A model generated the notes under the pieces. It saw nothing but the letters and a program-made list of their open reading frames with translations. It had not been told where the DNA came from and searched no databases. Position numbers and translations under genes: made by a program. A stretch of 64,000 nt of DNA. Origin: Psammoneis japonica. Taxonomy: Eukaryota. Below, piece after piece: positions 1 through 64,000 of the stretch. Where the stretch lies: the NCBI GenBank assembly GCA_008632985.1, contig QPGO01000173.1, positions 62,001-126,000 of the forward strand. Reading direction: 5' to 3'. The number at the start of each line of letters is the position of its first letter. Within the stretch, counting starts at the first letter, position 1.

Positions 1-1
1 T

Positions 2-469
2 TTTTGTATCCCTGTAGGAGTGTACGTCTTTACTATCCTCGATCAAGGAGGAGATGGAATTTGTTGCGACAAGGGAGAAGGCAGATATAAGATTTCTGTT
101 GACGGTGAACCAATCAAAAAGGGAGGAAACTTTGGGCACCAAGAATCCACGGAAATCATGGTTCAGCATGCTAACCAAAAGGATCAACTATCAAATGAGA
201 CTGACGCCATTGCTAACGCCCCAGATCCATCTCCTGACATAACTTCAGAATTATCTTCGTCGATTGCGACCCATGAAGGCGTAGGTCTTACATCAATGGT
301 GGAAGAGACGGAGAATGCATCGAGTCTCCCGGCATGGTTAACATGGCTCTGCGTTATTCTTATGACATTCGCAGCGGGGTGTTTGGTGTATCTCTCTGTT
401 CCCTTGCTCATCAGTTGCTCTTCACCCGTCGAAATCGAAACTGAGGAAATTGACAAAGAGATTCCGTGA
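2..469 (+). CDS. 3' part of M43 (pappalysin/ulilysin-like) metalloprotease paralog with C-terminal TM anchor; 5' end outside window
   Basis: FCIPVGVYVFTILDQGGDGI...EGRYKISVDG and the TM segment WLCVILMTFAAGCLVYLSVP align closely with the C-terminus of the protease at 3521-5056. Confidence 0.8.
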   Translation, partial: FCIPVGVYVFTILDQGGDGICCDKGEGRYKISVDGEPIKKGGNFGHQESTEIMVQHANQKDQLSNETDAIANAPDPSPDITSELSSSIATHEGVGLTSMVEETENASSLPAWLTWLCVILMTFAAGCLVYLSVPLLISCSSPVEIETEEIDKEIP

Positions 470-974
470 CCAACAAGTGCACGGCATGGAAGATATCGTG
501 TTTTCCTTTTCCTACAAGGCAACCAGTTTGCTGTTCTACTTGTATAGCTGACCCTCGACTCCTGGCCTCCAAAGAAATAGAAACCCTTATTTTGAGGTTG
601 CTCACGGGACTTGCAGACTAGCATCTCTGCGCGGTCCTTGTTGAAAAAGGTCAGGTATCAGCCATATTCGGGACTTCTGTCTTTTAAGTTACACGCAGCA
701 GTGCATTTGTCTACTTTACATTACATTCGACTGCGTTCGGAGACACAACATTCGTGTTTGACACTACTTTGATGGCCAAAACAGCCTCCACTATCCTCAT
801 GGACTGTGTTTGAGAAATGCTTGCCATGCACTCGTTTGCTTGTCACGGGCTCACCGGCAACCGAAAATGGTCCCAGCTAATCACAGAAACTCTTCGGGGC
901 TTGCGACTTCGCACCTAATTCAGGTACACCTCCCAGAACTCCGCTGTCTGCCTTTGCAGCAGCGGCGGCTGCAG

Positions 975-1154
975 CCGATCAAAGAAGAGACAATCGTCTC
1001 CTACAATGATGACGCTTAGTGGCTATACTGCAACTCAGGCCGCAGCCAGCACGAGTCCAAGCCACCGATAAAAGAAGAGACAACCGTCTCCTACAATGAG
1101 GATGCGCAGTTGCTATACTGTAACTCAGGCCGTAGCTAGCAAGAGTCCAAGCCA
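975..1154. repeat. 2 x 90 bp tandem direct repeat
   Basis: Units 975-1064 and 1065-1154 (CCGAT.AAAGAAGAGACAA.CGTCTCCTACAATGA...GAGTCCAAGCCA); 11 mismatches by eye. Confidence 0.9.
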
Positions 1155-1266
1155 CACAAAAAAAGGATTCGAGAAGAAGACACAGCAGTTTTCTTTCTCA
1201 GCGTACAGTAGAATGAAAATGCGAATGCTTATAAATCAATGAAAAGTACACTTTAAGCTAAAAGTG

Positions 1267-2661
1267 TCATTCGAAACCGCGCACGAACATATTGTTGCCG
1301 CCCTCATCTCTCCCAGAGCTGGGCCACTTCAACAAAAGGTTCGAACCTGGCCGAGATGGTGAGCCCTGAGCCAATGCCAGTTCATTCGAACTTAATTTGT
1401 GTACGAACGCCCCGCATCCCCTCTCTGAATGATTCATAGCCTGGGCTCGAAACGGGTTCCCATCATTTAGGTTTGAATTAACTCCAATCAGCAAAATGTC
1501 TGGTGTTGGATTCAGAGGTGGTAACCATCCTTCGACCTTCACCGTGGAATTAATGTAGAGACTCGGATCAAACCTTCCGGCACAGTAATTTTCTTCGAAA
1601 CTGCCTCGGTGATCTGTTTGGATGACATAAACGTCCATAAGTCCGTCTCCATTCACATCCAGAACCTCCAAATCTGGAGAGGTGAACGGAAGCATCATTT
1701 CATAGTATGGCTGAACCATGTCAAAATATGGCTTGTCTTTCCCCAATCCGCGGAATATCTTTAATCTCTGGTTGCGAGAATATCCGACAACAGACACTAG
1801 GTCCAGCACACCGTCCCCGGTCACGTCGGCGATACGGGCGCTTCGCATACTCTTGGAGCGGGGCAGATAGTATCTAGAAAATCGATTCTTTTTTTTCTGT
1901 ATCAGGATAGATGATCGTTGATTAGTTCTTGAGCAAAACAGCAAGTCATCCAAACCGTCGCTGTTAAAATCGGCAACTACAACTCGAGACAGCTTGACTT
2001 CTCTGTTGATTTTCTTGTTTCGAACTTCCCTAAAAAGCCGCCCGCTTTTATTTTTGGGTATTAATTTGTACAGTCTGTGCCAGTTTGGAAGACTATCCGA
2101 TCGTGGTGCGCCGCTGGTGGTGATCAGCAATAGCTTTGTTCCGTTTGCACCTGTCAAAGGTATCGCGTCCCGAGATCGCATGGAAGGAGTGTCGTACAAA
2201 CCATGGTTGAGTACTTTTTCAAGTGAGCCATCTGGCTGTGTAATGTAAACTTCATTGTGTCCCTTTCCGGTTCCCCTTAAGGCCCCAATGGTACAAATCA
2301 AGTCCAAAAGACCGTCGTTGTTGACGTCCATGGCGCCACAACCGTGTCGATCAATGCCTGTCCTTCCACCAACTTCATCTCTATCAGCAAGACGTGCAAC
2401 CTCACTTGGTTCCCATGCACCGTCACTATTCTCGCAATAGGGTATCTCTGGCTTTTGATGACCAACCCACCAGTATGTCCTTGAATTGCCACACCACGGC
2501 GACCCCTCGGGTGCCATTATTGTGGGCCCAAACACTCGAGAGAGAGGCTCTACAACAGTTACCTCAGGTTGGTCGGCAAAGTCGCCTTGTATGCTGGCAT
2601 GGCATGGTGGAATGCCAACCGCTACACCAAAAATGAGAATCGGATTCAAGTTTTTCTTCAT
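1267..2661 (-). CDS. Secreted FG-GAP/VCBS-repeat protein (ASPIC/CRTAC1-like beta-propeller)
   Basis: Signal peptide; four DxN/TxDGxxD Ca-binding repeats (DVNNDGLLDL, DFNSDGLDDL, DVTGDGVLDL, DVNGDGLMDV). Confidence 0.8.
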   Translation of the reverse strand: MKKNLNPILIFGVAVGIPPCHASIQGDFADQPEVTVVEPLSRVFGPTIMAPEGSPWCGNSRTYWWVGHQKPEIPYCENSDGAWEPSEVARLADRDEVGGRTGIDRHGCGAMDVNNDGLLDLICTIGALRGTGKGHNEVYITQPDGSLEKVLNHGLYDTPSMRSRDAIPLTGANGTKLLLITTSGAPRSDSLPNWHRLYKLIPKNKSGRLFREVRNKKINREVKLSRVVVADFNSDGLDDLLFCSRTNQRSSILIQKKKNRFSRYYLPRSKSMRSARIADVTGDGVLDLVSVVGYSRNQRLKIFRGLGKDKPYFDMVQPYYEMMLPFTSPDLEVLDVNGDGLMDVYVIQTDHRGSFEENYCAGRFDPSLYINSTVKVEGWLPPLNPTPDILLIGVNSNLNDGNPFRAQAMNHSERGCGAFVHKLSSNELALAQGSPSRPGSNLLLKWPSSGRDEGGNNMFVRGFE

Positions 2662-3520
2662 TGTCAGTTGTGTCGCGTTCGGAAAAGATCAAAATAAATC
2701 AGAGGGTTGTCACAGATTTGCATTGAAAATCTCACGGAAACGTGGTCGAATCGGATTTGCGAAAAAGAAAATTGCCCTCACGTTAAGTATTGGCAGGAAG
2801 GATGCTTACGATACGTTTTGTCTATGATACCTGTTTCTATAGTAGTTTCTGGTATGTAGATGGTAAGGAGTCTTTATGCCAGGACATCGTGTCTTTTCTC
2901 TCGCTTCCCGCGCCGTTTGCCCTAATTGCTCTTACAAAAAAATGTCCAAACTCTTCTGTCTAATGTTAGGAAACTGCACAGGCTTATGTTGTAGTGATTC
3001 TCGACTTCTCGACATTTTTCGACCGATGGATGACTGCCGCCTGACGACTGACTCTGCCTGGACGTTCACGAAAAACACAAATAATCGTGATTGATGTGGC
3101 TGGTTGTCTTTTGCCTTCAGTCTTGCCTCGAAACACTTCCACATAACGAGGTCATTTTGATTCAATGACAGCCGTCAAGTCTAGGCCCTATCGTTACTGT
3201 AGTGCGTGGCATGGACATCATGCAATCGTTGATTATTTGTGCTTTGGGCGCGATTCGACCTTCCCGCCTAACATTGATGATTAACGAATTCGTTGTTAGA
3301 ATGTCGTCCCCCTATGCAGTATTTCCATGCGAACACCATGTTGCATGTAGGGCCCTTTGACACATTCATCGAATACCGGACGGCGAAGTTGAAACGGCGG
3401 ATTCGCATTCGCATTCGCATTCGCTCCATCATCACTCTCTGCTCTGTGCTGGTTCATTCCCATAAACTGCTCATCTCTATTCTCTATCTCTCTCTATCCC
3501 TTTCTCAAATTTTCAGTTGC

Positions 3521-5056
3521 ATGCGCGGCACCTTTGTGACAATAGCAACATCTGGGATTGCAGCGCTGATCCTGACTACTTGCGTTACTGGGCATAACAG
3601 CTTTGCCCGCACTAGTCGTTGTGGAACACACGACCTTACCGCTGAACAACGTGAGAAAGATGCTTTACGAATGGCACAAAGACAACACAATAGACGTCGA
3701 ACCGAGAAATGCATACAATGTATCAAAGTTGATACCTACTTCCACGTTATTACTGATTAGGAGTTGGCAATGTCACCGAGAGAACGATACAAAAACAGAT
3801 TTTCGTCCTAAACACCGCCTTCGAGAGAACCGCCTTTCATTTCGAGCTGAAGCAAGTCACTCGGACAGCAAATGATAAATGGTTTTCATTATCTGGCCCT
3901 AGCGAAGAATCAAGCTCTGGACGAGAAATGAAGGAATCGTTGAGACAGGGCGGTGCGACAGCATTAAACATTTACTCCGTCAACATGAAATATCTCGGAT
4001 ATGCCACTCCCCCGATTGAGTTCTCAGTCTCGGATTCCAAGAATGATGGGGTCGTTGTTCTCCATTCGACTTTACCCGGAGGCGTGGCTTACCCTTTCAA
4101 TTTTGGCTTCACTTTAGTCCATGAGGTCGGTAAGTATGAGGTGTGAACCGCGGCAAAGTCTTGGTCGTTGCCTCCACTGACAAGCTTGAGTTGATCGCGT
4201 TGTTATAGGTCACTGGCTTGGTCTCTTGCATGTGTTTGCCCCCGATTGTGATGGTCCGGGAGACATGGTCCAAGACACTCCATCTCAAAGATCTCCAACA
4301 TATGGATGTGTTGAAAAGAAGGACTCCTGTCAAGATCATCCTGGTAGTGACAATATAAGGAACTTTATGGATTACAGTGACGATGCTTGCATGGTCGAGT
4401 TTACCGTTGGTCAAGCGGAAAGAATGCTTGACCAGTGGTACATTTATCGCCAGAAAGATGAAGAATGCGGATCTGGCGAGGTGATTATTGAAATTGATGT
4501 TAAACTGGACGAGAAACCAGAAGAGACATCTTGGAGTCTCGTCAATGAAGGAGGATCTTTGATCGCCGCAAGAGGCTATGATGCCAATCGTGACAGCAAC
4601 GATCGTCTTGTATCCGATTTTTGTATCCCTGTAGGAGTGTACATCTTTACTATCCTCGATCAAGGAGGAGATGGAATTGGAGAGGGTAGGTACAAGATCT
4701 CTGTTGACGGTAGACCAATTATAAAGGGAAGAAACTTTGGATATGAAGAATCCACAGAAATCGTGGTAGTCCCGGCACCAGACAATGACCAAGTATCAGA
4801 CGGCGATGATGCCATTCCAAACACCTCAAGTCGACCTCCCGAAGCTTCTCCGTTGATTTCGACCCATCAAGGCGCGACGTTCTTACCGGAAGAGACGGAG
4901 CCGCCACCAAGTCTTTCACCCTGGATGAAATGGCTCTTTGTGATTCTCATGGTATGCGCAGCAGGATGTTTGGTCTACCTTTCTGTCCCCATGCTTAGCA
5001 GTCGCTCTCCGCTCGTCGAAATCGAGACTAAAGAAGTTGGCAAAGATATTCCGTGA
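3521..5056 (+). CDS. M43 zinc metalloprotease (pappalysin/ulilysin family), signal peptide and C-terminal TM; intron 4130-4208; 1-nt frameshift near 3758
   Basis: Cys-switch-like RCGT prodomain motif; splicing GTAAGT...TTATAG rebuilds HEVGHWLGLLH; Met-turn NFMDYSDDAC; frame changes at ACT GAT TA GGA GTT. Confidence 0.85.
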
Positions 5057-5479
5057 CCAATCGCACCGAATGGACGGTGCATTGCGGTCCGTTTTAAAAG
5101 AAAACAAAGATTTGTACCTCCTCGCCCTTATGGACGAAGACCCGGTTTCGTCGACAAGCAACGCTCTAGATCAAGCGAGCTGCAAGGTCGAATAGCCGGG
5201 GCACACGTTGGTAACAAAAAATGCCCTACCGAAAATAATAGATTGCTGTTACGCTAAAGGGGTTTTATACGTACAGTAAAACGGCGCGTCACGACAGCAA
5301 AACTGAACCTGACGCTTCATCATGTTGTGAATGACAATGAGATACATTTCAAAGAATGTATCTATAATGTATAAGCAATAGACAATTGCAAATCAAAGCA
5401 CCCCAATTATAATCATAACTGGAGTTCGACACGCCTTCTTCTGGCACCGAATGTTCCCCATGGAGAGAAACGTTGTCAT

Positions 5480-6970
5480 TCAATCACACCAGTCGCATTC
5501 CTTCTGACAAGTGTCTCCAATGAGACCCCCGTTAAGGTGATCCGCTTTGTCGCAATGCTTTTCCGTGCGAATCTCCTGAAGCCCTAGCCACCTACACGTT
5601 TTCGTGCAGCGCTTCAAACCAAGTTTGCGGCAGATTCCAATCTTATCTGTGTTGCGGTTTCCGCCGCATTCCGGATCGGCGGCGATGGGGCGACGGCGTT
5701 CAGGGTCATCACACCAGTCACACTCTTCCTGACAAGTATCTCCAACAAGACCGCCGTTTAAGTGATCTTGTTCATCGCAATACTTTTCGGTACGACTCTC
5801 TCTACGCCCAAGCCACCGGCACGTTTTCTTGCAGCGCTTCTTGCTAACCTGGTGGCAAATTCCAATCTTGTCCGAGCCATCGTTATCGCCACATGCTGGT
5901 TCCAGGGCGGGAGGCGGCGGTGGAGGAGGAGGGCTTGGCGTTGAGGGAGGATTGGGAGAATCACGGTCGAGCAGGGTTCCGGTGCAGGTACCGCGAGGAA
6001 GAGGCTCCTTGACAACTCGCACTTCTTCCGGCGAGATCGTGGCCATGGTGTCAAGAGGCGGAGGCTGGTGAGTCTCTAGCGTGGCCCTAATGTCAATATC
6101 ACCTTCGTCGTCATAGACCGGAGTGGTACTGTTTGTAAGCATGTGATGGCAGTTATCCAGCACCTCAATGTCGCAGTCATCGATAACACTTTGAAGAAAG
6201 TCTTTGTCCCAACCCGCAATGTAGTCTGCATGTAGGTTGTCCGAGCCATGTGAAAAAGTATGCCAGCCTCCAGGATAATCCTTGATTTGGATGAAAAGCG
6301 ATAGCACTGGGAATCGCCCGGCTTGATGAGTCGGGGGGCACTCGCCTTCAAAAGAGCCATCCAAGGGATAGGCCACGTGCGAGATGTGATCGTCGGAATC
6401 TAGGCTACCGTTCCAGCACCTCGGGAACGTGATGGAGAATTCAAAGAACTCGCATGCGGTGGAAGGAAAGAAGTTACTCTCCGTATAGTCATCGCCTTCA
6501 GCGTCATGTGGCTCTATGCAACCCTTGAATATCTCAAAGTCTCCGGGAGGAATTGAGTCGGGATCCACCCCGGCAATCATCTTTAGGCCTGGGGGAAAGG
6601 CAACCAGGTTTTCATCATCACTTTCCCAAAAGTAGTACGCAACTCCAAACTCAATTGGCGATAGAGTGTACGTGCGGGTGGAACGATCATACTTATAGAC
6701 ACTTGGATGCCAGTAGAGCGACATGTTTTCTCGGATTTCGCCAGTCGACTGATCCGGCGACATTCTCAAGAGATCAGCAGCAGTAGTTTCAGGACGTAAA
6801 GCCTGCGGACCGTAAAAGGTGTGGACGTGATCCGAGAGACAAGTCTGGTTGATGATGGGATCGGTGCGTACATGGCCTGTGGGCAGGTAGTGGCTGTTGA
6901 TGCGACCAGCGAAAACATCATGAGCACTCAAGAGGAGGATGTGGGCGGCAGAGATGAAAAGAAACATCAT
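5480..6970 (-). CDS. Secreted DUF1996-domain protein with Pro linker and two Cys-rich C-terminal repeats
   Basis: RTDPII...HVHTFYG, NMSLYWHPSVY, FPPGLKMIAG, FPRCWNG, CPPTH and HADYIAGWD motifs of DUF1996; repeat CG.N..DKIGIC....KRC.KTCRWLG..E.RTEK.CD..DHLNGGL.GDTCQ.ECDWCD twice. Confidence 0.85.
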   Translation of the reverse strand: MMFLFISAAHILLLSAHDVFAGRINSHYLPTGHVRTDPIINQTCLSDHVHTFYGPQALRPETTAADLLRMSPDQSTGEIRENMSLYWHPSVYKYDRSTRTYTLSPIEFGVAYYFWESDDENLVAFPPGLKMIAGVDPDSIPPGDFEIFKGCIEPHDAEGDDYTESNFFPSTACEFFEFSITFPRCWNGSLDSDDHISHVAYPLDGSFEGECPPTHQAGRFPVLSLFIQIKDYPGGWHTFSHGSDNLHADYIAGWDKDFLQSVIDDCDIEVLDNCHHMLTNSTTPVYDDEGDIDIRATLETHQPPPLDTMATISPEEVRVVKEPLPRGTCTGTLLDRDSPNPPSTPSPPPPPPPPALEPACGDNDGSDKIGICHQVSKKRCKKTCRWLGRRESRTEKYCDEQDHLNGGLVGDTCQEECDWCDDPERRRPIAADPECGGNRNTDKIGICRKLGLKRCTKTCRWLGLQEIRTEKHCDKADHLNGGLIGDTCQKECDWCD

Positions 6971-7689
6971 CGTGTGCCATTTGTTCTCGGGATATTGAAC
7001 AATTGTGATCAGATGTATGATGTATGAGGGTAGAAGCGAATTTGCACTGTCACAAACCTGCGAAAGGGCGACCAGCGATCACACTGTCACAACCACCGGT
7101 GCAAAGACGATTACACTGCACAAACTGGTGAAAGCACGACCAAAAACTTCGACAAACCGGTAAAAGCCGTCTTCGACAAACCGCTAGAGAGAGAAGAACT
7201 AGCATCACAATGCCACCCGCCCCACTTGTGACCTTGAAAGAGAGTAGAGAGTGTTTATGTATGGCGCGATAATCCAAAAAATCCAAAAAATGTTTCGGGC
7301 GGTGGCGCGATGTTTATCGGCTTTAGGTAGAAGTACCGGTATCTTGCAAGAAATGAACGAATATGAATACTATCGGTAATCGTAATCGGGCGGTATGTCC
7401 GTCCGGCCCCATTGGGGGAAGTCTGTCCAAAGAATCTTTTGTAGAATTTGTACTGAAACAGTCTGTCAATCAGCGAGTTTCCAGGGCTTTGCGTAGGACT
7501 GGAACGCACTAATAACATACAGACTCGCATGACTCTTTACGGTATAAATCCCAAACGCACTGGTGGACGGAACTTCTTTGGACAGAGACTGTCCAGTGTC
7601 TTTCCAACCGTGATGACGCGCAATTATTTGCCCGCCAAGATCTTATGCAATTTTTTTCACAAGGGGTTCACGCACACAAACACACCACC

Positions 7690-10371
7690 ATGACGACAGG
7701 AAACGGCAACGGTGGCGCCAAGAAGACGAGGGCGGCGCCCTCCAAAACAACTATAGCTTGGTCAAATAGCTTAGCTCTATTCGCTATCTTGTCCTTGGCA
7801 GCTTCTTTTATGGCTGGACGAATAGCACAAAGCCGCTATGGAATAGCCAATTTCAGCACGGGTGACGAGACTGATGAGACAACGTCATCGCCTGAGGAAG
7901 AAATACACCGGTCGTGTCAGCACTTGATGATGGATTTTAATGACCTTGACCCGACATTCTTAGAGTCGGAGAGTGCTCTTTCGTCAATCATAGTTGAGAC
8001 TGCCGAAGAATTTGACGTTAACACGACACAGTTCTCGCCAGAGTGCTCACTTCGCAAAGGTGTAAATTGCCATATTTTATTTCCTCCGGGGAGCTTTATA
8101 TCTATTCAAAGCCATGTTTCCAAGAGGGTAGCAATGATGGATGTTGTAATTTGTGATGACGATGACGACAATGATCTGTTCGAGGTGATTGAAGTTGTCG
8201 AGGAGGCGTTTGAAGACCATGATCAGGACCCTCATGTCGTATGGTCAATAAAAGTCAGAGGATGTCGATCAGAAAAATTCAACACTGATCACTTTATACG
8301 GGAAGAGCATGCAGCTTTCTGTTTCAAGGAATTGGTAAGTGAACATTGCTGTGGTGGGTGATGGGATTTTTTCCACGCTTTTGGGGCCTGATTTCAACTG
8401 TTCCTTTCAATCTTTAGGTGGGTTCGGCCGAAACGCCCTTTCAGACAATCGAAGTCTACGACTATATCGGAGTAGAAGATTACCGCCGTTTCCATAATTA
8501 CCAAAAGGATGAGACGTGTGTTGCAACTGATGGAAACTTGTGTCAGCCAGAACGAGCCGTCTTTTTGAATGGCGTGATACAGTCAACTAGGACGGGTGAC
8601 GCCGCTTACCACGAAGCCTTGGTCCATCCCGCCATGTTTGCTCACAAACGGCCCGAACGTGTCGCCATTATCGGTGGGGGAGAGGGCGCAACCCTTCGTG
8701 AAGTTCTTAAACACAAATCAATCAAGCAGGCAATCATGGTGGAGATTGACGCCGAAATGATGAGCACCTCACGAGAGCTATTGCCCAGTTGGAACTCGTG
8801 TGCTGACATTCTTGGAAGTACCGAGTGCTGTTTTGATGATCCGCGAGCCACTGTTTATGCAGAAGACGCTCTTGCTTGGTTTATTGATCGATTCTATAAA
8901 GGAGATAGTGACCGTGCTAACGAGAAGGGTTTGGAGAATGCCGAGCCCATGGATGTTATCATTATGGATGCCCTGTAAGTTGATGGATCGTGATGTTGGC
9001 TCTGTGCTTTGCCCCGACTCGCCATTCATTTATTATAACATTGTGTCTTTGGTACAGGGATCCTGCGGATGAAGCTGATTTCTGTGAGATGCTCTACAGC
9101 AACAATGTGTTCTTGGAGTCGCTGTACAATGCTCTTTCGGAAGAAGGTATTCTCGTTATGCAACTTGGCGAAGCCCCACACGCAGGCGATGCTCCAGATA
9201 TGTTGACAGTAAACTATCTCCGCGCTTCTGTCGTGCAAAAGCTTGGTGAAATTGGTTTTGAGAGTATTCAAGTTTTCGATGAGGTACGTGATCTGAAAAC
9301 ATTTTGTCACTGTCGCTACGACTACAATTTCTTATACGTTGCCTTTTTTTGCTTCTGTCGTCATTCAAGGACTGTGAATTTGAAGCTCCCTGGACCTATC
9401 TTTTTGCGTTTAAAGACTGGCATACTCGGAAAAAGTGGTTTTCCACTGAAGCTGAAATGGAACGGGAAATGCACATTCGTGCCATGCCGACAAGGTCTGG
9501 TCGGTTGCCGTTCCAGTATTTCGACGGAGCGACAATGATGTCTTATCAACAGTCATCCCGGCAGTTCCAAGAAGTGTTTTGTAAGCAGCACCCAACTCCC
9601 GTAGGGTGTGAAAAGAGTAAAGGATACGACCCATACGTTCCAAACGTTCCAATGACTTCCTTCGAGGTCAAGAAGAGTGGGGTCGGTGGCCAGGGGTTGT
9701 TTGCAACGGTTGATATTGCAAGGGGATCATATATTGCAGCCAATACGAATGCAGATGCATTGCTTTTCTCTGACTCTACAATGAGAATGATATACTCGCT
9801 TGGCGACAAGGAACAAGTGGCAGACGCGTTGGATCCACTGTATCGCTACTCAATTGGGTATGGTTTTGAGAGCGACGCATTCGTGAGTTTAGAAGCCACC
9901 CATGCGTTCCCTTCCCATCTTTTGTCCGTCTCTCACTTGTTTCTTCACTCTTCTATGCTCAATTTGGCGGGATGCTAATAGGGAGGAAGTGCTGTTGTGG
10001 TAGACTCAAGTATGAACGCATTCATAAACCACGGTTACAATGGGACCGACAATGTTCGTATGGACATGCAATTTGGCTCTGTCGGATTTACAGAGTCCTC
10101 TGCGGACAAGGAGGAAATGTCTCGAGATTTCCCGGAGGGATTCGTAGAAAGATTTCCTTTCAATCCAGCAATAGACGGGCATCTTCGTCGCGTTGTTCTT
10201 GGCGGTAAAATTGCCCTACGAGATATTCGTGCAGGGGAAGAAATTTTCGACAGCTACTCTATCATGACCTCTTCAAGCAAGAGTTGGAACCATGATGTGC
10301 GACAGCTCAGGTCCAAATGCCGCGGGCAAGCTGTTGGAGATGTATCAGAGTGCGATGAGAGAGAGTTGTAG
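7690..10371 (+). CDS. Diatom long-chain-polyamine-type fusion: degenerate AdoMetDC + aminopropyltransferase (spermidine synthase-like) + SET domain; introns 8335-8417, 8975-9057, 9284-9369, 9883-9981
   Basis: N-terminal TM; QHLMMDFNDLDPTFL (SpeD-like start); YHEALVHP, IIGGGEGATLREVLKH, MVEID, DVIIMDALDP (aminopropyltransferase); GQGLFATVDI...FINHGYNG...RDIRAGEEIFDSY (SET); canonical GT-AG junctions keep the frame. Confidence 0.85.
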
Positions 10372-10517
10372 TGTCGCGGGAGTGGCTTTTACAATCATAG
10401 AATTCAAATATAGGTTCTACTACATTAAAGAAGAAACAAAAATCTGTTCTACCAAGCATCAAGCTAACCCACATAAGATATTGTGTTCATTGCTTCACGG
10501 TTCCTGTCATAGCTTCT

Positions 10518-10799
10518 TCAAAAGAAGTCATCCTTATCAATTCGCGGTCTTAATTTTTCCCATTCTTCCTTGGTTGGCGGTCCGATCTTTGGCGGCTTTC
10601 GGATTGCTTGTGCCTCGCGTACCCGTTGCATCTGTTTCAGCATAGATTGCGTCTTTTTGGTATATAGAGTAAACCCTGCGGAAGCTCCTAGTATCACGGC
10701 GGCCAAGCCAAGCTGAAGCGCGGTTGGTGAAGACGACAACGGCGAATTTTCAGGCGGTTTCTTCTGCTGTTCGGAAGTGGACGGGGTGGGTGATGACAT
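10518..10799 (-). CDS. Small single-TM hypothetical protein (93 aa)
   Basis: ATG at 10799, one hydrophobic helix LGLAAVILGASAGFTLY, protein-like charged C-terminus. Confidence 0.6.
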   Translation of the reverse strand: MSSPTPSTSEQQKKPPENSPLSSSPTALQLGLAAVILGASAGFTLYTKKTQSMLKQMQRVREAQAIRKPPKIGPPTKEEWEKLRPRIDKDDFF

Positions 10800-11189
10800 C
10801 TTTTCAATACTCTTGTTTTCTCTCTTCGAATGTGGAACGATATAAAGTTGAAGTTGATGCTCCTCCGTCAATAAGCGAAGTACGCTATCACGTGTGTGTT
10901 TGTCGTAATGCTCTTGTGAGTGATGGTATTCAAACGCCGAATTCTGGAGGTGTCATCGTCCGTTCGTTCGAATCGTCGATCGATCATCGATCTGATGATG
11001 ATGACTGATGATGATTCTTGTGAGTCGTGCGCGATCGAGCGACGCACGAACGCACGCACGACTGACCACGCGATTTTTGAGAATTTGCTCCCTTTTCATT
11101 CACACAAAGAAATGAAACAGATCACAGAGTTCTCGTTCATTTTTTGACGGTGTCGAAGATGGCAAAAGGCTGAACTTGCTTCGGATACC

Positions 11190-12340
11190 ATGTCGGACAC
11201 TCTCAAAGATTTTGCTGCTGGTACTATGGGTGGCTTTGTAGCCAAATTGTTGGACTATCCCCTGGACACAGTGAAGGTACGGGGGGTGGGAATTGTTTGT
11301 TGTTTGTTTTGATGTGCTCCGTGCACACGAGTGGTGTGGGTGTTGATGCGTTGCATATCCGATCATCGTTGAGGACCTGCTTGCGGAAGCCTAATGAAAA
11401 GAGAAGTATCTTGTGACGTTTCCTGAACGTATTGTGTTACTTCCTATGAATCATAGTTTTATCGACTCATTCCTACATCTTCTGCTTTGACTACTAGGTT
11501 TTGTTGCAAACTCAGTCAGTCACCGGCAACGCGAACTCGACCGCAACAAAATCGCCTCCTTTGTATCGAGGAGCATGGCACTGTTTACAGCATACGTTCG
11601 AAACCAAGGGAATTACGGGCTTCTACAAGGGCTTGAGTTCCCCGCTCGTCGGAAGCATGGCTGAAAATGCCGTCTTGTTTCTCTCGTATAGCAAGTTCAA
11701 ATCGCTTCTGGCTGGTACAGGTGGACATCATCACGATTTGTCCTTGTTAGAACTCGCTCTAGCTGGTGGGGCAGCCGGTGGTGTTGTCTCTTTTGTTTTG
11801 ACGCCGGTGGAGCTTGTGAAATGCCGCTTGCAAGTGCAAAGTTCCGCAAGCAGTGGCTTCCGTGCGTACAAGGGTCCGATTGATGTGATTGTGCAGACGC
11901 TAAAAACAGAAGGACTAGCAGATGGGTTATTTCGGGGACACTTCAGTACAATGTTGAGAGAAGTTCCGGGTAACATCTGTTGGTATGGCACTTATGAAGC
12001 GTTTTGTATGGCCATGATTCCCGAGGATGGCACCCGCCACGACTTGGGTCCCGAAGCTCACATTGCGGGTGGTGCACTCGCCGGCATGGCTTACTGGACG
12101 GCGTTTTATCCAGCAGATACGATCAAGTCCCAACTACAGGTTCATCCAGAGCACGCTCATCATGGATTCTATGAAACGTTGGTGAAAATATGGCGATCAC
12201 AGGGTTTAAAGGGTCTTTATCGAGGATGGGGCGTGACAGTGTGCCGTGCCGCGCCTGCGCATGCAGCCCTTTTTGCCACCTACGAGCAATGCATTAAATG
12301 GCTAAAGCCATCACACCTGTATCCACCTCATGGGGCTTAA
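11190..12340 (+). CDS. Mitochondrial carrier (SLC25), ornithine/carnitine carrier-like; intron 11277-11497
   Basis: Three Px[DE]xxK signatures (YPLDTVK, TPVELVKCRLQ, YPADTIKSQLQ); exon 1 MSDTLKDFAAGTMGG; ENAVLF, REVPG and RAAPA contact motifs resemble ORT1/SLC25A15 type. Confidence 0.9.
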
Positions 12341-12766
12341 AAAAGACAGCGAAGTTGGCACACGATAGTGTTCGCAACGTCCTTTGTCACTCTAGAGGAA
12401 CTAAAAGTACCATAGATCATTATATTGTTGTTATCTGTCTCTTATCCCCTTTAGCTGCCGTATCAGATCACCTTCCATTGGCTCAATCTTTATGAATCCT
12501 ATGCCCATTCCAGTCCTTCAGTCTACCTTCGCCTTGTAGGTGGTATCGCTAGAGAGAGCACTTGTTTCTTTTCCCCGAAGGAGAAAACTTGCCCGACTTC
12601 CCTCCATGGACATCATGCCACAGTACAACTAAGAGAAGGTCGTCTGCGCTCAGGAACCATTTACCTTTTGAGACACTAAAGTACAGTTGCCTTTAGGATC
12701 ATTCTAGACTATGTATATGGATTATTATTTTCAAAAGGACAAAACTGTCAAAGGCAGTTTGACACT

Positions 12767-15543
12767 CTAGTCAAGAACAGGGACTTCGACGCGCTTGGTC
12801 AATCGTAGTATTGTTCCGCGAATGTGAGACGAGTTAAGTCCAGCCTGCTCGTATTGTTCGTATTGAGTAGCAGTCTCAAAGTAGGTATCTGGTAGCACCA
12901 TGGGTCGGAACTTGAGGTTTCCATCATCCAAAGCGCCGTCCAAGGACAAAAAGTGCAACACGTGATCACCGAACCCACCGATGCTTCCTTCTTCAATTGT
13001 TATTAGCACAGAGTGTTCATCGGCCAGGTGTCTAACCAAATCAACATCAAGTGGCTTCATAAAGCGAGCATCCGCCACTGTTACTCCCAATGTTGGGTCG
13101 CTTTCTTCCACCTCGTTGGCAGCAATGAGTGCTTCAGAAAGCCTGGTGCCAATGGAAAGAATGGCAACCCGATCCTTACGTTCCTTTCCACGTGTTGAAG
13201 ATTCAGATTGGCTGAAACCTCCAGGCCCACGGACAATGCGTCCTTTTCCGATCGGTAGAGATTCACCTGCAACATTCAACGAAAAAAAATGAGACGAGAA
13301 GTAAAAATATGATTGCCGAGAATAGCGAATCTACTTACCCTTTGCAGGGATTTCACCATTCTCCAACTCATATCCAAACAATGACTGCAATGTCTCGGCG
13401 CCGTAACCAGTGCCACGAGGATAACGCAAAACTGTCGGACCGTCATCGAAGTCGGCGCATGTCTTGACCATGTTTCGAAGTTCGATTTCGTCACTTGGAG
13501 CCATAATCGTAAGATTGGGGATGCAGCCCATGTAAGCGAGGTCATAGCATCCGTGGTGGGTGGGGCCGTCGTTACCCACGAGGCCAGCACGGTCAAGGAT
13601 CATGCGGACAGGGAGGTTCTGGATCGCCACGTCGTGGACAACTTGGTCGTAGCCACGCTGCATAAATGTTGAGTAGATGCACACAAATGGCTTCAATCCC
13701 TCGCATGCCATACCTGCTCCCATACATACAGCATGTTGTTCGGCAATACCAACATCAAAGGTACGCTTGGGGAAGCGTCTTCCGAAAATGTCCATTCCGG
13801 TTCCACCGGGCATTGCCGCAGTGATTCCTACAATCGCTCTGTCTTCCGTTGCTGCATCGATAAGGGAGTTCGCAAAGATTGAAGTCATACTGGGAGCCGA
13901 TGATTTGCCCTTGAATTGGACGCCAGTACCAAGGTCGAACTTGGCCACACCATGCATTCTATCACTCGCCTGAAGAGCTGGAGGATATCCGTAACCCTTC
14001 ACAGTCTTGAGATGCAAAAGCACGGGTTTGTTGCTGGGGCTGTCACGAAGCTTTTCAAGAATGGGGACAAGATTGTCCAAATCATGACCGTCCACAGGAC
14101 CGACGTAGTAGAACCAAGCTCCTCAAAAAGGGTACCTCCAGAGACAATACCACGAGCATACTCATCGAAACGCTTGTTCACCCTTTGAATGTCTTCCGGC
14201 AACAGGCGGTTAAAACTCTTGGCAAAGTCACGGAAATCCTGGAAAGGCTTCGAAACAAGCAAATTCGAGGTGTAGGTGGATAGCTGAGATGCGGGAACGA
14301 CACCTCCGGCACTGGGTGTTCCGGTAGGGAGACTAACTTGACCATTGTCGTTGAGGACGACAATCATACGCGAGCGAAGGTATCCGGCACTGTTCATCGC
14401 CTCGTAGGCCATACCACCTGTAATGGCACCATCTCCGATAACAGCAATACAGTTATTCTTTCGTTTGTTAAGGAGAGATTTCGCGACACTCATTCCTTGA
14501 GCAGCCGAGATGGACGTCGAGGAGTGTCCAGCCCCAAATGAGTCATACTCGCTCTCCTTGCGCTTGCAAAACCCAGAAATTCCCCCGAGTTGACGTAGTC
14601 CGGACATTCTTTCCCTTCGCCCTGTTAGCACTTTGTGTGCATAACACTGATGCGATACATCCCAGATAATGTCATCTTCCGGCATGTCGAAGACATAGTG
14701 AAGAGCAACGGTGAGCTCGTTCACACCCAGTGATGAGCTCAAATGACCGCCCGTCTTGGATACGGACTCCAAAACCTCCCATCGAAGTTCATTGGCAAGC
14801 TGCTCTCCGAAACGAAAAAAATGTGAGGAAAAACTGTGTTCAACCTACATTATCACCATCCCATCGATGCCATAATCAACTCACCTGTTTCAGATCCTTC
14901 ATATCGAGGCGTTTCATATCTTCAGGTGTATGTATCGAATCTAAAACTGGTTTCACTGCTGGACCGGCATAAGGAGGACCAGGAATATTACTACCATCCT
15001 CCGCCATAAAGGCGTCTGTTGAAGTTTCCCGTCCATTGTGAATAGCACGATTGTTTAGAATGGATGACGGAACAAAAGCCACAGCCTGCGAGAAAGTTGG
15101 AGGTTGGATGGAGTTGAAAGAAAAAAATCGTATCCAAAAAGAAACCCGGTTGTTGAAGCAAACCAAAAGCATTGCACGCAAAATCCAGTACAACCCCACG
15201 TAGAAGCAGTCGAAGGATTCAAGTGAACACATCCATCGCGAAAGGCGGAAACAACCATGGCGAAGGAAGCGGACGCAAGAAAGGAGAAGAAAGAAAAGAA
15301 GATGCAATGAGATGAGTGCATTAAAAATAGAAACGTCAAAAAACGATAATATCATCTCAATGGCATAACACATAAGCCATTTGCCACGAAAATTATTGAC
15401 CTCCAACAAAGAACAAAAATTGGATGAGGCGAACCTCGATCCGTTCATCCAAGCCCACTTCTAAGCCTTTTGAAGTCTCTCACCAGCGAAATACTTACCG
15501 ATGAAGCTGCTGTGAGCAGCGTAACAACTCTAGAGAGGTGCAT
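12767..15543 (-). CDS. DXS: 1-deoxy-D-xylulose-5-phosphate synthase, plastid-targeted; introns 15086-15498, 14800-14884, 13267-13338; 1-nt frameshift near 14112
   Basis: Spliced presequence [87 protein letters not shown]. Confidence 0.97.
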
Positions 15544-16400
15544 CGTGATGAATGAGTTGATTTCCGATGAAAATTATGGGTTGGTTGTAATCGATTGATT
15601 GATGTTCGACTGACGAAGCAAGTCCACCCCTGAATCGCGCATGCACAAAGAGATCGCGCTTGTGAGCTGTTTCCAGGTCAATTAAGAAAATTAGACACGT
15701 CACAATATAGTTAAATATTGATGACATCAGAGAGCTAAATAATTGTCTGTGCTGTCGTTTCCCTTTGCCCGCCCCCCCCCCCCCCCGGCGCGCGCCGCCG
15801 CCCCCACGTCCAAAATGCATGAATGAATCAATCAGATGTGATCATCCCAAGGCGTCACCTCGATTTGATCCTGTACCTCGAGAACAGCGTAACGATCCTT
15901 TCTTTCACACATGTATAGTTAGTACGTAGAAGTTTCTTGGAACATTTGTGACTTGACGCATTTCGCTCTAGACATTGTAGACACTAATTGACGTCGCACC
16001 ACATTCGGAGATGGATGATTCTACTGTATGAGAGAAACACGAAAATGGAAGCTAGTTATCCTTTTCTATCCCGACTTTGAAATGAAGACGAAACAAGAAT
16101 CTATAGAATGGTCCCTTGACTGCTTTGCCTCGTCGAATTCAATACGACGAAAAAAATCTATCCTGAGGTGCCCCACTTTTAAGTAAGGTTTTCGCCATCT
16201 AATTGAGCCATCATTCCTCGAGACATATAGGTATCACTAGATCATTTCGTTGATTCTTCCACAAACTTGTTCACAGCCACATATTCGAAAAATGTATCTC
16301 TATAATACTTATTTATTCAATGCCGATGAACCAGCCAGGGAGGGCCGCAAAATTCAAAATTTCTATACATCATATCGTAGGAACCAATGCGCCGAGCTGC

Positions 16401-17060
16401 TTATGCCACTGGGTTGACCCACAGATGCCCTATTAGTGGTAGTTGTCGCCCTAGAAACGGCGGAAAGGGTGTCTTCTTATCGGAGGTAATGGGAGAATCG
16501 TCAATGGTCTTGATCAGTTCGGGTTCTGTCCGTGACGGTTGACTACCACCAAGCAACTTGATGGCTGTTTCTTGCTGACGCAGTTTATTTTCGAATGATT
16601 TTTCCATCAATGATATGCTAGCCCTAGTTGAATCAATTGAATCCATCACGTCGCCTTCGATTCTCGCCTTTTGATCGCCAACACGCTTGGCGAAAGTTCT
16701 CAACCAGTCATTGAGTTCCGCCGTGCTCTCTTGGTAGCTGTTTAGATCAGCTTGCAAGACAAGCATATGATGCATGGAGCGACATAGTTGTCCTTCCAGC
16801 GATAGTACATAAGTTGGCGTTGCCGCCTCTGCACCTCTTGCACGTCGAGCAGCCTCAATGTAGCGATGCAACGGGCTTCTCTTCCCGGTATTTTCTTCAA
16901 GTGAAATCTGATATGCCTTTTTCTTGTCGCTCACTTTCATACGTAGTACTTCCATTTCTAGACTGTGCTTGATTGATTCATCTCGCCGTGTCTTTCGAAC
17001 CTTCGTCAACTCGGACCTAACGCGTTCGAGCTCTGAATCAACACAAGATGATGACCCCAT
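16401..17060 (-). CDS. Hypothetical coiled-coil protein
   Basis: 219-aa ATG ORF with heptad-like charged helices. Confidence 0.6.
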   Translation of the reverse strand: MGSSSCVDSELERVRSELTKVRKTRRDESIKHSLEMEVLRMKVSDKKKAYQISLEENTGKRSPLHRYIEAARRARGAEAATPTYVLSLEGQLCRSMHHMLVLQADLNSYQESTAELNDWLRTFAKRVGDQKARIEGDVMDSIDSTRASISLMEKSFENKLRQQETAIKLLGGSQPSRTEPELIKTIDDSPITSDKKTPFPPFLGRQLPLIGHLWVNPVA

Positions 17061-17812
17061 TCTCGGATGTGAAATCTGTATGATTCTTGTTGGTCTTCAA
17101 CTTTCAAACCGTGCAATGAACAACGTAATACCTCTCGAGCTTCCTTGATAACCTTGTATTTTGAGAAAAGCGCGACTTAAGCCTGGGGTTGCAAAAATTG
17201 TGGGGCTTTAGTGCATTGTGTAAAGAGCCTGTGGCAAAATGTGCTTGGCAAGACTCCAACTCGCAGACGAAGAACGAAGAAGCGCGATGGTCGTTGCGGT
17301 ATTTTTGACACCAGTATATTTCCACGTACAATGTACGTAAGTCCCGCCCGTTGAGTTCGTTTTTTCGTGATTTCAGCGATCATTATGTCCTTTGCGTAGA
17401 ATCCTACGTACTTTCTGCGAAGACCCGGAAAGGCTTCCAAGACCTAATTTGCTTGCCAGAACGACGACGACGACTCGGGACTCAAAGGATGCGTCTTCGA
17501 GAATCGAGAATCCAAATGACCCGCCCAAGCCTTGGGAATAACTGTAGGGCCTCTCTAGTAGCTAGCTAGCTAGGGCCTCCACAGAGAGGGTAGGCCCACG
17601 AAGATCTAGGACTTGAAACCTGTATCTGTCCTGTTTTCATTGCTCAACGAAAGAACGACAGAGTCTCACAGTTTGTTGCGTGGTTTGTAAGATTGACATA
17701 AACCGCGAAATGGCCAAAAATGGTGTCACAGCCTCATTTCGTTTCTTTGGGCACAACTCAGAGGGCTAGAGACACTGAAAGATGCTGCACAGTAAGCCAG
17801 AGTTTTTTTAAC

Positions 17813-18484
17813 TTAGGATATTATCTTTCCTCCTACCCTATCGAAGAAACTTATCATCCCTCTAGCAACACCCTTCTGATGAACGGGAGTTGATTTGAGC
17901 TTCTCCATATAAGACTGATCTAGCTTCCACTTTGCACCCGCCTTTGTCAGTATACCCAGATACTCTTGGCTGGTTGGTAAATCCTCTTTGTTCATGTCTG
18001 GAAACGTGGCCACCAACGTGAATGCAGAAACTGGCGTTGTATCTTCGTTAGCTCGGCGTCCTGCTTCATCTCCGTCTCCAATGTATGGGAATACTTCGCA
18101 CCGCTGCCATTTGTACGCAAACGGAACTAATTCAGTAAATCCCACTCTAGCAAAGTCTTCGGGCGTCAATGTATAGAGCACTCCATGAACTGCGTCACTA
18201 TTTTCATCCCCACATTTCTCTACGCATGCGGCCGACGTCCCGACGCCAGGAAGAACAGAAAGATTGAACCGCAACTTGTACCCAGGAAGAACGGCGGCGG
18301 TGGATTCCAAGGGATACACAGATCTAAGCCCCGTCAAAGTCGATTCTGCCATGTTGGATCCATACGCGAAGTAGCGAAAAGTAGATGGCGAGTTACCGGC
18401 CAACGCGTTGCTTGATCGACTGAAGCAACAGATTACCAGAAACACGATGGTCCAATGCAACATGAGGGGCGAGGAATACCTCAT
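17813..18484 (-). CDS. Gamma-glutamylcyclotransferase (GGCT/AIG2-like) family protein with N-terminal targeting peptide
   Basis: YFAYGSNM, A.LPGYKLRFN, VHGVLYTL and P(T)SQEYL motifs. Confidence 0.85.
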   Translation of the reverse strand: MRYSSPLMLHWTIVFLVICCFSRSSNALAGNSPSTFRYFAYGSNMAESTLTGLRSVYPLESTAAVLPGYKLRFNLSVLPGVGTSAACVEKCGDENSDAVHGVLYTLTPEDFARVGFTELVPFAYKWQRCEVFPYIGDGDEAGRRANEDTTPVSAFTLVATFPDMNKEDLPTSQEYLGILTKAGAKWKLDQSYMEKLKSTPVHQKGVARGMISFFDRVGGKIIS

Positions 18485-19369
18485 GACGAACTATCAATCA
18501 CAATTTCAGTTCCATTGTAAGACATGCGAAAGCGTTGACGTTACGGTGCGCAGTCGGTAGCGTCGCCGCTGCATCATGTTGTCGGAGACGGACGCAACGC
18601 ATGCGGTGAGTCAGAAAGGGACAATAAGAGAGAAGAGATCACCAACAGTACCTACCGTAGGCCTACCTACCGGTACAGGAGTGAGTCAGTCCCATTTCTT
18701 AGTCGTAGTGGCGGATCCCGACTGAAAAACACGATTGGAGGCGGATGGATTGGAGGAGCAAGGCTTATAAACCACAAAGAGACTACTACTCTAGAGTAGA
18801 AGTAGACGGCTAGCTAGGTACCGTAGCTGTCCTAGAGACTGACTCTATGAAATGAAAGGGATAGAGGCCTTTTTTCTTTGTTTGCCGAGGGATTCTGTGA
18901 TTGTTTTGTCTCGGCAAATTTATCCTGAATCCTGAGGTGAGGTGAGGTGAGGTGAGGAAAACGTCCTCTCTCGTCATTTAGATTAGTCAATTCTGCTCTC
19001 TTTCCGATAATTGCTTGTTAGCTAGCTATTCTCTATGCTAGCGTGTGCTTCATTCCTGCTTGCTTTTCGTAGTTCGTTCGATTTTGTCACAGCACAAACT
19101 AGAACCATCCACTCCTGGTGTCGATGATTCTCCGGCGTATTACTTGCTCTTGCAACGACACAAGGAGCCGTTCTCCATTTAGACTCTTCTGCGAGAAAAA
19201 ACGTCCGCCAGAAATAAAGATTTTTCACTTAGACACTCCGCCGCTCGTGAGTTTCGCGCCTTTCACGTGATATTGTAGCCGCTGCGACAACCTGCTAAAG
19301 CAGAACTCATTCACCAGTTTGTCAAAGGTTCCTGATACATATTTTTACCATTAAGTTAGTTCCAAATCG

Positions 19370-19936
19370 TCAAGTTTGGTGTGGCTTTTCGCCTCTGAAA
19401 CGTGAGATGATCAGGCCCACGATCGTCAGGCTCATCCCGCCATAAATGCCAATCCATTTCATTTGATTGAATGTACTCGCTAGCCTTATCACATTGTCAG
19501 ATAATTTTTCTGGATAAACAAGGCATCCTTTGAACTGAAGATACGTTTCGACCACATCCGAAATGACGGTCACGAGGAAGATGTTGGAAAGCTGAGGATT
19601 CCAATTGGCTCGGCGACATGATCGAAACAACCATGCTCCCCAAAAGACTGAATAACACGGCATCACCGCCACAAAGTCGTAAAGCGCAATTTTCCCATAA
19701 TCAAGACAACCAGCTTCTCCCCATGTCGAGTAAATTCCGTTCAGTCTTTCGGGTGTGTATCCAAACAGCGTGTCGGGGGGTTGGACGGCGGGATAATGTT
19801 CTTGAATGGAATTGGTCATGCTTGTAATCATACCCATGGTGACAATGTGAGCAAACAAGACGGCTCCAAAGAGCATCGGTGTTGACTCCACGATTTGGAA
19901 AAACGATAGCATCTTGGTAGAAGCAGTTCCATACAC
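19370..19936 (-). CDS. Hypothetical multi-pass membrane protein
   Basis: Four hydrophobic segments; PPDTLFGYTPE...Y...D motif, D.VE and KW motifs; start codon uncertain. Confidence 0.65.
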   Translation of the reverse strand: MYGTASTKMLSFFQIVESTPMLFGAVLFAHIVTMGMITSMTNSIQEHYPAVQPPDTLFGYTPERLNGIYSTWGEAGCLDYGKIALYDFVAVMPCYSVFWGAWLFRSCRRANWNPQLSNIFLVTVISDVVETYLQFKGCLVYPEKLSDNVIRLASTFNQMKWIGIYGGMSLTIVGLIISRFRGEKPHQT

Positions 19937-20479
19937 GAAAAAAGAGAGGCGAATCGTCGGGTCGAATGCAGCTATCGCCTGACTCTTGAGAAGAAGATCT
20001 TCCGAACGTTCACGTCAAAGATGTTGTTCAAGCTTACAATCTCAATCTCTACGGTCCTTAACCACAATCAAAGCCACCCACAACCTACAACAGCAGAGGC
20101 AACTGACAGAACAGAGCAAAGAAAGCAGCAAAAAGAACTTGCAAGAAACCCTGGGTACTTCTACAAACAGCACCGTGGGTGTCCATCGTGCTGCTGAAAG
20201 ATCCAAGATCCAACTCGCGAACCCCAATCATCATATAAACATTCATACATTTATAACATTTTATATAGTTCGAACTCCAAAATCTCCCTCCGACCGCGCC
20301 TTGACGTTTTCTTTCATTCGTTGGTTGATGTTGCTGATGGCGAGAGAGACAAACACGATGAGAAGCTCGTCGTTCCCGAGGCGTTTGCAGTTTTCAGTCT
20401 TACAAAATCCGAACAGTTATCCTGATATCAACGAAACTCGCAACAATTGTATGCTTAAGATTAAAAACAACTTGTGAGA

Positions 20480-22132
20480 ATGAATGCTGGCAATACCCGT
20501 AAGCCTCGCCCTTCTGCTTCGCCATTGTGCTGCCTCGTCCCTTGCGTGAATGGTGAAATACGCAGTGGTGGTAGCAGCGGACAAGTCTCCCCGTCCCATG
20601 TTGATCTACTCCACATTCCATCTCTGGCGATTGGCGACTTCCTCAGTGATATTAACGAAAACATCTCTGGTGTCCTGTTCTACGAAGAGCGAATGCTATG
20701 CCTTTTACTCCATTTGAACAACCCTCAGAATCGAGTCATCTACGTAACTTCCATGCCTGTTTCGCCCACCGTTGTGGACTACTATCTCAGTTTACTATCA
20801 AACGTATCTATGGAAGACGCCAAACGACGTTTGTCCATGATTTGCTGCTACGATACAATGTGCACCGAGCCACTGGCTCTTAAAATACTCAAAAGGCCTC
20901 GCTTGATGAAGCGAATAAAGAATCAGCTCAGTCCAAGCAAGACGGTAATTTCTACGTATGCTCACACGGAGGCAGAGCAAGAAATCGCACGGCGACTCGG
21001 GATTAACCACGCGCTAAGTCCGATTCTTCCGGTTTGGGGAACAAAATCCGGATCACGCATCGCTTTTCGAGAACTCAACATTCCTCATTGCGTTGGCACT
21101 CACGATTCAGTATTCTCTGTGCAGGACCTTCTAAAGGAGGTTTCTGTGTTGATGGAACATCATCCGAATCTAGACACAATCATGGTGAAGCTGAACGAGG
21201 GCGTTTCGGGCTACGGCAATGCCAAATGGAAACTCCCAAAATCAAACAACGTCCAAGTTCTGGAAGAGTCTCTGATGAAAGATTTGCAGCCTGCTTCAAA
21301 TAAGAGTCCCACAGAGTATCTGGAGAGGCTGTCTGAATTGGGCGGCATTGTCGAAGAATTCTTGACCCATCCGGGGATAAGGTCTCCCAGTGCTCAGGGA
21401 CGAGTTCATGACGATGGATCCGTGGAAGTTGTTTCGACGCATGAACAAGTGTTGCACAATGGCATCTTTGACGGTTGCAGCTTCCCTGCCAAGGAAGAAT
21501 ACAGACTTGAGCTTCAACAACACTGTCTCGCTGTTGGAAAGTTTCTCGCCAGCAAAGGCATCCGAGATGAGAATTACGGTGTCGACTTTATGGCGTGGCA
21601 GGACAAGGAGTGTGGCGTGGGAGACGATGAAAAGTGGCATGTCAGTGCGATTGAAATTAATCTCCGTGTCTTGGGTACGTCGCACCCCATGATGACGATG
21701 AAGCTCGTCATGGTTGGCGGTAAAATGCTTGAAACTGGTGACTTTACGAATCGTGACGGAGAACCGCGATGCTATTTTGCGGTGGATTCGTTTCAGCACG
21801 AATGCCTTTCATCTCTTACTCCCGACGACTTGTTTGATTTGATCGACACCCACGAGGTTCTTCAGTATCACAAGGAAAGCAGCACTGGAACAATCTTTTA
21901 CATGATTGATTCTCTTCCATCCTTTGGGTGAGTCGAAAGCATATTCTTTCACTTTCTGTGATGTAGTGACGATTCGCTTGTTCATCGTTGTTTGACACTC
22001 GTTTCGTTTGTCGTACTCTAGCAAGGTCGGGTTCATGTGCATACAAGATACACCGCGAATAGTTTGAAACTTTTTGAAGAAGTGAAGGAACTTCTCCTTC
22101 AGGAATGCGAAGGCGAACCCTCCCTTGTTTAG
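20480..22132 (+). CDS. PGM1-related ATP-grasp peptide/amino-acid ligase (bacterial-type); intron 21928-22021; probable 1-nt deletion near 22057
   Basis: IPSL, FYEERML, VIYVTS.P, VDYYL.LL, KILKRPRL, WGTKSGSR, VKLNEGVSGYGNA, SPSAQG, STHEQVL, GC.FPA..YR, GVDF, IEINLR..GTSHP; last exon FGKVGFMCI. Confidence 0.85.
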
Positions 22133-22404
22133 ATTCTCGATACATTCAGATGGTAGATGATGCTGTAGAGCGTCACGTCGAAAACGACCGGTAGATTGCT
22201 TGTTTAGATTCCCGATACAAAATTCAGATGCTAGATGCTCTAGCAAGGTGGGGTTCAAGTGCATACAAGATACACCAGCGAATAGTTTGATACACTTTGA
22301 ACTTCTCATTCAGGAATGCGAAGGTGAACTCTCCCTTGTTTAGATTCCCGATACATTTTTCAGATGATAGATGTTCTCTAGAACGATATGTCGAATACGG
22401 CGGT
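22016..22404 (+). repeat. Imperfect tandem duplication of the last exon and 3' UTR of the ATP-grasp gene
   Basis: CTCTAGCAAGGT.GGGTTCA.GTGCATACAAGATACACC at about 22017 and 22238; CTTGTTTAGATTC.CGATACA occurs three times. Confidence 0.85.
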
Positions 22405-22619
22405 TACATTATATAAACTAACTATTGAACTACAGTAGTGACATCGAGCTATGTTGAATGTGAAGTGTAGCATTACTTTGATGCAGAGAAGGGACAGGTG
22501 CAACGCTTCCTTTTTTTGGCTCACTAATTTTGCATCTCAGCGAACATCCGGAGCATGTGATCTGGGATCGCTTTGTTTCCAGCCAATTGTGAGATTGCCT
22601 GAGAGTCACATCTAAACCA

Positions 22620-25600
22620 TGCAGGGAGAACAAGTGGTGCAGCAGTCGATCAACAAACGCAAAGTCAGACAGCTGCATGCAAATCCAGTTTAAAAACCAA
22701 GTTTCTACAGCAACCAGCGTTCCCGAAACTGGCAATCTCAGTCCTCAACCACCACAGCATGTCACAGCAGTCATCATCTTCATGGTTGCTGTCTCTCCAG
22801 GCATCTGATTCATGCTCTTCCAAACCAAGCTCCATCAGCATTAGAAACATTTGAATGATTTGAACATCATCCATTTCATGATGCTGTTGTCTTCTTACCT
22901 CATGATCATTTTGTTGCTGTGCAGAGTTCCAATGTTGGACAACTGCACAAAGGTCAGCTCACAAAAGCACCAAATGCAATGCTGGTGACTCTTGGAGTGA
23001 ATGTTGAACCGGCAAGTCAACGTCACCAAAAGGGAATCCCACGAAGCTTCCTGTGTCACTTGACACACTTGCCTTGGTTTCTTGCAGTGGATGTGGGTCG
23101 CTCAGAAGTTGTTCATGCAAACTTCAAACTTGTGACATGAAGGTTCCCAGTTACACCAAATGCAAAATCATGCAAACCAAATGACCCACTCCAAAGAGTG
23201 GGACAAAATGAAAGGTGAACAAGATCAGTGACAATGAAGTTCCAAATGCAGAGAGTCACCCATGTCAGGAGCTTCAACATCTCTCTTTTCAACACATCTG
23301 GGTTTCCCACATTTCCGTGACCCAGATGTTCCAACAAAATGAGTGCACAAAAGACAGTCCTTGAGCCCCTTGCATGACATCAAAATGGGAGTCTTGACAT
23401 GAGAAAAGAAGCTTCATTGACTTTTTTGGTGTTTTGTGAGAGAAAAACATGCACCCAAAAGCAGTGGTGCAAATGGCAAAAACTGGAGGTCACACAGTGA
23501 GAAAATTTGCTCTCTGCTTGGTCTGCTGAAAATCATTTTTCTGTTCTGAACAACCAAGCTGCTCATTTTGCCAGAAAGAAGGAGTTCCTTGCTCTTTTTT
23601 TTTGCTGCTGGTGGCTTTTGTGCTGTGGCAGAGCCATGGGTGATTTGTGCAAGGTGGTGCAACAAGCATTGCCGCCATTGCACTTCATTGCTTTGGCTGG
23701 CCAGAGCTGCTTGACATGCAACAATGCCAGGCACAGAGCAAAGTGCAAGACTGCTGCAGCAGCTTCTCTTTTGCATGAAAAAAAGCCAATTTTTTCTTGA
23801 TTCAAGGTCAAGATTGACAAGGCTTTCCTTCTTCACCCACAGGTTTGCTTGCTTTTTGTGTCTTGACTGCACACCAATCATGCAACCCCACATTGACAGC
23901 TGCTTTTTTCTGATGTCACCTTGGCAGCTCTCACAGGCTTCCCAATTGTCACCAAGAAAAAGATTTTGTTGCATGTGTTGCTTCACAGCCTTTGCATGAC
24001 CTGTTGGTGATTCATTGACAAAAAAACGACTCACAACAAAATCTGGCCAAGCAAAGGAAAGAGAGCACAGCCTGATGGTGTGCTGTGCTGACGCTCAACC
24101 CCAAGTTGATTGTGTGATCCAACACCAGCAAGACACACAAACAATGTGAGTTTTGTGAAAAAAAATGTCAGCTGAAAATGAGTGCCAAAGACAGTCCTTG
24201 AATTTCTCACATCACGCCAATGCTTGCTTGCACCTCAGCTGCACAATGGCTGGAGATGCAGGCACTGGTGTCTCTGAGGCATGAGAACAAACCAGAGAAG
24301 GAGCCAAAACTTCCATCAGGTGCAACTGCATCAGAGCAGCACCCTCTTCTTCTTTTTTACAAGCTTCTTCTCCCTGGTGTCCCTCCAGACCTCTGACATT
24401 CTCCCTGCCTCTGTGCACACTCTTTCTGCACCCCTTTGGTGATCATGCCTTTGCGTGTGTTCCAAAATGCACAAAGCTCCCATCTGCAGCACTGTTTGCT
24501 CTGTCACAAAAGCCCTTGGAGCAGCTGCCTCTGCCAACCCCATCATCAAGCTCTCTCCTCACACCTTTTTGTCTCATCCCAAACCACCCCCTTGGTGAAG
24601 CCTGCCAGCATTGGAGCTCTTTCTTGCTCCACCTCCCCCGCACACACCCGTCACTTCCTTGGTGTTGAAAACACCACCCCATCCGCCACTTCCTTGCCAT
24701 CAACATTGCTGTTCCTCCAGCTCCTCCCCTCGCCACCCCACAACTGGCTTGCCTGCCCCTTCTGCTGACACCTTGCCAAGGCACAAGGAAACCTCAGAAG
24801 CACCCAGGAGCAAAAAACACATGGCCAAAAATCAGAGAGAGGGTGTTTTCCAACAATGCAAGTGGCCAAAGCTGGAAAAGCTGCTGCCAAAAAAGCTGCT
24901 CTCTCTGTTCTCTGTCTGCTGAAAACAGCCATTCTCTGTGCATGATTTCTGTGCAGCCAATGCACCAAGAAGATGCGGCCACTTTCAATGTGCCCCCTCC
25001 ATTTGTTGTGCCAACCATGTCAACCACAAATGCAGCACTGACCATGCTCTGCACATTTTGCTGCTGGCTTGTCAGAAAGCTTTCCCGGCTGTTGGCCACA
25101 AGCTGCCTGCTCATTTCACCATGAAAAGAAGTCTGTTTTGTTGTTGTTGTTGTTGGCTGTTGTGCTGTGGCGGCAGCGCGAGAGTTTCATGCAAGATGGC
25201 TTGAGTGTTGCTGCCACAACACTTTGTTGCCACAGTGGGATGAGACATTGTTTGGCAACTTTCAACGGCGCATTGTGCAAAAACCACTGGCCACAGCAGC
25301 ATTTTTGCAAGGAAAGTTTTGTCAACTCAAGGTCGTCTGAGCCTGCATGACGAAGCTCACCCTTTTCTTGCTTGAGTGTTTGTTTGCTTTTTGCATCTTG
25401 GCTGCACTGATGCAAGCACAAGCCTTGTCTGACTTCATCTGGCATTGCTTCCAACAGCAACTTGCAAACTTTAAGAATGTGGTCGTTGTCAAGCGGCTTT
25501 TCTTGTGAGTGTTTTCACACAGCCTTTGCACAGCCTGGTGACACACACACAAAATTCAGCAAGAACTGGTCACAAAGAGGAGAAACCAAAGTTTGAAGCC

Positions 25601-25899
25601 TGACAATGTGTGCTCTTTTGACGGATCTTGAGATGCAACGCAAGCAAAACACACAGCCGCTGCCAGTGTTGCCAAATGATGGCGCCAGTGTTCACGTGCA
25701 CCCCCACGTTGCCGTTGCCCCATATCAGTTCGCAAGTTTCTGAGGTGTGATTGTCGCACTTCATCCGACTTTGCAGAAGCTTTTCCAACGTGCCCAACCT
25801 GATTGATGATTCATTGACACAAAAGAAAAGACTTGACACGGGTTCGCATGGCGCTTGTGAGCGTGACGTCGTGAAGGGAATGATCACCAGTGAGCCATT
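22620..25899. pseudogene. Hypermutated (TpA- and CpG-depleted) tract containing decayed, partly duplicated gene relics, probably on the minus strand
   Basis: Only 3 TpA in 23154-25899; ORFs in all frames lack Tyr and are rich in Cys/His/Gln/Trp; internal paralogous segments. Confidence 0.7.
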
Positions 25900-26409
25900 T
25901 AACGATTTCTCATTAAGTGTTTTCGTTTGTTAAACGATCTGACACCCCTTCAGACAGTTTTACTTAATGTTCGATCTTGGAGCTCGCACAGTTAGTCCGA
26001 TGATAGATGTGTGTTACAGCCAGTAGCCGAATTGATTATGATCTCATACGAAAGCGAGCGAGACACGCGACCTATGTACTGAGTGTTTTATTTAACAAAC
26101 TGAAACAATTAAGGAAAAATTGTTATATGAATGATTGCCAAAGACAATCGTGCCTGACGTCAACACTTTCTTATGTCTTAATTACGCCTATGCGAACCCC
26201 TGTCAATTGATCTCATTCGACATTGCCCCAACTGTTCGCAAACTTCTAGGGCGTGATTGTCGTTAAATGGCTATTCTAGTACTTGACTTAGTAGCCTTTA
26301 CACAACCTGGTGATTTACATCACAACTTTTGTCTCGAAGCCCCGAACCTCACAGAACCCTCTCATAAAACCCAAAACGACATCAATTTCGTGCATCTTCT
26401 TCTGCCACA

Positions 26410-27993
26410 ATGAAACTATCGTACAAAGGAGGATTCCTCCTTCTGACTACCGTGCTCTGCAAGGCGACAGGTGTGTCACATTGTTGTAGCTGGAGATCTT
26501 TGGATGGCGCCGCCCCCACTGGCATGTCGTGCTTCCGCTTCCGACTCACTTGTTGTCATGTTGTTCTTCTTTTCTGAGATAGAGCTCCCATCAGACTCAT
26601 CAGATGTAAGTTTCACTGAAACGCATGGCGTTATACCCTTGTTCATTGCGCTAGAGTTTCTCACCTCCTCACGTTTTTCATCAATGACGATGCCTCAGCC
26701 TGCGCCTTTTGAAGTTGACGACGCTCCAGACCCGACCCAGAGAAGCCTTTTGGGAGATGTACGTTGCATTATAAAACTATCTCTGTCCCTTTTATTAATA
26801 AGTCTCACTTTTCAAAACCTCTCTGCTCTGCGTGAAATGTTTGAATCTCAAAAAAGATCCCAGGCCAGTGTTGTTTCAAGGGAAACCCGACGTGCTTTCT
26901 GAAAACTAGGTACGCATGCGAACACGCTGGGGGGACTTACAAGGGAGGCTCCCCGTGCCTAGAGAAGACTTGTAGCAGTGGTGCTTGCTGCTTTCCCGAT
27001 GAAAGCCGATGTGTTGTGGTGCAGCCTAGCGTGTGCCGCAACCTCGGAGGCTACTTCAAGGGCTTCGGCTCGGTTTGCAACGTTGCCACATGTCCGGAGG
27101 CCTTTGGTGCTTGCTGTTATTCAGACGGAGAATGCAAGATCCGTAAAAAGAAGAAGTGTGGTGGTAAGTAGTGAATGATTGAAGTGGTTCTTGTTTGATC
27201 TCTTGCCTTTCAAAAACGTTCTGGCACTTACACATACCGGTATTATGCTTTCGTGTGCATGCTAGGCAACTGGCAAGGCCCAAAAACAAAGTGTCTACCC
27301 GAAACGTGTGCTCCACCCCCGCCCGTCAAATTACCAGTTTGTGAACCTGTGAATCCCCACACCAAAGTTGGCGGATACACTTTGGGCGAACTTCAGCTCC
27401 TCTGGTGGAATTGGAACCTTTGTGAAGATGCATTTGGTTCCACTGATGGATCGTGTGCTTCTCAAGACCAGGTTCCCGAGGGTTGGATCTTTCTTGCGGG
27501 AGCTGGTGGCAACTGCTCGGCCGCCCCTCTTGAACGCATTTGTGACGTCCCCGAAGGGATTTACAATGTGTTCCAGCCCGTTATAAACGTCGCCTGTGCT
27601 GACTACTCTGATGATGATGCCGATTGCGATAAAACCCGCGAAGGATGTACTGCAACTTCTGAATCCATCGAGCCCAAGAGCAGCTACTCAGAGCTCTTTG
27701 CCAGGCAGGATGGAAGACTTCTGCATATATTCTACCTTTTCGATGACACACCACGCTACTTTCCTATGGCCTGCAAGAGCGGAAAGGAGTATTGCGATGA
27801 GTGCGATGATCCTGTTTGCACATCGCATAAAGGAGTTGATAGCTACCCAAATTATGGATGGTGGGCCCTCAAAGAGCATGTCTCCATCAAGGCAGGTATC
27901 GCCACAACCTTTGAGGTAGGCGCCAACAATCTTGATTTCAATTTCTGTCCTCGCGTCAAGTACACGCTTCATGGTGTCAAAAACAAATACTAG
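26410..27993 (+). CDS. Secreted multi-exon Cys-rich protein: three GxCC repeats, Pro linker and a prokaryote-like extracellular domain
   Basis: Signal peptide MKLSYKGGFLLLTTVLCKAT; exon about 26858-27163 encodes GQCCFKGNPTC...GGTYKGGSPCLEKTC / GACCFPDESRC...GGYFKGFGSVCNVATC / GACCYSDGEC; last exon WWNW...WIFLAGAGG...RICDVPEG..VFQPVINVAC; 5' exon structure approximate. Confidence 0.7.
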
Positions 27994-29965
27994 TGAAAGC
28001 ATATTGGATCGTTCAAAGTGAAAGAGAGAACAAGATTCAATCGGTTTATTGTTTTGTGAGAGAAATCCAAGTTATTGAAAGATGTGGGAACGATATGGCG
28101 AGCCGCGTCTTTGTAACTTATTTAGAAGGTCGGGCAACTAATTGTGTACATTTTAGCTTATACTGATGCGGAGATGAACTCGTGCAATGTTCGGTGACAT
28201 TGCTTTACAGCGGGTATATCTCCTCATTGGTGATTTCGTGTCGCATTTTATAGTAATGTTGTACCGACAAACATTTGATGTAGTATATTTATTATCCTTT
28301 ATCCTTTGGTTGCGCATTAAATAGGCATACACTACAGTGCTGTAGCTACTGATTGTTTTCTTGACCTTTATCGTAAAGTTTTTCTCCCACGCAATACTCT
28401 CAACCGATAAGGAATCATGCAGCGGTACCGTATTGTTGTGGTTTAAAATAATGAAGAGACTAAGTCGCACTCACGATGACGAAAAGAAAATCAACAACGC
28501 CGCCTGGTGTTATTGTTGAGTTGATGTGATCGACTTTTCCTGCCTCTATGTTCCTCTTTGCTGCTAAACCTTGCCGCCCATACTCTCCATATATCGTGAT
28601 TGTATCTCTACTCAATAAGTGTGAGAGGTCAATGTTCTCTGCCAATATCATCGATGTCACGCTCCGTCAGCGATTAACAAACTCTGTAATTAGCGAAACT
28701 GCGAGCTCCTTTTCTCTAATCCCTATTTCTTTGTCTCTCTTGCATTCTGAGCTGCTGTAGGGCCTACTCCTATCTTCCCTCAGTCGTTGCTTTCACCCAA
28801 CGAAAACGAGTCATTGCTGAAAAAAGATACACACTACCGGGCACTCTTTCAACTCGTTCGTTACACGACATCAGTCAAGTCTGTCACGCTCCATTCCTTA
28901 TCCAACTTGGCTACTGCTTTTGAAAACCGTGTGTTTTTAGCGTCGATTGTTCCAAAATTCTCGATGGCTGAACGCGTCGTTGCCAACGACTTCGACTATA
29001 CGGCCCTTTTCTTTACCCCTTGTCTCTGCTCTCTGCGTAGATCACAAGTGGCCTACACTTCTGAGAGCTCTGTTTCAATGAATTCTTTGTGCCTCTGCAT
29101 TCAAACGATCGCTACAATCAAGGAGTACGTGCTTCTGTGTGAAGCGTCGCCGTTGTCCTTGACTTTTGTACGAAGAAACCATACACACCCGGGTTGCCGC
29201 CGAGCGCACTGTCGTCGGGCAACACCGTGTCCTTTTCTCTTGTTTCTTTTATTCTTTGTACATCTCTTGTTTTATGAGCCCTTGTGGTGATGTTTGTTAT
29301 TGCTTAGAGAAACTACTTCTAGCTAGACAACCTCTAATACCGGTAGACTGTGAATAGAAGATAGAATTACACGCGTGATCCTTCAGATGAGCTAGCTCGT
29401 TGCGCGCGTGACGAAGTTCACCCGTTGCGGGCGGTGCGGTGGCTATGGTATGACAGACGCGGTGGAGCCGACTTGAATAAATGCATTGAGTTGGCACATT
29501 GGGTGCCGCAGTGCTCCTCTCAGTGGTGCCTGCGGTAGCTCTCTCTCTCTCTACTACCGGTAGCTCTAGAGTAGAGTGGGTAGCTCTCTCTACTAGTCTC
29601 TAGTAGAGCAAAATAGCTGCCAACGTCGTGAAAAGCATTGTGTAACTGACTTGCGTCTTTAACCTACTGCCACATACAACATGTTGTCCAAGCCAAGGAC
29701 CTAAAACAGACGGAAGCGAAGATGCAACGTCACATTTATTTGTTCTTAGGAAGAGAAGCGAAGGAGTCGAATATGTAAACCTTGATGAATCCTTAAACTG
29801 GAAGAAAGATTCCAAGGTACCTGAATATATAACGTCTCATGAATCCCCGTTTCCGGGGAGATTTAGAATCTTGAATGTAGATGGTCGCATAACGACGTAG
29901 AGGTTCATGAATCCCTGTGTCTCTAGGAGATGAGAACACGGGGACATGATTGTAGGTGATCCTAT

Positions 29966-31332
29966 TTACTGGGAGAAGGTAAAAGACATGAGGTCTTGAT
30001 AGTCAGCATAGGTCCACGTGCTTCCAGTAACACCAACGAAAACCTGGTTGCCCGTGAAGAAGCTAGCTAAGTCTATGTAGGTGGTGATGAGTGGATGTGC
30101 GGGAGCAACGTCTGAAGATCTCCTGTGATACACCTTGAGAGCCCGACTTTCTCCGTCATAGTCGACCCAAACACGTCCTATGTAATACTCCCCTGTGCGA
30201 AGGGGAGCCCATTCCTGGGCCAGTCCTTGGCGATAACCATTTTCATCCACGAGTTGCACATGAATTCGGCGTCCGCCACTGTCGCCGTACTCCGGATTAT
30301 AATCTGTAGCAAAAGAAATTCAAAATACGTTAGTTTTGGCTGGAATGCACTTCCTATGGAAACGACCGAATTGATGCTTCACTCACACCCGTCAATTTCG
30401 ACAACAAGCGCCGGTGCAATAGCTGGCACATCTTGGTTGGTGTAGTATGCTGCGGAATACACGCCCAGAGCACCGCCGGAAAACCCAAGTGCATTCACGC
30501 CGCGAGGATCCTGGTGCATTGTGAATGTCATTCCATCGCCATCGCCTTCTTGATTTTGACCGTACATGCGATATCCTACCTCTGTGCGAAAGGAATACTT
30601 TTCGTTCATTCTCGTCGTCATGAAGGCTGATGAAGCACGAACGCCGGGAATGTTGGGAGTCAAGCGTATGCCGCATTGATCTTGATAACCCAAGTGGCGA
30701 GGATAATCTGCCGTGTTGCCATTCAGAGTAAACGGGTTGCCATCACAGAAGCCATTGGGATAGTCAGCCTCAGTGACTTCAACGCAAGGGGGCACAGTAC
30801 TTTCTCCAATAGACTCAAGCAAGATGCTAACGGCGTCCCGGAGTTTCTGCACATTTTCATACCATCTCCCAAAAGCTCGGTAATTTGACGCAAGTTGAAG
30901 GTGACCTTGTATAAGCCAGTAATCGTCTTCGTCCAAACGCGTGAGAATCGCATTCAACAATGTATAGGCTGCGTCACTAGCCTGTTGACTAATGTCATGT
31001 AGGCTTTTCAAACAGTCACGCATCTGACAATTCTCTCTTTCGATAATCCTTCGGGCCCATGAGGTCACTGAGTTCAGCTCCTCAAGTGATGCAAGTGCGT
31101 CTCCTGCCTCGATCTCCGTTTTCGCGGCTCTTGCATTGTAAATCATGTTCCGGGCCATTTGGGCGTTCCATTGATTAATATAATTTGGAACGTCCTCGGC
31201 GGCCTCAATTAACTTCTCGAGAGACTCAACGTATTCGCAAGTGACCGTCTCAAATCCGTCGGGGAAGTATGCCTGTACGCCATGGCCAGAGAGAAGACTA
31301 GCCACGACCACAGCAAAGATGATGGTCTTCAT
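29966..31332 (-). CDS. Secreted protein with N-terminal helical region and L-type (legume-like) lectin domain; intron 30304-30386
   Basis: Signal peptide; FTLNGN, IRLTP, GDGMTFTMHQDP, GGALG, LVVEID, VWVDYDG, VFVGVTGST. Confidence 0.85.
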
Positions 31333-32312
31333 TATTTAGTTTTCTTTGTTGACTTAATCGCTTTGTGCTTTTACCTGGAAAACAGAAATGCGTAGAGATA
31401 AAGCAATGGAGATGAATGCATGTATCGAAGTCGATCGCAGTTCAGTTCTATTCGCTACTACTTACACAAGAAGAGCCTTGTTGTTTTGTGCTTGACTGTA
31501 TTTTGTGAGACTGTTTCACAATACCGCGATCAACATAGTAGTACTTTCTACACAGCAATGAGGCTTCGCAATTTCGACGTCTACCCTCTAACATTTAACA
31601 GATTGAGTAGTAGAATGATCATACAAGCCTACTGGATCAAAAACCCTTGCAGCCTGAATGAGAGTCTTGAGCATCACTGGACATGATTTCAAATATGGGT
31701 TGACCATAGAAATGATACTGATGTGCAATCGCGGATTTGATGGAGTTCGCAAATCAAGCTTCGTTCGTCGATCTGTCGTCGGCCTCCTTATCGTTATTGT
31801 CTGACAGGAGAAGTCGCTTGCTGCCAGTCCATAGAATGTGATGGAAAGTATCTTAGCGTGTCGTTGTTTCTGCTTTCAATGGGACTCGTGGGACTGATGC
31901 TCCAACAGAGGGTAGATAGCAAGGGTGCATCAATGCTATGGCGAATCATGAGGATGTTGACGTTCATCGTTCATCGGGCGTCTGCTCCCGGCAGTGGTCG
32001 GCCACGGCGCTGCCAGAACACTCTCTTCTATCCAGCAACCAGTCTACATTACCGAAAGCAAAACACCAAGCAAGGGCATGAACAGCGAGCCGTTTACAGC
32101 GGAGCACCAAGCACCATGGTCCATGGTTGAATGTCGTACTGGGTGCATGTCCGGGTGGATGACGCACGGACGAAGGGGCGGCGAGTCAGTCCTGCGTCAG
32201 TCGTCAAACACTTTCAATTTTGCTCTCCGGTTGCTCGCCATTAGCCCTTGCTTTTACCAGACCATTCTCAATTATCTAACCTCTATTTTACTATCAGCAA
32301 TCTATATCCTCT

Positions 32313-35300
32313 CTAGTTCGCCATCTTTTTCAGTGCTGCTGCACTCTCCGGGCCAGTTGCGTTCACCATGGCTGTGAACTTGCCATCCTCATTTTGCAGC
32401 AACGAGCTGGGTGGGCCAAACTCTACACACTTTCCACGGTCCATCACGCACACAGTATCGTAATCCATCACGGTATTTAGTCTGTGTGCTATTGTGAGAA
32501 GAGTCGTTTCCGGAAACTGGCTTCGAAGCATCTCTTGGACGAATTCGTCTGTCGAGCCGTCGACCGCCGAGGTTGCCTCGTCAAGTACCAAAAGCTTAGG
32601 TTTGGCAAGTAGAGCTCGAGCCAGGCAGAGCAACTGCCTCTCCCCGGCGCTATAGTTGGCACCAGCTTCTTCTACGCTCTCGTCCAAGATAGCAACCCCC
32701 CTATCCGTTCCAGGGAAGCGAACCAACGCAAGGGCCTGGAGGATTTCCTCGTCCGAGTGGGAGGAGAACGGATCGAGGTTGGACTTGAGAGTTCCCGAAA
32801 ATAGTACCGGGTCTTGCGGAATGATGGACATTCCGTTTGGGCGTCCCCTTACATCCGAAAGGCCGAGCAAACTTAGATCTACTCCATCCAGGGATATTGT
32901 TCCTTCTTCAATCTCGACGAGCCGAAATAGTGCAGCGGTAAGCGTTGACTTACCAGCCCCTGTTCTCCCAACCACAGCACACCTCTCACCATGCTCGAGT
33001 GTGAATGTCAATCCGTCAAGCGCCAACGCGAGCCCAGGACGATAACGCATTTTTACACAATCGAACTTCAGCGTCCCCTTGCGTGGCCAGGACGAGTCTA
33101 GCTGGACTTCCTCCGACGTCAACATGCTTCTTTCCTGAGGCAGTAGCTCGATGCTATGCATCCTTTCTATTGAAGTGATTGCCGCCTCGGCTTCAGAAAA
33201 GGCGTTGATGAGAAATCCCAAAGTCACAGTCATAGCACTGGCCCAAATAATGAGAAGGCCGGCAATGCCGGGGGACAGTTGCAGTTGCTCATTAAAGGAA
33301 ATAACAAACATGCAAGCCGCCAAGGTTACAAAAGCTCCCAGCGTCTCCAGCCTCACTGCCAACCATCTTCTCGATGACAGAAAGTTGAGCATGGCAGAGC
33401 TATTTCCGTCGAGATAACCTTGAAATATCCCCAAAAAGTAGCTATTCTTGTGATAGGCTCGAATGGTAGATGACCCGTCCAGGCCCTCTGCTAAAGACGC
33501 CTGTATGGGAGACCTTGACACCGCGTCAAGACGCTGAAGATCTGCAGCACTCCAACGGTAATGTCGAAGGATCAAAACGTATAGGAACAAAACAACAGCA
33601 TTTACAGCTGCCATCCAAGGCAACACGGCAATCATGACGATCTGTCCAGCAATAAGCCAACTGCATGCAATAATGAAGATTGACATGTGCTGCGTCAAAG
33701 TAATATCAACAACCTCAACATCATAGGTGAACCGATTTAGGACGCGTCCCAGCGGAACAGTGTCAAAGTACGACATGGGGGCATGGAGAACGCGCCGCGT
33801 CATGTTGGAGAAGAGACGCTCGGCAGTACGGTAGCCTCCAAACACGGCCCACTGGGACCGTGCGACCAGGAAGCAAAGCAATGAAACGACCAAGATGGCA
33901 TATACAGCGACATACTGTAGCTGAGCTGACCTTCCTTCCAATTGATCCGGGAATTCCCTACCAAACGCAGTAATGCTCTTGCCAATAGCTGAAGTCCATG
34001 TTGCCAGCCACCAATCAATCGCTACGTAACTGCCCCTATCACACGCCATCAAAATCACTTGAACGATAGCAAACACAAAGCCACCTGCATAGGTAAACCA
34101 GATCAACCATGTTTGTATACTCGATATTCCATGTTCACGCTCTTCTTTTGTCATTATTTCTCCCTTTGCAGCGTCCTGTGTTTCGGCAGCTGCAGAAGTG
34201 CCTTTGTCTTCCCCATTCTTTGTCTCCGTCTTCGATGTTTCTTTGTTGCCGTGCTGCAGAGAAGAACGCATGGATTCTATCTTTTCCCTGTGCAACTGAT
34301 TCTCCGGTTCGAAGACTTCGAGTTCGCTCCACGTGCCATAAAATATAGGCTCTCCATTATCCAGAATCAAGATGTGACTGACCCGCTGCAGTACGTGTAC
34401 GGCGTGAGTAACAAGCACTACTCCAGCATTTCTCAGAAGACCATTGTCGTCCGCTTCAAATAGGTTGTCAAAGACTCTCTGAGACGTTCCCGCGTCCAAT
34501 GCCGACAAAATGTCGTCAAACAAAGCAATGTCTGGATTTGCATACACGGCTCGCGCAATGGAAACTCGTTGCTTTTGTCCACCACTCATGGTAACTCCGC
34601 GCTCTCCAATCTCTGTCAGATCTCCTGCAGGCCACATTTCCATGTCGGGCCTCAAACAGCACGCATCAAGAACTTTTTCATACCTGTCTTTGTCGAACTT
34701 CAGGCCGAACAGAATGTTGTCTCGGACGGTGGCACTAAGAATGAAAGGAGACTGACCGGCATAGGCAACAGAACCGCGGGATTCAACAATGGTATCGTCT
34801 GTAGACTGAAGGTCGCCAAGAAGACCTTGAATAAGAGTCGACTTGCCCGATGCGACTTGCCCTACAACCGCCATCACTTCTCCTCTCCCCAATGTGAAAT
34901 TTACACTTGACAAAGTAAAGGCTGGGCTACTGGTCTCGAGGTCTTCGTCTCCAGCACTCATCTCGGAATCAATTCCACAATGAAATGACGCATTCTTCAC
35001 CTCCAACACGGGTAGCGTCTTGTCGACATCATTTCCGCATCCTGATGTGGTGGAAGTACTCAATGACAAATCCCTGTCATCGCGGGTTAAAAATTCAGAG
35101 ACTCGATGAGCCGCTTGAGCTCCCAGTGCAGCTTTCGACAGAAGCTGACCTGCCTGATTGATGGGGAACTTGAGCATATTGAACAGCATCAGGATGGTAA
35201 AGGTGGTTGACGCCGTCAGAGTGTTTCCGTCTTGGGCTAAAGTGTATGTGAAAAAGGTAGCAGCGCTGGCCAGCACTGGTGTAAAGACCCGAATCACCAG

Positions 35301-36347
35301 AGTCATACCCCACACGGCCTGCTCCTTTCTCACCAGCTTCATTTCTTTCCTCCTCACTTCTGCCACCCGTGCTTCGAACTTGTCTTCGTAGTTGTTGAGT
35401 TTTGTAACTTTGATGCCCTGTAGCATGGCAGTAATAATCTCGACGCGCTCGTCCGCCACGGCAACACGCTTTCGTCGAATCCTTACAACCTCAAACGCGA
35501 CGCGCTTGGACAGAGGAACCAACCCAACCAGAATAAAGGCGCCAACCAGACAAGTAGGACCAATAATCAACAGGAGGGCCGTAACAACAATGACAATGGC
35601 CAAAGGAGCACTCCAAATCATGTGTGCCTCATGCATGACTTCAAATAGCTTTTGTGTATCGGTAGCAACCAAATTGGTAACCTGGCCAGAAGAAAGTCCC
35701 GCCCGACCCTCTGGGCTGAGAACCAGAGACTTTTTGTAAATGGCGGACATGACTGCTGTTCGGATAGTAATGCCGCTCTTGTACGCTAAGAACTGATGCC
35801 GATGAGTAAACAATGCATTGATTATCGCCATGGTGAATATCAGGATAGCAAAATGTATCGTTTCATTCAATACATATCCGCCTGGATTGTCCTCTAGTGC
35901 CTGCAAAAGTTGCATGACTAGTATTGGTATTGAAAGCTGAGAAAGTAGGGCAACGAGCTGGCAGAAACCGGCAGGAACAAAATCAGATGCGGCGAGATAC
36001 CACAGGGTACGGAGAAAGTTGTGATTTTCTCTATCATAAACTGACCAAAATTTGCTTCCCAAGTTTGCTGCTTCCATTTTCGTGGGCGTCCGGTAGAGGT
36101 CATCCTGGGTGAGCTGAACGTCCGAGCCCTTCTTTTTCTGTTGCGCTCCTTTGCGAAATATTGGACTCATGTATGCATACCACCACTGGTCGTAAAGGCC
36201 GGCTATTTTCGATTTCAGAGTCAGACGCGGTCGCTCCTCGGGCCAACACAACGACGAGGCACATTGCGACGTTCTTGTACCGTCCCCCTGTTCGGAGCAG
36301 CAGCATGAGCTTCCAGATTTGTCGCTTATCGACGGTTGCATGCCCAT
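32313..36347 (-). CDS. ABCC/MRP-type full ABC transporter (1344 aa, intronless)
   Basis: Two TMD-NBD halves; GQVASGKST, MSGGQKQR, GRTGAGKST, YSAGERQ, LDEATS, TIAHRL. Confidence 0.97.
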   Translation of the reverse strand: MGMQPSISDKSGSSCCCSEQGDGTRTSQCASSLCWPEERPRLTLKSKIAGLYDQWWYAYMSPIFRKGAQQKKKGSDVQLTQDDLYRTPTKMEAANLGSKFWSVYDRENHNFLRTLWYLAASDFVPAGFCQLVALLSQLSIPILVMQLLQALEDNPGGYVLNETIHFAILIFTMAIINALFTHRHQFLAYKSGITIRTAVMSAIYKKSLVLSPEGRAGLSSGQVTNLVATDTQKLFEVMHEAHMIWSAPLAIVIVVTALLLIIGPTCLVGAFILVGLVPLSKRVAFEVVRIRRKRVAVADERVEIITAMLQGIKVTKLNNYEDKFEARVAEVRRKEMKLVRKEQAVWGMTLVIRVFTPVLASAATFFTYTLAQDGNTLTASTTFTILMLFNMLKFPINQAGQLLSKAALGAQAAHRVSEFLTRDDRDLSLSTSTTSGCGNDVDKTLPVLEVKNASFHCGIDSEMSAGDEDLETSSPAFTLSSVNFTLGRGEVMAVVGQVASGKSTLIQGLLGDLQSTDDTIVESRGSVAYAGQSPFILSATVRDNILFGLKFDKDRYEKVLDACCLRPDMEMWPAGDLTEIGERGVTMSGGQKQRVSIARAVYANPDIALFDDILSALDAGTSQRVFDNLFEADDNGLLRNAGVVLVTHAVHVLQRVSHILILDNGEPIFYGTWSELEVFEPENQLHREKIESMRSSLQHGNKETSKTETKNGEDKGTSAAAETQDAAKGEIMTKEEREHGISSIQTWLIWFTYAGGFVFAIVQVILMACDRGSYVAIDWWLATWTSAIGKSITAFGREFPDQLEGRSAQLQYVAVYAILVVSLLCFLVARSQWAVFGGYRTAERLFSNMTRRVLHAPMSYFDTVPLGRVLNRFTYDVEVVDITLTQHMSIFIIACSWLIAGQIVMIAVLPWMAAVNAVVLFLYVLILRHYRWSAADLQRLDAVSRSPIQASLAEGLDGSSTIRAYHKNSYFLGIFQGYLDGNSSAMLNFLSSRRWLAVRLETLGAFVTLAACMFVISFNEQLQLSPGIAGLLIIWASAMTVTLGFLINAFSEAEAAITSIERMHSIELLPQERSMLTSEEVQLDSSWPRKGTLKFDCVKMRYRPGLALALDGLTFTLEHGERCAVVGRTGAGKSTLTAALFRLVEIEEGTISLDGVDLSLLGLSDVRGRPNGMSIIPQDPVLFSGTLKSNLDPFSSHSDEEILQALALVRFPGTDRGVAILDESVEEAGANYSAGERQLLCLARALLAKPKLLVLDEATSAVDGSTDEFVQEMLRSQFPETTLLTIAHRLNTVMDYDTVCVMDRGKCVEFGPPSSLLQNEDGKFTAMVNATGPESAAALKKMAN

Positions 36348-36569
36348 GGTTTTACTTTATCAAGAGATTCAACACCTTGTAGGGCCCTAGAGTGAGAAAA
36401 TCACCTGTGTACGTTTGAACTCCCTCTTTTCTCCAGCCTTCTGTCCCCAGTCACCGCCATTGCGAGAATCAAAGCAAGAACTTCTTCGAAGTTGCTGTGA
36501 CGCGAGACCGACCACGTGTGCACGCACTCTCGCACCAGGGCAATGGCCGATGGACAGACCTGCAACAGC

Positions 36570-36840
36570 TAGAGATGCGTATTCTAGGAGTGTTAGTCTA
36601 TGCCATTGCTCCGCTCTCTCTACTCTACTCTAGAGTCTCTAGCTAGAGTAGAGGGCTACTCTCTAGAAGGTAGGGCCCCTACTACTAGCTAGTACTGGTA
36701 GATAATAGCGAGCTAGCTAGAGAGTAGCGAGCTAGTCGCAGGAGTAGTCTAGCTAGCTTCATCTAGAGAGAGTAGCTCTAGAGTAGCCGCAGTAGTCGGT
36801 CGCAGTGGTAGAGTAGGTAGTAGTAGCAGCAGCAGCTAGT
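36570..36840. other. CTAG/TAG-saturated low-complexity island upstream of the ABCC gene
   Basis: CTCTAGAGTCTCTAGCTAGAGTAGAGGGCTACT...GCTAGCTAG...GTAGTAGTAG. Confidence 0.8.
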
Positions 36841-37507
36841 GTCATCCTCCTTGCGGCCTTTACACAGTACCAGCATGCAGACATCTTCACACCTCGGATG
36901 TAGCTACACGGTTACAAATCAACTAACTGTGTTGTTGCAAAGACCTGTTTTGCATGTGTCCTGAGTGACTTATTTCACACATGAAATGGGCACATCCACT
37001 GAGCTTCTGCAACATAAGTGGGGCTATGAAGAGGAGGCCGCACATGACATGGGCCCAGATCAGCGCATTGATGTTACCACACAAGATTTGGGATTCACCT
37101 CACCGCTGTGGCATAGAACGGGTTCCAACGCAAGGGCCCCGCAAGTTCAATGAGATGAATGCGTACAACAAGAGGCGTCCACAAAACTTTCTTGGTTTCA
37201 TCAGAGTCGAGGTTTACCAACAAGGAGCTGCATGCAGGAGGCCTTCAACCGAATTCCTTGAGGGACCAAGGTTAGATCAAGCCAAAAACCTTCCTTTACC
37301 GTGTTCAGATTAAAAAGATCAGATTTAGATGCGAGAGACTACGATTTTCTTTAACGGAAAGACCATATTTAGTAAACGATAGAACTATGTAATGGCACCG
37401 TCCACGTTCAATGTAAAACACTGTGCTACCTTTCTTGCATGCAAGATTCAAAGATGGGTGCATCAACGGATACGTAACTGTGACATGGTTCTGAAAATTC
37501 GACTGTC

Positions 37508-37837
37508 TCATTTCTTTGTCTTGAGCCTTTCCCTCTTTCGACGTTTCCTTAGCTTGTGTTTGTTCATCTTTGCCCGCCTTTTCTTGAGCGTACTGCTCAT
37601 TTGCCAAATCGATCTCTCAAAATACTCAACCCATGGTGTAGCGCCTGTAACCATCCCGTCGAGCCACGTTGAAGCTCCATCAAAAACGCTAGTCTGAACA
37701 CTCCAAAAGGAGCCACGGTGCACTATTGCTTGCGGTGCAGTCTGGAGTTGTAGGCTTGGGCAAGCAGTAGCAAAGGAACGCGCCCTGCTGATGCTACATC
37801 CTCGAGCAAATAATTGTCGGTGTGCGACGGAAAACAT
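37508..37837 (-). CDS. Mitochondrial ribosomal protein mS38 (COX24/AURKAIP1, DUF1713)
   Basis: Arg/Ser-rich transit peptide MFSVAHRQLFARG; C-terminal SSTLKKRRAKMNKHKLRKRRKR. Confidence 0.85.
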   Translation of the reverse strand: MFSVAHRQLFARGCSISRARSFATACPSLQLQTAPQAIVHRGSFWSVQTSVFDGASTWLDGMVTGATPWVEYFERSIWQMSSTLKKRRAKMNKHKLRKRRKRERLKTKK

Positions 37838-38194
37838 AACGACAAAAATTCCGCTCTCTTTTTCTTTCCTGCCAACTCGAACTTCTGTTTTCAAGATACG
37901 TTATCTGCCTCTCTACTCGGCTTTTGTTTCTCGTCGTAGCAAGTGCTGTGCTTTGGTATGGTACGGTAGACAGTGGGATGCTCAAAGCCGATCGATCACC
38001 GCAATGTCGCTGCGTTTGCTCATCATTGTCTGTGTCTGGTTTGAGGTGGGCAGGCGGACAGACGGGTGAGGGAAGGGCAGACCGACCGACAGATGTACCT
38101 ACGGCACATAAGACAACAGATGCTTCGGAGTAGAAGCGAAGCAAGCACGCAAGCAAGCAAGGAAGGATGTGACACCACCAATGGTGATTTTTTA

Positions 38195-39316
38195 CGCTCC
38201 CTCAAGTGAAACTTTGGGCCATGAAAAACCTTTGAGAGAGCACAAAGAAAATTGCAGCCTCCAGGCATTTGTGGCTGCACTGCCTTCACAAGGGCCAAAG
38301 CAAAAAAAGCAAGAAGCGCCTTCGAGAGAGTGGAGCGGTGTGTTGTTGAGGGCAGCAGCAGCGTGACAAAGAATGCACATGCATCTGTGAGAGGGGTGCA
38401 GCACTGCACAAAGCATCCAACACATGGTGGGGTGGAGACTGGGCAAGTGATGCAAATGAGGCACGTTGGGTGTTTGTTGAGGGTGCAAGCAGCGGCGCCG
38501 GTGACGAGAGAGATTCTTGCACGCAGAGGCTGCAGCAGCATGGTCGACAGCCTCGGGCAAATTTTTGCAACAAACAACAAGGTCACACAACAATGGGGCA
38601 CATGCGAAAAACACACCACAGGGCTTTTTAGGACACACGTGTGGTGCTGATGCCAAGACGAATCAACAAGAAACTGATCATGATGCTGCAGCATGCCTGG
38701 CACTGAACTGGCAGGTTGGACCGAGGCAGGCAAAACAAAAAAAGACAGTTGCCAAGACAATGAGCACACACAGATGTGTGAACAAGTATGTTGCTGGCTG
38801 CACACTGCAGACATGGTGCCAGTGCACGGCAGCACCAGACAACAACTGAAAGTGTGCTCCTCTTGCTGGCTGGGAAAAGAAACGGCGGGGAGCTTTCTTT
38901 TGCACGTGGCAGCCCAGCAGCGGCAGTCTGTTCTTGATGCTGAGCAACAATGTGGCATCACACTCAAATGATGCAGGCTCACATGTGAACACTGCTGGGT
39001 GGCATGTGCTGGACCCACACGTTGGCTGCAAGCCAGTGAGTGTGCAAAAGAAGAAGCAAGACAGCAGCAGCTCCTGGGTGTTCTTGCTGGGCACACTGTG
39101 CTTGCCAGGTGGGAGGTCAGTGGGTCCCTCCTCTGATGTGCAGTTTGCTCAACAATTTTCTGGACTTCAAATCTGACAGCAGACCCTTTCCATTCGAGAG
39201 AATGGTCTGAAAGTTCTGCAGAGAGGCGCGGGAATCATCGAGCCCGATGCGTTCGTCTGCTTTTCCCGTGCGCGAGGTTTCGCGCGACTCACGACTCACG
39301 CAGGATCCGAAAAAAT
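38195..39316. pseudogene. Second TpA-void hypermutated tract
   Basis: Only 2 TpA (38629, 38787) in about 1.1 kb; spurious Cys/His-rich ORFs on both strands. Confidence 0.65.
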
Positions 39317-39455
39317 TATATATCATATACTTATGAATTTATGAAGAATCATAAATCGGTTCTACTTTTCATTCTGGTATTCATGTATGCCCACCATGCT
39401 GACATTGAATAGAGGATACAAAATGAATTATATATTAATTTATGAGTATATAATT
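39314..39455. mobile_element. Possible small AT-rich MITE
   Basis: Ends ATATACTTATGAATT and AATTTATGAGTATAT are imperfect inverted repeats; abrupt AT/TA-rich insert. Confidence 0.35.
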
Positions 39456-39701
39456 CATTCGAAAACATTTCGCTTTCGGCGACCACAAGATTTCGCAGCC
39501 ATCGCCTATTTTCGCACACACCATTCGCGTTTCTTCATGACGCCCATTGAACTTCTAATACATAAGCAGTAGCAAGTGACGACCAATCAAGAAAATTAAA
39601 AGAGACGTTAGTGTAAGGAGCCTAGGAGCATCCCATTATTTGTTACTTGCCTTTCCTGTTTGCAGAGCCGAAGCCGTTGTTATCAATCATCAAGCAGCAA
39701 A

Positions 39702-42392
39702 ATGAGAACGAAGAAACCAAGCACAGGAGTTCGGAGGCAGCGAAATAGTGAGTTGATGCAAGGAGATGATCCGAAAATTAGAGTAAGAGACCCAGACGTG
39801 ACCAGTAATTCAGAAAGCGGAGAAAAGACCAGCAGCTTGTCTCCCTCTGCGGTCAAGCGAGCCAATTCAATGGGTGAGTTGGACTCCGCGGATAACTTGT
39901 ACAATCGCGGCGTCTTTCCCCACACTTCAACTGGAATATCTACCGACAAGTACCTTCATGGTGTACTTTCTGACTCGACTGATGACTCCTCAAGAGCCAT
40001 TTGGAGGAGCTATACAGATGATGAAAGGACATTCGGGAACGAAGAAGATGACGGTGATGAGATACGATCACCTTGCGTCTCCTTCAGAGACAAGCTAGAA
40101 GACGAGGATAATGGTGACTGTGAGCGATTCGCTCCATCACCAAGAAGCAGTTCTCCCCTCCAATCGATTCTTCGTTCGATCTCATCTCCAGCCAAGTCCA
40201 TGAAAGAAAACAACGCTACAAAGGATCAGCCGTTCAGATCCTTGTCTCCGTTTGGTTTCTGGTCGATGGGGAAAGAGGAAGAAAACAATGAAACATCAAA
40301 ATCGATTCCATATCCAGAGAAGCGCAAAGATGATTCTACCGCCGCTTCAACTGCGGACTCTCAAGAACAAAATCAAGTCCACCTGGTTCGTGGTGTTTCC
40401 TTGCGGAAAGAGCACCTTGAACCACAGGAGGCTGATGATCTAGAGGATGAAGGTGTCGAAATAGTAGACGGTCGACTCAGCAAGGGAACTTTTCAAAAGC
40501 TACAGAAAAAACTCACAGAACGTGCTTCGACCTCAAAGTCGATGGCTTCAGTGAATTCGATCGGGAAGCCCCACCCATCAGAAATTCCTGCGAACAATGA
40601 AGCTGCGGAGAAGATGGTTTCGTCCGAAGAAGAAAAAGAACAAATTGAACTTCAAGAAGCAAACCTTGATGAAGGTGTCGAAGTACAGATTGGTCAACTC
40701 AGCAGCCAAGCCTTTCAAGCCGTACGGAGGGTTTCGCCGACAAAGACGATTACTTCAGTGAATTCGACCTCGAAAGCCCACCCATCAGCTACTGATACGA
40801 ACAAGGAATATGCGGAAAAGATTGCTTCGTCAACGGATCGTAATGATGTAACAAGCAATGAGCCTGTGGAGTCAGCTGCTTGTATAGAAGTCCCCAAAAA
40901 CGTAACAAGCAAGGGATTTCAGGAAAAGACTGCTTCATCGGAGGAGTGCACTGTTGCTGCGGAACCCGTCGAGAAGATTGCTTCTCCCGAGAAATGCAAT
41001 GAAGCTACAAATAAGGGACTCATGGAAACACCTGCCGTGGCACCCGACAAACTGACGTTGCCTCCTCCAGCTCAAGAAGAAAGCGTGCAAGAGACACAGG
41101 AAAAAGATTCAAGTTCAAAAGAAAATTCGGTGTGTAAGAAGACTCCCAAGGTAAAAGCCGCTGAGAAATTGCAGAAAAACTCCGTACAAAGCACTAAGAA
41201 GAGCGACAAGAAGAGAAGTAGAGGCAAGCGTCGCAAAGACAAAAAGCTAGACAGCGTGCCAGCAGAGATCGCTTTTGACGCTGCGAAGCAAGAGATACCC
41301 ATGACAAAATCGCGAACCAACCGCAGTGGCACCTCAAACCTTCTCATCACAGAGGAAACCGAAAACAAATTTGGGGAAAGGGACCTTGACATAATTGACA
41401 TTGCGCCTCCTACTGCCACTCGAGATGCAAAATTTTTGGAAAAGTCTGTACAAAGCGTACAGTCAATACTTGACGCCCCACCCATTGAATCAAGTAATCC
41501 GTGTTCTACCATTGTACCGAATGATGACATAGCCAGGATGGTGGGAGCTATGTCATGTCCGGCAGATTTTGGTCTTTTCGAGAACGCCTTTCAATCCAAC
41601 GATGTTCCTGAAAAGAACGCACAAGAAGCCTCGGAGTATGTAAAAGACAAACAAGGACAGTCGCTTCTCAATGCTTCTGGTTTCCAGAAAGCAAAATCAA
41701 GAAATGTGCTATGTGAGAAATGTTCCATGGCAGGTGACAATGGCAGCGACGGCAAGGTTTGTCACAATTGCTTGATGCTTCGTGTAAGATCAACAGTAGG
41801 CTCCGGCGCAGCGAGAAGAGCTGAGCGAACCAAGGGTAAAAGCGGAGCAAAACAAAAGTCAGAGCCGGCAAAAGTAGCTGCTGTCAACACCAAGGACCCA
41901 CCACACAGCTCAAGTGATAGGCAGGAAAACATTGAAAGCACCATGGACCTTTCAGGATTTCCCACTACTTTGATCGATCCACGCGAAACTTGTTTTGGGG
42001 ATGCCAACGAGAACGTGGATCGCATGTGTGCCTTGTTCCCTAAGAAGCTCCTGTCGGCGTACAGCAGCCACCTTGAAGGAGAAGGAGTTGGTGGAGGTCA
42101 AGGATCCAGCGCAAAGCACAAGAGCTCTCGATCCAAATACAGATCCGTATCAAAGAGAGCTCGAGAACGAGGACCCGTTCCAATATCTGAAATCGAGATC
42201 CCCGCCGAGAGTGATAGGGATATTCTAAGGACGGTTTCTAGCTTGACGACAAAAAAGAAGAAGACGCCTGAAGGAGGAGCAGCTAAACAAAGGAGTGTGA
42301 AGTTGCAGGCCCAAGCGAAAGAGGTTGCACCTGAGTCACCAAAATCGGCCAAAGGATTTAGGAAATTATTTGCCGGCACAAAAAGGAATTGA
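39702..42392 (+). CDS. Large intrinsically disordered hypothetical protein
   Basis: Long uninterrupted S/E/K-rich ORF; internal repeat DEGVE..G.LS...FQ...S.NS..K.HPS twice; one CxxC...CxxC (CEKC...CHNC). Confidence 0.75.
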   Translation: MRTKKPSTGVRRQRNSELMQGDDPKIRVRDPDVTSNSESGEKTSSLSPSAVKRANSMGELDSADNLYNRGVFPHTSTGISTDKYLHGVLSDSTDDSSRAIWRSYTDDERTFGNEEDDGDEIRSPCVSFRDKLEDEDNGDCERFAPSPRSSSPLQSILRSISSPAKSMKENNATKDQPFRSLSPFGFWSMGKEEENNETSKSIPYPEKRKDDSTAASTADSQEQNQVHLVRGVSLRKEHLEPQEADDLEDEGVEIVDGRLSKGTFQKLQKKLTERASTSKSMASVNSIGKPHPSEIPANNEAAEKMVSSEEEKEQIELQEANLDEGVEVQIGQLSSQAFQAVRRVSPTKTITSVNSTSKAHPSATDTNKEYAEKIASSTDRNDVTSNEPVESAACIEVPKNVTSKGFQEKTASSEECTVAAEPVEKIASPEKCNEATNKGLMETPAVAPDKLTLPPPAQEESVQETQEKDSSSKENSVCKKTPKVKAAEKLQKNSVQSTKKSDKKRSRGKRRKDKKLDSVPAEIAFDAAKQEIPMTKSRTNRSGTSNLLITEETENKFGERDLDIIDIAPPTATRDAKFLEKSVQSVQSILDAPPIESSNPCSTIVPNDDIARMVGAMSCPADFGLFENAFQSNDVPEKNAQEASEYVKDKQGQSLLNASGFQKAKSRNVLCEKCSMAGDNGSDGKVCHNCLMLRVRSTVGSGAARRAERTKGKSGAKQKSEPAKVAAVNTKDPPHSSSDRQENIESTMDLSGFPTTLIDPRETCFGDANENVDRMCALFPKKLLSAYSSHLEGEGVGGGQGSSAKHKSSRSKYRSVSKRARERGPVPISEIEIPAESDRDILRTVSSLTTKKKKTPEGGAAKQRSVKLQAQAKEVAPESPKSAKGFRKLFAGTKRN

Positions 42393-42540
42393 CAATTGCA
42401 ACCGAAAGATGAGAGATGCATAAGGTAATGTGCTAAAGTGATGCTTCATCACAGATATATTTTATAGTGGAATTGTATGAAACAGACAAAGCCTGAGCAA
42501 GAATGCTTTACTACATTAGTAACTCCTCGTTTCCTGTGCT

Positions 42541-45500
42541 TCATTCGCCTTGTTGGGCAGTAGTTGAGCGACGTCTCTCGGCTCGCTCCTCGCGTGAGAG
42601 GGGTAACGCCAATAGATCACCAATCTTGTGGTAGCGTTTTCTTGAAAAGTTCACCGAGTCACGAAATTCTTTTCCATTGGCGGCAGCGGCGTAGGTGCAA
42701 TAAACAATGGGACGACACGAGCCACTTGAATTCCCCAAGCCCCGGTGGCCTAACCGGTAATCAAAAATGACCGGCGTCCCAGCTTTCGCAAGCGGTGTCT
42801 CGGCCCTTTCTTTGACAAATTCTTCGTGCCCCAAAATGTGTGTGCCCAAACAAAATTCTGTAGGGCCATTGCGGTTCGTCAAATCCACAAGCGGTATGAA
42901 AACATTGATAGCATGGCACGGCTTCTGGTACTTCTCCGTCAAATGCGGACCATCTTGGTGATAGACCTGTGGTTCAGAGCCAGGCATGGACAAGAAGGCG
43001 CCCTTGTGAATTAGTATCACGTCTTGCCCCAAGATTTCCCGTACGATAGGCATCCACGACGCGTTCTGAAGATCCGTCAAAAACGAAAACTCTGGTGTAT
43101 CGAAAACTGGTAGTTCCATGTCGTAACGACCACGGCCACGTTCGCGCAGCAAATCAAAACCGTCGGCCAATTCTGCATGAAGCGCCTTTGCCTTGACGGT
43201 ATGCATGACCTTGTCATAGTGTTCCATGATTGCCTTGTGACACAGCTCCATCTGCGCCTGTCCGAGACGCCAATGCACCGATGGAGTAAGGCTATTTTTG
43301 ATGCGCTCTACACTGCCTCGCTTCCGCTTGATGACCGGTTTCGTTTCTTTAGCTTTGGTGCCTGACTCTTCCTTTGCGTCCGACGAGACTTCCGTGCTTT
43401 TACATACTGCAATATCGTTGGTTGGAGGCTCGAGGGGTGGCGAGGGAGTGACACGCGAAGCATTACAACTATCTCCTGCCGCTGTGGTAGATTCGGCATG
43501 CCTCTTCTCTTCGAACGCGGTAGGTAGTGACTCTCCCGACGCCGTCGTTATTTCCACAATTCGTGTTGGTGACAACGTCGCGCTAACGGAAACTGGCGCT
43601 TCCTTTGAACAACCTTCAACATCAACAGCAGCTTCTACATTTGTGCCAACTGCTGCGGACTCGTGTGTGTTTTTCCTCTCTTCCTCCTTTCGTTCCTTTT
43701 CAGCCACTTCCTTCCATTTATTGTGAATTTCTTCAGGCAGCGTCTTCCATTCACGTCGCAATTCATGCTCTGCATCCTTCAACGTAAACCGAATGGGGTC
43801 TTTGTCACCCACAGCCGAACTCGCTTCCCCTTCGTTTGCAGTGTCTGTGGAAGCTGCTGCAGCTTCTGCTTTGAGCTTTGCAAGCTTCTTGTTCCGATAC
43901 GATACTCGTACATGACGAATGTAGCACTCTAGCGGCGAAAACGAACGTTTCTTTGGCTGACTATTCGCGGGGCGCACCGGTTCATCCGGGAGCGAGTCTT
44001 GATACACTTTTGCCTTGGCGGACCACTCTTCTTTATCTTTTTCGTCTAGCGTCCTCCACTTTAGCTTGAGCTCCTTGTCTGCGTCCGCCAAGGTGTAGCG
44101 AATTTTGGGCTTCTTAGAAGGGATAATAACTACAGGATGCGGATTGGAACTTGACGAAGCTGATGACGGCTGTTTCACGACGGGTAACGTGGTCGACTCG
44201 GATGAATGCACATGTTCCTTGGGAGAAATAATAGCACTGGGCATTGAGTTTAAACCCTTTGCTTGCTGTTGCACCGAATGTGATTCGGTGACCTGCTTAT
44301 TGGGAGAAAGACTGACGGGTGCCTCTGTTGAACCTTTTGCAGAGGTAGCTGGTTGCGCTCGAGGTTTCTGTTCCTCGGGAGGAAGATTAGCGGCAGGTAG
44401 TTGCGCTCGAGGTTTCTGTTCATCGGGAGAAGAACTAGCAGAAGGCTGCTGATTTGAATGCTCTGCAGACTGTTGTGCTGGTTGAGGCGGTTGTTTCTTG
44501 GCAAGGTGAGCTGCCGGCTGTGGGTCTGGAGCTTGAGTTGACGGTTGTGAAACAGGCCACCCAAGCAAATGTCGAGCAAACCCCGTAGCCTTTTGCGCTG
44601 CTGCACGCAATGGCGACGATGACGACGACAATCCAGAATTCATTTGTAGGGCATAATGGTGGTTGCGTGGGTTCAATGCTTGCACCAGCAATGGTTGGTC
44701 CATGGCAGCCATTGCCATTTGCTGCACCATAAAGGGATGACGTTGATCAAGCAAGACATTGTTATTCGGACCCGCCGCCATGAGTGCGGCACGGCTCTGT
44801 GCGGTTCGGTCCGATTGATTCATCAAACAAGACTGCGCTGCGGCATGGGGTGGTACAACACCACTGTTCCAAGATGCCACTGGCAGAGAGATACCCGCAG
44901 CAGCGGGCGGCTGAACTGAAGCAACTCGAGAGATACCCGCCACCGGATGTTGATCAGAAGACGGTTGAGAGATACCCGCCGCGGTAGGTTGATCAGAAGA
45001 AGCCGAGACGTATCCACCGCAGAAGCTTGGCTAGATGCAGTATCACTGTTTGAGGGTGCTGTGGACTGTAAAGAAGGTTGCGATACTTGCGTTGACGAAG
45101 CACCATCCTGAGCGGCTTGTGCCAGATCGGACGAAGCATCTTTTTGCTGCATCGTCGTTGGATGATTCTGCAAGTCCGTGGAGTTCTTCTTTTCTTTTTC
45201 ACCTCCTTGGCTGCTTGTTCCTCGAGTTCCTTCAACTTGTTTTGACGATACTCTTCCCGATGACACTTTACAAAGTATTGCATACCCGTGATTCGACGTG
45301 GTTTCTTGGCTGGTGGAGGCTGTCCGTTTCATCCCCATTACCAGTATTTCCTTTTCGGCGGAGTCTTCTTGTTCTTCCTCTTGCTCTCTTCGGATTCCTC
45401 TTCCTCCATTTCCTCTTCCATTTGTTTGAATCGCTCCTCTTGCCACGATTCTTCTTGTCCCACCACCCACAATCCGTCTCGCAAAAAGCGAATCTTGCCC

Positions 45501-46393
45501 GCCTTTAATGCTTGTGCCCGTGTCGGTTTGAAGGGTTGCAACTCTTGTCCTCGTGCTCCAAACCTCGCAGCACTCGATCACAAAAGACTTGATTCTTTAA
45601 AAGTGTCCCGTACGCATAGTCCCACGCCGCCTTGCGTGAATAAAAGGTACGTTCTTTATTGGGTGACATCCACTTGAGCGTCACCGTGGGAATGGCGTAT
45701 TCTTCACAATTCCATGCCACCTGTGACAACATGGACACTTGTCGTTCTTGCAAATCGGTACTCTTGGCGTGTGTTTCCCATTCTTCGTTTCGAACTTGTT
45801 GGGATTCACGTTGTGTCTTGCCACTGTACTGCAAGAGCCTCTTGTTGGGAGCGTCGGGGATTCGTTCCAAAAAGTGTGGCAACACGGCCAACTCGAGTTG
45901 TCCGCGGTACCAACGAAAGAGTGGTGATTTTTGTTGCTTCTTCTTGGAGGATGATTCCGATACCTTGACTGTGACATTCCAAGGTCGTTGTCCGTAAAAC
46001 GGCAAGAGCTCTGTTTCCTTTTCTTGCAGCGCACAGGCGGTGTGTGTGTAAACTTCCTCGCGTGTTTGCTTGGAAAAGAGATACACCAACTCTCGGCGAT
46101 TGGATGACTTTTGTTTGGATGTGAGCTGTGATAACTTGTAGGGGACAATGTACACCTTTTCGTCTGTAAAAGGACACAGAATGTACTGTTCCTGAATTAT
46201 ATAAATATGTGAAGTAGCCATGTGTTAGAGCTTGCATACCGATTTTTGCGAGAGATAAAGTGCCGCTGACGACCTTGCAACAGCATAACTGATAAGATCG
46301 TAATGAATCAAGCTCCAATTCATTGAAGCATGAAATTACCTTTTTCGGCGGCTCTGCCTTTTTGTTTTTCTTTGCAGCCTTCTTCTTGGGCAT
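42541..46393 (-). CDS. Large nuclear-type protein: MBD-like motif, two split HMG-box-like regions, C-terminal PhyH-like 2OG-Fe(II) dioxygenase; intron 46192-46339; several frameshifts
   Basis: Exon 1 MPKKKAAKKNKKAEPPKK spliced to EQYILCPF; WMSPNKERTFYSRKAAWDY; TLADADKELKLKWRTLDEKDKEEW and TLKDAEHELRREWKTLPEEIHNKW; QVYHQDG, NGPTEFCLGTH, FDYRLGHRGLGN; joining the upstream ORFs needs frameshifts near 45560, 45350, 45195 and 45005. Confidence 0.7.
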
Positions 46394-46777
46394 TTTTGCA
46401 GAAAACAAGATTTCGAGGTTGTTATGCAGAGAGGTGTGTATGTTTTGTTGCGTCTGAAATGCCACCGAAAATGACGATTCGAAATCAAAGCTCAACAGGG
46501 ATACTCTATGGCACTCGATGCGTACAGTATCCTTAAGACGTTGTATAAGGAGAAGAGACGTAAAAAGAGTGCAACAACAAAGACGAAGTTGCATAGCCGT
46601 GTTCAATGTTGATGTCAACGGACACGCGGAAATGATGCCGCGATGATTTCTGTTCGGATTTCGCACCCCAAAAAGCGAGCTCGTGCCTCGTACAAAAGTC
46701 ACGTAGAATCTACATTAACGTCTTGCGAGTAAATTAGATACTACGAAATACCTAACAATTGTCATAATTTAAAAGTA

Positions 46778-47139
46778 TGGGGACATCCCGAATAAATTTA
46801 GCCAGTGGCTAAAAACCTCCTGTAGAATTATACGCATTTCTCCTGGTATGCGATTTATTTAATGATAACGCCTTTTAACGCCACCCCATTGTTTTCTTTT
46901 ATATACATATAATTATTTTTAGTTTTTTGTTTTTGTATTTATTTTTAGAGGCATAAAAGCTAAAGGATTTATATTAACGAACGTTATAGTTAGCAGAAAA
47001 CCGTTACAGATATGACATTTATAGGCTCAGTAAAGTGGATAGTAAATATTTTTTGTGTAGAAAATATACTAGCGTACAAACCTGGTATGTGTCTACACAA
47101 GATTTTAGCCACTGGCTAAAATCATTCGGTATGTCCCCA
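46778..47139. mobile_element. 362-bp MITE with 37-bp TIRs and TA flanks (Tc1/mariner-like)
   Basis: TGGGGACATCCCGAATAAATTTAGCCAGTGGCTAAAA ... TTTTAGCCACTGGCTAAAATCATTCGGTATGTCCCCA, 34/37 match; AT-rich interior. Confidence 0.9.
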
Positions 47140-47141
47140 TA

Positions 47142-49052
47142 GCAAATTTCTTTTACAATTTTTGAGTCAACCTCAACAAAAGTTCAACAAAATTTGCGAG
47201 CTTCGCTCTCGTACACATGTACGTACGGCTAGTACTCTGACGTCATGTGATGGCGGCAAGAATCATCAAAACTGATTCCATCAAACCAAAACGAGCAATG
47301 ATCGTCTCATTGCGACGAGGAAATGGAAGCAGGAATGCTGTAGACTACACAATATACAATGCAGAATGACCCTGCGGATCAAAGGGCTTCTGCCCGTATT
47401 ACCATTAGGGCACACAGAGAGCTCGGAATGACACGTGCGCGGCTTCCCGACCCATCTTACGTGGTGCATGCCTAGGGCATCCAGTTTGGTTCCGCGAAGC
47501 TGGACTGCAGCAATTCTTCAATGGTGACGACATCACTGTATCAATACGATTTATTGAGGCGAGTAGGAGGTACAGACCAATTTGCATTTGCTGATTTTGT
47601 CAACCAGGTGCTGTCTTCAATCGAGGCGAACCCAATTGCCGGTTTGGACGACCCACCGAATTGTGATGTGGGACAATCTCAACTCGCATCTCACTCCACT
47701 CGTAACCCAAACAGTGGAGGGTCGCAATACTCCAGGACATCACTTTCAAATAACCCAGAGACCACCCTACTAGCCCAAGGATGGTCCTGTGGAGTATGCT
47801 ATTTGCCAGATCCTCACGGACCGGCTTTTTTCCCATCAACAGCCTCCACGATCTGGAGCAACAAATAATCTACACGGTTGCCGCCCAAGAGTTGCACGGT
47901 ATTGCTAATACCTTCCACAACTGTGGCTACATTTGGAACTAGTGTGATAGAATAAGAAAAAATAGATAGAGGCCAACTCTACAATACTTTTTACTACTCG
48001 ATAGAATGTCAATCCAACATCGACTAGTATTGATAGCTTGTGCTACTACCGGTATCGTGAGAGGTGCCAACAAATAGATACTATTTTTCAATCAAGTCTA
48101 CCATACAGCCTATTGCTCTATTGGATATAGTAGCAAATCCTGCAATGCCAAGTCTCAAGTCCTTCCGCGGCGATGTCATATTAGCTCCTGCTCTCGTCGC
48201 TACCTTGACTGGCGTCCATCATGCCATTCCTAATGTTGTCTCCAATGATACCTTGTAGTATTTCAAGCTGCCTCTGTGGTGCAGCCCTAGTAGCCTGAGT
48301 CTCAAAATCATTTAGATGCTTTTCAAGGTAGGCATCCTTCATGATTTTGGTTCTCTGGATACAGAGAAATAGAAATCACAGTATCAGTAGAGCCACAATC
48401 AAAAGAATATGCAAACAATACTACCTTCAATAGACTTGCCTCGTGCATTGCGTAGCTTTCATCGCATGGGCAGCAACAAATGGCACAAGAACACATCCGT
48501 CCAGTCTGCGTTCCAGCTGCGTTTGCGCGCCGCCGCCGTCGCACCCGATATTTTGAGATTGTGGATCTCGGCGACAGCATGCTCCTCTGTCCGGTCCTTG
48601 GAAGTTAGCCTTTACAGGCCTCTCCATAAATGCTACCAATAGCTTGCGTTTGTTTTCTATCTTCATCACACTGCTTCCTTTCAGTGCGGTGAAGCCGATG
48701 TCGTCTTCAACACGACGACTCAACACGACCCTGCAGCTCAACCGACGTCTGCTCGGTGGCGGTTGAGTAGACGCTGCAGATTCATCCCCGGTATGATTGG
48801 GGATGCCTCTCGTGCCTGTATTGACAATAGAAATGTTTGTTGGGAGCTGTGACATTGTTTATCAAGAGTATAGACAAGACGAGCAACGCCATCGTCAACC
48901 TTGACTGCGGATAAATTCTGGTGTTTTTCTTGGTCTGCCAGTCGTCAGAATCGAGTGTACTGAGAAGTCGTAGGTTCTACGTGATGCCGAAACCGCGCCA
49001 CTTTAGTTGAACTTTTGTTGAGGTTGACTGAAAAATTGTAAAAGAAATTTGC
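47142..49052. mobile_element. 1.9-kb non-autonomous TIR element, 47-bp TIRs, TA flanks
   Basis: GCAAATTTCTTTTACAATTTTTGAGTCAACCTCAACAAAAGTTCAAC (47142-47188) vs 49006-49052, 46/47 match; no recognisable transposase ORF inside. Confidence 0.9.
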
Positions 49053-49111
49053 TACTTTTAATTATGACAATTGTTAGGTATTTCGTAGTAAGTCTTGCAA
49101 TAAATAAATAA

Positions 49112-49938
<827 letters not shown>

Positions 49939-50000
49939 TTTTAAGAGTGAGCACAAGTTATTATTGTACAGGTTATTCGTTTACAGGATGCAACTCCAAT

Positions 50001-51806
50001 TTATGTAATTGTAAGAATGTAACTATGCAATAAACAGCATCCTTGATGCAATTTGTGTAGTATATATACAACGTCACGCCTTGACACGGCGCGACGGTGG
50101 AATGGAAGAGAAGCATTCGTATTATGATTCAATCGTTGTTGCACTTGAGCTCGAACAGCCAAATTTTGAATCTTGCGCTGATAGGCTTGGGCCGCTCCGG
50201 GCGTCGCTCCCTGTTCCACGGTCAAAGTACAAAAGAATCCCATGGGCACTTTGTTTCTCGCGTGTGTTTGAACGCCCGCACCACACTTGCCACAATCTTG
50301 AAAGACGCACTTGTTGCCAAAACCCAGCTCGCCGTGTTCGCCACGCGTCTTGCCACATGTGGAGCAAATTTTGCGAAAGGAAAGGGATTTGGGTAAATCG
50401 CAAAGTGGTGGCGGCGGTGGAGGTGGAGGAACATGAGCATGGTGATGATATCCATAGGGTGGTGGTGGGGGAGGTGGAGGATAACAGGGTGGTGGTGTGA
50501 TTTGGTCGTGACTTACAACCGACGGTGTCGGAGAAGGCTCGGACGAGACGACTGGTAGGACATGATGTTCTTGTTGCTCGACTGTCGGAGAGAGAGCGTG
50601 GCGCTTTCTCGGTGTGTCATGAGGAGATGAGTCATCCAGCTTGCGTTTGCTGCTCGGTGCGTCTTCTTCCGACTCTTCCGTAGACACTTTGCGAACCACC
50701 GGTATCGGGAGCACCAGTTTTCTTGTTGCCAAAGAGCTCCGTCATGGCCACGGCTGCCATAATGGCCATGGAATCATCCTCCTTCGTAGTCTTGTTGTTC
50801 TCCTTGTCCTCGTCTTGAATCTTTGTTGCCGGTGTGCTGTGACGTGGTGGAGAGTGATGCAAGGGCGGCGAGACGCGGGGACTTGCAAAACTACTCGGTC
50901 GGACTTGTTGTCGGTGTGGCTCTGCTGCATACCGCGGCTCATATGGTGGTGGTGGGTAGACTTGAGGAGGAGGTGACGCTCTCATTGTGGCTCGAGGAGC
51001 AGGCTCTGCTGCTGCATGTTCCTCGTCGCTCGGCTTGTTTTTGCAATTAATGCACCGACACATGTCTCCACATCGAGCACCAAAATGAAAGCACTCACAA
51101 TACTTTTTGAGACAATTGCTTCGCCGACACTTGCATCCCGACTTGTGCTTGCGCGTCGGGGTAAAAGACGAGGGTGCCACAACATTTCCTTTGGTTTGTA
51201 CACAACATGCTCTTGGTCTTGTTTGACAAACTTGTCTTGAAAGGCACAGGGGTTGCGTTCCAAAATGATGCGCCGTGCGTCTTCAATGGCGGGACCTTGC
51301 AGAGTCGTATTGTGACAGGCTTGACAGCGGCAACGGGGACCACATGTGACGGACGATGCAAAGCATTGACAGTACAGCTTAAGACACTTGCTCTTTTTGC
51401 AAGTACAGCCAGCCGCGTTTGCAAAGTCCAACTCAAACGATGATGATGGAGGCGAAGGAGCGGGTGGTTGTTCTCCGTAATAGTGAGAGTAGGACGGAGG
51501 AGGAGGTGGTGGCGGCGGTGGGCCTTGATGATAGGGTGATGGAGGAGGGTGGTGGTAATAATGTGGAGGAGACTCGACATAGCCTCGAGGTGGAGGAGGA
51601 CCATGAGGTGGCGGTGGAGGACCCCGCACATAGTTCTGATGGGGAGGAGGAGGCATATGAAAAGATGAAGGACTACGTCTCATCGTTTCCAACGGCGGAT
51701 TGGGACCTCGTCTTTCGTCCGGACTAGCACCGCCAATATCTGGTCTTTTGCCCATGGTGTGAGGCGGAGAATGAAAGGGTTGCTTTGGTGGTGGATGCCA
51801 AGTCAT
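50001..51806 (-). CDS. Tesmin/TSO1-like CXC (CRC) domain transcription factor with C-terminal Cys/His finger; frameshifts near 51185 and 50730; 3' end uncertain
   Basis: CTCKKSKCLKLYCQCFAS...C.CQACHN, ILERNPCAFQDK linker, GCKCRRSNCLKKYCECF...C.CINCKN. Confidence 0.9.
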
Positions 51807-52587
51807 GGTATGGAAACGATAAATGAGACACTTCTTTCTTCTTGTTGAAAGGAGAAAGCAAAACAGTGTGGTGGCGTTGCCTGTTTGCTGTTTGCGTGAC
51901 TTGCCCCATCATTTTTTGTGGTCGTTTGATTTTAGAAAAGAGTAATGATTATCTTGGTCTATGAAGCTTTGAAAACCATTTTGATCAGTTCAACGGAAAT
52001 CATTATCTGATACATAGGATTTTTCTTTTAACAGTATCGGTATGTTTCGCCATTTATTTAGGCGCCAACTCAGTTTCTTCTACTAAACGTTTCCATACAA
52101 GATTTGCGTAATTTTGTCTAACAGACTCCATGTACTAAATCTGTGATACTGCAAATATTTCAAAATTCTACTATCACTATTTAAATGCACCTGTCCAAAA
52201 ATTTGGTTGATCATTGAAATATATTTATGATTGAATACATTAGTAAAATAATTAATCGTCAAATTTTAACATCTGTATATCATTCGAATTCCTAAACGCA
52301 CAGGCTAGTATAAAGTTTCGCGCCAAAATTTGGATTGAAATGTATCCAGCTCTGACGGATATTATCATGTTACAGTGTCAGTCAGTCTGATCCATGGGTG
52401 TCTGTGGTTTGACACGGATTTTCTTTGTGCGATGTTTTTGGGCGACAGCGAATGACGTGTGCGTTGTTCTGATTTGCGAATTCGTGACACCCCTTCACCA
52501 AACTTCCGCGAAACAACTTCGCGTATCTTTTCTTTCACGGATTCTCAATTCTCAGTCATTATCCTATTATCATCACAATACTAAAGC

Positions 52588-53154
52588 ATGAGTGCCACTG
52601 TCTTATCTCCCTTGGCAAAGGCTTTTGAGCCGACCTTTCATCCCCAAGCTCCCGAGTTTGCCATTTTCAACGACGGCGTTCCGTCGCTCGTTGGTCATGG
52701 TGAACATTGGGAACACATGATTCTTCACAACATTCCCGATGAGGCACTCGACGAGGCATTCCCTCCGACGGCCGAAGAAGTGGCCGAAATGGAGGCGGCG
52801 GAAGAGTTTGTCGAGTCCATGGTGGAGTTTGATATCATGGAACAGCGTGAAGAGGAAGCTCGGTCCTTTGTGCATATCCGCCGGCGTTGGGAGGCTCGTC
52901 GTGAAGACGGTCTTGTTGGCAAACCTCATCCTGCCAGGCATACGCTGCCAGCCAACAAGAAGGCGCACGTCAAGGAAGCGGAGGAGACCGAGATTGTTCC
53001 GTACGATATGCACCGTAGTGCCATGGCGGTTGCCACTCTAGAGAGTCGTCTCCGTTCCAAGGAGGAGGCCAAGCGCCGAAACCATGGTAAGAACAAGCAT
53101 CTCATGGGCCAGCGCGGTATTCATCCGATTCAGCAGCCTTGCAAGGGTAGGTAG
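52588..53154 (+). CDS. Hypothetical protein (188 aa)
   Basis: Strong coding-like codon usage; PAM2-like N-terminus LSPLAKAFEP; C-terminal IQQP. Confidence 0.75.
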   Translation: MSATVLSPLAKAFEPTFHPQAPEFAIFNDGVPSLVGHGEHWEHMILHNIPDEALDEAFPPTAEEVAEMEAAEEFVESMVEFDIMEQREEEARSFVHIRRRWEARREDGLVGKPHPARHTLPANKKAHVKEAEETEIVPYDMHRSAMAVATLESRLRSKEEAKRRNHGKNKHLMGQRGIHPIQQPCKGR

Positions 53155-53827
53155 ACCATTTCATAGGGAAGACCGAGTAGTGGAGACGTTTCCAAGTCTC
53201 CTCCATTTTACAACAAGAAAAACACCACAAAAATTGTACATTATTTGAACAACCAGAACCACCTCCAGAAAAAGTATCTAAAAATATAGTATTCATCTTT
53301 TTCTTATGCTTTCACGTTAGAACTAGAGTTGTCTACAGGACTTATTATGAGCACAGGGTAGTAATTACACTAGCTAGTGATGACTTTGTGACTTGTTCTT
53401 AGAAGTACGTTCTAAGCAATATGCTACAAGGCATTGAGTCCGACCAGATGAACTCCGTCAATCTAGTCTAATTTCTAGCAAGTCATTCAAATTCTAGAGA
53501 GTAGCTAGGAAGACGCGTTCTTTTGTATGGAATGATTCTGCAAAGAAAGATATCACTGCTCAATTGCAATGAAGCCTGTGATTGCAACTTCATGTCAGTC
53601 TTGGTTCCTATCAAGTACGAGCTCTTCCGCCAATGCGTGTCAATCCAAATGCGAAGCTCGAACTCGCGGATTGGTAGTGGATTTCTACGTGCTTGCTACT
53701 GCTCACATTTTTCGGTACTGGGACCACCTGACACAAAAGTGTCAATCCAAATCATGACGCCTAGTGTATCGTCGTTATTCCGCTCATAAAAAAACATCAC
53801 GATTGATCCGACAACAACGACATCACC

Positions 53828-54058
53828 ATGAAAGTTTCCACTGCCGACACTACTACTGATAGCCCCAAGAATCATCACTTGTTCGGACGTTCTCCACCAC
53901 TCCATCCCAAGACGACCTTTGCAAGAAAGAAGAACCAAGAGAAAAAGGGCGTTTGGATCTGCGATCATTGTGGTGCCAATGTGGACAAGTTGAGCAAGTA
54001 CGTGGTGCCCGAAAACGCATCACAACATGCCGAATGTTCCTTATGCTATGACCAGTAG
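53828..54058 (+). CDS. Possible small Zn-finger protein
   Basis: CACC ATG context; WICDHC...HAECSLC. Confidence 0.45.
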   Translation: MKVSTADTTTDSPKNHHLFGRSPPLHPKTTFARKKNQEKKGVWICDHCGANVDKLSKYVVPENASQHAECSLCYDQ

Positions 54059-54269
54059 TATTTCTTTTGGATGCCGTTTTTTGGAGGTTTGTGTTTGTAC
54101 ATTCCTTTTTTAGACAAGAAAGAACATGGCGCAAGAATAACTCCGTGATATGGGGCGCATCGCTATGGATTGGTGTTCTTGGATGTTCTTTTCTTGACCA
54201 CATAGACATGTTTTAACATATAAATCGTGTACATAATAGAGACTTTTACTTAAAGTTTTATTTCTCTAG

Positions 54270-54612
54270 GTTAGACTAGCCTCTACTAGAGATCGGGAGC
54301 GCCAACGCGAAGCTTCCGACTTGTCGGCGTGAGTCCGGTAATGCCGCGGAGTTGCACTCATGTGCATCCTTGGATAGGACCAAAGGTATAACACCATAAT
54401 ATAAAGCCCTTGCAAATGACAGATACAATAAGGCGTGAAGTTAGTCTAGCCTCTAGCTAGAAATAGTGAGCGTCAAGGCGAAGCTTCCCACTTGTCGGCT
54501 TAAGTCCGGCAATGCCGAGGAGTCGCGCTTTTTGTGCATCCTTGGATAGGATCAAAGACAAAATATCGTAATGTAAAGACCACCTAAACAAAAGATACCA
54601 TAAGGCTTGAAG
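54270..54612. repeat. 2 x about 170 bp tandem direct repeat, each unit starting with a CTAG-rich motif
   Basis: GTTAG.CTAGCCTCTA(G)CTAGA...GCGAAGCTTCC.ACTTGTCGGC...TGTGCATCCTTGGATAGGA at about 54270 and 54440. Confidence 0.85.
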
Positions 54613-54864
54613 TTTAAAGTGTACTACACGACGGACTAGAGCTAGGGAGAGACATGGAGAGCTTTCGTTCTCTCGTAGTCTCAAAGTACAGTGATGCCGA
54701 GTAGTCTAGTTTCTATGCAATCGTATTTACCCACCATACAAAAAGGACACGACTGCTCCCATGACCAGCGTTAGAGAGGACATTGAGGAAAACGAATATA
54801 ACGGTAGTTTATCACTAGAAACTTGCGTACTGTAGCATTCATGTAATCTCTATAATACAAATCT

Positions 54865-55697
54865 CTATCGCCGAGACGCTTCTTCTTCTTGTTGTTGTTG
54901 CGAAAGAAACGGCCTTTCATCTGCCATTGCCTTTTGAAAGACATCCGACACACATTTGCGTCCCTTGGTGGGGAACAAGTTTTGTGTCGCAATGGTGGCT
55001 TTTTGTTGAATGCACAAGTTTTGCGGTAGCTTCATAAAGGACGTTTTAAACCCATAACATTCCGCTTGACGTGCGGCTCGTACTTCCGAGTAGGCCAATT
55101 CTTGACAATTTCGTAAATCCAACTTTAATCGCATCACATCGTATATATGAGTGAGCTCGTGTATCAAGACTTGATCCATTTCGTCCGTTGTGCTTAATCG
55201 ATTGCTGCAAAGCACAACCGACAATGGATTCGGGCCCATGACAAAGGCTCGAGCGCTGCCTTCGGGACCGGCATTGCCACAAACGCGGCATTCAATTTTT
55301 AATTTCATTGAATCGTCGTCGTGTTCTTGTTGTTGTTGAATAGAATTGCTGTTGCAGGTGAAGTGGCGAGCGCCTCGTCCATGCCAGACATCCTTGCTGC
55401 CAAGTTGTTTTCCACGCTTGTCTGAGCCGAATTCAAGAAAGTAGTCGTGTAGCGACGTAGCCGTTTTGGTGGAGCAGTCTTGGTATTGTCGGATAGTTGA
55501 ACAGTTACACCATTGTCATGTACTTGTGTCGTTTCTCGAATCATTTGCGTGTCATGAGATGAATTGTTATTGCCAAGAGCACGCAACAACTCCAACGCTC
55601 GAGATGAGGACTTGTCGGATAGCAACACTTTTGTGAGCATTTTTACACATTGTTGACATTGCGATGTGAGACCTGGAGTGTCATTGTCCTTTGACAT
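54865..55697 (-). CDS. ATP23: Mitochondrial inner membrane protease ATP23 (M76); frameshift near 55325
   Basis: VVLCSNRL, VLIHELTHIYD, NCQELAYSEVRAA; upstream ORF 55305-55724 supplies the N-terminus. Confidence 0.85.
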
Positions 55698-56066
55698 GGT
55701 TATTATACACAAAACGCACAACAATGCTTGTTGGCGTGAGAAAGAACAATGAGAGTGTCAACACACACACCAATGTCATCGATGTGGCGGAATTTTTCGT
55801 TCGTGCGTGGTTTCTTGTGCTGATGATTTTGTCGGAAGCCTAAATTCAAATGCAGCATTTTGATTGGCTGGCTTTTTGTTGCTATACGTCATCACGTAGA
55901 AAACATCCGGCAAAGTGTGGGTACGTCATTGGATGGCAAAATTTCGAAACGCAAAAACAAAAAACTCACTCCGACGACGCGAAAGCACGGAGAAAAAATG
56001 GGCACCACGACGAGGCTCAGACACCAACACTTCTTACTGTACTATTCAAGACGAAGCTTGGATCTC

Positions 56067-56897
56067 ATGCATCATCCACTTGTTCTATTGACTCTACTCA
56101 TGATTGCTATTTCAAGAGTATCTTCATCCAGCTACTCTAGATCGTCAACCTTGGCGTTTGTTTCTCGTGCACAGACGACTCCACGACGACGACATCAACA
56201 CATTGTTCAAATGTCGACAACTTCCTCCGATCCAAATGCCCTTTTGGACAAGATTACATTACGAAATGAGTATTGCGCATTACGTCATGGACAATCCATG
56301 GCCAATGTACAACAAATTATATCCTCATCTCCCCAAGTTGCCACGGTCCAACACGGCTTGTCAGACATGGGCCAAGAACAAGCCAACAAGGCGGGTCAAG
56401 ATGTGATTTATCACTTTTCTCAACAAGAACAAAAGCAATACAAGGGAATTGCTGTGATTTCATCGGATTTTTTGCGAGCCAAGGAAACGGCACAATGCGT
56501 CGTGGATGCAGTGTTGAAATGTCCCGAAACAATGGATGTATTGTACAAAAACAAGGTCGTGTTGGAACCGCGTTTACGAGAACGATATTTTGGTTCGTGG
56601 GATGGTGGGTCCGATGACAATTACCACAAGGTTTGGAAAGACGATGCTGTCAATGCAGATCACACTGTAGAAAATGTCGAATCGGTTCATTCCGTCATGC
56701 AACGAACGACGGAATGCATTTTGGAGTACGATGAGCAACTCGAGAATTTTTTGATAATAAGTGTTGCTCATGGAGATGTGTTGCAAATATTACAAACGGC
56801 CTTTTCCAAATTGCATGGCACTCAACATCGTACACTACAACACTTGGAAACGGCAACCTTGCGACCACTCCAATTGGCAAAAACATCGACGCAATAA
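56067..56897 (+). CDS. Histidine phosphatase (phosphoglycerate mutase-like) family protein, probably plastid-targeted
   Basis: LRHGQS, SSDFLRAKETA, LRERYFG.WDG, VAHGDVLQI; signal peptide followed by LAFV. Confidence 0.9.
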   Translation: MHHPLVLLTLLMIAISRVSSSSYSRSSTLAFVSRAQTTPRRRHQHIVQMSTTSSDPNALLDKITLRNEYCALRHGQSMANVQQIISSSPQVATVQHGLSDMGQEQANKAGQDVIYHFSQQEQKQYKGIAVISSDFLRAKETAQCVVDAVLKCPETMDVLYKNKVVLEPRLRERYFGSWDGGSDDNYHKVWKDDAVNADHTVENVESVHSVMQRTTECILEYDEQLENFLIISVAHGDVLQILQTAFSKLHGTQHRTLQHLETATLRPLQLAKTSTQ

Positions 56898-56962
56898 CAA
56901 CAAGAACGAACGAAAATGTGCATGTACTATTTGCAATCTCGTCTTTTTCTTTTCATTCTATT

Positions 56963-57970
56963 TTATCCTCTTCCTTTCGTCATTAACTTTCGCGTCATGT
57001 ACACTCCTGCACCAGCCAAACCGTACCATGTCACGGCGTATCCGGCATGAATCATGGGTGTCACTTTGAATTCTCCAATGCTTGTCAAGGGTGGTTGCAG
57101 TGGCAGTTTCTTTTCATTTTCGCTAGTAGAATTGCTTGTCGTGACGAGCGTCAGCATGCCTACCGGTTATTCTTGTCAGCACCAATATGCTTTTGCATAG
57201 TATCGAGATCCATCCAAAAGAGTTCCAAGGGATGCGTCTTGGACAAGTCGTGTTGGGGTGTCAAAAAGCGGGGTTCTGGAAAATATGTGAGAAGGAAACT
57301 CTTTAACTAAACGTGTACGGTAAACACGACAACAACAAAAACTCACGTTCCATGGGTGACGGTACTCCTACCGCACTGACTTGACCTGTCGGTCTATCCC
57401 ACGAGTTTGGTTGACTTATCAGCCGCTTGGGTACCCAACCCCGATTGAGCAACACGGTCGTGTCGGTTCCATCAATTTTGAGTGGTGTAATTATATAATA
57501 GCCCTATCAAAGAAGTTAAAAAGTCATTAGAGAAAACGTTCGTAATACCATGACGAAAAGCGCTTTTTGACAAACGTAAAGCTCATGAAAAACACAACAG
57601 GTATATCACAAAGAGCAAGACATGCGCGCACCTGCGGACTGCTGCTCATTCCACCGGAACCTCCTCGATTGGCGAATTTTGGACCACCCAAATCCACACC
57701 CGGTGGTGCTCCTCGTGGACCCACTAAAATCTCCTTGTCGTGTAGGTACTGACCAGTGACTAGAACGCGTTGCCACGGTTTTTGTTGAGCAGTAGAATAA
57801 TTACTACGTGGTTCCATGGCTAGCTGTTCTTGTCGTTCTTGCATTTGTTGTTGCTTTTCGAAATATCGACGTGTTTGCCAAACTCCCAATCCAAATGTCG
57901 AGGCACATAGTGAGGCAAAAAATACTTGGCCCGTTCTCGAGAGAGCCGTTTGCGTCGCGGGAGACGCCAT
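56963..57970 (-). CDS. SURF1: SURF1/Shy1 cytochrome c oxidase assembly factor; introns 57504-57631, 57276-57346; frameshift near 57168
   Basis: TFGLGVWQTRR, GYYIITPL, VLLNRGWVP, LFWMDL, HAGYAVTWYGL. Confidence 0.92.
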
Positions 57971-58290
57971 GGTGAATAGGCAAGTTCAAAGTGGCGAATC
58001 TGAAATCTGAAATCCTTTCCAGATCTTACGCGGGGGGGCAGTACTTTTTCTACGTAGAAACGGATGATGGACGGGCGGACAAAGGCTGACTCACTTTTCT
58101 TTTTCGTCTCACCTTTTTTATGCTTTTTTGCACCGACGGCGTTGTCGACAGGCACATTACTTGGAAACTACTTCTAGAAGTCGGCAAGTAGACAACGGTA
58201 AAGGGTAAAGAGGACTCGTCACCATCTCTACAGTAGATTGGGCACAGAGGTGTTAAAATGAGCGTGAGATTATTACCAAACGCAAAGATA

Positions 58291-58800
58291 ATGGCAGCGT
58301 TGATTGTTCTCGCGACGACCTCCCTTTCTTCAGCAGCACAAGCCTCATTCATTGCGTCGACACCATCAACACGGCAAAAGTTGAACCAAACACCATTTGC
58401 ATCAGGGAGACAGCCCTCTTACTTGTTGGATATTTCATCACGAGGCCATTCTACTGCGACAATTTCACAACGACAAAAGCAACAATCGCATGCCTTGCAT
58501 GCTGGTATGAATCAAGACGCCGTTACGAACACCGCAATCTTTATTGCCGGAATCATTCCCTTTGCATGGGCAACGTTTGAATTTTGGAATCGCATTGCCG
58601 TGGGTGAACCTTTTGGTACGGGCAAGGATTCCGTCTACATTGGAAAGGACAATGCTCCAGATCAAAGTCGGGGTCGACGCGTGTTGGACAAGGGCGCCTT
58701 TGTGGTGGCGTATATTTTGTTTGCAATTGCTGCGGGAGTGATTGGCGTGTCGCTCTTTTCTGTAATGTCTTCGGATTTGCCACAAATGAAATCATCGTAA
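58291..58800 (+). CDS. Hypothetical two-TM protein with bipartite plastid-type presequence
   Basis: Signal peptide ending AQA-SF, transit peptide, then GIIPFAWATFEFWNRIAVGEPFGTGKDSV...SRGRRVL.KGA. Confidence 0.75.
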   Translation: MAALIVLATTSLSSAAQASFIASTPSTRQKLNQTPFASGRQPSYLLDISSRGHSTATISQRQKQQSHALHAGMNQDAVTNTAIFIAGIIPFAWATFEFWNRIAVGEPFGTGKDSVYIGKDNAPDQSRGRRVLDKGAFVVAYILFAIAAGVIGVSLFSVMSSDLPQMKSS

Positions 58801-59223
58801 TGTCAGCGGGCTTGGGAGACTGTGACTGCTTCTGTCTCGAGAAAGCAGCTGAGCTACAAGCAGCTCTGGAACTTATTACCAGACACGCTGATATTCCTAA
58901 AAGCAGGTTCGTCAAAAAAAAAAAGGACACTCTAGTAGACTGTAATGAGCTGATCCTTCCCTCTGCTGCTTACCTAAACTGTAGTTATCATACTGTGCAG
59001 CAGTACGAATGATGTTTGAAAAGGAACATTCGCCCGCTCACGTTTGAGACTCAATCCGCGACCACGACTGAACTCCGCTCACTTTTTGAGAGAACGAGAG
59101 CGAAGACATCATCATCGTCCGAACCCCGGTGTCACGAGAGGCGTCAAACATCAACATTGTGGCTTTGCTGAATCCCTTCTCGCATCATACGACTTCAAAA
59201 TAGCACTTATTTCTCTCGTCACC

Positions 59224-59712
59224 ATGTGGAGCTTCAACCCAGCCGTCTACCTCCGCCACGCGTGGGAGTCGACCAAAACAGTTTGGGGACGCATCAGTCT
59301 AGTCCTATTCTACACGTTCATTTGGGTGAACATCGTTACTTCGATTTGGTCCGTGATTGTGCCAGAGTCTCAGGGAATGAACTGTCTCTTTGACAATGCG
59401 TCCAGCAAGGACGTCGCCCTGATTGCGTGCTTGTATCGTGGCGTGAATTTCTTTGTCGTCGGCTTTCTTTTTTACGCGGACAAGGGCGGACTTCATTCTT
59501 GGAACGTTGGGATCGTGGCAGCGTTTTGTGTGGTGTGGATGTGGATTTGGAAGAGAGGTCTTTCGGAAAACGTTCCTCCGTGTGCTGCGATATGGGACGG
59601 CGCAGCGTGGATTTGGCCGGTTTGGATCATTCTCGCACTTGTAGGTATTTTACTCGACGAGAAACTTGGAGACGAGGGCACCGAGGAAGAACGCGAGAGT
59701 CTCAACGTTTAA
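59224..59712 (+). CDS. Four-TM hypothetical membrane protein, tandem paralog 1
   Basis: High identity to 61353-61844 with an intact frame in both copies. Confidence 0.85.
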   Translation: MWSFNPAVYLRHAWESTKTVWGRISLVLFYTFIWVNIVTSIWSVIVPESQGMNCLFDNASSKDVALIACLYRGVNFFVVGFLFYADKGGLHSWNVGIVAAFCVVWMWIWKRGLSENVPPCAAIWDGAAWIWPVWIILALVGILLDEKLGDEGTEEERESLNV

Positions 59713-61352
59713 TGCCGGAAGAACCCATGGCTGTCGCATTTCAATTATTTGAGTTTATCCGGGTTGCATGACATGTTTTACGTTTTATTTGAAAAGCTTG
59801 CATGTTTTGCATTTGCCAAGTCGTCGGGTCTCGGCCTTTTAAGCTTTTTCCAGGTCAACAAAGGCTCTCCCGACTGCATAACCACCTTTCGAATTTCTTT
59901 ATCACGACCCCTTTCATAGCCTACCTTTTATCACAAGCAAGAAGGACAAGATGCCCGCGTCTGCTATGATCAACCGACCACTCGAATCCTTCTTTAGATT
60001 ATTACCTTTAACGTTAGATTCCGGGTCAAAGATTATTCTCGTACTTCAAACCAATTTTGTACGACTAGTTGGCACAATGCACAAAGCCCTTTCATGGCCT
60101 ACAATACTACATCATTGGGTTACAATGTGCAAATCCTTCTTTCGATTACATATAAAATGAGTTTCCACATCACGTTGAGCCAAAGCTGTTTTGTCATCAG
60201 CTTCCTGAGCTGCGGTGGGTCGAATGACATGTAAAGACTAGTAAGAGTGAGTTACCCAGGATGAGAACGAGCTTTCGAGGGCAAAGATCAGTCGGCGAAT
60301 GACAAATTGAAAGTCAAAGAGCTGGAAAAGGAAAGTAAGAAGGGATGGAAAGCCGACCAAGGCCAAGGACCAAGGCCCTACTGTAAGTACTGTTTTCACA
60401 TCACGACACTAAACTAACATTTCTCTTCACTATTATTTTTCAACCTACATGCGCAAAGACAAATCTTTCAATATCTTGGAACGCCTAGATCGCCACTTTT
60501 GCGCATTGAAAATTCCACCTACAATGGCGTTCGCACTGCCGACTTTCGGACTTTCACTTTCGAAGGCACCCACCCAACATGTCTGCGAGCGCCAACTTGG
60601 GGTTCTCATTCTGTGCTCGTTAAGAGACTGACAACGGCTTGGAAAAAAATTACTGCACCGAAAACAATCTCGAGTTTTCATTGCAATGATTGGTCGCGAT
60701 CCACTTCCCCATGGAGAAAAATGCCTTCCACTGCGAACTCGTGCAAGGTGGCGAAGAGAGCATCGTTTTGTGTGTTCCAAGAGAAATCGTTCCACGTTAT
60801 CACAGGACGGTTGCCTGTTCAACCATGCGGCAGCTTTACAGGGAGTAAGGCCATCATCTTGGCCATGAAACAATTGCACATTCTGAAAAACCTGGCTGGG
60901 TTCCATGCCGACACCGTTGGGCGTCGAGATGCCCCCAGAGATCCAGCTGCAGAGCAAACAAGAACGACAATTACCATTGCCAGTACCAGCAGTGGGCTTC
61001 TAACCGGTACGTGCACTCTAGCTAGCGAGAGTAGAAGCAAATAGCCTACTTCCACTCTCAGAGACTCTAGTAGAGAGAGAGAAGAGCAGTAGAGTGGGGC
61101 TGTTTTCATCAAAGGACAAGCGCATGTCACGACTGAACTCTATCCACGACCAAAACCACGACCCAACTCCCACCTCTCACTTTTTCAGAGAGCGTCAACC
61201 CAAAATTCGATCCGAACCCGACACCGCCATCCGAACCCCTGTGTCACGAAGCGTCAAGAACAAAGACTTCACAAAAGAATAGAGCTTAGCCATAGCTTGA
61301 GAGTACACTGAATCGCTTCTTGCATCATCACTTAAGATTCTGAACGCCATCC

Positions 61353-61844
61353 ATGTGGAGCTTCAACCCAGCCGTCTACCTCCGCCACGCTTGGGAGTCG
61401 ACCAAAACCATTTGGGGACGCATCAGTCTAGTCCTATTCTACACGTTCATTTGGGTGAATATCGTTGCATCCATTTGGTCCATCATTGTCCCGGAATCTC
61501 AGGGAATGAACTGTCTCTTTGACAATGCGTCCAGCAGGGATCTCGCCACGATTGCTTGCCTGATGCGTGGATTGAATCTCTTTGTCGTTGGCTTTTTCTT
61601 TTACGCAGACAAGAGTGGATTGCATTCCTGGAATGTTGGAATTGTGGCGGGGTTTTGTTTGGTGTGGTTTTGGATGTGGAAAAGCTTCTTTGCCTCGGCA
61701 GACCTTCCTTCGTGTGGAGTCGTTTGGGACAGTGCAGCGTGGATTTGGCCACTTTGGATCGTTCTCGCATTTGTGGGTATCTTGTTGGAAGAGAAACTAG
61801 GCGACGATGGCACTGTTGAGGAACGTCAGAGTCTCAACGTGTAG
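61353..61844 (+). CDS. Four-TM hypothetical membrane protein, tandem paralog 2
   Basis: MWSFNPAVYLRHAWESTKT...EERQSLNV; many synonymous differences vs paralog 1. Confidence 0.85.
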   Translation: MWSFNPAVYLRHAWESTKTIWGRISLVLFYTFIWVNIVASIWSIIVPESQGMNCLFDNASSRDLATIACLMRGLNLFVVGFFFYADKSGLHSWNVGIVAGFCLVWFWMWKSFFASADLPSCGVVWDSAAWIWPLWIVLAFVGILLEEKLGDDGTVEERQSLNV

Positions 61845-62328
61845 GTTGGAAAAAGCCATGCGTGTTTCGTATTTCCATTGGAAACAACGTATCGTTGAGG
61901 CTTTAGGTCGAATTGCATATTGACTGCGCTTCTTTGTAAAACATACATGCCGTGCTACGCTGTTAGGATGTTAGAAAAACCACCAGGTCTCGGTCATTTG
62001 ATATTTCTGGTCGATAGATATAAGTACTGTAAGCCTAGAGTACATGTTTTGCATTTGCAAGGTTGCGGTTCTCGTGAGATTTCTTGGTGTAGAGATTTTG
62101 AGAACCTCTATAGCAAACCACAAGCAAACGAAAAAAAAAAAAAGAATCTCGTCATTAACAATGATCAACCAACCGCAGAAACATTTCTTTAGATTATACA
62201 TATAATATCGTTAGATCTCAAGTAAGTACATCATGCAACAAACCCGTTCACCTCCTACCAGTATTGGCCGATCATTTGCAAAATCCAATTTAGATTACAT
62301 GCAACATTAGATCAGACAGACACACACT

Positions 62329-63525
62329 TCAAGCCGCACACGTCTTTTCCTCGTCATCGTCTTGCACTAGATCCTGTACACCTTCAAAGTATTCCCACAA
62401 ACCACCCAGTGGCCCGTGTGGACGATGGCGTTTGTGGGAAAGACGAAAGTACACCATGTAACGAATGTGAGGAGACGCATTGTGAGCCACACGATGAGGA
62501 ATTTTTTGATGTGCCAACATGACATCTCCTGGCTCCAAGAGCACTTGTTGCGAATCGTTTTTTCCATCCAATACGGGCCTGCACTTGAACCACGATGGAC
62601 CCATGTCATCGTTCTTGTCTTGGTCCTCGCGAGCTTGTCGTGCCTTCTTCACCGCCTCATGGAGTTCACGATGAAATCCGGGAAAGACAACAAGATTGCC
62701 ACAATCTTCGGTTGGTTGACTTGACAGAGCAACTCCGACAAGAATTTGAAACGGAGTCATGTGAATGGTATCCGTTCCGTCAATGTGCCACGCCTTGTCG
62801 TCGGGATTCCGATTCTTGGGAAACCGAAGTGCCACTTGACAAGTTTCACAACGCTTGGGTGGTTTGCCGAGCAATTGTGTGGCCACGTGTAAAATGGGAG
62901 ATTGGTGTAATAGATTTAAAACATCTGGACTTTTACGCGATGTAGCAATCAAACCCGTTTCCGCATCATAATGACCATCGTCATTCGTTCCCAACCACGC
63001 CATGCCGAGAGCTTGATTAATCGTGGCAAGCGCGCTGTCCACGAGATGGTCTTGGACTAAACCCGGCAAATGCAAGACACCCGTATCGACAAAAGTTTGG
63101 CGTTCCTTGTCTGTCAAGGTGTGCGTGGGTGGAGGAGACGAAGACGACTCGACACTCATTTCTTCTTCTTCTTGACAGGTTTCCGAAATGGGTTGAATCG
63201 ACAGTGGCTGTGGAGATTCGACTGGAACAAAGACTCCATGACTCACTCCCAAATACACGGAATCGCCTTTTTCCTTGTGTCCCACATTTTGCAACGCCAC
63301 CATATCATTGTCTTGCAGTGGATCTACAATCCATCGCGACCATGCACCACGTCCACTTGCGTGTTTAATGTTGCGTTGTGGACCACACTTGAGATTGCCA
63401 TCCGTTTCGGCATTGTAAAGCAAAATGCTGTCACCACTTTTGGTGGCATTATCGACCGTGTACGCAAAATGATGGACACCACCAAGATAAATCTCCGAGT
63501 CTGTGGTGAGCAGGTCCGTTGTCAT
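62329..63525 (-). CDS. PhyH-like 2OG-Fe(II) dioxygenase with a beta-rich N-terminal domain
   Basis: FVDTGVL.LPGLV, QVALRFP, WHIDG, GNLVVFPGFH, GDVMLAHQKIPH..AHN, RYMVYFRL. Confidence 0.85.
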   Translation of the reverse strand: MTTDLLTTDSEIYLGGVHHFAYTVDNATKSGDSILLYNAETDGNLKCGPQRNIKHASGRGAWSRWIVDPLQDNDMVALQNVGHKEKGDSVYLGVSHGVFVPVESPQPLSIQPISETCQEEEEMSVESSSSPPPTHTLTDKERQTFVDTGVLHLPGLVQDHLVDSALATINQALGMAWLGTNDDGHYDAETGLIATSRKSPDVLNLLHQSPILHVATQLLGKPPKRCETCQVALRFPKNRNPDDKAWHIDGTDTIHMTPFQILVGVALSSQPTEDCGNLVVFPGFHRELHEAVKKARQAREDQDKNDDMGPSWFKCRPVLDGKNDSQQVLLEPGDVMLAHQKIPHRVAHNASPHIRYMVYFRLSHKRHRPHGPLGGLWEYFEGVQDLVQDDDEEKTCAA

Positions 63526-63899
63526 GGTGTTGACAATGTCACGAGAAAAATGGCAGCATCGTTCCGATGTTTGAAAAAAGTCACAATGTCGCGTGGGGTC
63601 ACGAGAAAATGTGAGGGCATAAAAAATAAAACCAAGATCCAACGGATGCATTTTGGAGAATTATATTCGTTAAATATGTACGAACATAAAATATGTTCTG
63701 ACGTCGTCCGTTCGTCCTCCACCCGTATCGGCGTTTGGTACGACACAAATCCACGTAGAACCTAACAGAGTCACGTTCCGTATGGTGCCTGTAGAAATGT
63801 ACAGGAGCAATCCAATCGGCCGCACAATCCTTTTTTCCATACCGGTAAGTTCAACGCATTGTTTTTTGTTTCACACAACCAAACAAAACACCATTCACC

Positions 63900-63948
63900 A
63901 TGTCGACCTTTCTCTTTACTTCCGAATCTGTCAATGAGGGACACCCTG
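63900..63948 (+). CDS. MAT: S-adenosylmethionine synthetase, exon 1 (gene continues beyond the window)
   Basis: MSTFLFTSESVNEGHP followed by a GTATGT donor; not in the ORF track. Confidence 0.92.
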
Positions 63949-64000
63949 GTATGTTCACTCTTTTGTGTGTGTATTGAAAAGGATTGTGGTGGAGATTGTT

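Follow-up and report, generated by a model that had tools for sequence, protein, structure and literature searches.

We propose that two tracts of non-coding nuclear DNA in the diatom Psammoneis japonica have undergone saturating mutation in place through a locally confined process, one that would turn the A:T pairs of TpA steps into G:C, a hit on one strand giving TpG and a hit on the other giving CpA. A second, separable process would act on part of the same DNA and turn CpG into TpG or CpA, most simply, by analogy with known CpG decay, through deamination of 5-methylcytosine in methylated silent DNA, with TG/CA as the common sink of both. We assign this account of both tracts, an in-place regional TpA to TpG/CpA hypermutation with a separate CpG decay, a probability of roughly 0.7. 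It is carried by the observed composition and confinement of the tracts, by their presence in sequencing reads and by the direction of change seen against two paralogues. Both tracts lie in the 64,000-nucleotide stretch of contig QPGO01000173.1 that was analysed here (the window), and the genes on their flanks also assign this DNA to a diatom.

Composition and limits of the two tracts

The non-coding core of tract 1 (23154-25899, 2746 bp) holds 3 TpA steps, at 24358, 25472 and 25723, where its base composition predicts 185.5, an observed/expected ratio (o/e) of 0.02; TpA o/e across the whole window is 0.57. The same three steps had been counted in an earlier reading of the letters by eye (the sequence-only reading), as had about five CpG in 23154-24350, where there are exactly five (23316, 23673, 24027, 24092 and 24215). 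Over the whole core 38 CpG are observed against 156.3 expected (o/e 0.24). As that reading also held, TpG and CpA are enriched (TG n=299, o/e 1.93; CA n=304, o/e 1.62) and A and T stay abundant, at 25.6% and 26.4%, so that the scarcity of TpA does not come from GC richness; AT is at o/e 0.64 and GC at 1.40. In consecutive 1-kb windows over 23001-26000, Rho_TpA is 0.01, 0.02 and 0.12 and Rho_TG+CA is 1.77, 1.67 and 1.73.

The full TpA-poor span runs from 22475 to 25899 and is wider than the core. Its partly mutated left edge (22475-23153; TpA o/e 0.14 with 7 steps left, CpG o/e 0.34) is graded, TpA becoming sparser after 22474, and its right edge is sharp, with TpA back abruptly at the 25899/25900 border, which bears out the fade-out on the left and the return at 25900 described before. 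The tract contains TA-free gaps of 1206 and 1114 bp, against a longest gap of 259 bp outside both tracts, and at the window-wide TpA rate the Poisson probability of the 1206-bp gap is about 1.5e-21. The CpG-poor span, at about 22725-25620, differs from the TpA-poor one.

Tract 2 (38132-39316, 1185 bp) likewise retains 3 TpA (o/e 0.03), with CpG o/e at about 0.50, TG at 1.82, CA at 1.74, AT at 0.70 and GC at 1.41; it fills one 1-kb window only (Rho_TpA 0.13, Rho_TG+CA 1.85). Its neighbours are a COX24-like ORF on the minus strand (37508-37894) and an ORF that starts at 39660 on the plus strand. Comparison of the two tracts after recoding to purines and pyrimidines gave no strong similarity among the matches listed, and they appear to be unrelated in sequence. 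This second tract, and the failure of the CpG-poor and TpA-poor spans to coincide, go beyond what the sequence-only reading had noticed.

The signature was found in 37 of the 636 windows of the 64-kb stretch. A control set of 915 kb, cut into 8708 windows, showed it in none; this set consists of metagenome loci that are for the most part remote (identity 45% at best) and do not come from close diatoms, so that they serve for composition only and say nothing on other diatoms. When conversion of TA and CG to TG/CA was simulated in local non-coding DNA, the correlation with the 16-dinucleotide profile of the tract rose from 0.55 to 0.91. The residuals left by this model, AT at 0.62-0.70, GC at 1.39-1.41 and AA/TT at 1.2-1.4, are common to both tracts, and because of them something further may act on the tracts beyond TA and CG conversion. 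TGCA reaches 16-19 occurrences per kb in the tracts, where the background has 5.1; a change of TATA to TGCA was considered as the source of the low-AT/high-GC residual and rejected, as TGCA does not exceed its dinucleotide expectation.

Direction of change against paralogous copies

Plain BLASTN of tract 1 against the window returned almost nothing, and internal copies were found after purine/pyrimidine recoding, a comparison in which E-values are meaningless below the top matches. One unit is present three times on the plus strand: as copy A (23800-24035) and copy B (25335-25565, offset from A by about 1535 bp) within tract 1, and as copy C (26115-26345) outside it, which is TpA-normal and provides an unmutated comparator. 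Copies B and C share 86% purine/pyrimidine identity over 162 columns. The copies diverged long ago (52-58% identity, 27-38 transversions per 200-224 or so columns), and their alignment may be faulty in places. The 14 aligned TpA of copy C are retained at 0/14 positions in A and at 0/14 in B. In their place A has CA at 5, TG at 4 and other steps at 5, while B has TG at 6, CA at 3 and other steps at 5, giving 9/14 TG/CA in each copy. The CpG sites of copy C read TG or CA at 6/6 positions in A and 6/7 in B (12/13 in total), and its TG sites are still TG or CA at 11/16 and 11/17, respectively. An alignment to homologues had been put forward as the check on the TpA claim, with TA to TG/CA and CG to TG/CA changes expected to dominate, and within the limits of this one window the copies point that way, amid the many other changes that they carry. 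At 4 of the 13 sites converted in both A and B the outcomes are opposite, which, with 299 TG against 304 CA in the core, argues for action on both strands. Copy C adjoins tract 1 yet is unmutated, keeping the 14 aligned TpA as well as its CpGs (7 of them aligned to B).

A closer comparison is provided by 22782-22914 on the minus strand, a segment of the left edge whose close paralogue, present once, lies elsewhere in the genome; read-contig rows 22842-22884 and an X2 contig loose end before 22809 were compared by eye with a 3-base offset. Five of the 9 differences (22784, 22787, 22806, 22865 and 22882) have TG/CA in the window where the paralogue has TA or CG, and the reverse was seen 0 times. 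Two of these five, read in the minus-strand frame of ORF 22665-22958, amount to Tyr to His and Asp to Asn. A host-like coding fragment is present in the left edge as a decaying copy, with weak 3-base periodicity over 22475-23153 (S/N 2.53, P=0.037); the ORF itself had no match among longer proteins, which is weak evidence.

Read support and variants

The reads come from 3 runs of one sample in one study, probably the sample of the assembly itself, with a library type that is not on record. Contigs derived from them (set X1, word depth about 58-62) span 22261-23020, 23297-24277, 24252-29797 and 38056-39576, each with 0-4 letters different from the assembly, and one crosses the tract border into normal gene-bearing DNA. 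As contigs of about 60x match the assembly and bridge into normal DNA, the tracts are not an assembly artefact, and the doubt over base calling that the sequence-only reading had raised is lessened by this agreement. In the reads, most of tract 1 occurs as a single copy.

Unpolarised differences between X1 and the assembly were counted in 40 of the 97 variant rows. Within these rows all 8 in-tract differences are transitions, three of them TA versus TG/CA (23153, 25723 and 38114) and three CG versus TG/CA (22725, 38855 and 39037), and 3 of the 5 differences outside the tracts are transversions. The 8 fall in 4.6 kb of tract and the 5 in 14.4 kb outside (binomial p=0.005, same 40 of 97 rows). 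The claim of a regional TpA to TpG/CpA process on top of CpG decay is consistent with both the paralogues and the variants, on a small sample of about 200 columns of 52-58% identical copies and a few variants.

Short dispersed-repeat pieces in tract 1 are represented by 13-14 contigs; one such piece lies at about 22992-23200 in the left edge, where 13 X1 contigs overlap 23045 and several omit some 80-140 bp between 23024-23078 and 23156-23175. Consensus strings from the loose ends of the dispersed repeats agree at 0.41-0.74, which is too noisy for scoring by eye. A further set of contigs, X2, tracks gene bodies and includes a splice junction at 31370>31462 (CT..AC); no X2 contig lies over 23536-26071 or 38118-40000, and this missing cover is no evidence of silence.

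Coding content and homology

Tract 1 contains many overlapping open frames on both strands, rich in Cys and His as the sequence-only reading described, and also in Ser. In the core the period-3 signal is not significant (S/N 0.33-0.94), and 24 tract-1 ORFs had no Pfam family at the curated cut-off. Across 41 ORFs in and around the tracts three matched, namely Lectin_legB (29966-30319), COX24_C (37508-37894) and a sub-threshold Med16_C in the tract ORF 25116-25514 (E 0.042, 14.6 bits against a cut-off of 21), and no viral or transposon family was found among them. Rfam, TRF and tRNA scans of the tracts and their flanks returned nothing. Tract 2 has an open frame of 367 codons, longer than in dinucleotide-matched random sequence (P=0.005); it was considered as a coding relic and rejected, 3-base periodicity being absent (S/N 0.45), and the frame, searched as 357 aa, had 0 matches among 1.84 billion representatives. 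Both long frames were searched against viral contigs and had no relative there. A foreign or viral match that is natively TpA-free, named at the outset as grounds for abandoning the hypermutation claim, was found neither by Pfam on the 41 ORFs, nor among the 1.84 billion representatives with the tract-2 frame, nor in the viral contigs with both long frames.

Alternative explanations

A single repair or mutation bias on every pyrimidine-purine step, such as biased mismatch correction in a particular chromatin state, would account for the joint depletion of TpA and CpG in both tracts with the same sink, and also for the equal in-tract variants, 3 TA and 3 CG among 40 of the 97 rows. The borders of the two depletions differ, however, 25622-25899 having normal CpG density and yet only 1 TpA, and in tract 2 CpG stands at 0.50 against 0.03 for TpA, so that two processes are indicated. 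Furthermore, the mutation spectrum of the alga Bigelowiella natans falls on TpA only (210/211 and 20/20 A>G or T>C), with CpG unmentioned in the accessible text of its report, and we consider one bias for all such steps unlikely. Deamination of 5-methylcytosine at CpG was rejected as the whole cause, since it cannot remove TpA and the TpA and CpG borders differ. It is distinctly unlikely that the DNA was hypermutated before its arrival, as a cDNA or viral copy edited at an RNA or replication-intermediate stage (ADAR-like A-to-I editing) or as the DNA of a natively TpA-free donor. Such a history fits the tract cores, for which no host-like homologue was found, and the short dispersed-repeat pieces within tract 1, but editing of one RNA strand predicts TG without CA, where 299 and 304 are seen with both outcomes within single copies, and strands are not clustered beyond background (runs-test z of -1.25 and -2.0 for the tracts, background range -2.57 to 0.05). 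The graded left edge, moreover, enters the copy of the host-like coding fragment, the read set disagrees with the assembly of this very locus at TpA and CpG sites, and neither long frame has a relative in viral contigs. Hyperediting at the RNA stage, fixed through cDNA, was rejected in particular on the TG and CA counts and on the occurrence of both outcomes at the same sites in sister copies.

Selection on functional tracts to avoid TpA and CpG, whether as a chromatin or nuclease-avoidance signal or to protect transcripts from UpA-cleaving RNases, would find room for a low-AT/high-GC residual that two unrelated tracts share and for the long tract-2 frame. We nevertheless give it very little weight, as coding periodicity, an Rfam family and a homologue of the tract-2 frame among the 1.84 billion representatives are all missing, the signature is strand-symmetric, the borders are graded instead of discrete, and the variants match the kind that a mutation process predicts. 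Least of all do we expect an artefact in which sequencing or base calling misreads a modified T or A at TpA and the true DNA is TpA-normal. The unrecorded library type and the origin of all runs in one sample would allow it; the k-mer contigs of about 60x are self-consistent over both tracts, though, and a strand-specific miscall of a palindromic step would yield contradictory words. Indels, transversions and CpG changes likewise separate the in-tract copies from their paralogues, and the X1 differences at 23153 and 25723 are further TpA losses and not restorations.

Comparison with known systems

Hypermutation in place, directed at TpA in genomic DNA, has so far come from one 2026 preprint on one rhizarian alga, B. 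natans, in which mutation-accumulation lines revealed that NCLDV and virophage DNA integrated in the genome is hypermutated from TpA to TpG/CpA (Mettrop et al., bioRxiv 10.64898/2026.01.13.699255). The accessible text of the preprint reports that in two viral regions, about 25 and 186 kb long, A>G or T>C made up 230 of the 231 mutations (210/211 and 20/20), that all these GC-biased mutations were on TpA according to the authors, and that the mutation rate was about 1000-fold above that of the rest of the genome (bioRxiv 10.64898/2026.01.13.699255). Rho is 0.45 in the NCLDV region, and in that text 'CpG' has 0 occurrences (bioRxiv 10.64898/2026.01.13.699255). The sequence-only statement that no mechanism of this kind had been described is therefore outdated, the same spectrum being shown there; on TpA-directed hypermutation in diatoms no report was present among the literature matches listed.

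The tracts resemble the B. natans regions, as these are presented in the accessible text, in the probable TpA to TpG/CpA change on both strands, in confinement to regions, in long-term TpA depletion with a gain of CpA+TpG and in targets that are degraded and without annotation, and by the preprint's own cluster criterion tract 1 counts as a TpA hypermutated region (three 1-kb windows, 23001-26000). They differ in host, a diatom (Stramenopila) as opposed to a chlorarachniophyte (Rhizaria), and in size and setting, being 1.2-3.4 kb between host genes against viral regions of about 25 and 186 kb. They are also saturated (Rho 0.01-0.12 against 0.45) and have strong CpG loss, where CpG goes unmentioned in the accessible text of the preprint; no viral or transposon ancestry was detected here by Pfam on 41 ORFs and by homologue searches. 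Finally, hypermutation is read here from sequence alone and not from mutation-accumulation lines. What is probably new is TpA hypermutation in another supergroup lineage, saturated and with added CpG decay, the process itself being already described in B. natans.

Fungal RIP turns CpA into TpA and thus leaves an excess of TpA. The tract process is like ascomycete RIP in being a regional, both-strand, dinucleotide-specific transition hypermutation of non-genic DNA, and tract 1 has internal duplications as a RIP target would; its direction is the reverse (TpA o/e 0.02, CA o/e 1.62), and while RIP mutates all duplicates, the adjacent copy C is untouched and tract 1 is mostly single-copy. A CpG-directed, RIP-like hypermutation is described for basidiomycetes in the accessible parts of two reports (PMC3318451, PMC5381629), and in the centric diatom Cyclotella cryptica methylation is, by the accessible part of the source, mainly at CpG and concentrated on repeats (PMC5124317), a likeness by which the cytosines of the tracts may also be methylated. 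The tracts resemble 5-methylcytosine decay in their CpG o/e of 0.24 with gain of TpG/CpA and in the 12/13 paralogue CpG sites that are TG/CA. Neither this decay nor the basidiomycete process removes TpA, unlike the tract process.

ADAR in hyperediting and TadA/ADAT2-ADAT3 (U33-A34 of tRNA) are A-to-I deaminases with a preference for a 5' U, and in the natural substrate of a TadA/ADAT-like enzyme the edited A follows a U; the B. natans preprint discusses such enzymes as well. An A>G outcome with T or U ahead of the A suits TpA specificity, and by analogy an A-to-I deaminase would be the leading chemical hypothesis for the conversion of TpA. These enzymes have RNA substrates, whereas the strand symmetry of the tracts and their variants in place call for an activity on genomic DNA. 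We infer that a TadA/ADAT-like enzyme converts TpA by deaminating adenine to inosine, that the tract DNA is silenced or foreign and that the TpA-converting process serves genome defence. A bolder version, which we hold to be possible but doubtful, is a TpA-edit defence built on a programmable, chromatin-domain-targeted natural DNA adenine base editor with T-A specificity, shared by SAR or older, which with CpG methylation drives silenced diatom DNA irreversibly to a TG/CA-only state. Under such a SAR-wide editor the window TpA o/e of 0.57 would be a leaky genome-wide trace, and the low-AT/high-GC residuals would suggest a sequence context broader than that reported for B. natans.

If in-place TpA hypermutation of the tracts is true, its saturated fingerprint in a diatom means that the process either dates far back within SAR or arose more than once, and that it can strike small intergenic tracts that bear no recognisable sign of viral descent. 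Diatoms dominate ecologically and genetic work is feasible in some of them, offering a route to the enzyme via knock-outs of deaminase-fold genes common to signature-bearing lineages. An adenine deaminase that acts naturally on DNA and is specific for a dinucleotide would also be of interest for base editing. In genome annotation, tracts of this kind yield long, spurious, Tyr-free and Cys/His-rich ORFs in all frames, which should be kept out of gene sets.

A proposed model of regional TpA hypermutation

We propose that the two TpA-poor tracts of the window, tract 1 (22475-25899, core 23154-25899) and tract 2 (38132-39316), are products of a regionally confined TpA to TpG/CpA hypermutation acting in place, of the Bigelowiella natans kind and here saturated, together with a separate decay of CpG, and we put the probability of this reading at roughly 0.7. 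TpA steps in confined regions would be mutated where they stand until saturation, and the CpG decay superimposed on them would share the product TG/CA. Deduced from sequence, the chemistry of TpA conversion may be adenine deamination or a mispairing modified thymine, which are inseparable on this basis, since reverse-complementing TpA gives TpA again.

The sequence-only reading knew of no described mechanism; TpA hypermutation is in fact described by Mettrop et al. (bioRxiv 10.64898/2026.01.13.699255, dated 2026-04-14), who report that in 15 B. natans mutation-accumulation lines 231 of 302 nuclear single-nucleotide mutations lie in integrated NCLDV and virophage regions, 230 of the 231 being A>G or T>C. 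According to its authors, the GC-biased mutations all fall at TpA and yield TpG or CpA, the rate in viral regions is about 1000-fold over background, in some lines only, and the candidate enzyme is, by prediction only, an ADAT2-like DNA adenine deaminase. CpG, diatoms and stramenopiles each have 0 occurrences in the text, and a literature search found no TpA hypermutation in diatoms among the matches listed (12-20 of 70-311 per search). With the phenomenon already in print for B. natans, what would be new here is a different major lineage; the diatom tracts also differ in being saturated, with small intergenic targets, and in showing CpG co-depletion with shared low-AT, high-GC residuals. Tract 1 falls amply within the B. 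natans cluster criterion, with Rho_TpA, the measure used there, at 0.01, 0.02 and 0.12, and tract 2 occupies just one window under it. The flanks encode eukaryotic proteins (a 1344-aa ABCC-type transporter, an IQCH-like ATP-grasp protein, an L-type lectin and a COX24-like ORF) and the best named relatives of the transporter are from diatoms (Ditylum brightwellii 67%, Thalassiosira spp. 65-66%; top matches overall 73-74%), and the window is therefore nuclear diatom DNA.

Composition and anatomy of the tracts

The three TpA that the sequence-only reading had counted in 23154-25899 (2746 bp), at 24358, 25472 and 25723, are exactly those present, against 185.5 expected from base composition (observed/expected, o/e, 0.02). 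The same core holds 38 CpG against 156 expected (o/e 0.24), 299 TG (o/e 1.93) and 304 CA (o/e 1.62), and with A at 25.6% and T at 26.4% the loss is, as had been argued, not due to GC richness. Depletion starts abruptly past 22474, with 7 TpA in 22475-23153, and TpA is back at 25900, the right border already named. A sliding dinucleotide profile run on the window added tract 2 (1185 bp; 3 TpA, TpA o/e 0.03, CpG o/e about 0.5), which the first inspection had not reported. In the tracts the two longest stretches free of TA measure 1206 and 1114 bp, against a maximum of 259 bp outside them; given the TpA rate of the whole window, the one of 1206 bp would arise with a probability of about 1.5e-21. 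Windows of 500 bp with TpA o/e <= 0.15 plus TG+CA o/e >= 1.5 number 37 of 636 here, all within the two tracts, against 0 of 8708 in 915,112 bp of unrelated environmental contigs, where windows without TpA are merely 62-73% GC with normal TG/CA.

Tract 1 is flanked on the left by the ATP-grasp gene and, directly at its graded edge, by a pair of direct repeats (22016-22400; each about 223 bp, blocks 88-95% identical, TpA normal) in which TRF called no tandem array. Its right neighbour is a 234-bp palindromic element (25896-26129; arms of 39 nt, 82% complementary, TpA normal) that begins exactly at the sharp right border and could represent a hairpin or MITE-like insertion of later date, or a mark of the domain boundary. 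Old duplications, offset by about 1535 bp, are internal to tract 1, and include copies A (23800-24035) and B (25335-25565) of one repeated unit, of which copy C (26115-26345), TpA-normal, lies just outside. In the reads tract 1 is mostly single-copy, although two short segments, around 22992-23200 and 24248-24290, recur in 13-14 contigs. Both cores are non-coding by 3-base periodicity (0.33-0.94, not significant, against 5.3-12.6 in three real genes of the window), and in the partly depleted left edge of tract 1 the coding periodicity is weak (2.53, P=0.037). An open frame on the minus strand at tract 2 (38023-39096) runs 367 codons stop to stop, longer than 1000 dinucleotide-matched random sequences would give (P=0.005), with neither 3-base periodicity nor a homologue.

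Direction of change

Three-way alignment of the copies, with C as the TpA-normal comparator and counts over ungapped positions, is the check that the sequence-only reading had called for and agrees with the expected substitutions, though the copies are old and the sample small: of the 14 aligned TpA of C, none is kept, and 9 are TG/CA in each tract copy (CA 5, TG 4, other 5 in A; TG 6, CA 3, other 5 in B). CpG sites of C became TG/CA at 6/6 positions in A and 6/7 in B, and its own TG sites are still TG/CA at 11/16 and 11/17, respectively. Among 13 sites converted in both A and B, the product is the same at 9 and opposite at 4, and therefore some changes were inherited and others were independent opposite-strand events after the A-B split. 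The copies are 52-58% identical (56-60 transitions and 27-38 transversions per ~195-224 columns), and their alignment may be partly wrong. A closer, single-copy paralogue overlaps 22782-22914; scored by eye at a 3-base offset, 5 of 9 differences (22784, 22787, 22806, 22865 and 22882) pair TG/CA in the window with TA/CG in the paralogue, and 0 are reversed. Read in the frame of ORF 22665-22958 (minus strand), two of the five amount to Tyr to His and Asp to Asn. Such is the effect expected of TA/CG to TG/CA change on coding sequence, and it accounts for the open frames that lack Tyr and are rich in Cys/His.

Support in sequencing reads

The stretch occurs in only three runs, all of one sample, and contigs were compared over 21000-40000. 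Contigs of run X1 (word depth ~58-62) cover 22261-23020, 23297-24277, 24252-29797 and 38056-39576 with 0-4 other letters each, and one runs from tract 1 across its right border into ordinary DNA with genes; because they carry the tract sequence and cross the border, that sequence is present in the reads and is not a product of the assembler, although X1 probably derives from the same sample as the assembly and this support is not fully independent. Differences between the single full-depth X1 contig and the assembly, among the matches listed (40 of 97), number at least 13: at least 8 in 4.6 kb of tracts and at least 5 in the remaining 14.4 kb (8 against 5, binomial p=0.005). All 8 in-tract variants listed are transitions, against 3 of the 5 outside being transversions. 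At least three set TA against TG/CA (23153, 25723, 38114) and at least three CG against TG/CA (22725, 38855, 39037); at least two eliminate more TpA, one of them among the three survivors in the core. The variants point to both processes having acted recently, or still acting, at the locus itself; the listing of 40 of 97 rows and the uncertain relation of run to assembly limit the weight of the counts.

Contigs of a second run, X2, track gene bodies (31370-31462, 32281-36453), and one, unlike X1, leaves out 91 nt bounded by CT..AC (minus strand GT..AG); X2 is therefore RNA-like in behaviour, though listed as 'DNA?', and the missing 91 nt point to an intron that lies upstream of ORF 30379-31332, which is lectin-like.

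Alternative explanations

No viral or transposon Pfam match was found in 41 ORFs in and around the tracts, the sole in-tract match being a sub-threshold Med16_C (E 0.042), and, as regards the viral origin that the sequence-only reading had offered against itself, the longest frames of both tracts have no match in viral contigs. A 357-aa frame of tract 2 has 0 relatives among 1.84 billion representatives, and scans for Rfam families, tandem arrays and tRNAs across the tracts were negative. A RIP-like sensing of repeats is ruled out by the duplicate adjoining tract 1, which is untouched. Editing of one strand at an RNA stage is argued against by TG and CA standing equal in the core and by the clustering of TG against CA (runs-test z -1.25 and -2.0), which lies inside the background range of -2.57 to 0.05; this parity, with no extra strand clustering, favours action on duplex genomic DNA.

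A single process is opposed by the borders, TpA being depleted over 22475-25899 and CpG over about 22725-25620; 25622-25899 has 1 TpA, yet normal CpG density. Since the borders differ and tract 2 keeps a CpG o/e of 0.50 at a TpA o/e of 0.03, we retain the distinction, drawn at the outset, between two processes with a common TG/CA sink. For the CpG part, a methylome study of a centric diatom (PMC5124317) reports methylation chiefly at CpG, with a concentration on repeats. When TA and CG of local non-coding DNA are changed to TG/CA, simulating hypermutation plus CpG decay, the 16-dinucleotide correlation with the tract rises from 0.55 to 0.91. The residuals (AT 0.62-0.70, GC 1.39-1.41, AA/TT 1.2-1.4) are alike in both halves of tract 1 (23154-25899) and in tract 2 (38194-39316), and they may stem from a broader sequence context in which the process works, or from its preferred substrate. 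A TATA-to-TGCA change was rejected as their cause: TGCA is at 3.2-3.6x background, but only as dinucleotides predict.

The TpA at 24358 and 25472, kept in both assembly and reads, each follow a T run (tttttTAc, ctttTAa), which at n=2 does no more than hint at protection by context. The whole window has a TpA o/e of 0.57 (1-kb median 0.58) and TG+CA of 1.18, and this low TpA may come from ordinary coding bias or be a slight genome-wide footprint of the tract process. At the opposite extreme are short intergenic TpA-rich islands at 36251-36750 and 46501-47000, with TpA o/e of 1.0-1.5 against the window median of 0.58.

Follow-up and report, generated by a model that had tools for sequence, protein, structure and literature searches.

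A TpA-void, single-copy island probably rewritten by a genome-wide TpA>TpG/CpA mutator in a diatom-like genome

Tract 2, as positions 38195-39316 of the window (the whole stretch of DNA analysed, 64,000 nt) are called here, is probably a non-coding stretch of about 1 kb that has been rewritten by a genome-wide TpA>TpG/CpA mutator acting in silenced DNA. There is little doubt that it was shaped by the same process as is seen elsewhere in the genome, it is likely that the mutator acted at this locus and not before a move, and enzymatic deamination of adenine is mildly favoured as the cause of the TpA change.

Tract 2 contains exactly two TpA in 1,122 nt, at 38629 and 38787, and a recount thus returned the same sites that the initial annotation had reported for about 1.1 kb. 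From the window background outside tract 2 and the TpA-poor tract at 23-26 kb (tract 1), 47 would be predicted (Poisson P ~4e-18), and the background minimum in any 1,122-nt stretch is 20. The observed/expected ratios are 0.03 for TA, 1.81 for TG, 1.74 for CA and 0.50 for CG, which bears out the flooding with TG and CA that had been described. Per 1000 nt, TG+CA have gained 70.7, to be set beside a loss of 40.0 TA and 19.8 CG. Since the final ca. 115 nt are CpG-rich and not rich in TG/CA, the signature proper extends over ca. 38195-39200 (Table 1), and these last nucleotides (39200-39316) possibly lie outside the eroded island. The left edge of tract 2 is soft, and the right edge is sharp, with TA-rich DNA restarting at once; the AT-rich segment found there carries a near-direct 10-nt repeat at its ends. 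Some distance to the left, at window positions 36570-36840, lies a low-complexity patch rich in CTAG/TAG, with an excess of TA (observed/expected 1.5) that is the opposite of the void signature; this patch recurs on other contigs of DNA run X1.

Table 1. Features in and around the two TpA-void tracts of the window
Positions	Strand	Feature	Basis or details
22476..22900	-	3' end of makorin-like (CCCH/RING) gene duplicate; TAs changed to CA/TG relative to the intact C10 copy	Pairwise comparison
22915..23340	.	Multi-copy repeat in tract 1	28/28 other fetched copies TA- and CG-poor at match
37508..37837	-	mS38/COX24-like gene, left neighbour of tract 2	PF08213 (COX24_C), E 5.4e-8
38023..39096	-	357-aa ORF, read as spurious; Cys/His-rich, Tyr-poor	GTG start at 39096; 41 Cys, 22 His, 1 Tyr
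38114..38115	.	Site 80 nt outside left edge: CA in window, TA in run X1 contig	Contig comparison
~38195..39200	.	Core TpA-void, TG/CA-rich, CpG-reduced island	TA 2.0, CG 23.9, CA 121, TG 110 per 1000; single-copy in assembly
38629..38630	.	Surviving TpA, YTAR context (most frequent survivor genome-wide)	Sequence count
38787..38788	.	Surviving TpA, RTAY context (rarest survivor)	Sequence count
38855..39038	.	Two in-tract sites, 38855 and 39037: TG in window, CG in run X1 contig	Contig comparison
39200..39316	.	TA-free, CpG-rich tail without TG/CA excess	CG 130, TG+CA 96 per 1000
39308..39461	.	AT-rich, TA-rich segment with short inverted repeats; sharp right boundary	Single-copy in assembly
39702..42392	+	896-aa ORF, right neighbour of tract 2, normal TA content	No significant Pfam match

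To estimate the scale of the phenomenon, 20 contigs were sampled at fixed positions, in 20 stretches of 10 kb that were divided into 400 bins of 500 nt, a bin being regarded as void when it held at most 4 TA. The distribution of TA was bimodal, and 172 of the 400 bins (ca. 40% of the sample) were void, with 3 TA per 1000 as against 42 in normal bins. Void bins have gained 70.2 TG+CA per 1000, and have lost 38.7 TA and 34.0 CG, while AA is practically the same in both kinds of bin (77.2 per 1000 in void and 76.5 in normal bins) and TT is likewise unchanged. The 269 TAs that survive in void bins are distributed as 146 YTAR, 67 YTAY, 46 RTAR and 10 RTAY, to be compared with 673, 947, 1116 and 1166, respectively, in normal bins, which points to a preference for TA followed by a pyrimidine and to the sparing of YTAR sites. 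Islands on the contig of the window reach 11.7 kb. The signature is borne by unrelated classes of sequence, namely a Copia pol frame, a LINE-like element and a host-gene duplicate, and given this spread and the number of void bins the TA-void process is not rare. The Copia element (L089:2191-7973, G000:C120) has long open frames in which TA has been lost and CG kept: its pol frame (RVT_2, E 8e-23; 4.07 kb) contains 23 TA and 280 CG, and Tyr accounts for 11 of its 1,356 codons. In this element, TA erasure came earlier than CpG decay. The LINE-like element (L075:4230-9855, G000:C4), which has an endonuclease domain, exhibits the same drift from Tyr to Cys/His. In the reverse-transcriptase motif, Tyr is the rule at a position at which both retroelements have Cys. 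Two further long frames that are TA-void and retain CG, L055:2479-4359 and L052:6865-8421, have no element domains and contain 3 Tyr in 627 and 0 Tyr in 519 codons, respectively; they are possibly host-type gene copies caught in islands.

The direction of change could be read at the edge of tract 1, where positions 21860-22900 of the window form an old segmental duplicate, ca. 82% identical to G000:C10:579.8-580.7 kb. The C10 copy has an intact CCCH/RING gene, and in the window copy tract 1 cuts this makorin-like gene short, with erosion extending over ca. 400 nt. Inside the void, only 1 of the 17 TAs of the C10 copy has been kept, 7 having become CA and 5 TG, as against 12 of 20 kept and 2 changed to CA outside it (Fisher test of kept versus converted TAs, P 7e-5, for a small pair and a boundary chosen after the TA profile had been seen). 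Of the C10 CGs inside the void 4 of 14 are kept, with 7 changed to TG and 3 to CA. Sorted by the 5' base, A>G changes inside the void amount to 12/33 for TA, 8/61 for AA, 5/66 for CA and 0/57 for GA, and outside the void to 3/37, 6/59, 5/60 and 2/57, respectively, so that A>G is raised inside the void only after T. An internal duplication was seen in the segmental duplicate at ca. 22190-22410, and near its own island the C10 copy seems to be eroded reciprocally, an observation that is suggestive only.

In the multi-copy repeat of tract 1, 54 of the 89 YpR columns mix TG and CA among 29 copies, and TG<->CA double changes occur at 0.213, compared with 0.036-0.064 for six other double transitions. 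Since these double changes are in excess, the copies have mutated independently. Remnants in the 54 mixed columns are CG only in 22, TA only in 5, both in 5 and neither in 22; many of these columns thus started out as CG, and many of the swaps in this family may therefore represent CpG decay. Taken as a whole, these data show that in this genome TA changes to TG or CA, that the change is specific to TA and not to AA, that it affects both strands, that it is separable from CpG loss and that, at tract 1, it takes place in situ and depends on position. The initial annotation had suggested a process acting in place on selected loci. The presence of the signature on unrelated sequence classes and the position-dependent erasure at the edge of tract 1 agree with this, and for tract 2 we infer action in place as well, but "selected" understates a process that has left 172 of 400 bins void.

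Tract 2 and tract 1 are not similar in sequence (best blastn E 0.52), as had already been stated, and a DNA search of the assembly (91 Mb, 597 contigs) rendered a single candidate, tract 2 itself, a lack of matches that does not prove rarity; its flanks also matched only themselves. The same method with tract 1 as the query found at least 40 relatives at 69-80% identity (40 of 209 candidates scored). The search for family members that the initial annotation had proposed thus returned tract 2 alone from the assembly, and blastn and tblastx against 581 kb of fetched genome gave no significant match; one weak tblastx match, to L011 (E 6e-4, ca. 30% over 36 aa), was put down to composition. One TpA-poor family shared by both tracts and unchanged between copies, which that annotation had put forward as the contrary case, is at odds with these results, tract 2 being outside the family of tract 1 and the copies of that family differing by the TG<->CA swaps described above. 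A blastn search for the ancestor of tract 2 with YpR steps collapsed gave only short noise matches. Protein searches were no more productive: nothing significant was found in the genome itself with 4 of the 6 frames of tract 2 or parts of them (best non-self match in C151, E 0.003, 29% over 70 aa), in PHROGs with six frames, by phmmer with one frame against 1.84 billion representatives, by word-seeded searches with two frames, in the ESM Atlas with one ORF, or in viral contigs with two ORFs. Plasmids and Rfam gave no significant match, and phages one 34-nt match attributable to chance. A second island of similar size (1.3 kb, on C30) is likewise single-copy in the assembly. Tract 2 is therefore single-copy today, and neither an ancestor, nor a paralogue, nor an unmutated allele was found in all the searches run, for which reason we infer both the direction of change and the site of mutation at tract 2.

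It could also be that the same mutator eroded tract 2 elsewhere, in a larger island or in a mobile element that later moved, or that tract 2 is the stub of an island otherwise lost by deletion. The sharp right edge, with TA-rich DNA resuming at once, would fit such a history, as would the existence of islands of up to 11.7 kb on this contig, and the searches yielded no ancestor by which the order of events could be settled. Against it, internal duplications, terminal repeats and target-site duplications in tract 2 were not clearly above those of shuffled sequences (best 6 of 200), no donor copy was found, and on the left, where the edge is soft, a single site 80 nt beyond it has a CA/TA difference. 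We consider this history unlikely, although it is the alternative that retains most weight. The latter difference comes from a comparison with contigs of run X1, one of three DNA runs from one sample that may be the assembly's own source. Six differences from the window were observed in 4.2 kb, four transitions and two transversions, including a TA/TG difference at 37216; the two inside tract 2 are TG/CG and do not involve TA, which counts against the main reading. All four transitions fall in YpR steps, in which about half of the positions lie, and the two that involve TA agree with the preference for TA followed by a pyrimidine; this variation would be weak evidence for a mutator at tract 2. 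At either end of the interval (window 38055 and 39577) the breaks between X1 contigs are one base apart, a pattern that heterozygous sites would cause.

Erosion in the absence of any dedicated deaminase, through error-prone repair or base modification in methylated chromatin, appears improbable. Possible routes are synthesis of the Pol-eta type that follows T:G repair, or the deamination of an adenine modified at TpA. That TA and CG losses mostly coincide (104 of the 172 void bins have at most 8 CG) would fit erosion of this kind, but a WA-type polymerase signature predicts a depletion of AA/TT, which is not seen, and TA has been lost with CG intact in 45 of the 172 void bins, which keep at least 15 CG, and in the Copia frame of L089. 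These same bins and this frame indicate that TA loss is independent of CpG loss. Much less probable still is that an ADAR-like enzyme with a 5'-UA preference edits the RNA of elements and that reverse transcription writes the edits into DNA. The genome has a second A_deamin gene that is diatom-wide, and many void sequences are retroelements, yet TA has gone to CA and to TG about equally (7 versus 5), and a retro-copy would not explain a continuous genomic duplicate, intergenic DNA included, that is altered only on the side of the island.

Tract 2 is located between two divergently oriented genes, in agreement with its description as an interval between the mS38 gene and a gene at 39.7 kb: the PF08213 match identifies the former, and the 896-aa ORF starts at 39702. 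The minus-strand frame that overlaps it, which measures 357 aa from its GTG, 311 aa from an ATG and 403 aa from stop to stop, is best read as a by-product of the loss of TAA/TAG, since it is open because these stops are missing from tract 2; stops represent 1.3% of the minus-strand triplets. The initial annotation had taken this Cys/His-rich ORF to be spurious, and no homologue was indeed found in a word-seeded protein search (3,046 candidates scored), nor any Pfam match for the ORFs of tract 2 or for all six frames. An exact protein look-up matched 0 of 3 queries, but both real neighbours were among the misses, so that it is uninformative with regard to the ORF. No frame of tract 2 was picked by a mutation-aware codon model, a soft negative since the model was also weak on tract 1. 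Tract 2 can hardly be an expressed gene, or an element that is TpA-poor by nature: given the local frequency of stops, any one minus-strand frame has a chance of ca. 1% of being open for 357 aa, but of 136 void windows 1,250 nt long, 13 contain a frame of at least 300 codons (several of these frames belong to real elements), and neither a homologue, nor a domain, nor coding-like periodicity was detected, which also speaks against the conserved gene that had been named as a possible objection.

Among known processes, repeat-induced point mutation (RIP) of fungi produces dinucleotide-specific transitions in mobile and duplicated DNA, within sharp domains, and converts CpA to TpA, lowers GC and needs a homologous partner. 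The islands described here resemble it in the dinucleotide-specific transitions, the sharp domains and the mobile and duplicated DNA affected, but the direction is the opposite, TpA being lost and CpA gained, and the two islands tested, tract 2 and the second one of 1.3 kb, are single-copy today, even if a former partner may have been lost, have diverged or lie outside the assembly. RIP was therefore rejected as the process. Decay of methylated CpG accounts for part of the signature, CG having changed to TG/CA with CpG depletion (4 of 14 CG kept in the duplicate at tract 1, and a CpG observed/expected ratio of 0.50 in tract 2), but not for the whole, as it leaves unexplained the loss of 40 TA per 1000, and TA has been lost where CG is kept. 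According to Hoguin et al. (PMC9998398), diatom transposons undergo DNMT5-dependent CG methylation. Methylation of this type would explain the CG>TG/CA half and supply a mark of silent chromatin, but cannot remove TpA.

Mettrop et al. (bioRxiv 10.64898/2026.01.13.699255) describe a closer counterpart in Bigelowiella natans. De novo TpA>TpG/CpA mutations were measured there in viral DNA integrated into the genome, with a single-copy region (NCLDV insert) among the targets, at an ongoing rate ca. 1000-fold over background; 124 clusters are reported, rho is 0.45 for the NCLDV region, transposon domains are TpA-depleted, and ADAT2 is the proposed enzyme. Both systems share TpA>TpG/CpA on both strands, bounded domains, a tie, seen here in islands other than tract 2, to mobile or foreign DNA, and access to single-copy regions. 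Tract 2 itself is a bounded domain depleted in TpA and enriched in CpA+TpG; change to both TG and CA on both strands is found in the host-gene duplicate of tract 1 (7 CA and 5 TG of 17), and mobile targets in other islands (Copia RVT_2, LINE-type endonuclease). On the other hand, the host here is diatom-like and not rhizarian, erasure is nearly complete (3 versus 42 TA per 1000, in 172 of 400 bins, where B. natans has its 124 clusters and an NCLDV rho of 0.45), the targets are Copia, LINE-like and host-gene copies with CpG decay alongside, and the evidence is a standing footprint instead of de novo mutations. The genome is assigned to a diatom because one of its genes has its named homologues in that group. 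With signature and direction in common, the process at tract 2 would seem to work like the B. natans system as presented there. No report of TpA hypermutation in diatoms was found in the literature searched, which left most subscription journals outside its scope; a match to "tpa" in PMC4504042 corresponded to "Tpase". A TA-specific A-to-G mutator has so far been found reported only in this one preprint, and for an unrelated alga.

The following sequence of events can be proposed. Tract 2 would be inserted or duplicated DNA that turned heterochromatic; CpG methylation of the DNMT5 type would then drive CG>TG/CA, taking half of its CG, and an adenine deaminase, ADAT/TadA or ADAR-like, would be recruited to the same silent chromatin and convert the A of TpA on either strand to inosine, which would be fixed as G. 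PF00145 has 27 matches in the genome. Candidate deaminase genes, with classes assigned from motifs, are a TadA-like (C38), an ADAT2-like (C26) and two A_deamin genes (C40 and C79). They have ordinary tRNA/RNA roles and are only putative DNA mutators; no chromatin-reader Pfam domain was detected in the frames of these candidates that were scanned. The C79 A_deamin gene (L069, G000:C79:344.5-345.9 kb) is ADAR/ADAT1-like, conserved across diatoms and adjoins a TA-void island. Its homologues include 244 longer ones, and PF02137 is the only domain annotated among the 120 listed, with no dsRNA-binding domain annotated. On the same contig, a single frame at L065:319-1791 joins a deaminase domain with a 2OG-Fe(II) dioxygenase. 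More tentatively, and as a conjecture that we hold to be possible but not the likelier outcome, diatoms might defend their genome independently of homology, by means of an adenine deaminase guided by chromatin, such as the C79 ADAR-like protein lacking a dsRNA-binding domain; this enzyme would edit TpA in double-stranded DNA wherever a domain is silenced, even a single-copy one, and thereby remove Tyr codons from young elements before CpG decay, with about two-fifths of the genome rewritten.

Of the very many examples in the genome, tract 2 by itself is a small one. Through this process transposons escape homology searches, and long false ORFs rich in Cys and His arise. Single-copy islands such as tract 2 are the informative cases, since they suggest that the trigger is a chromatin state and not the pairing of repeats as in RIP. 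If this reading holds, a second eukaryotic supergroup would have a natural, targeted A-to-G DNA mutator that operates on the scale of the genome, and since genetic tools exist for the lineage, both the enzyme and the rule by which it is targeted would become testable.
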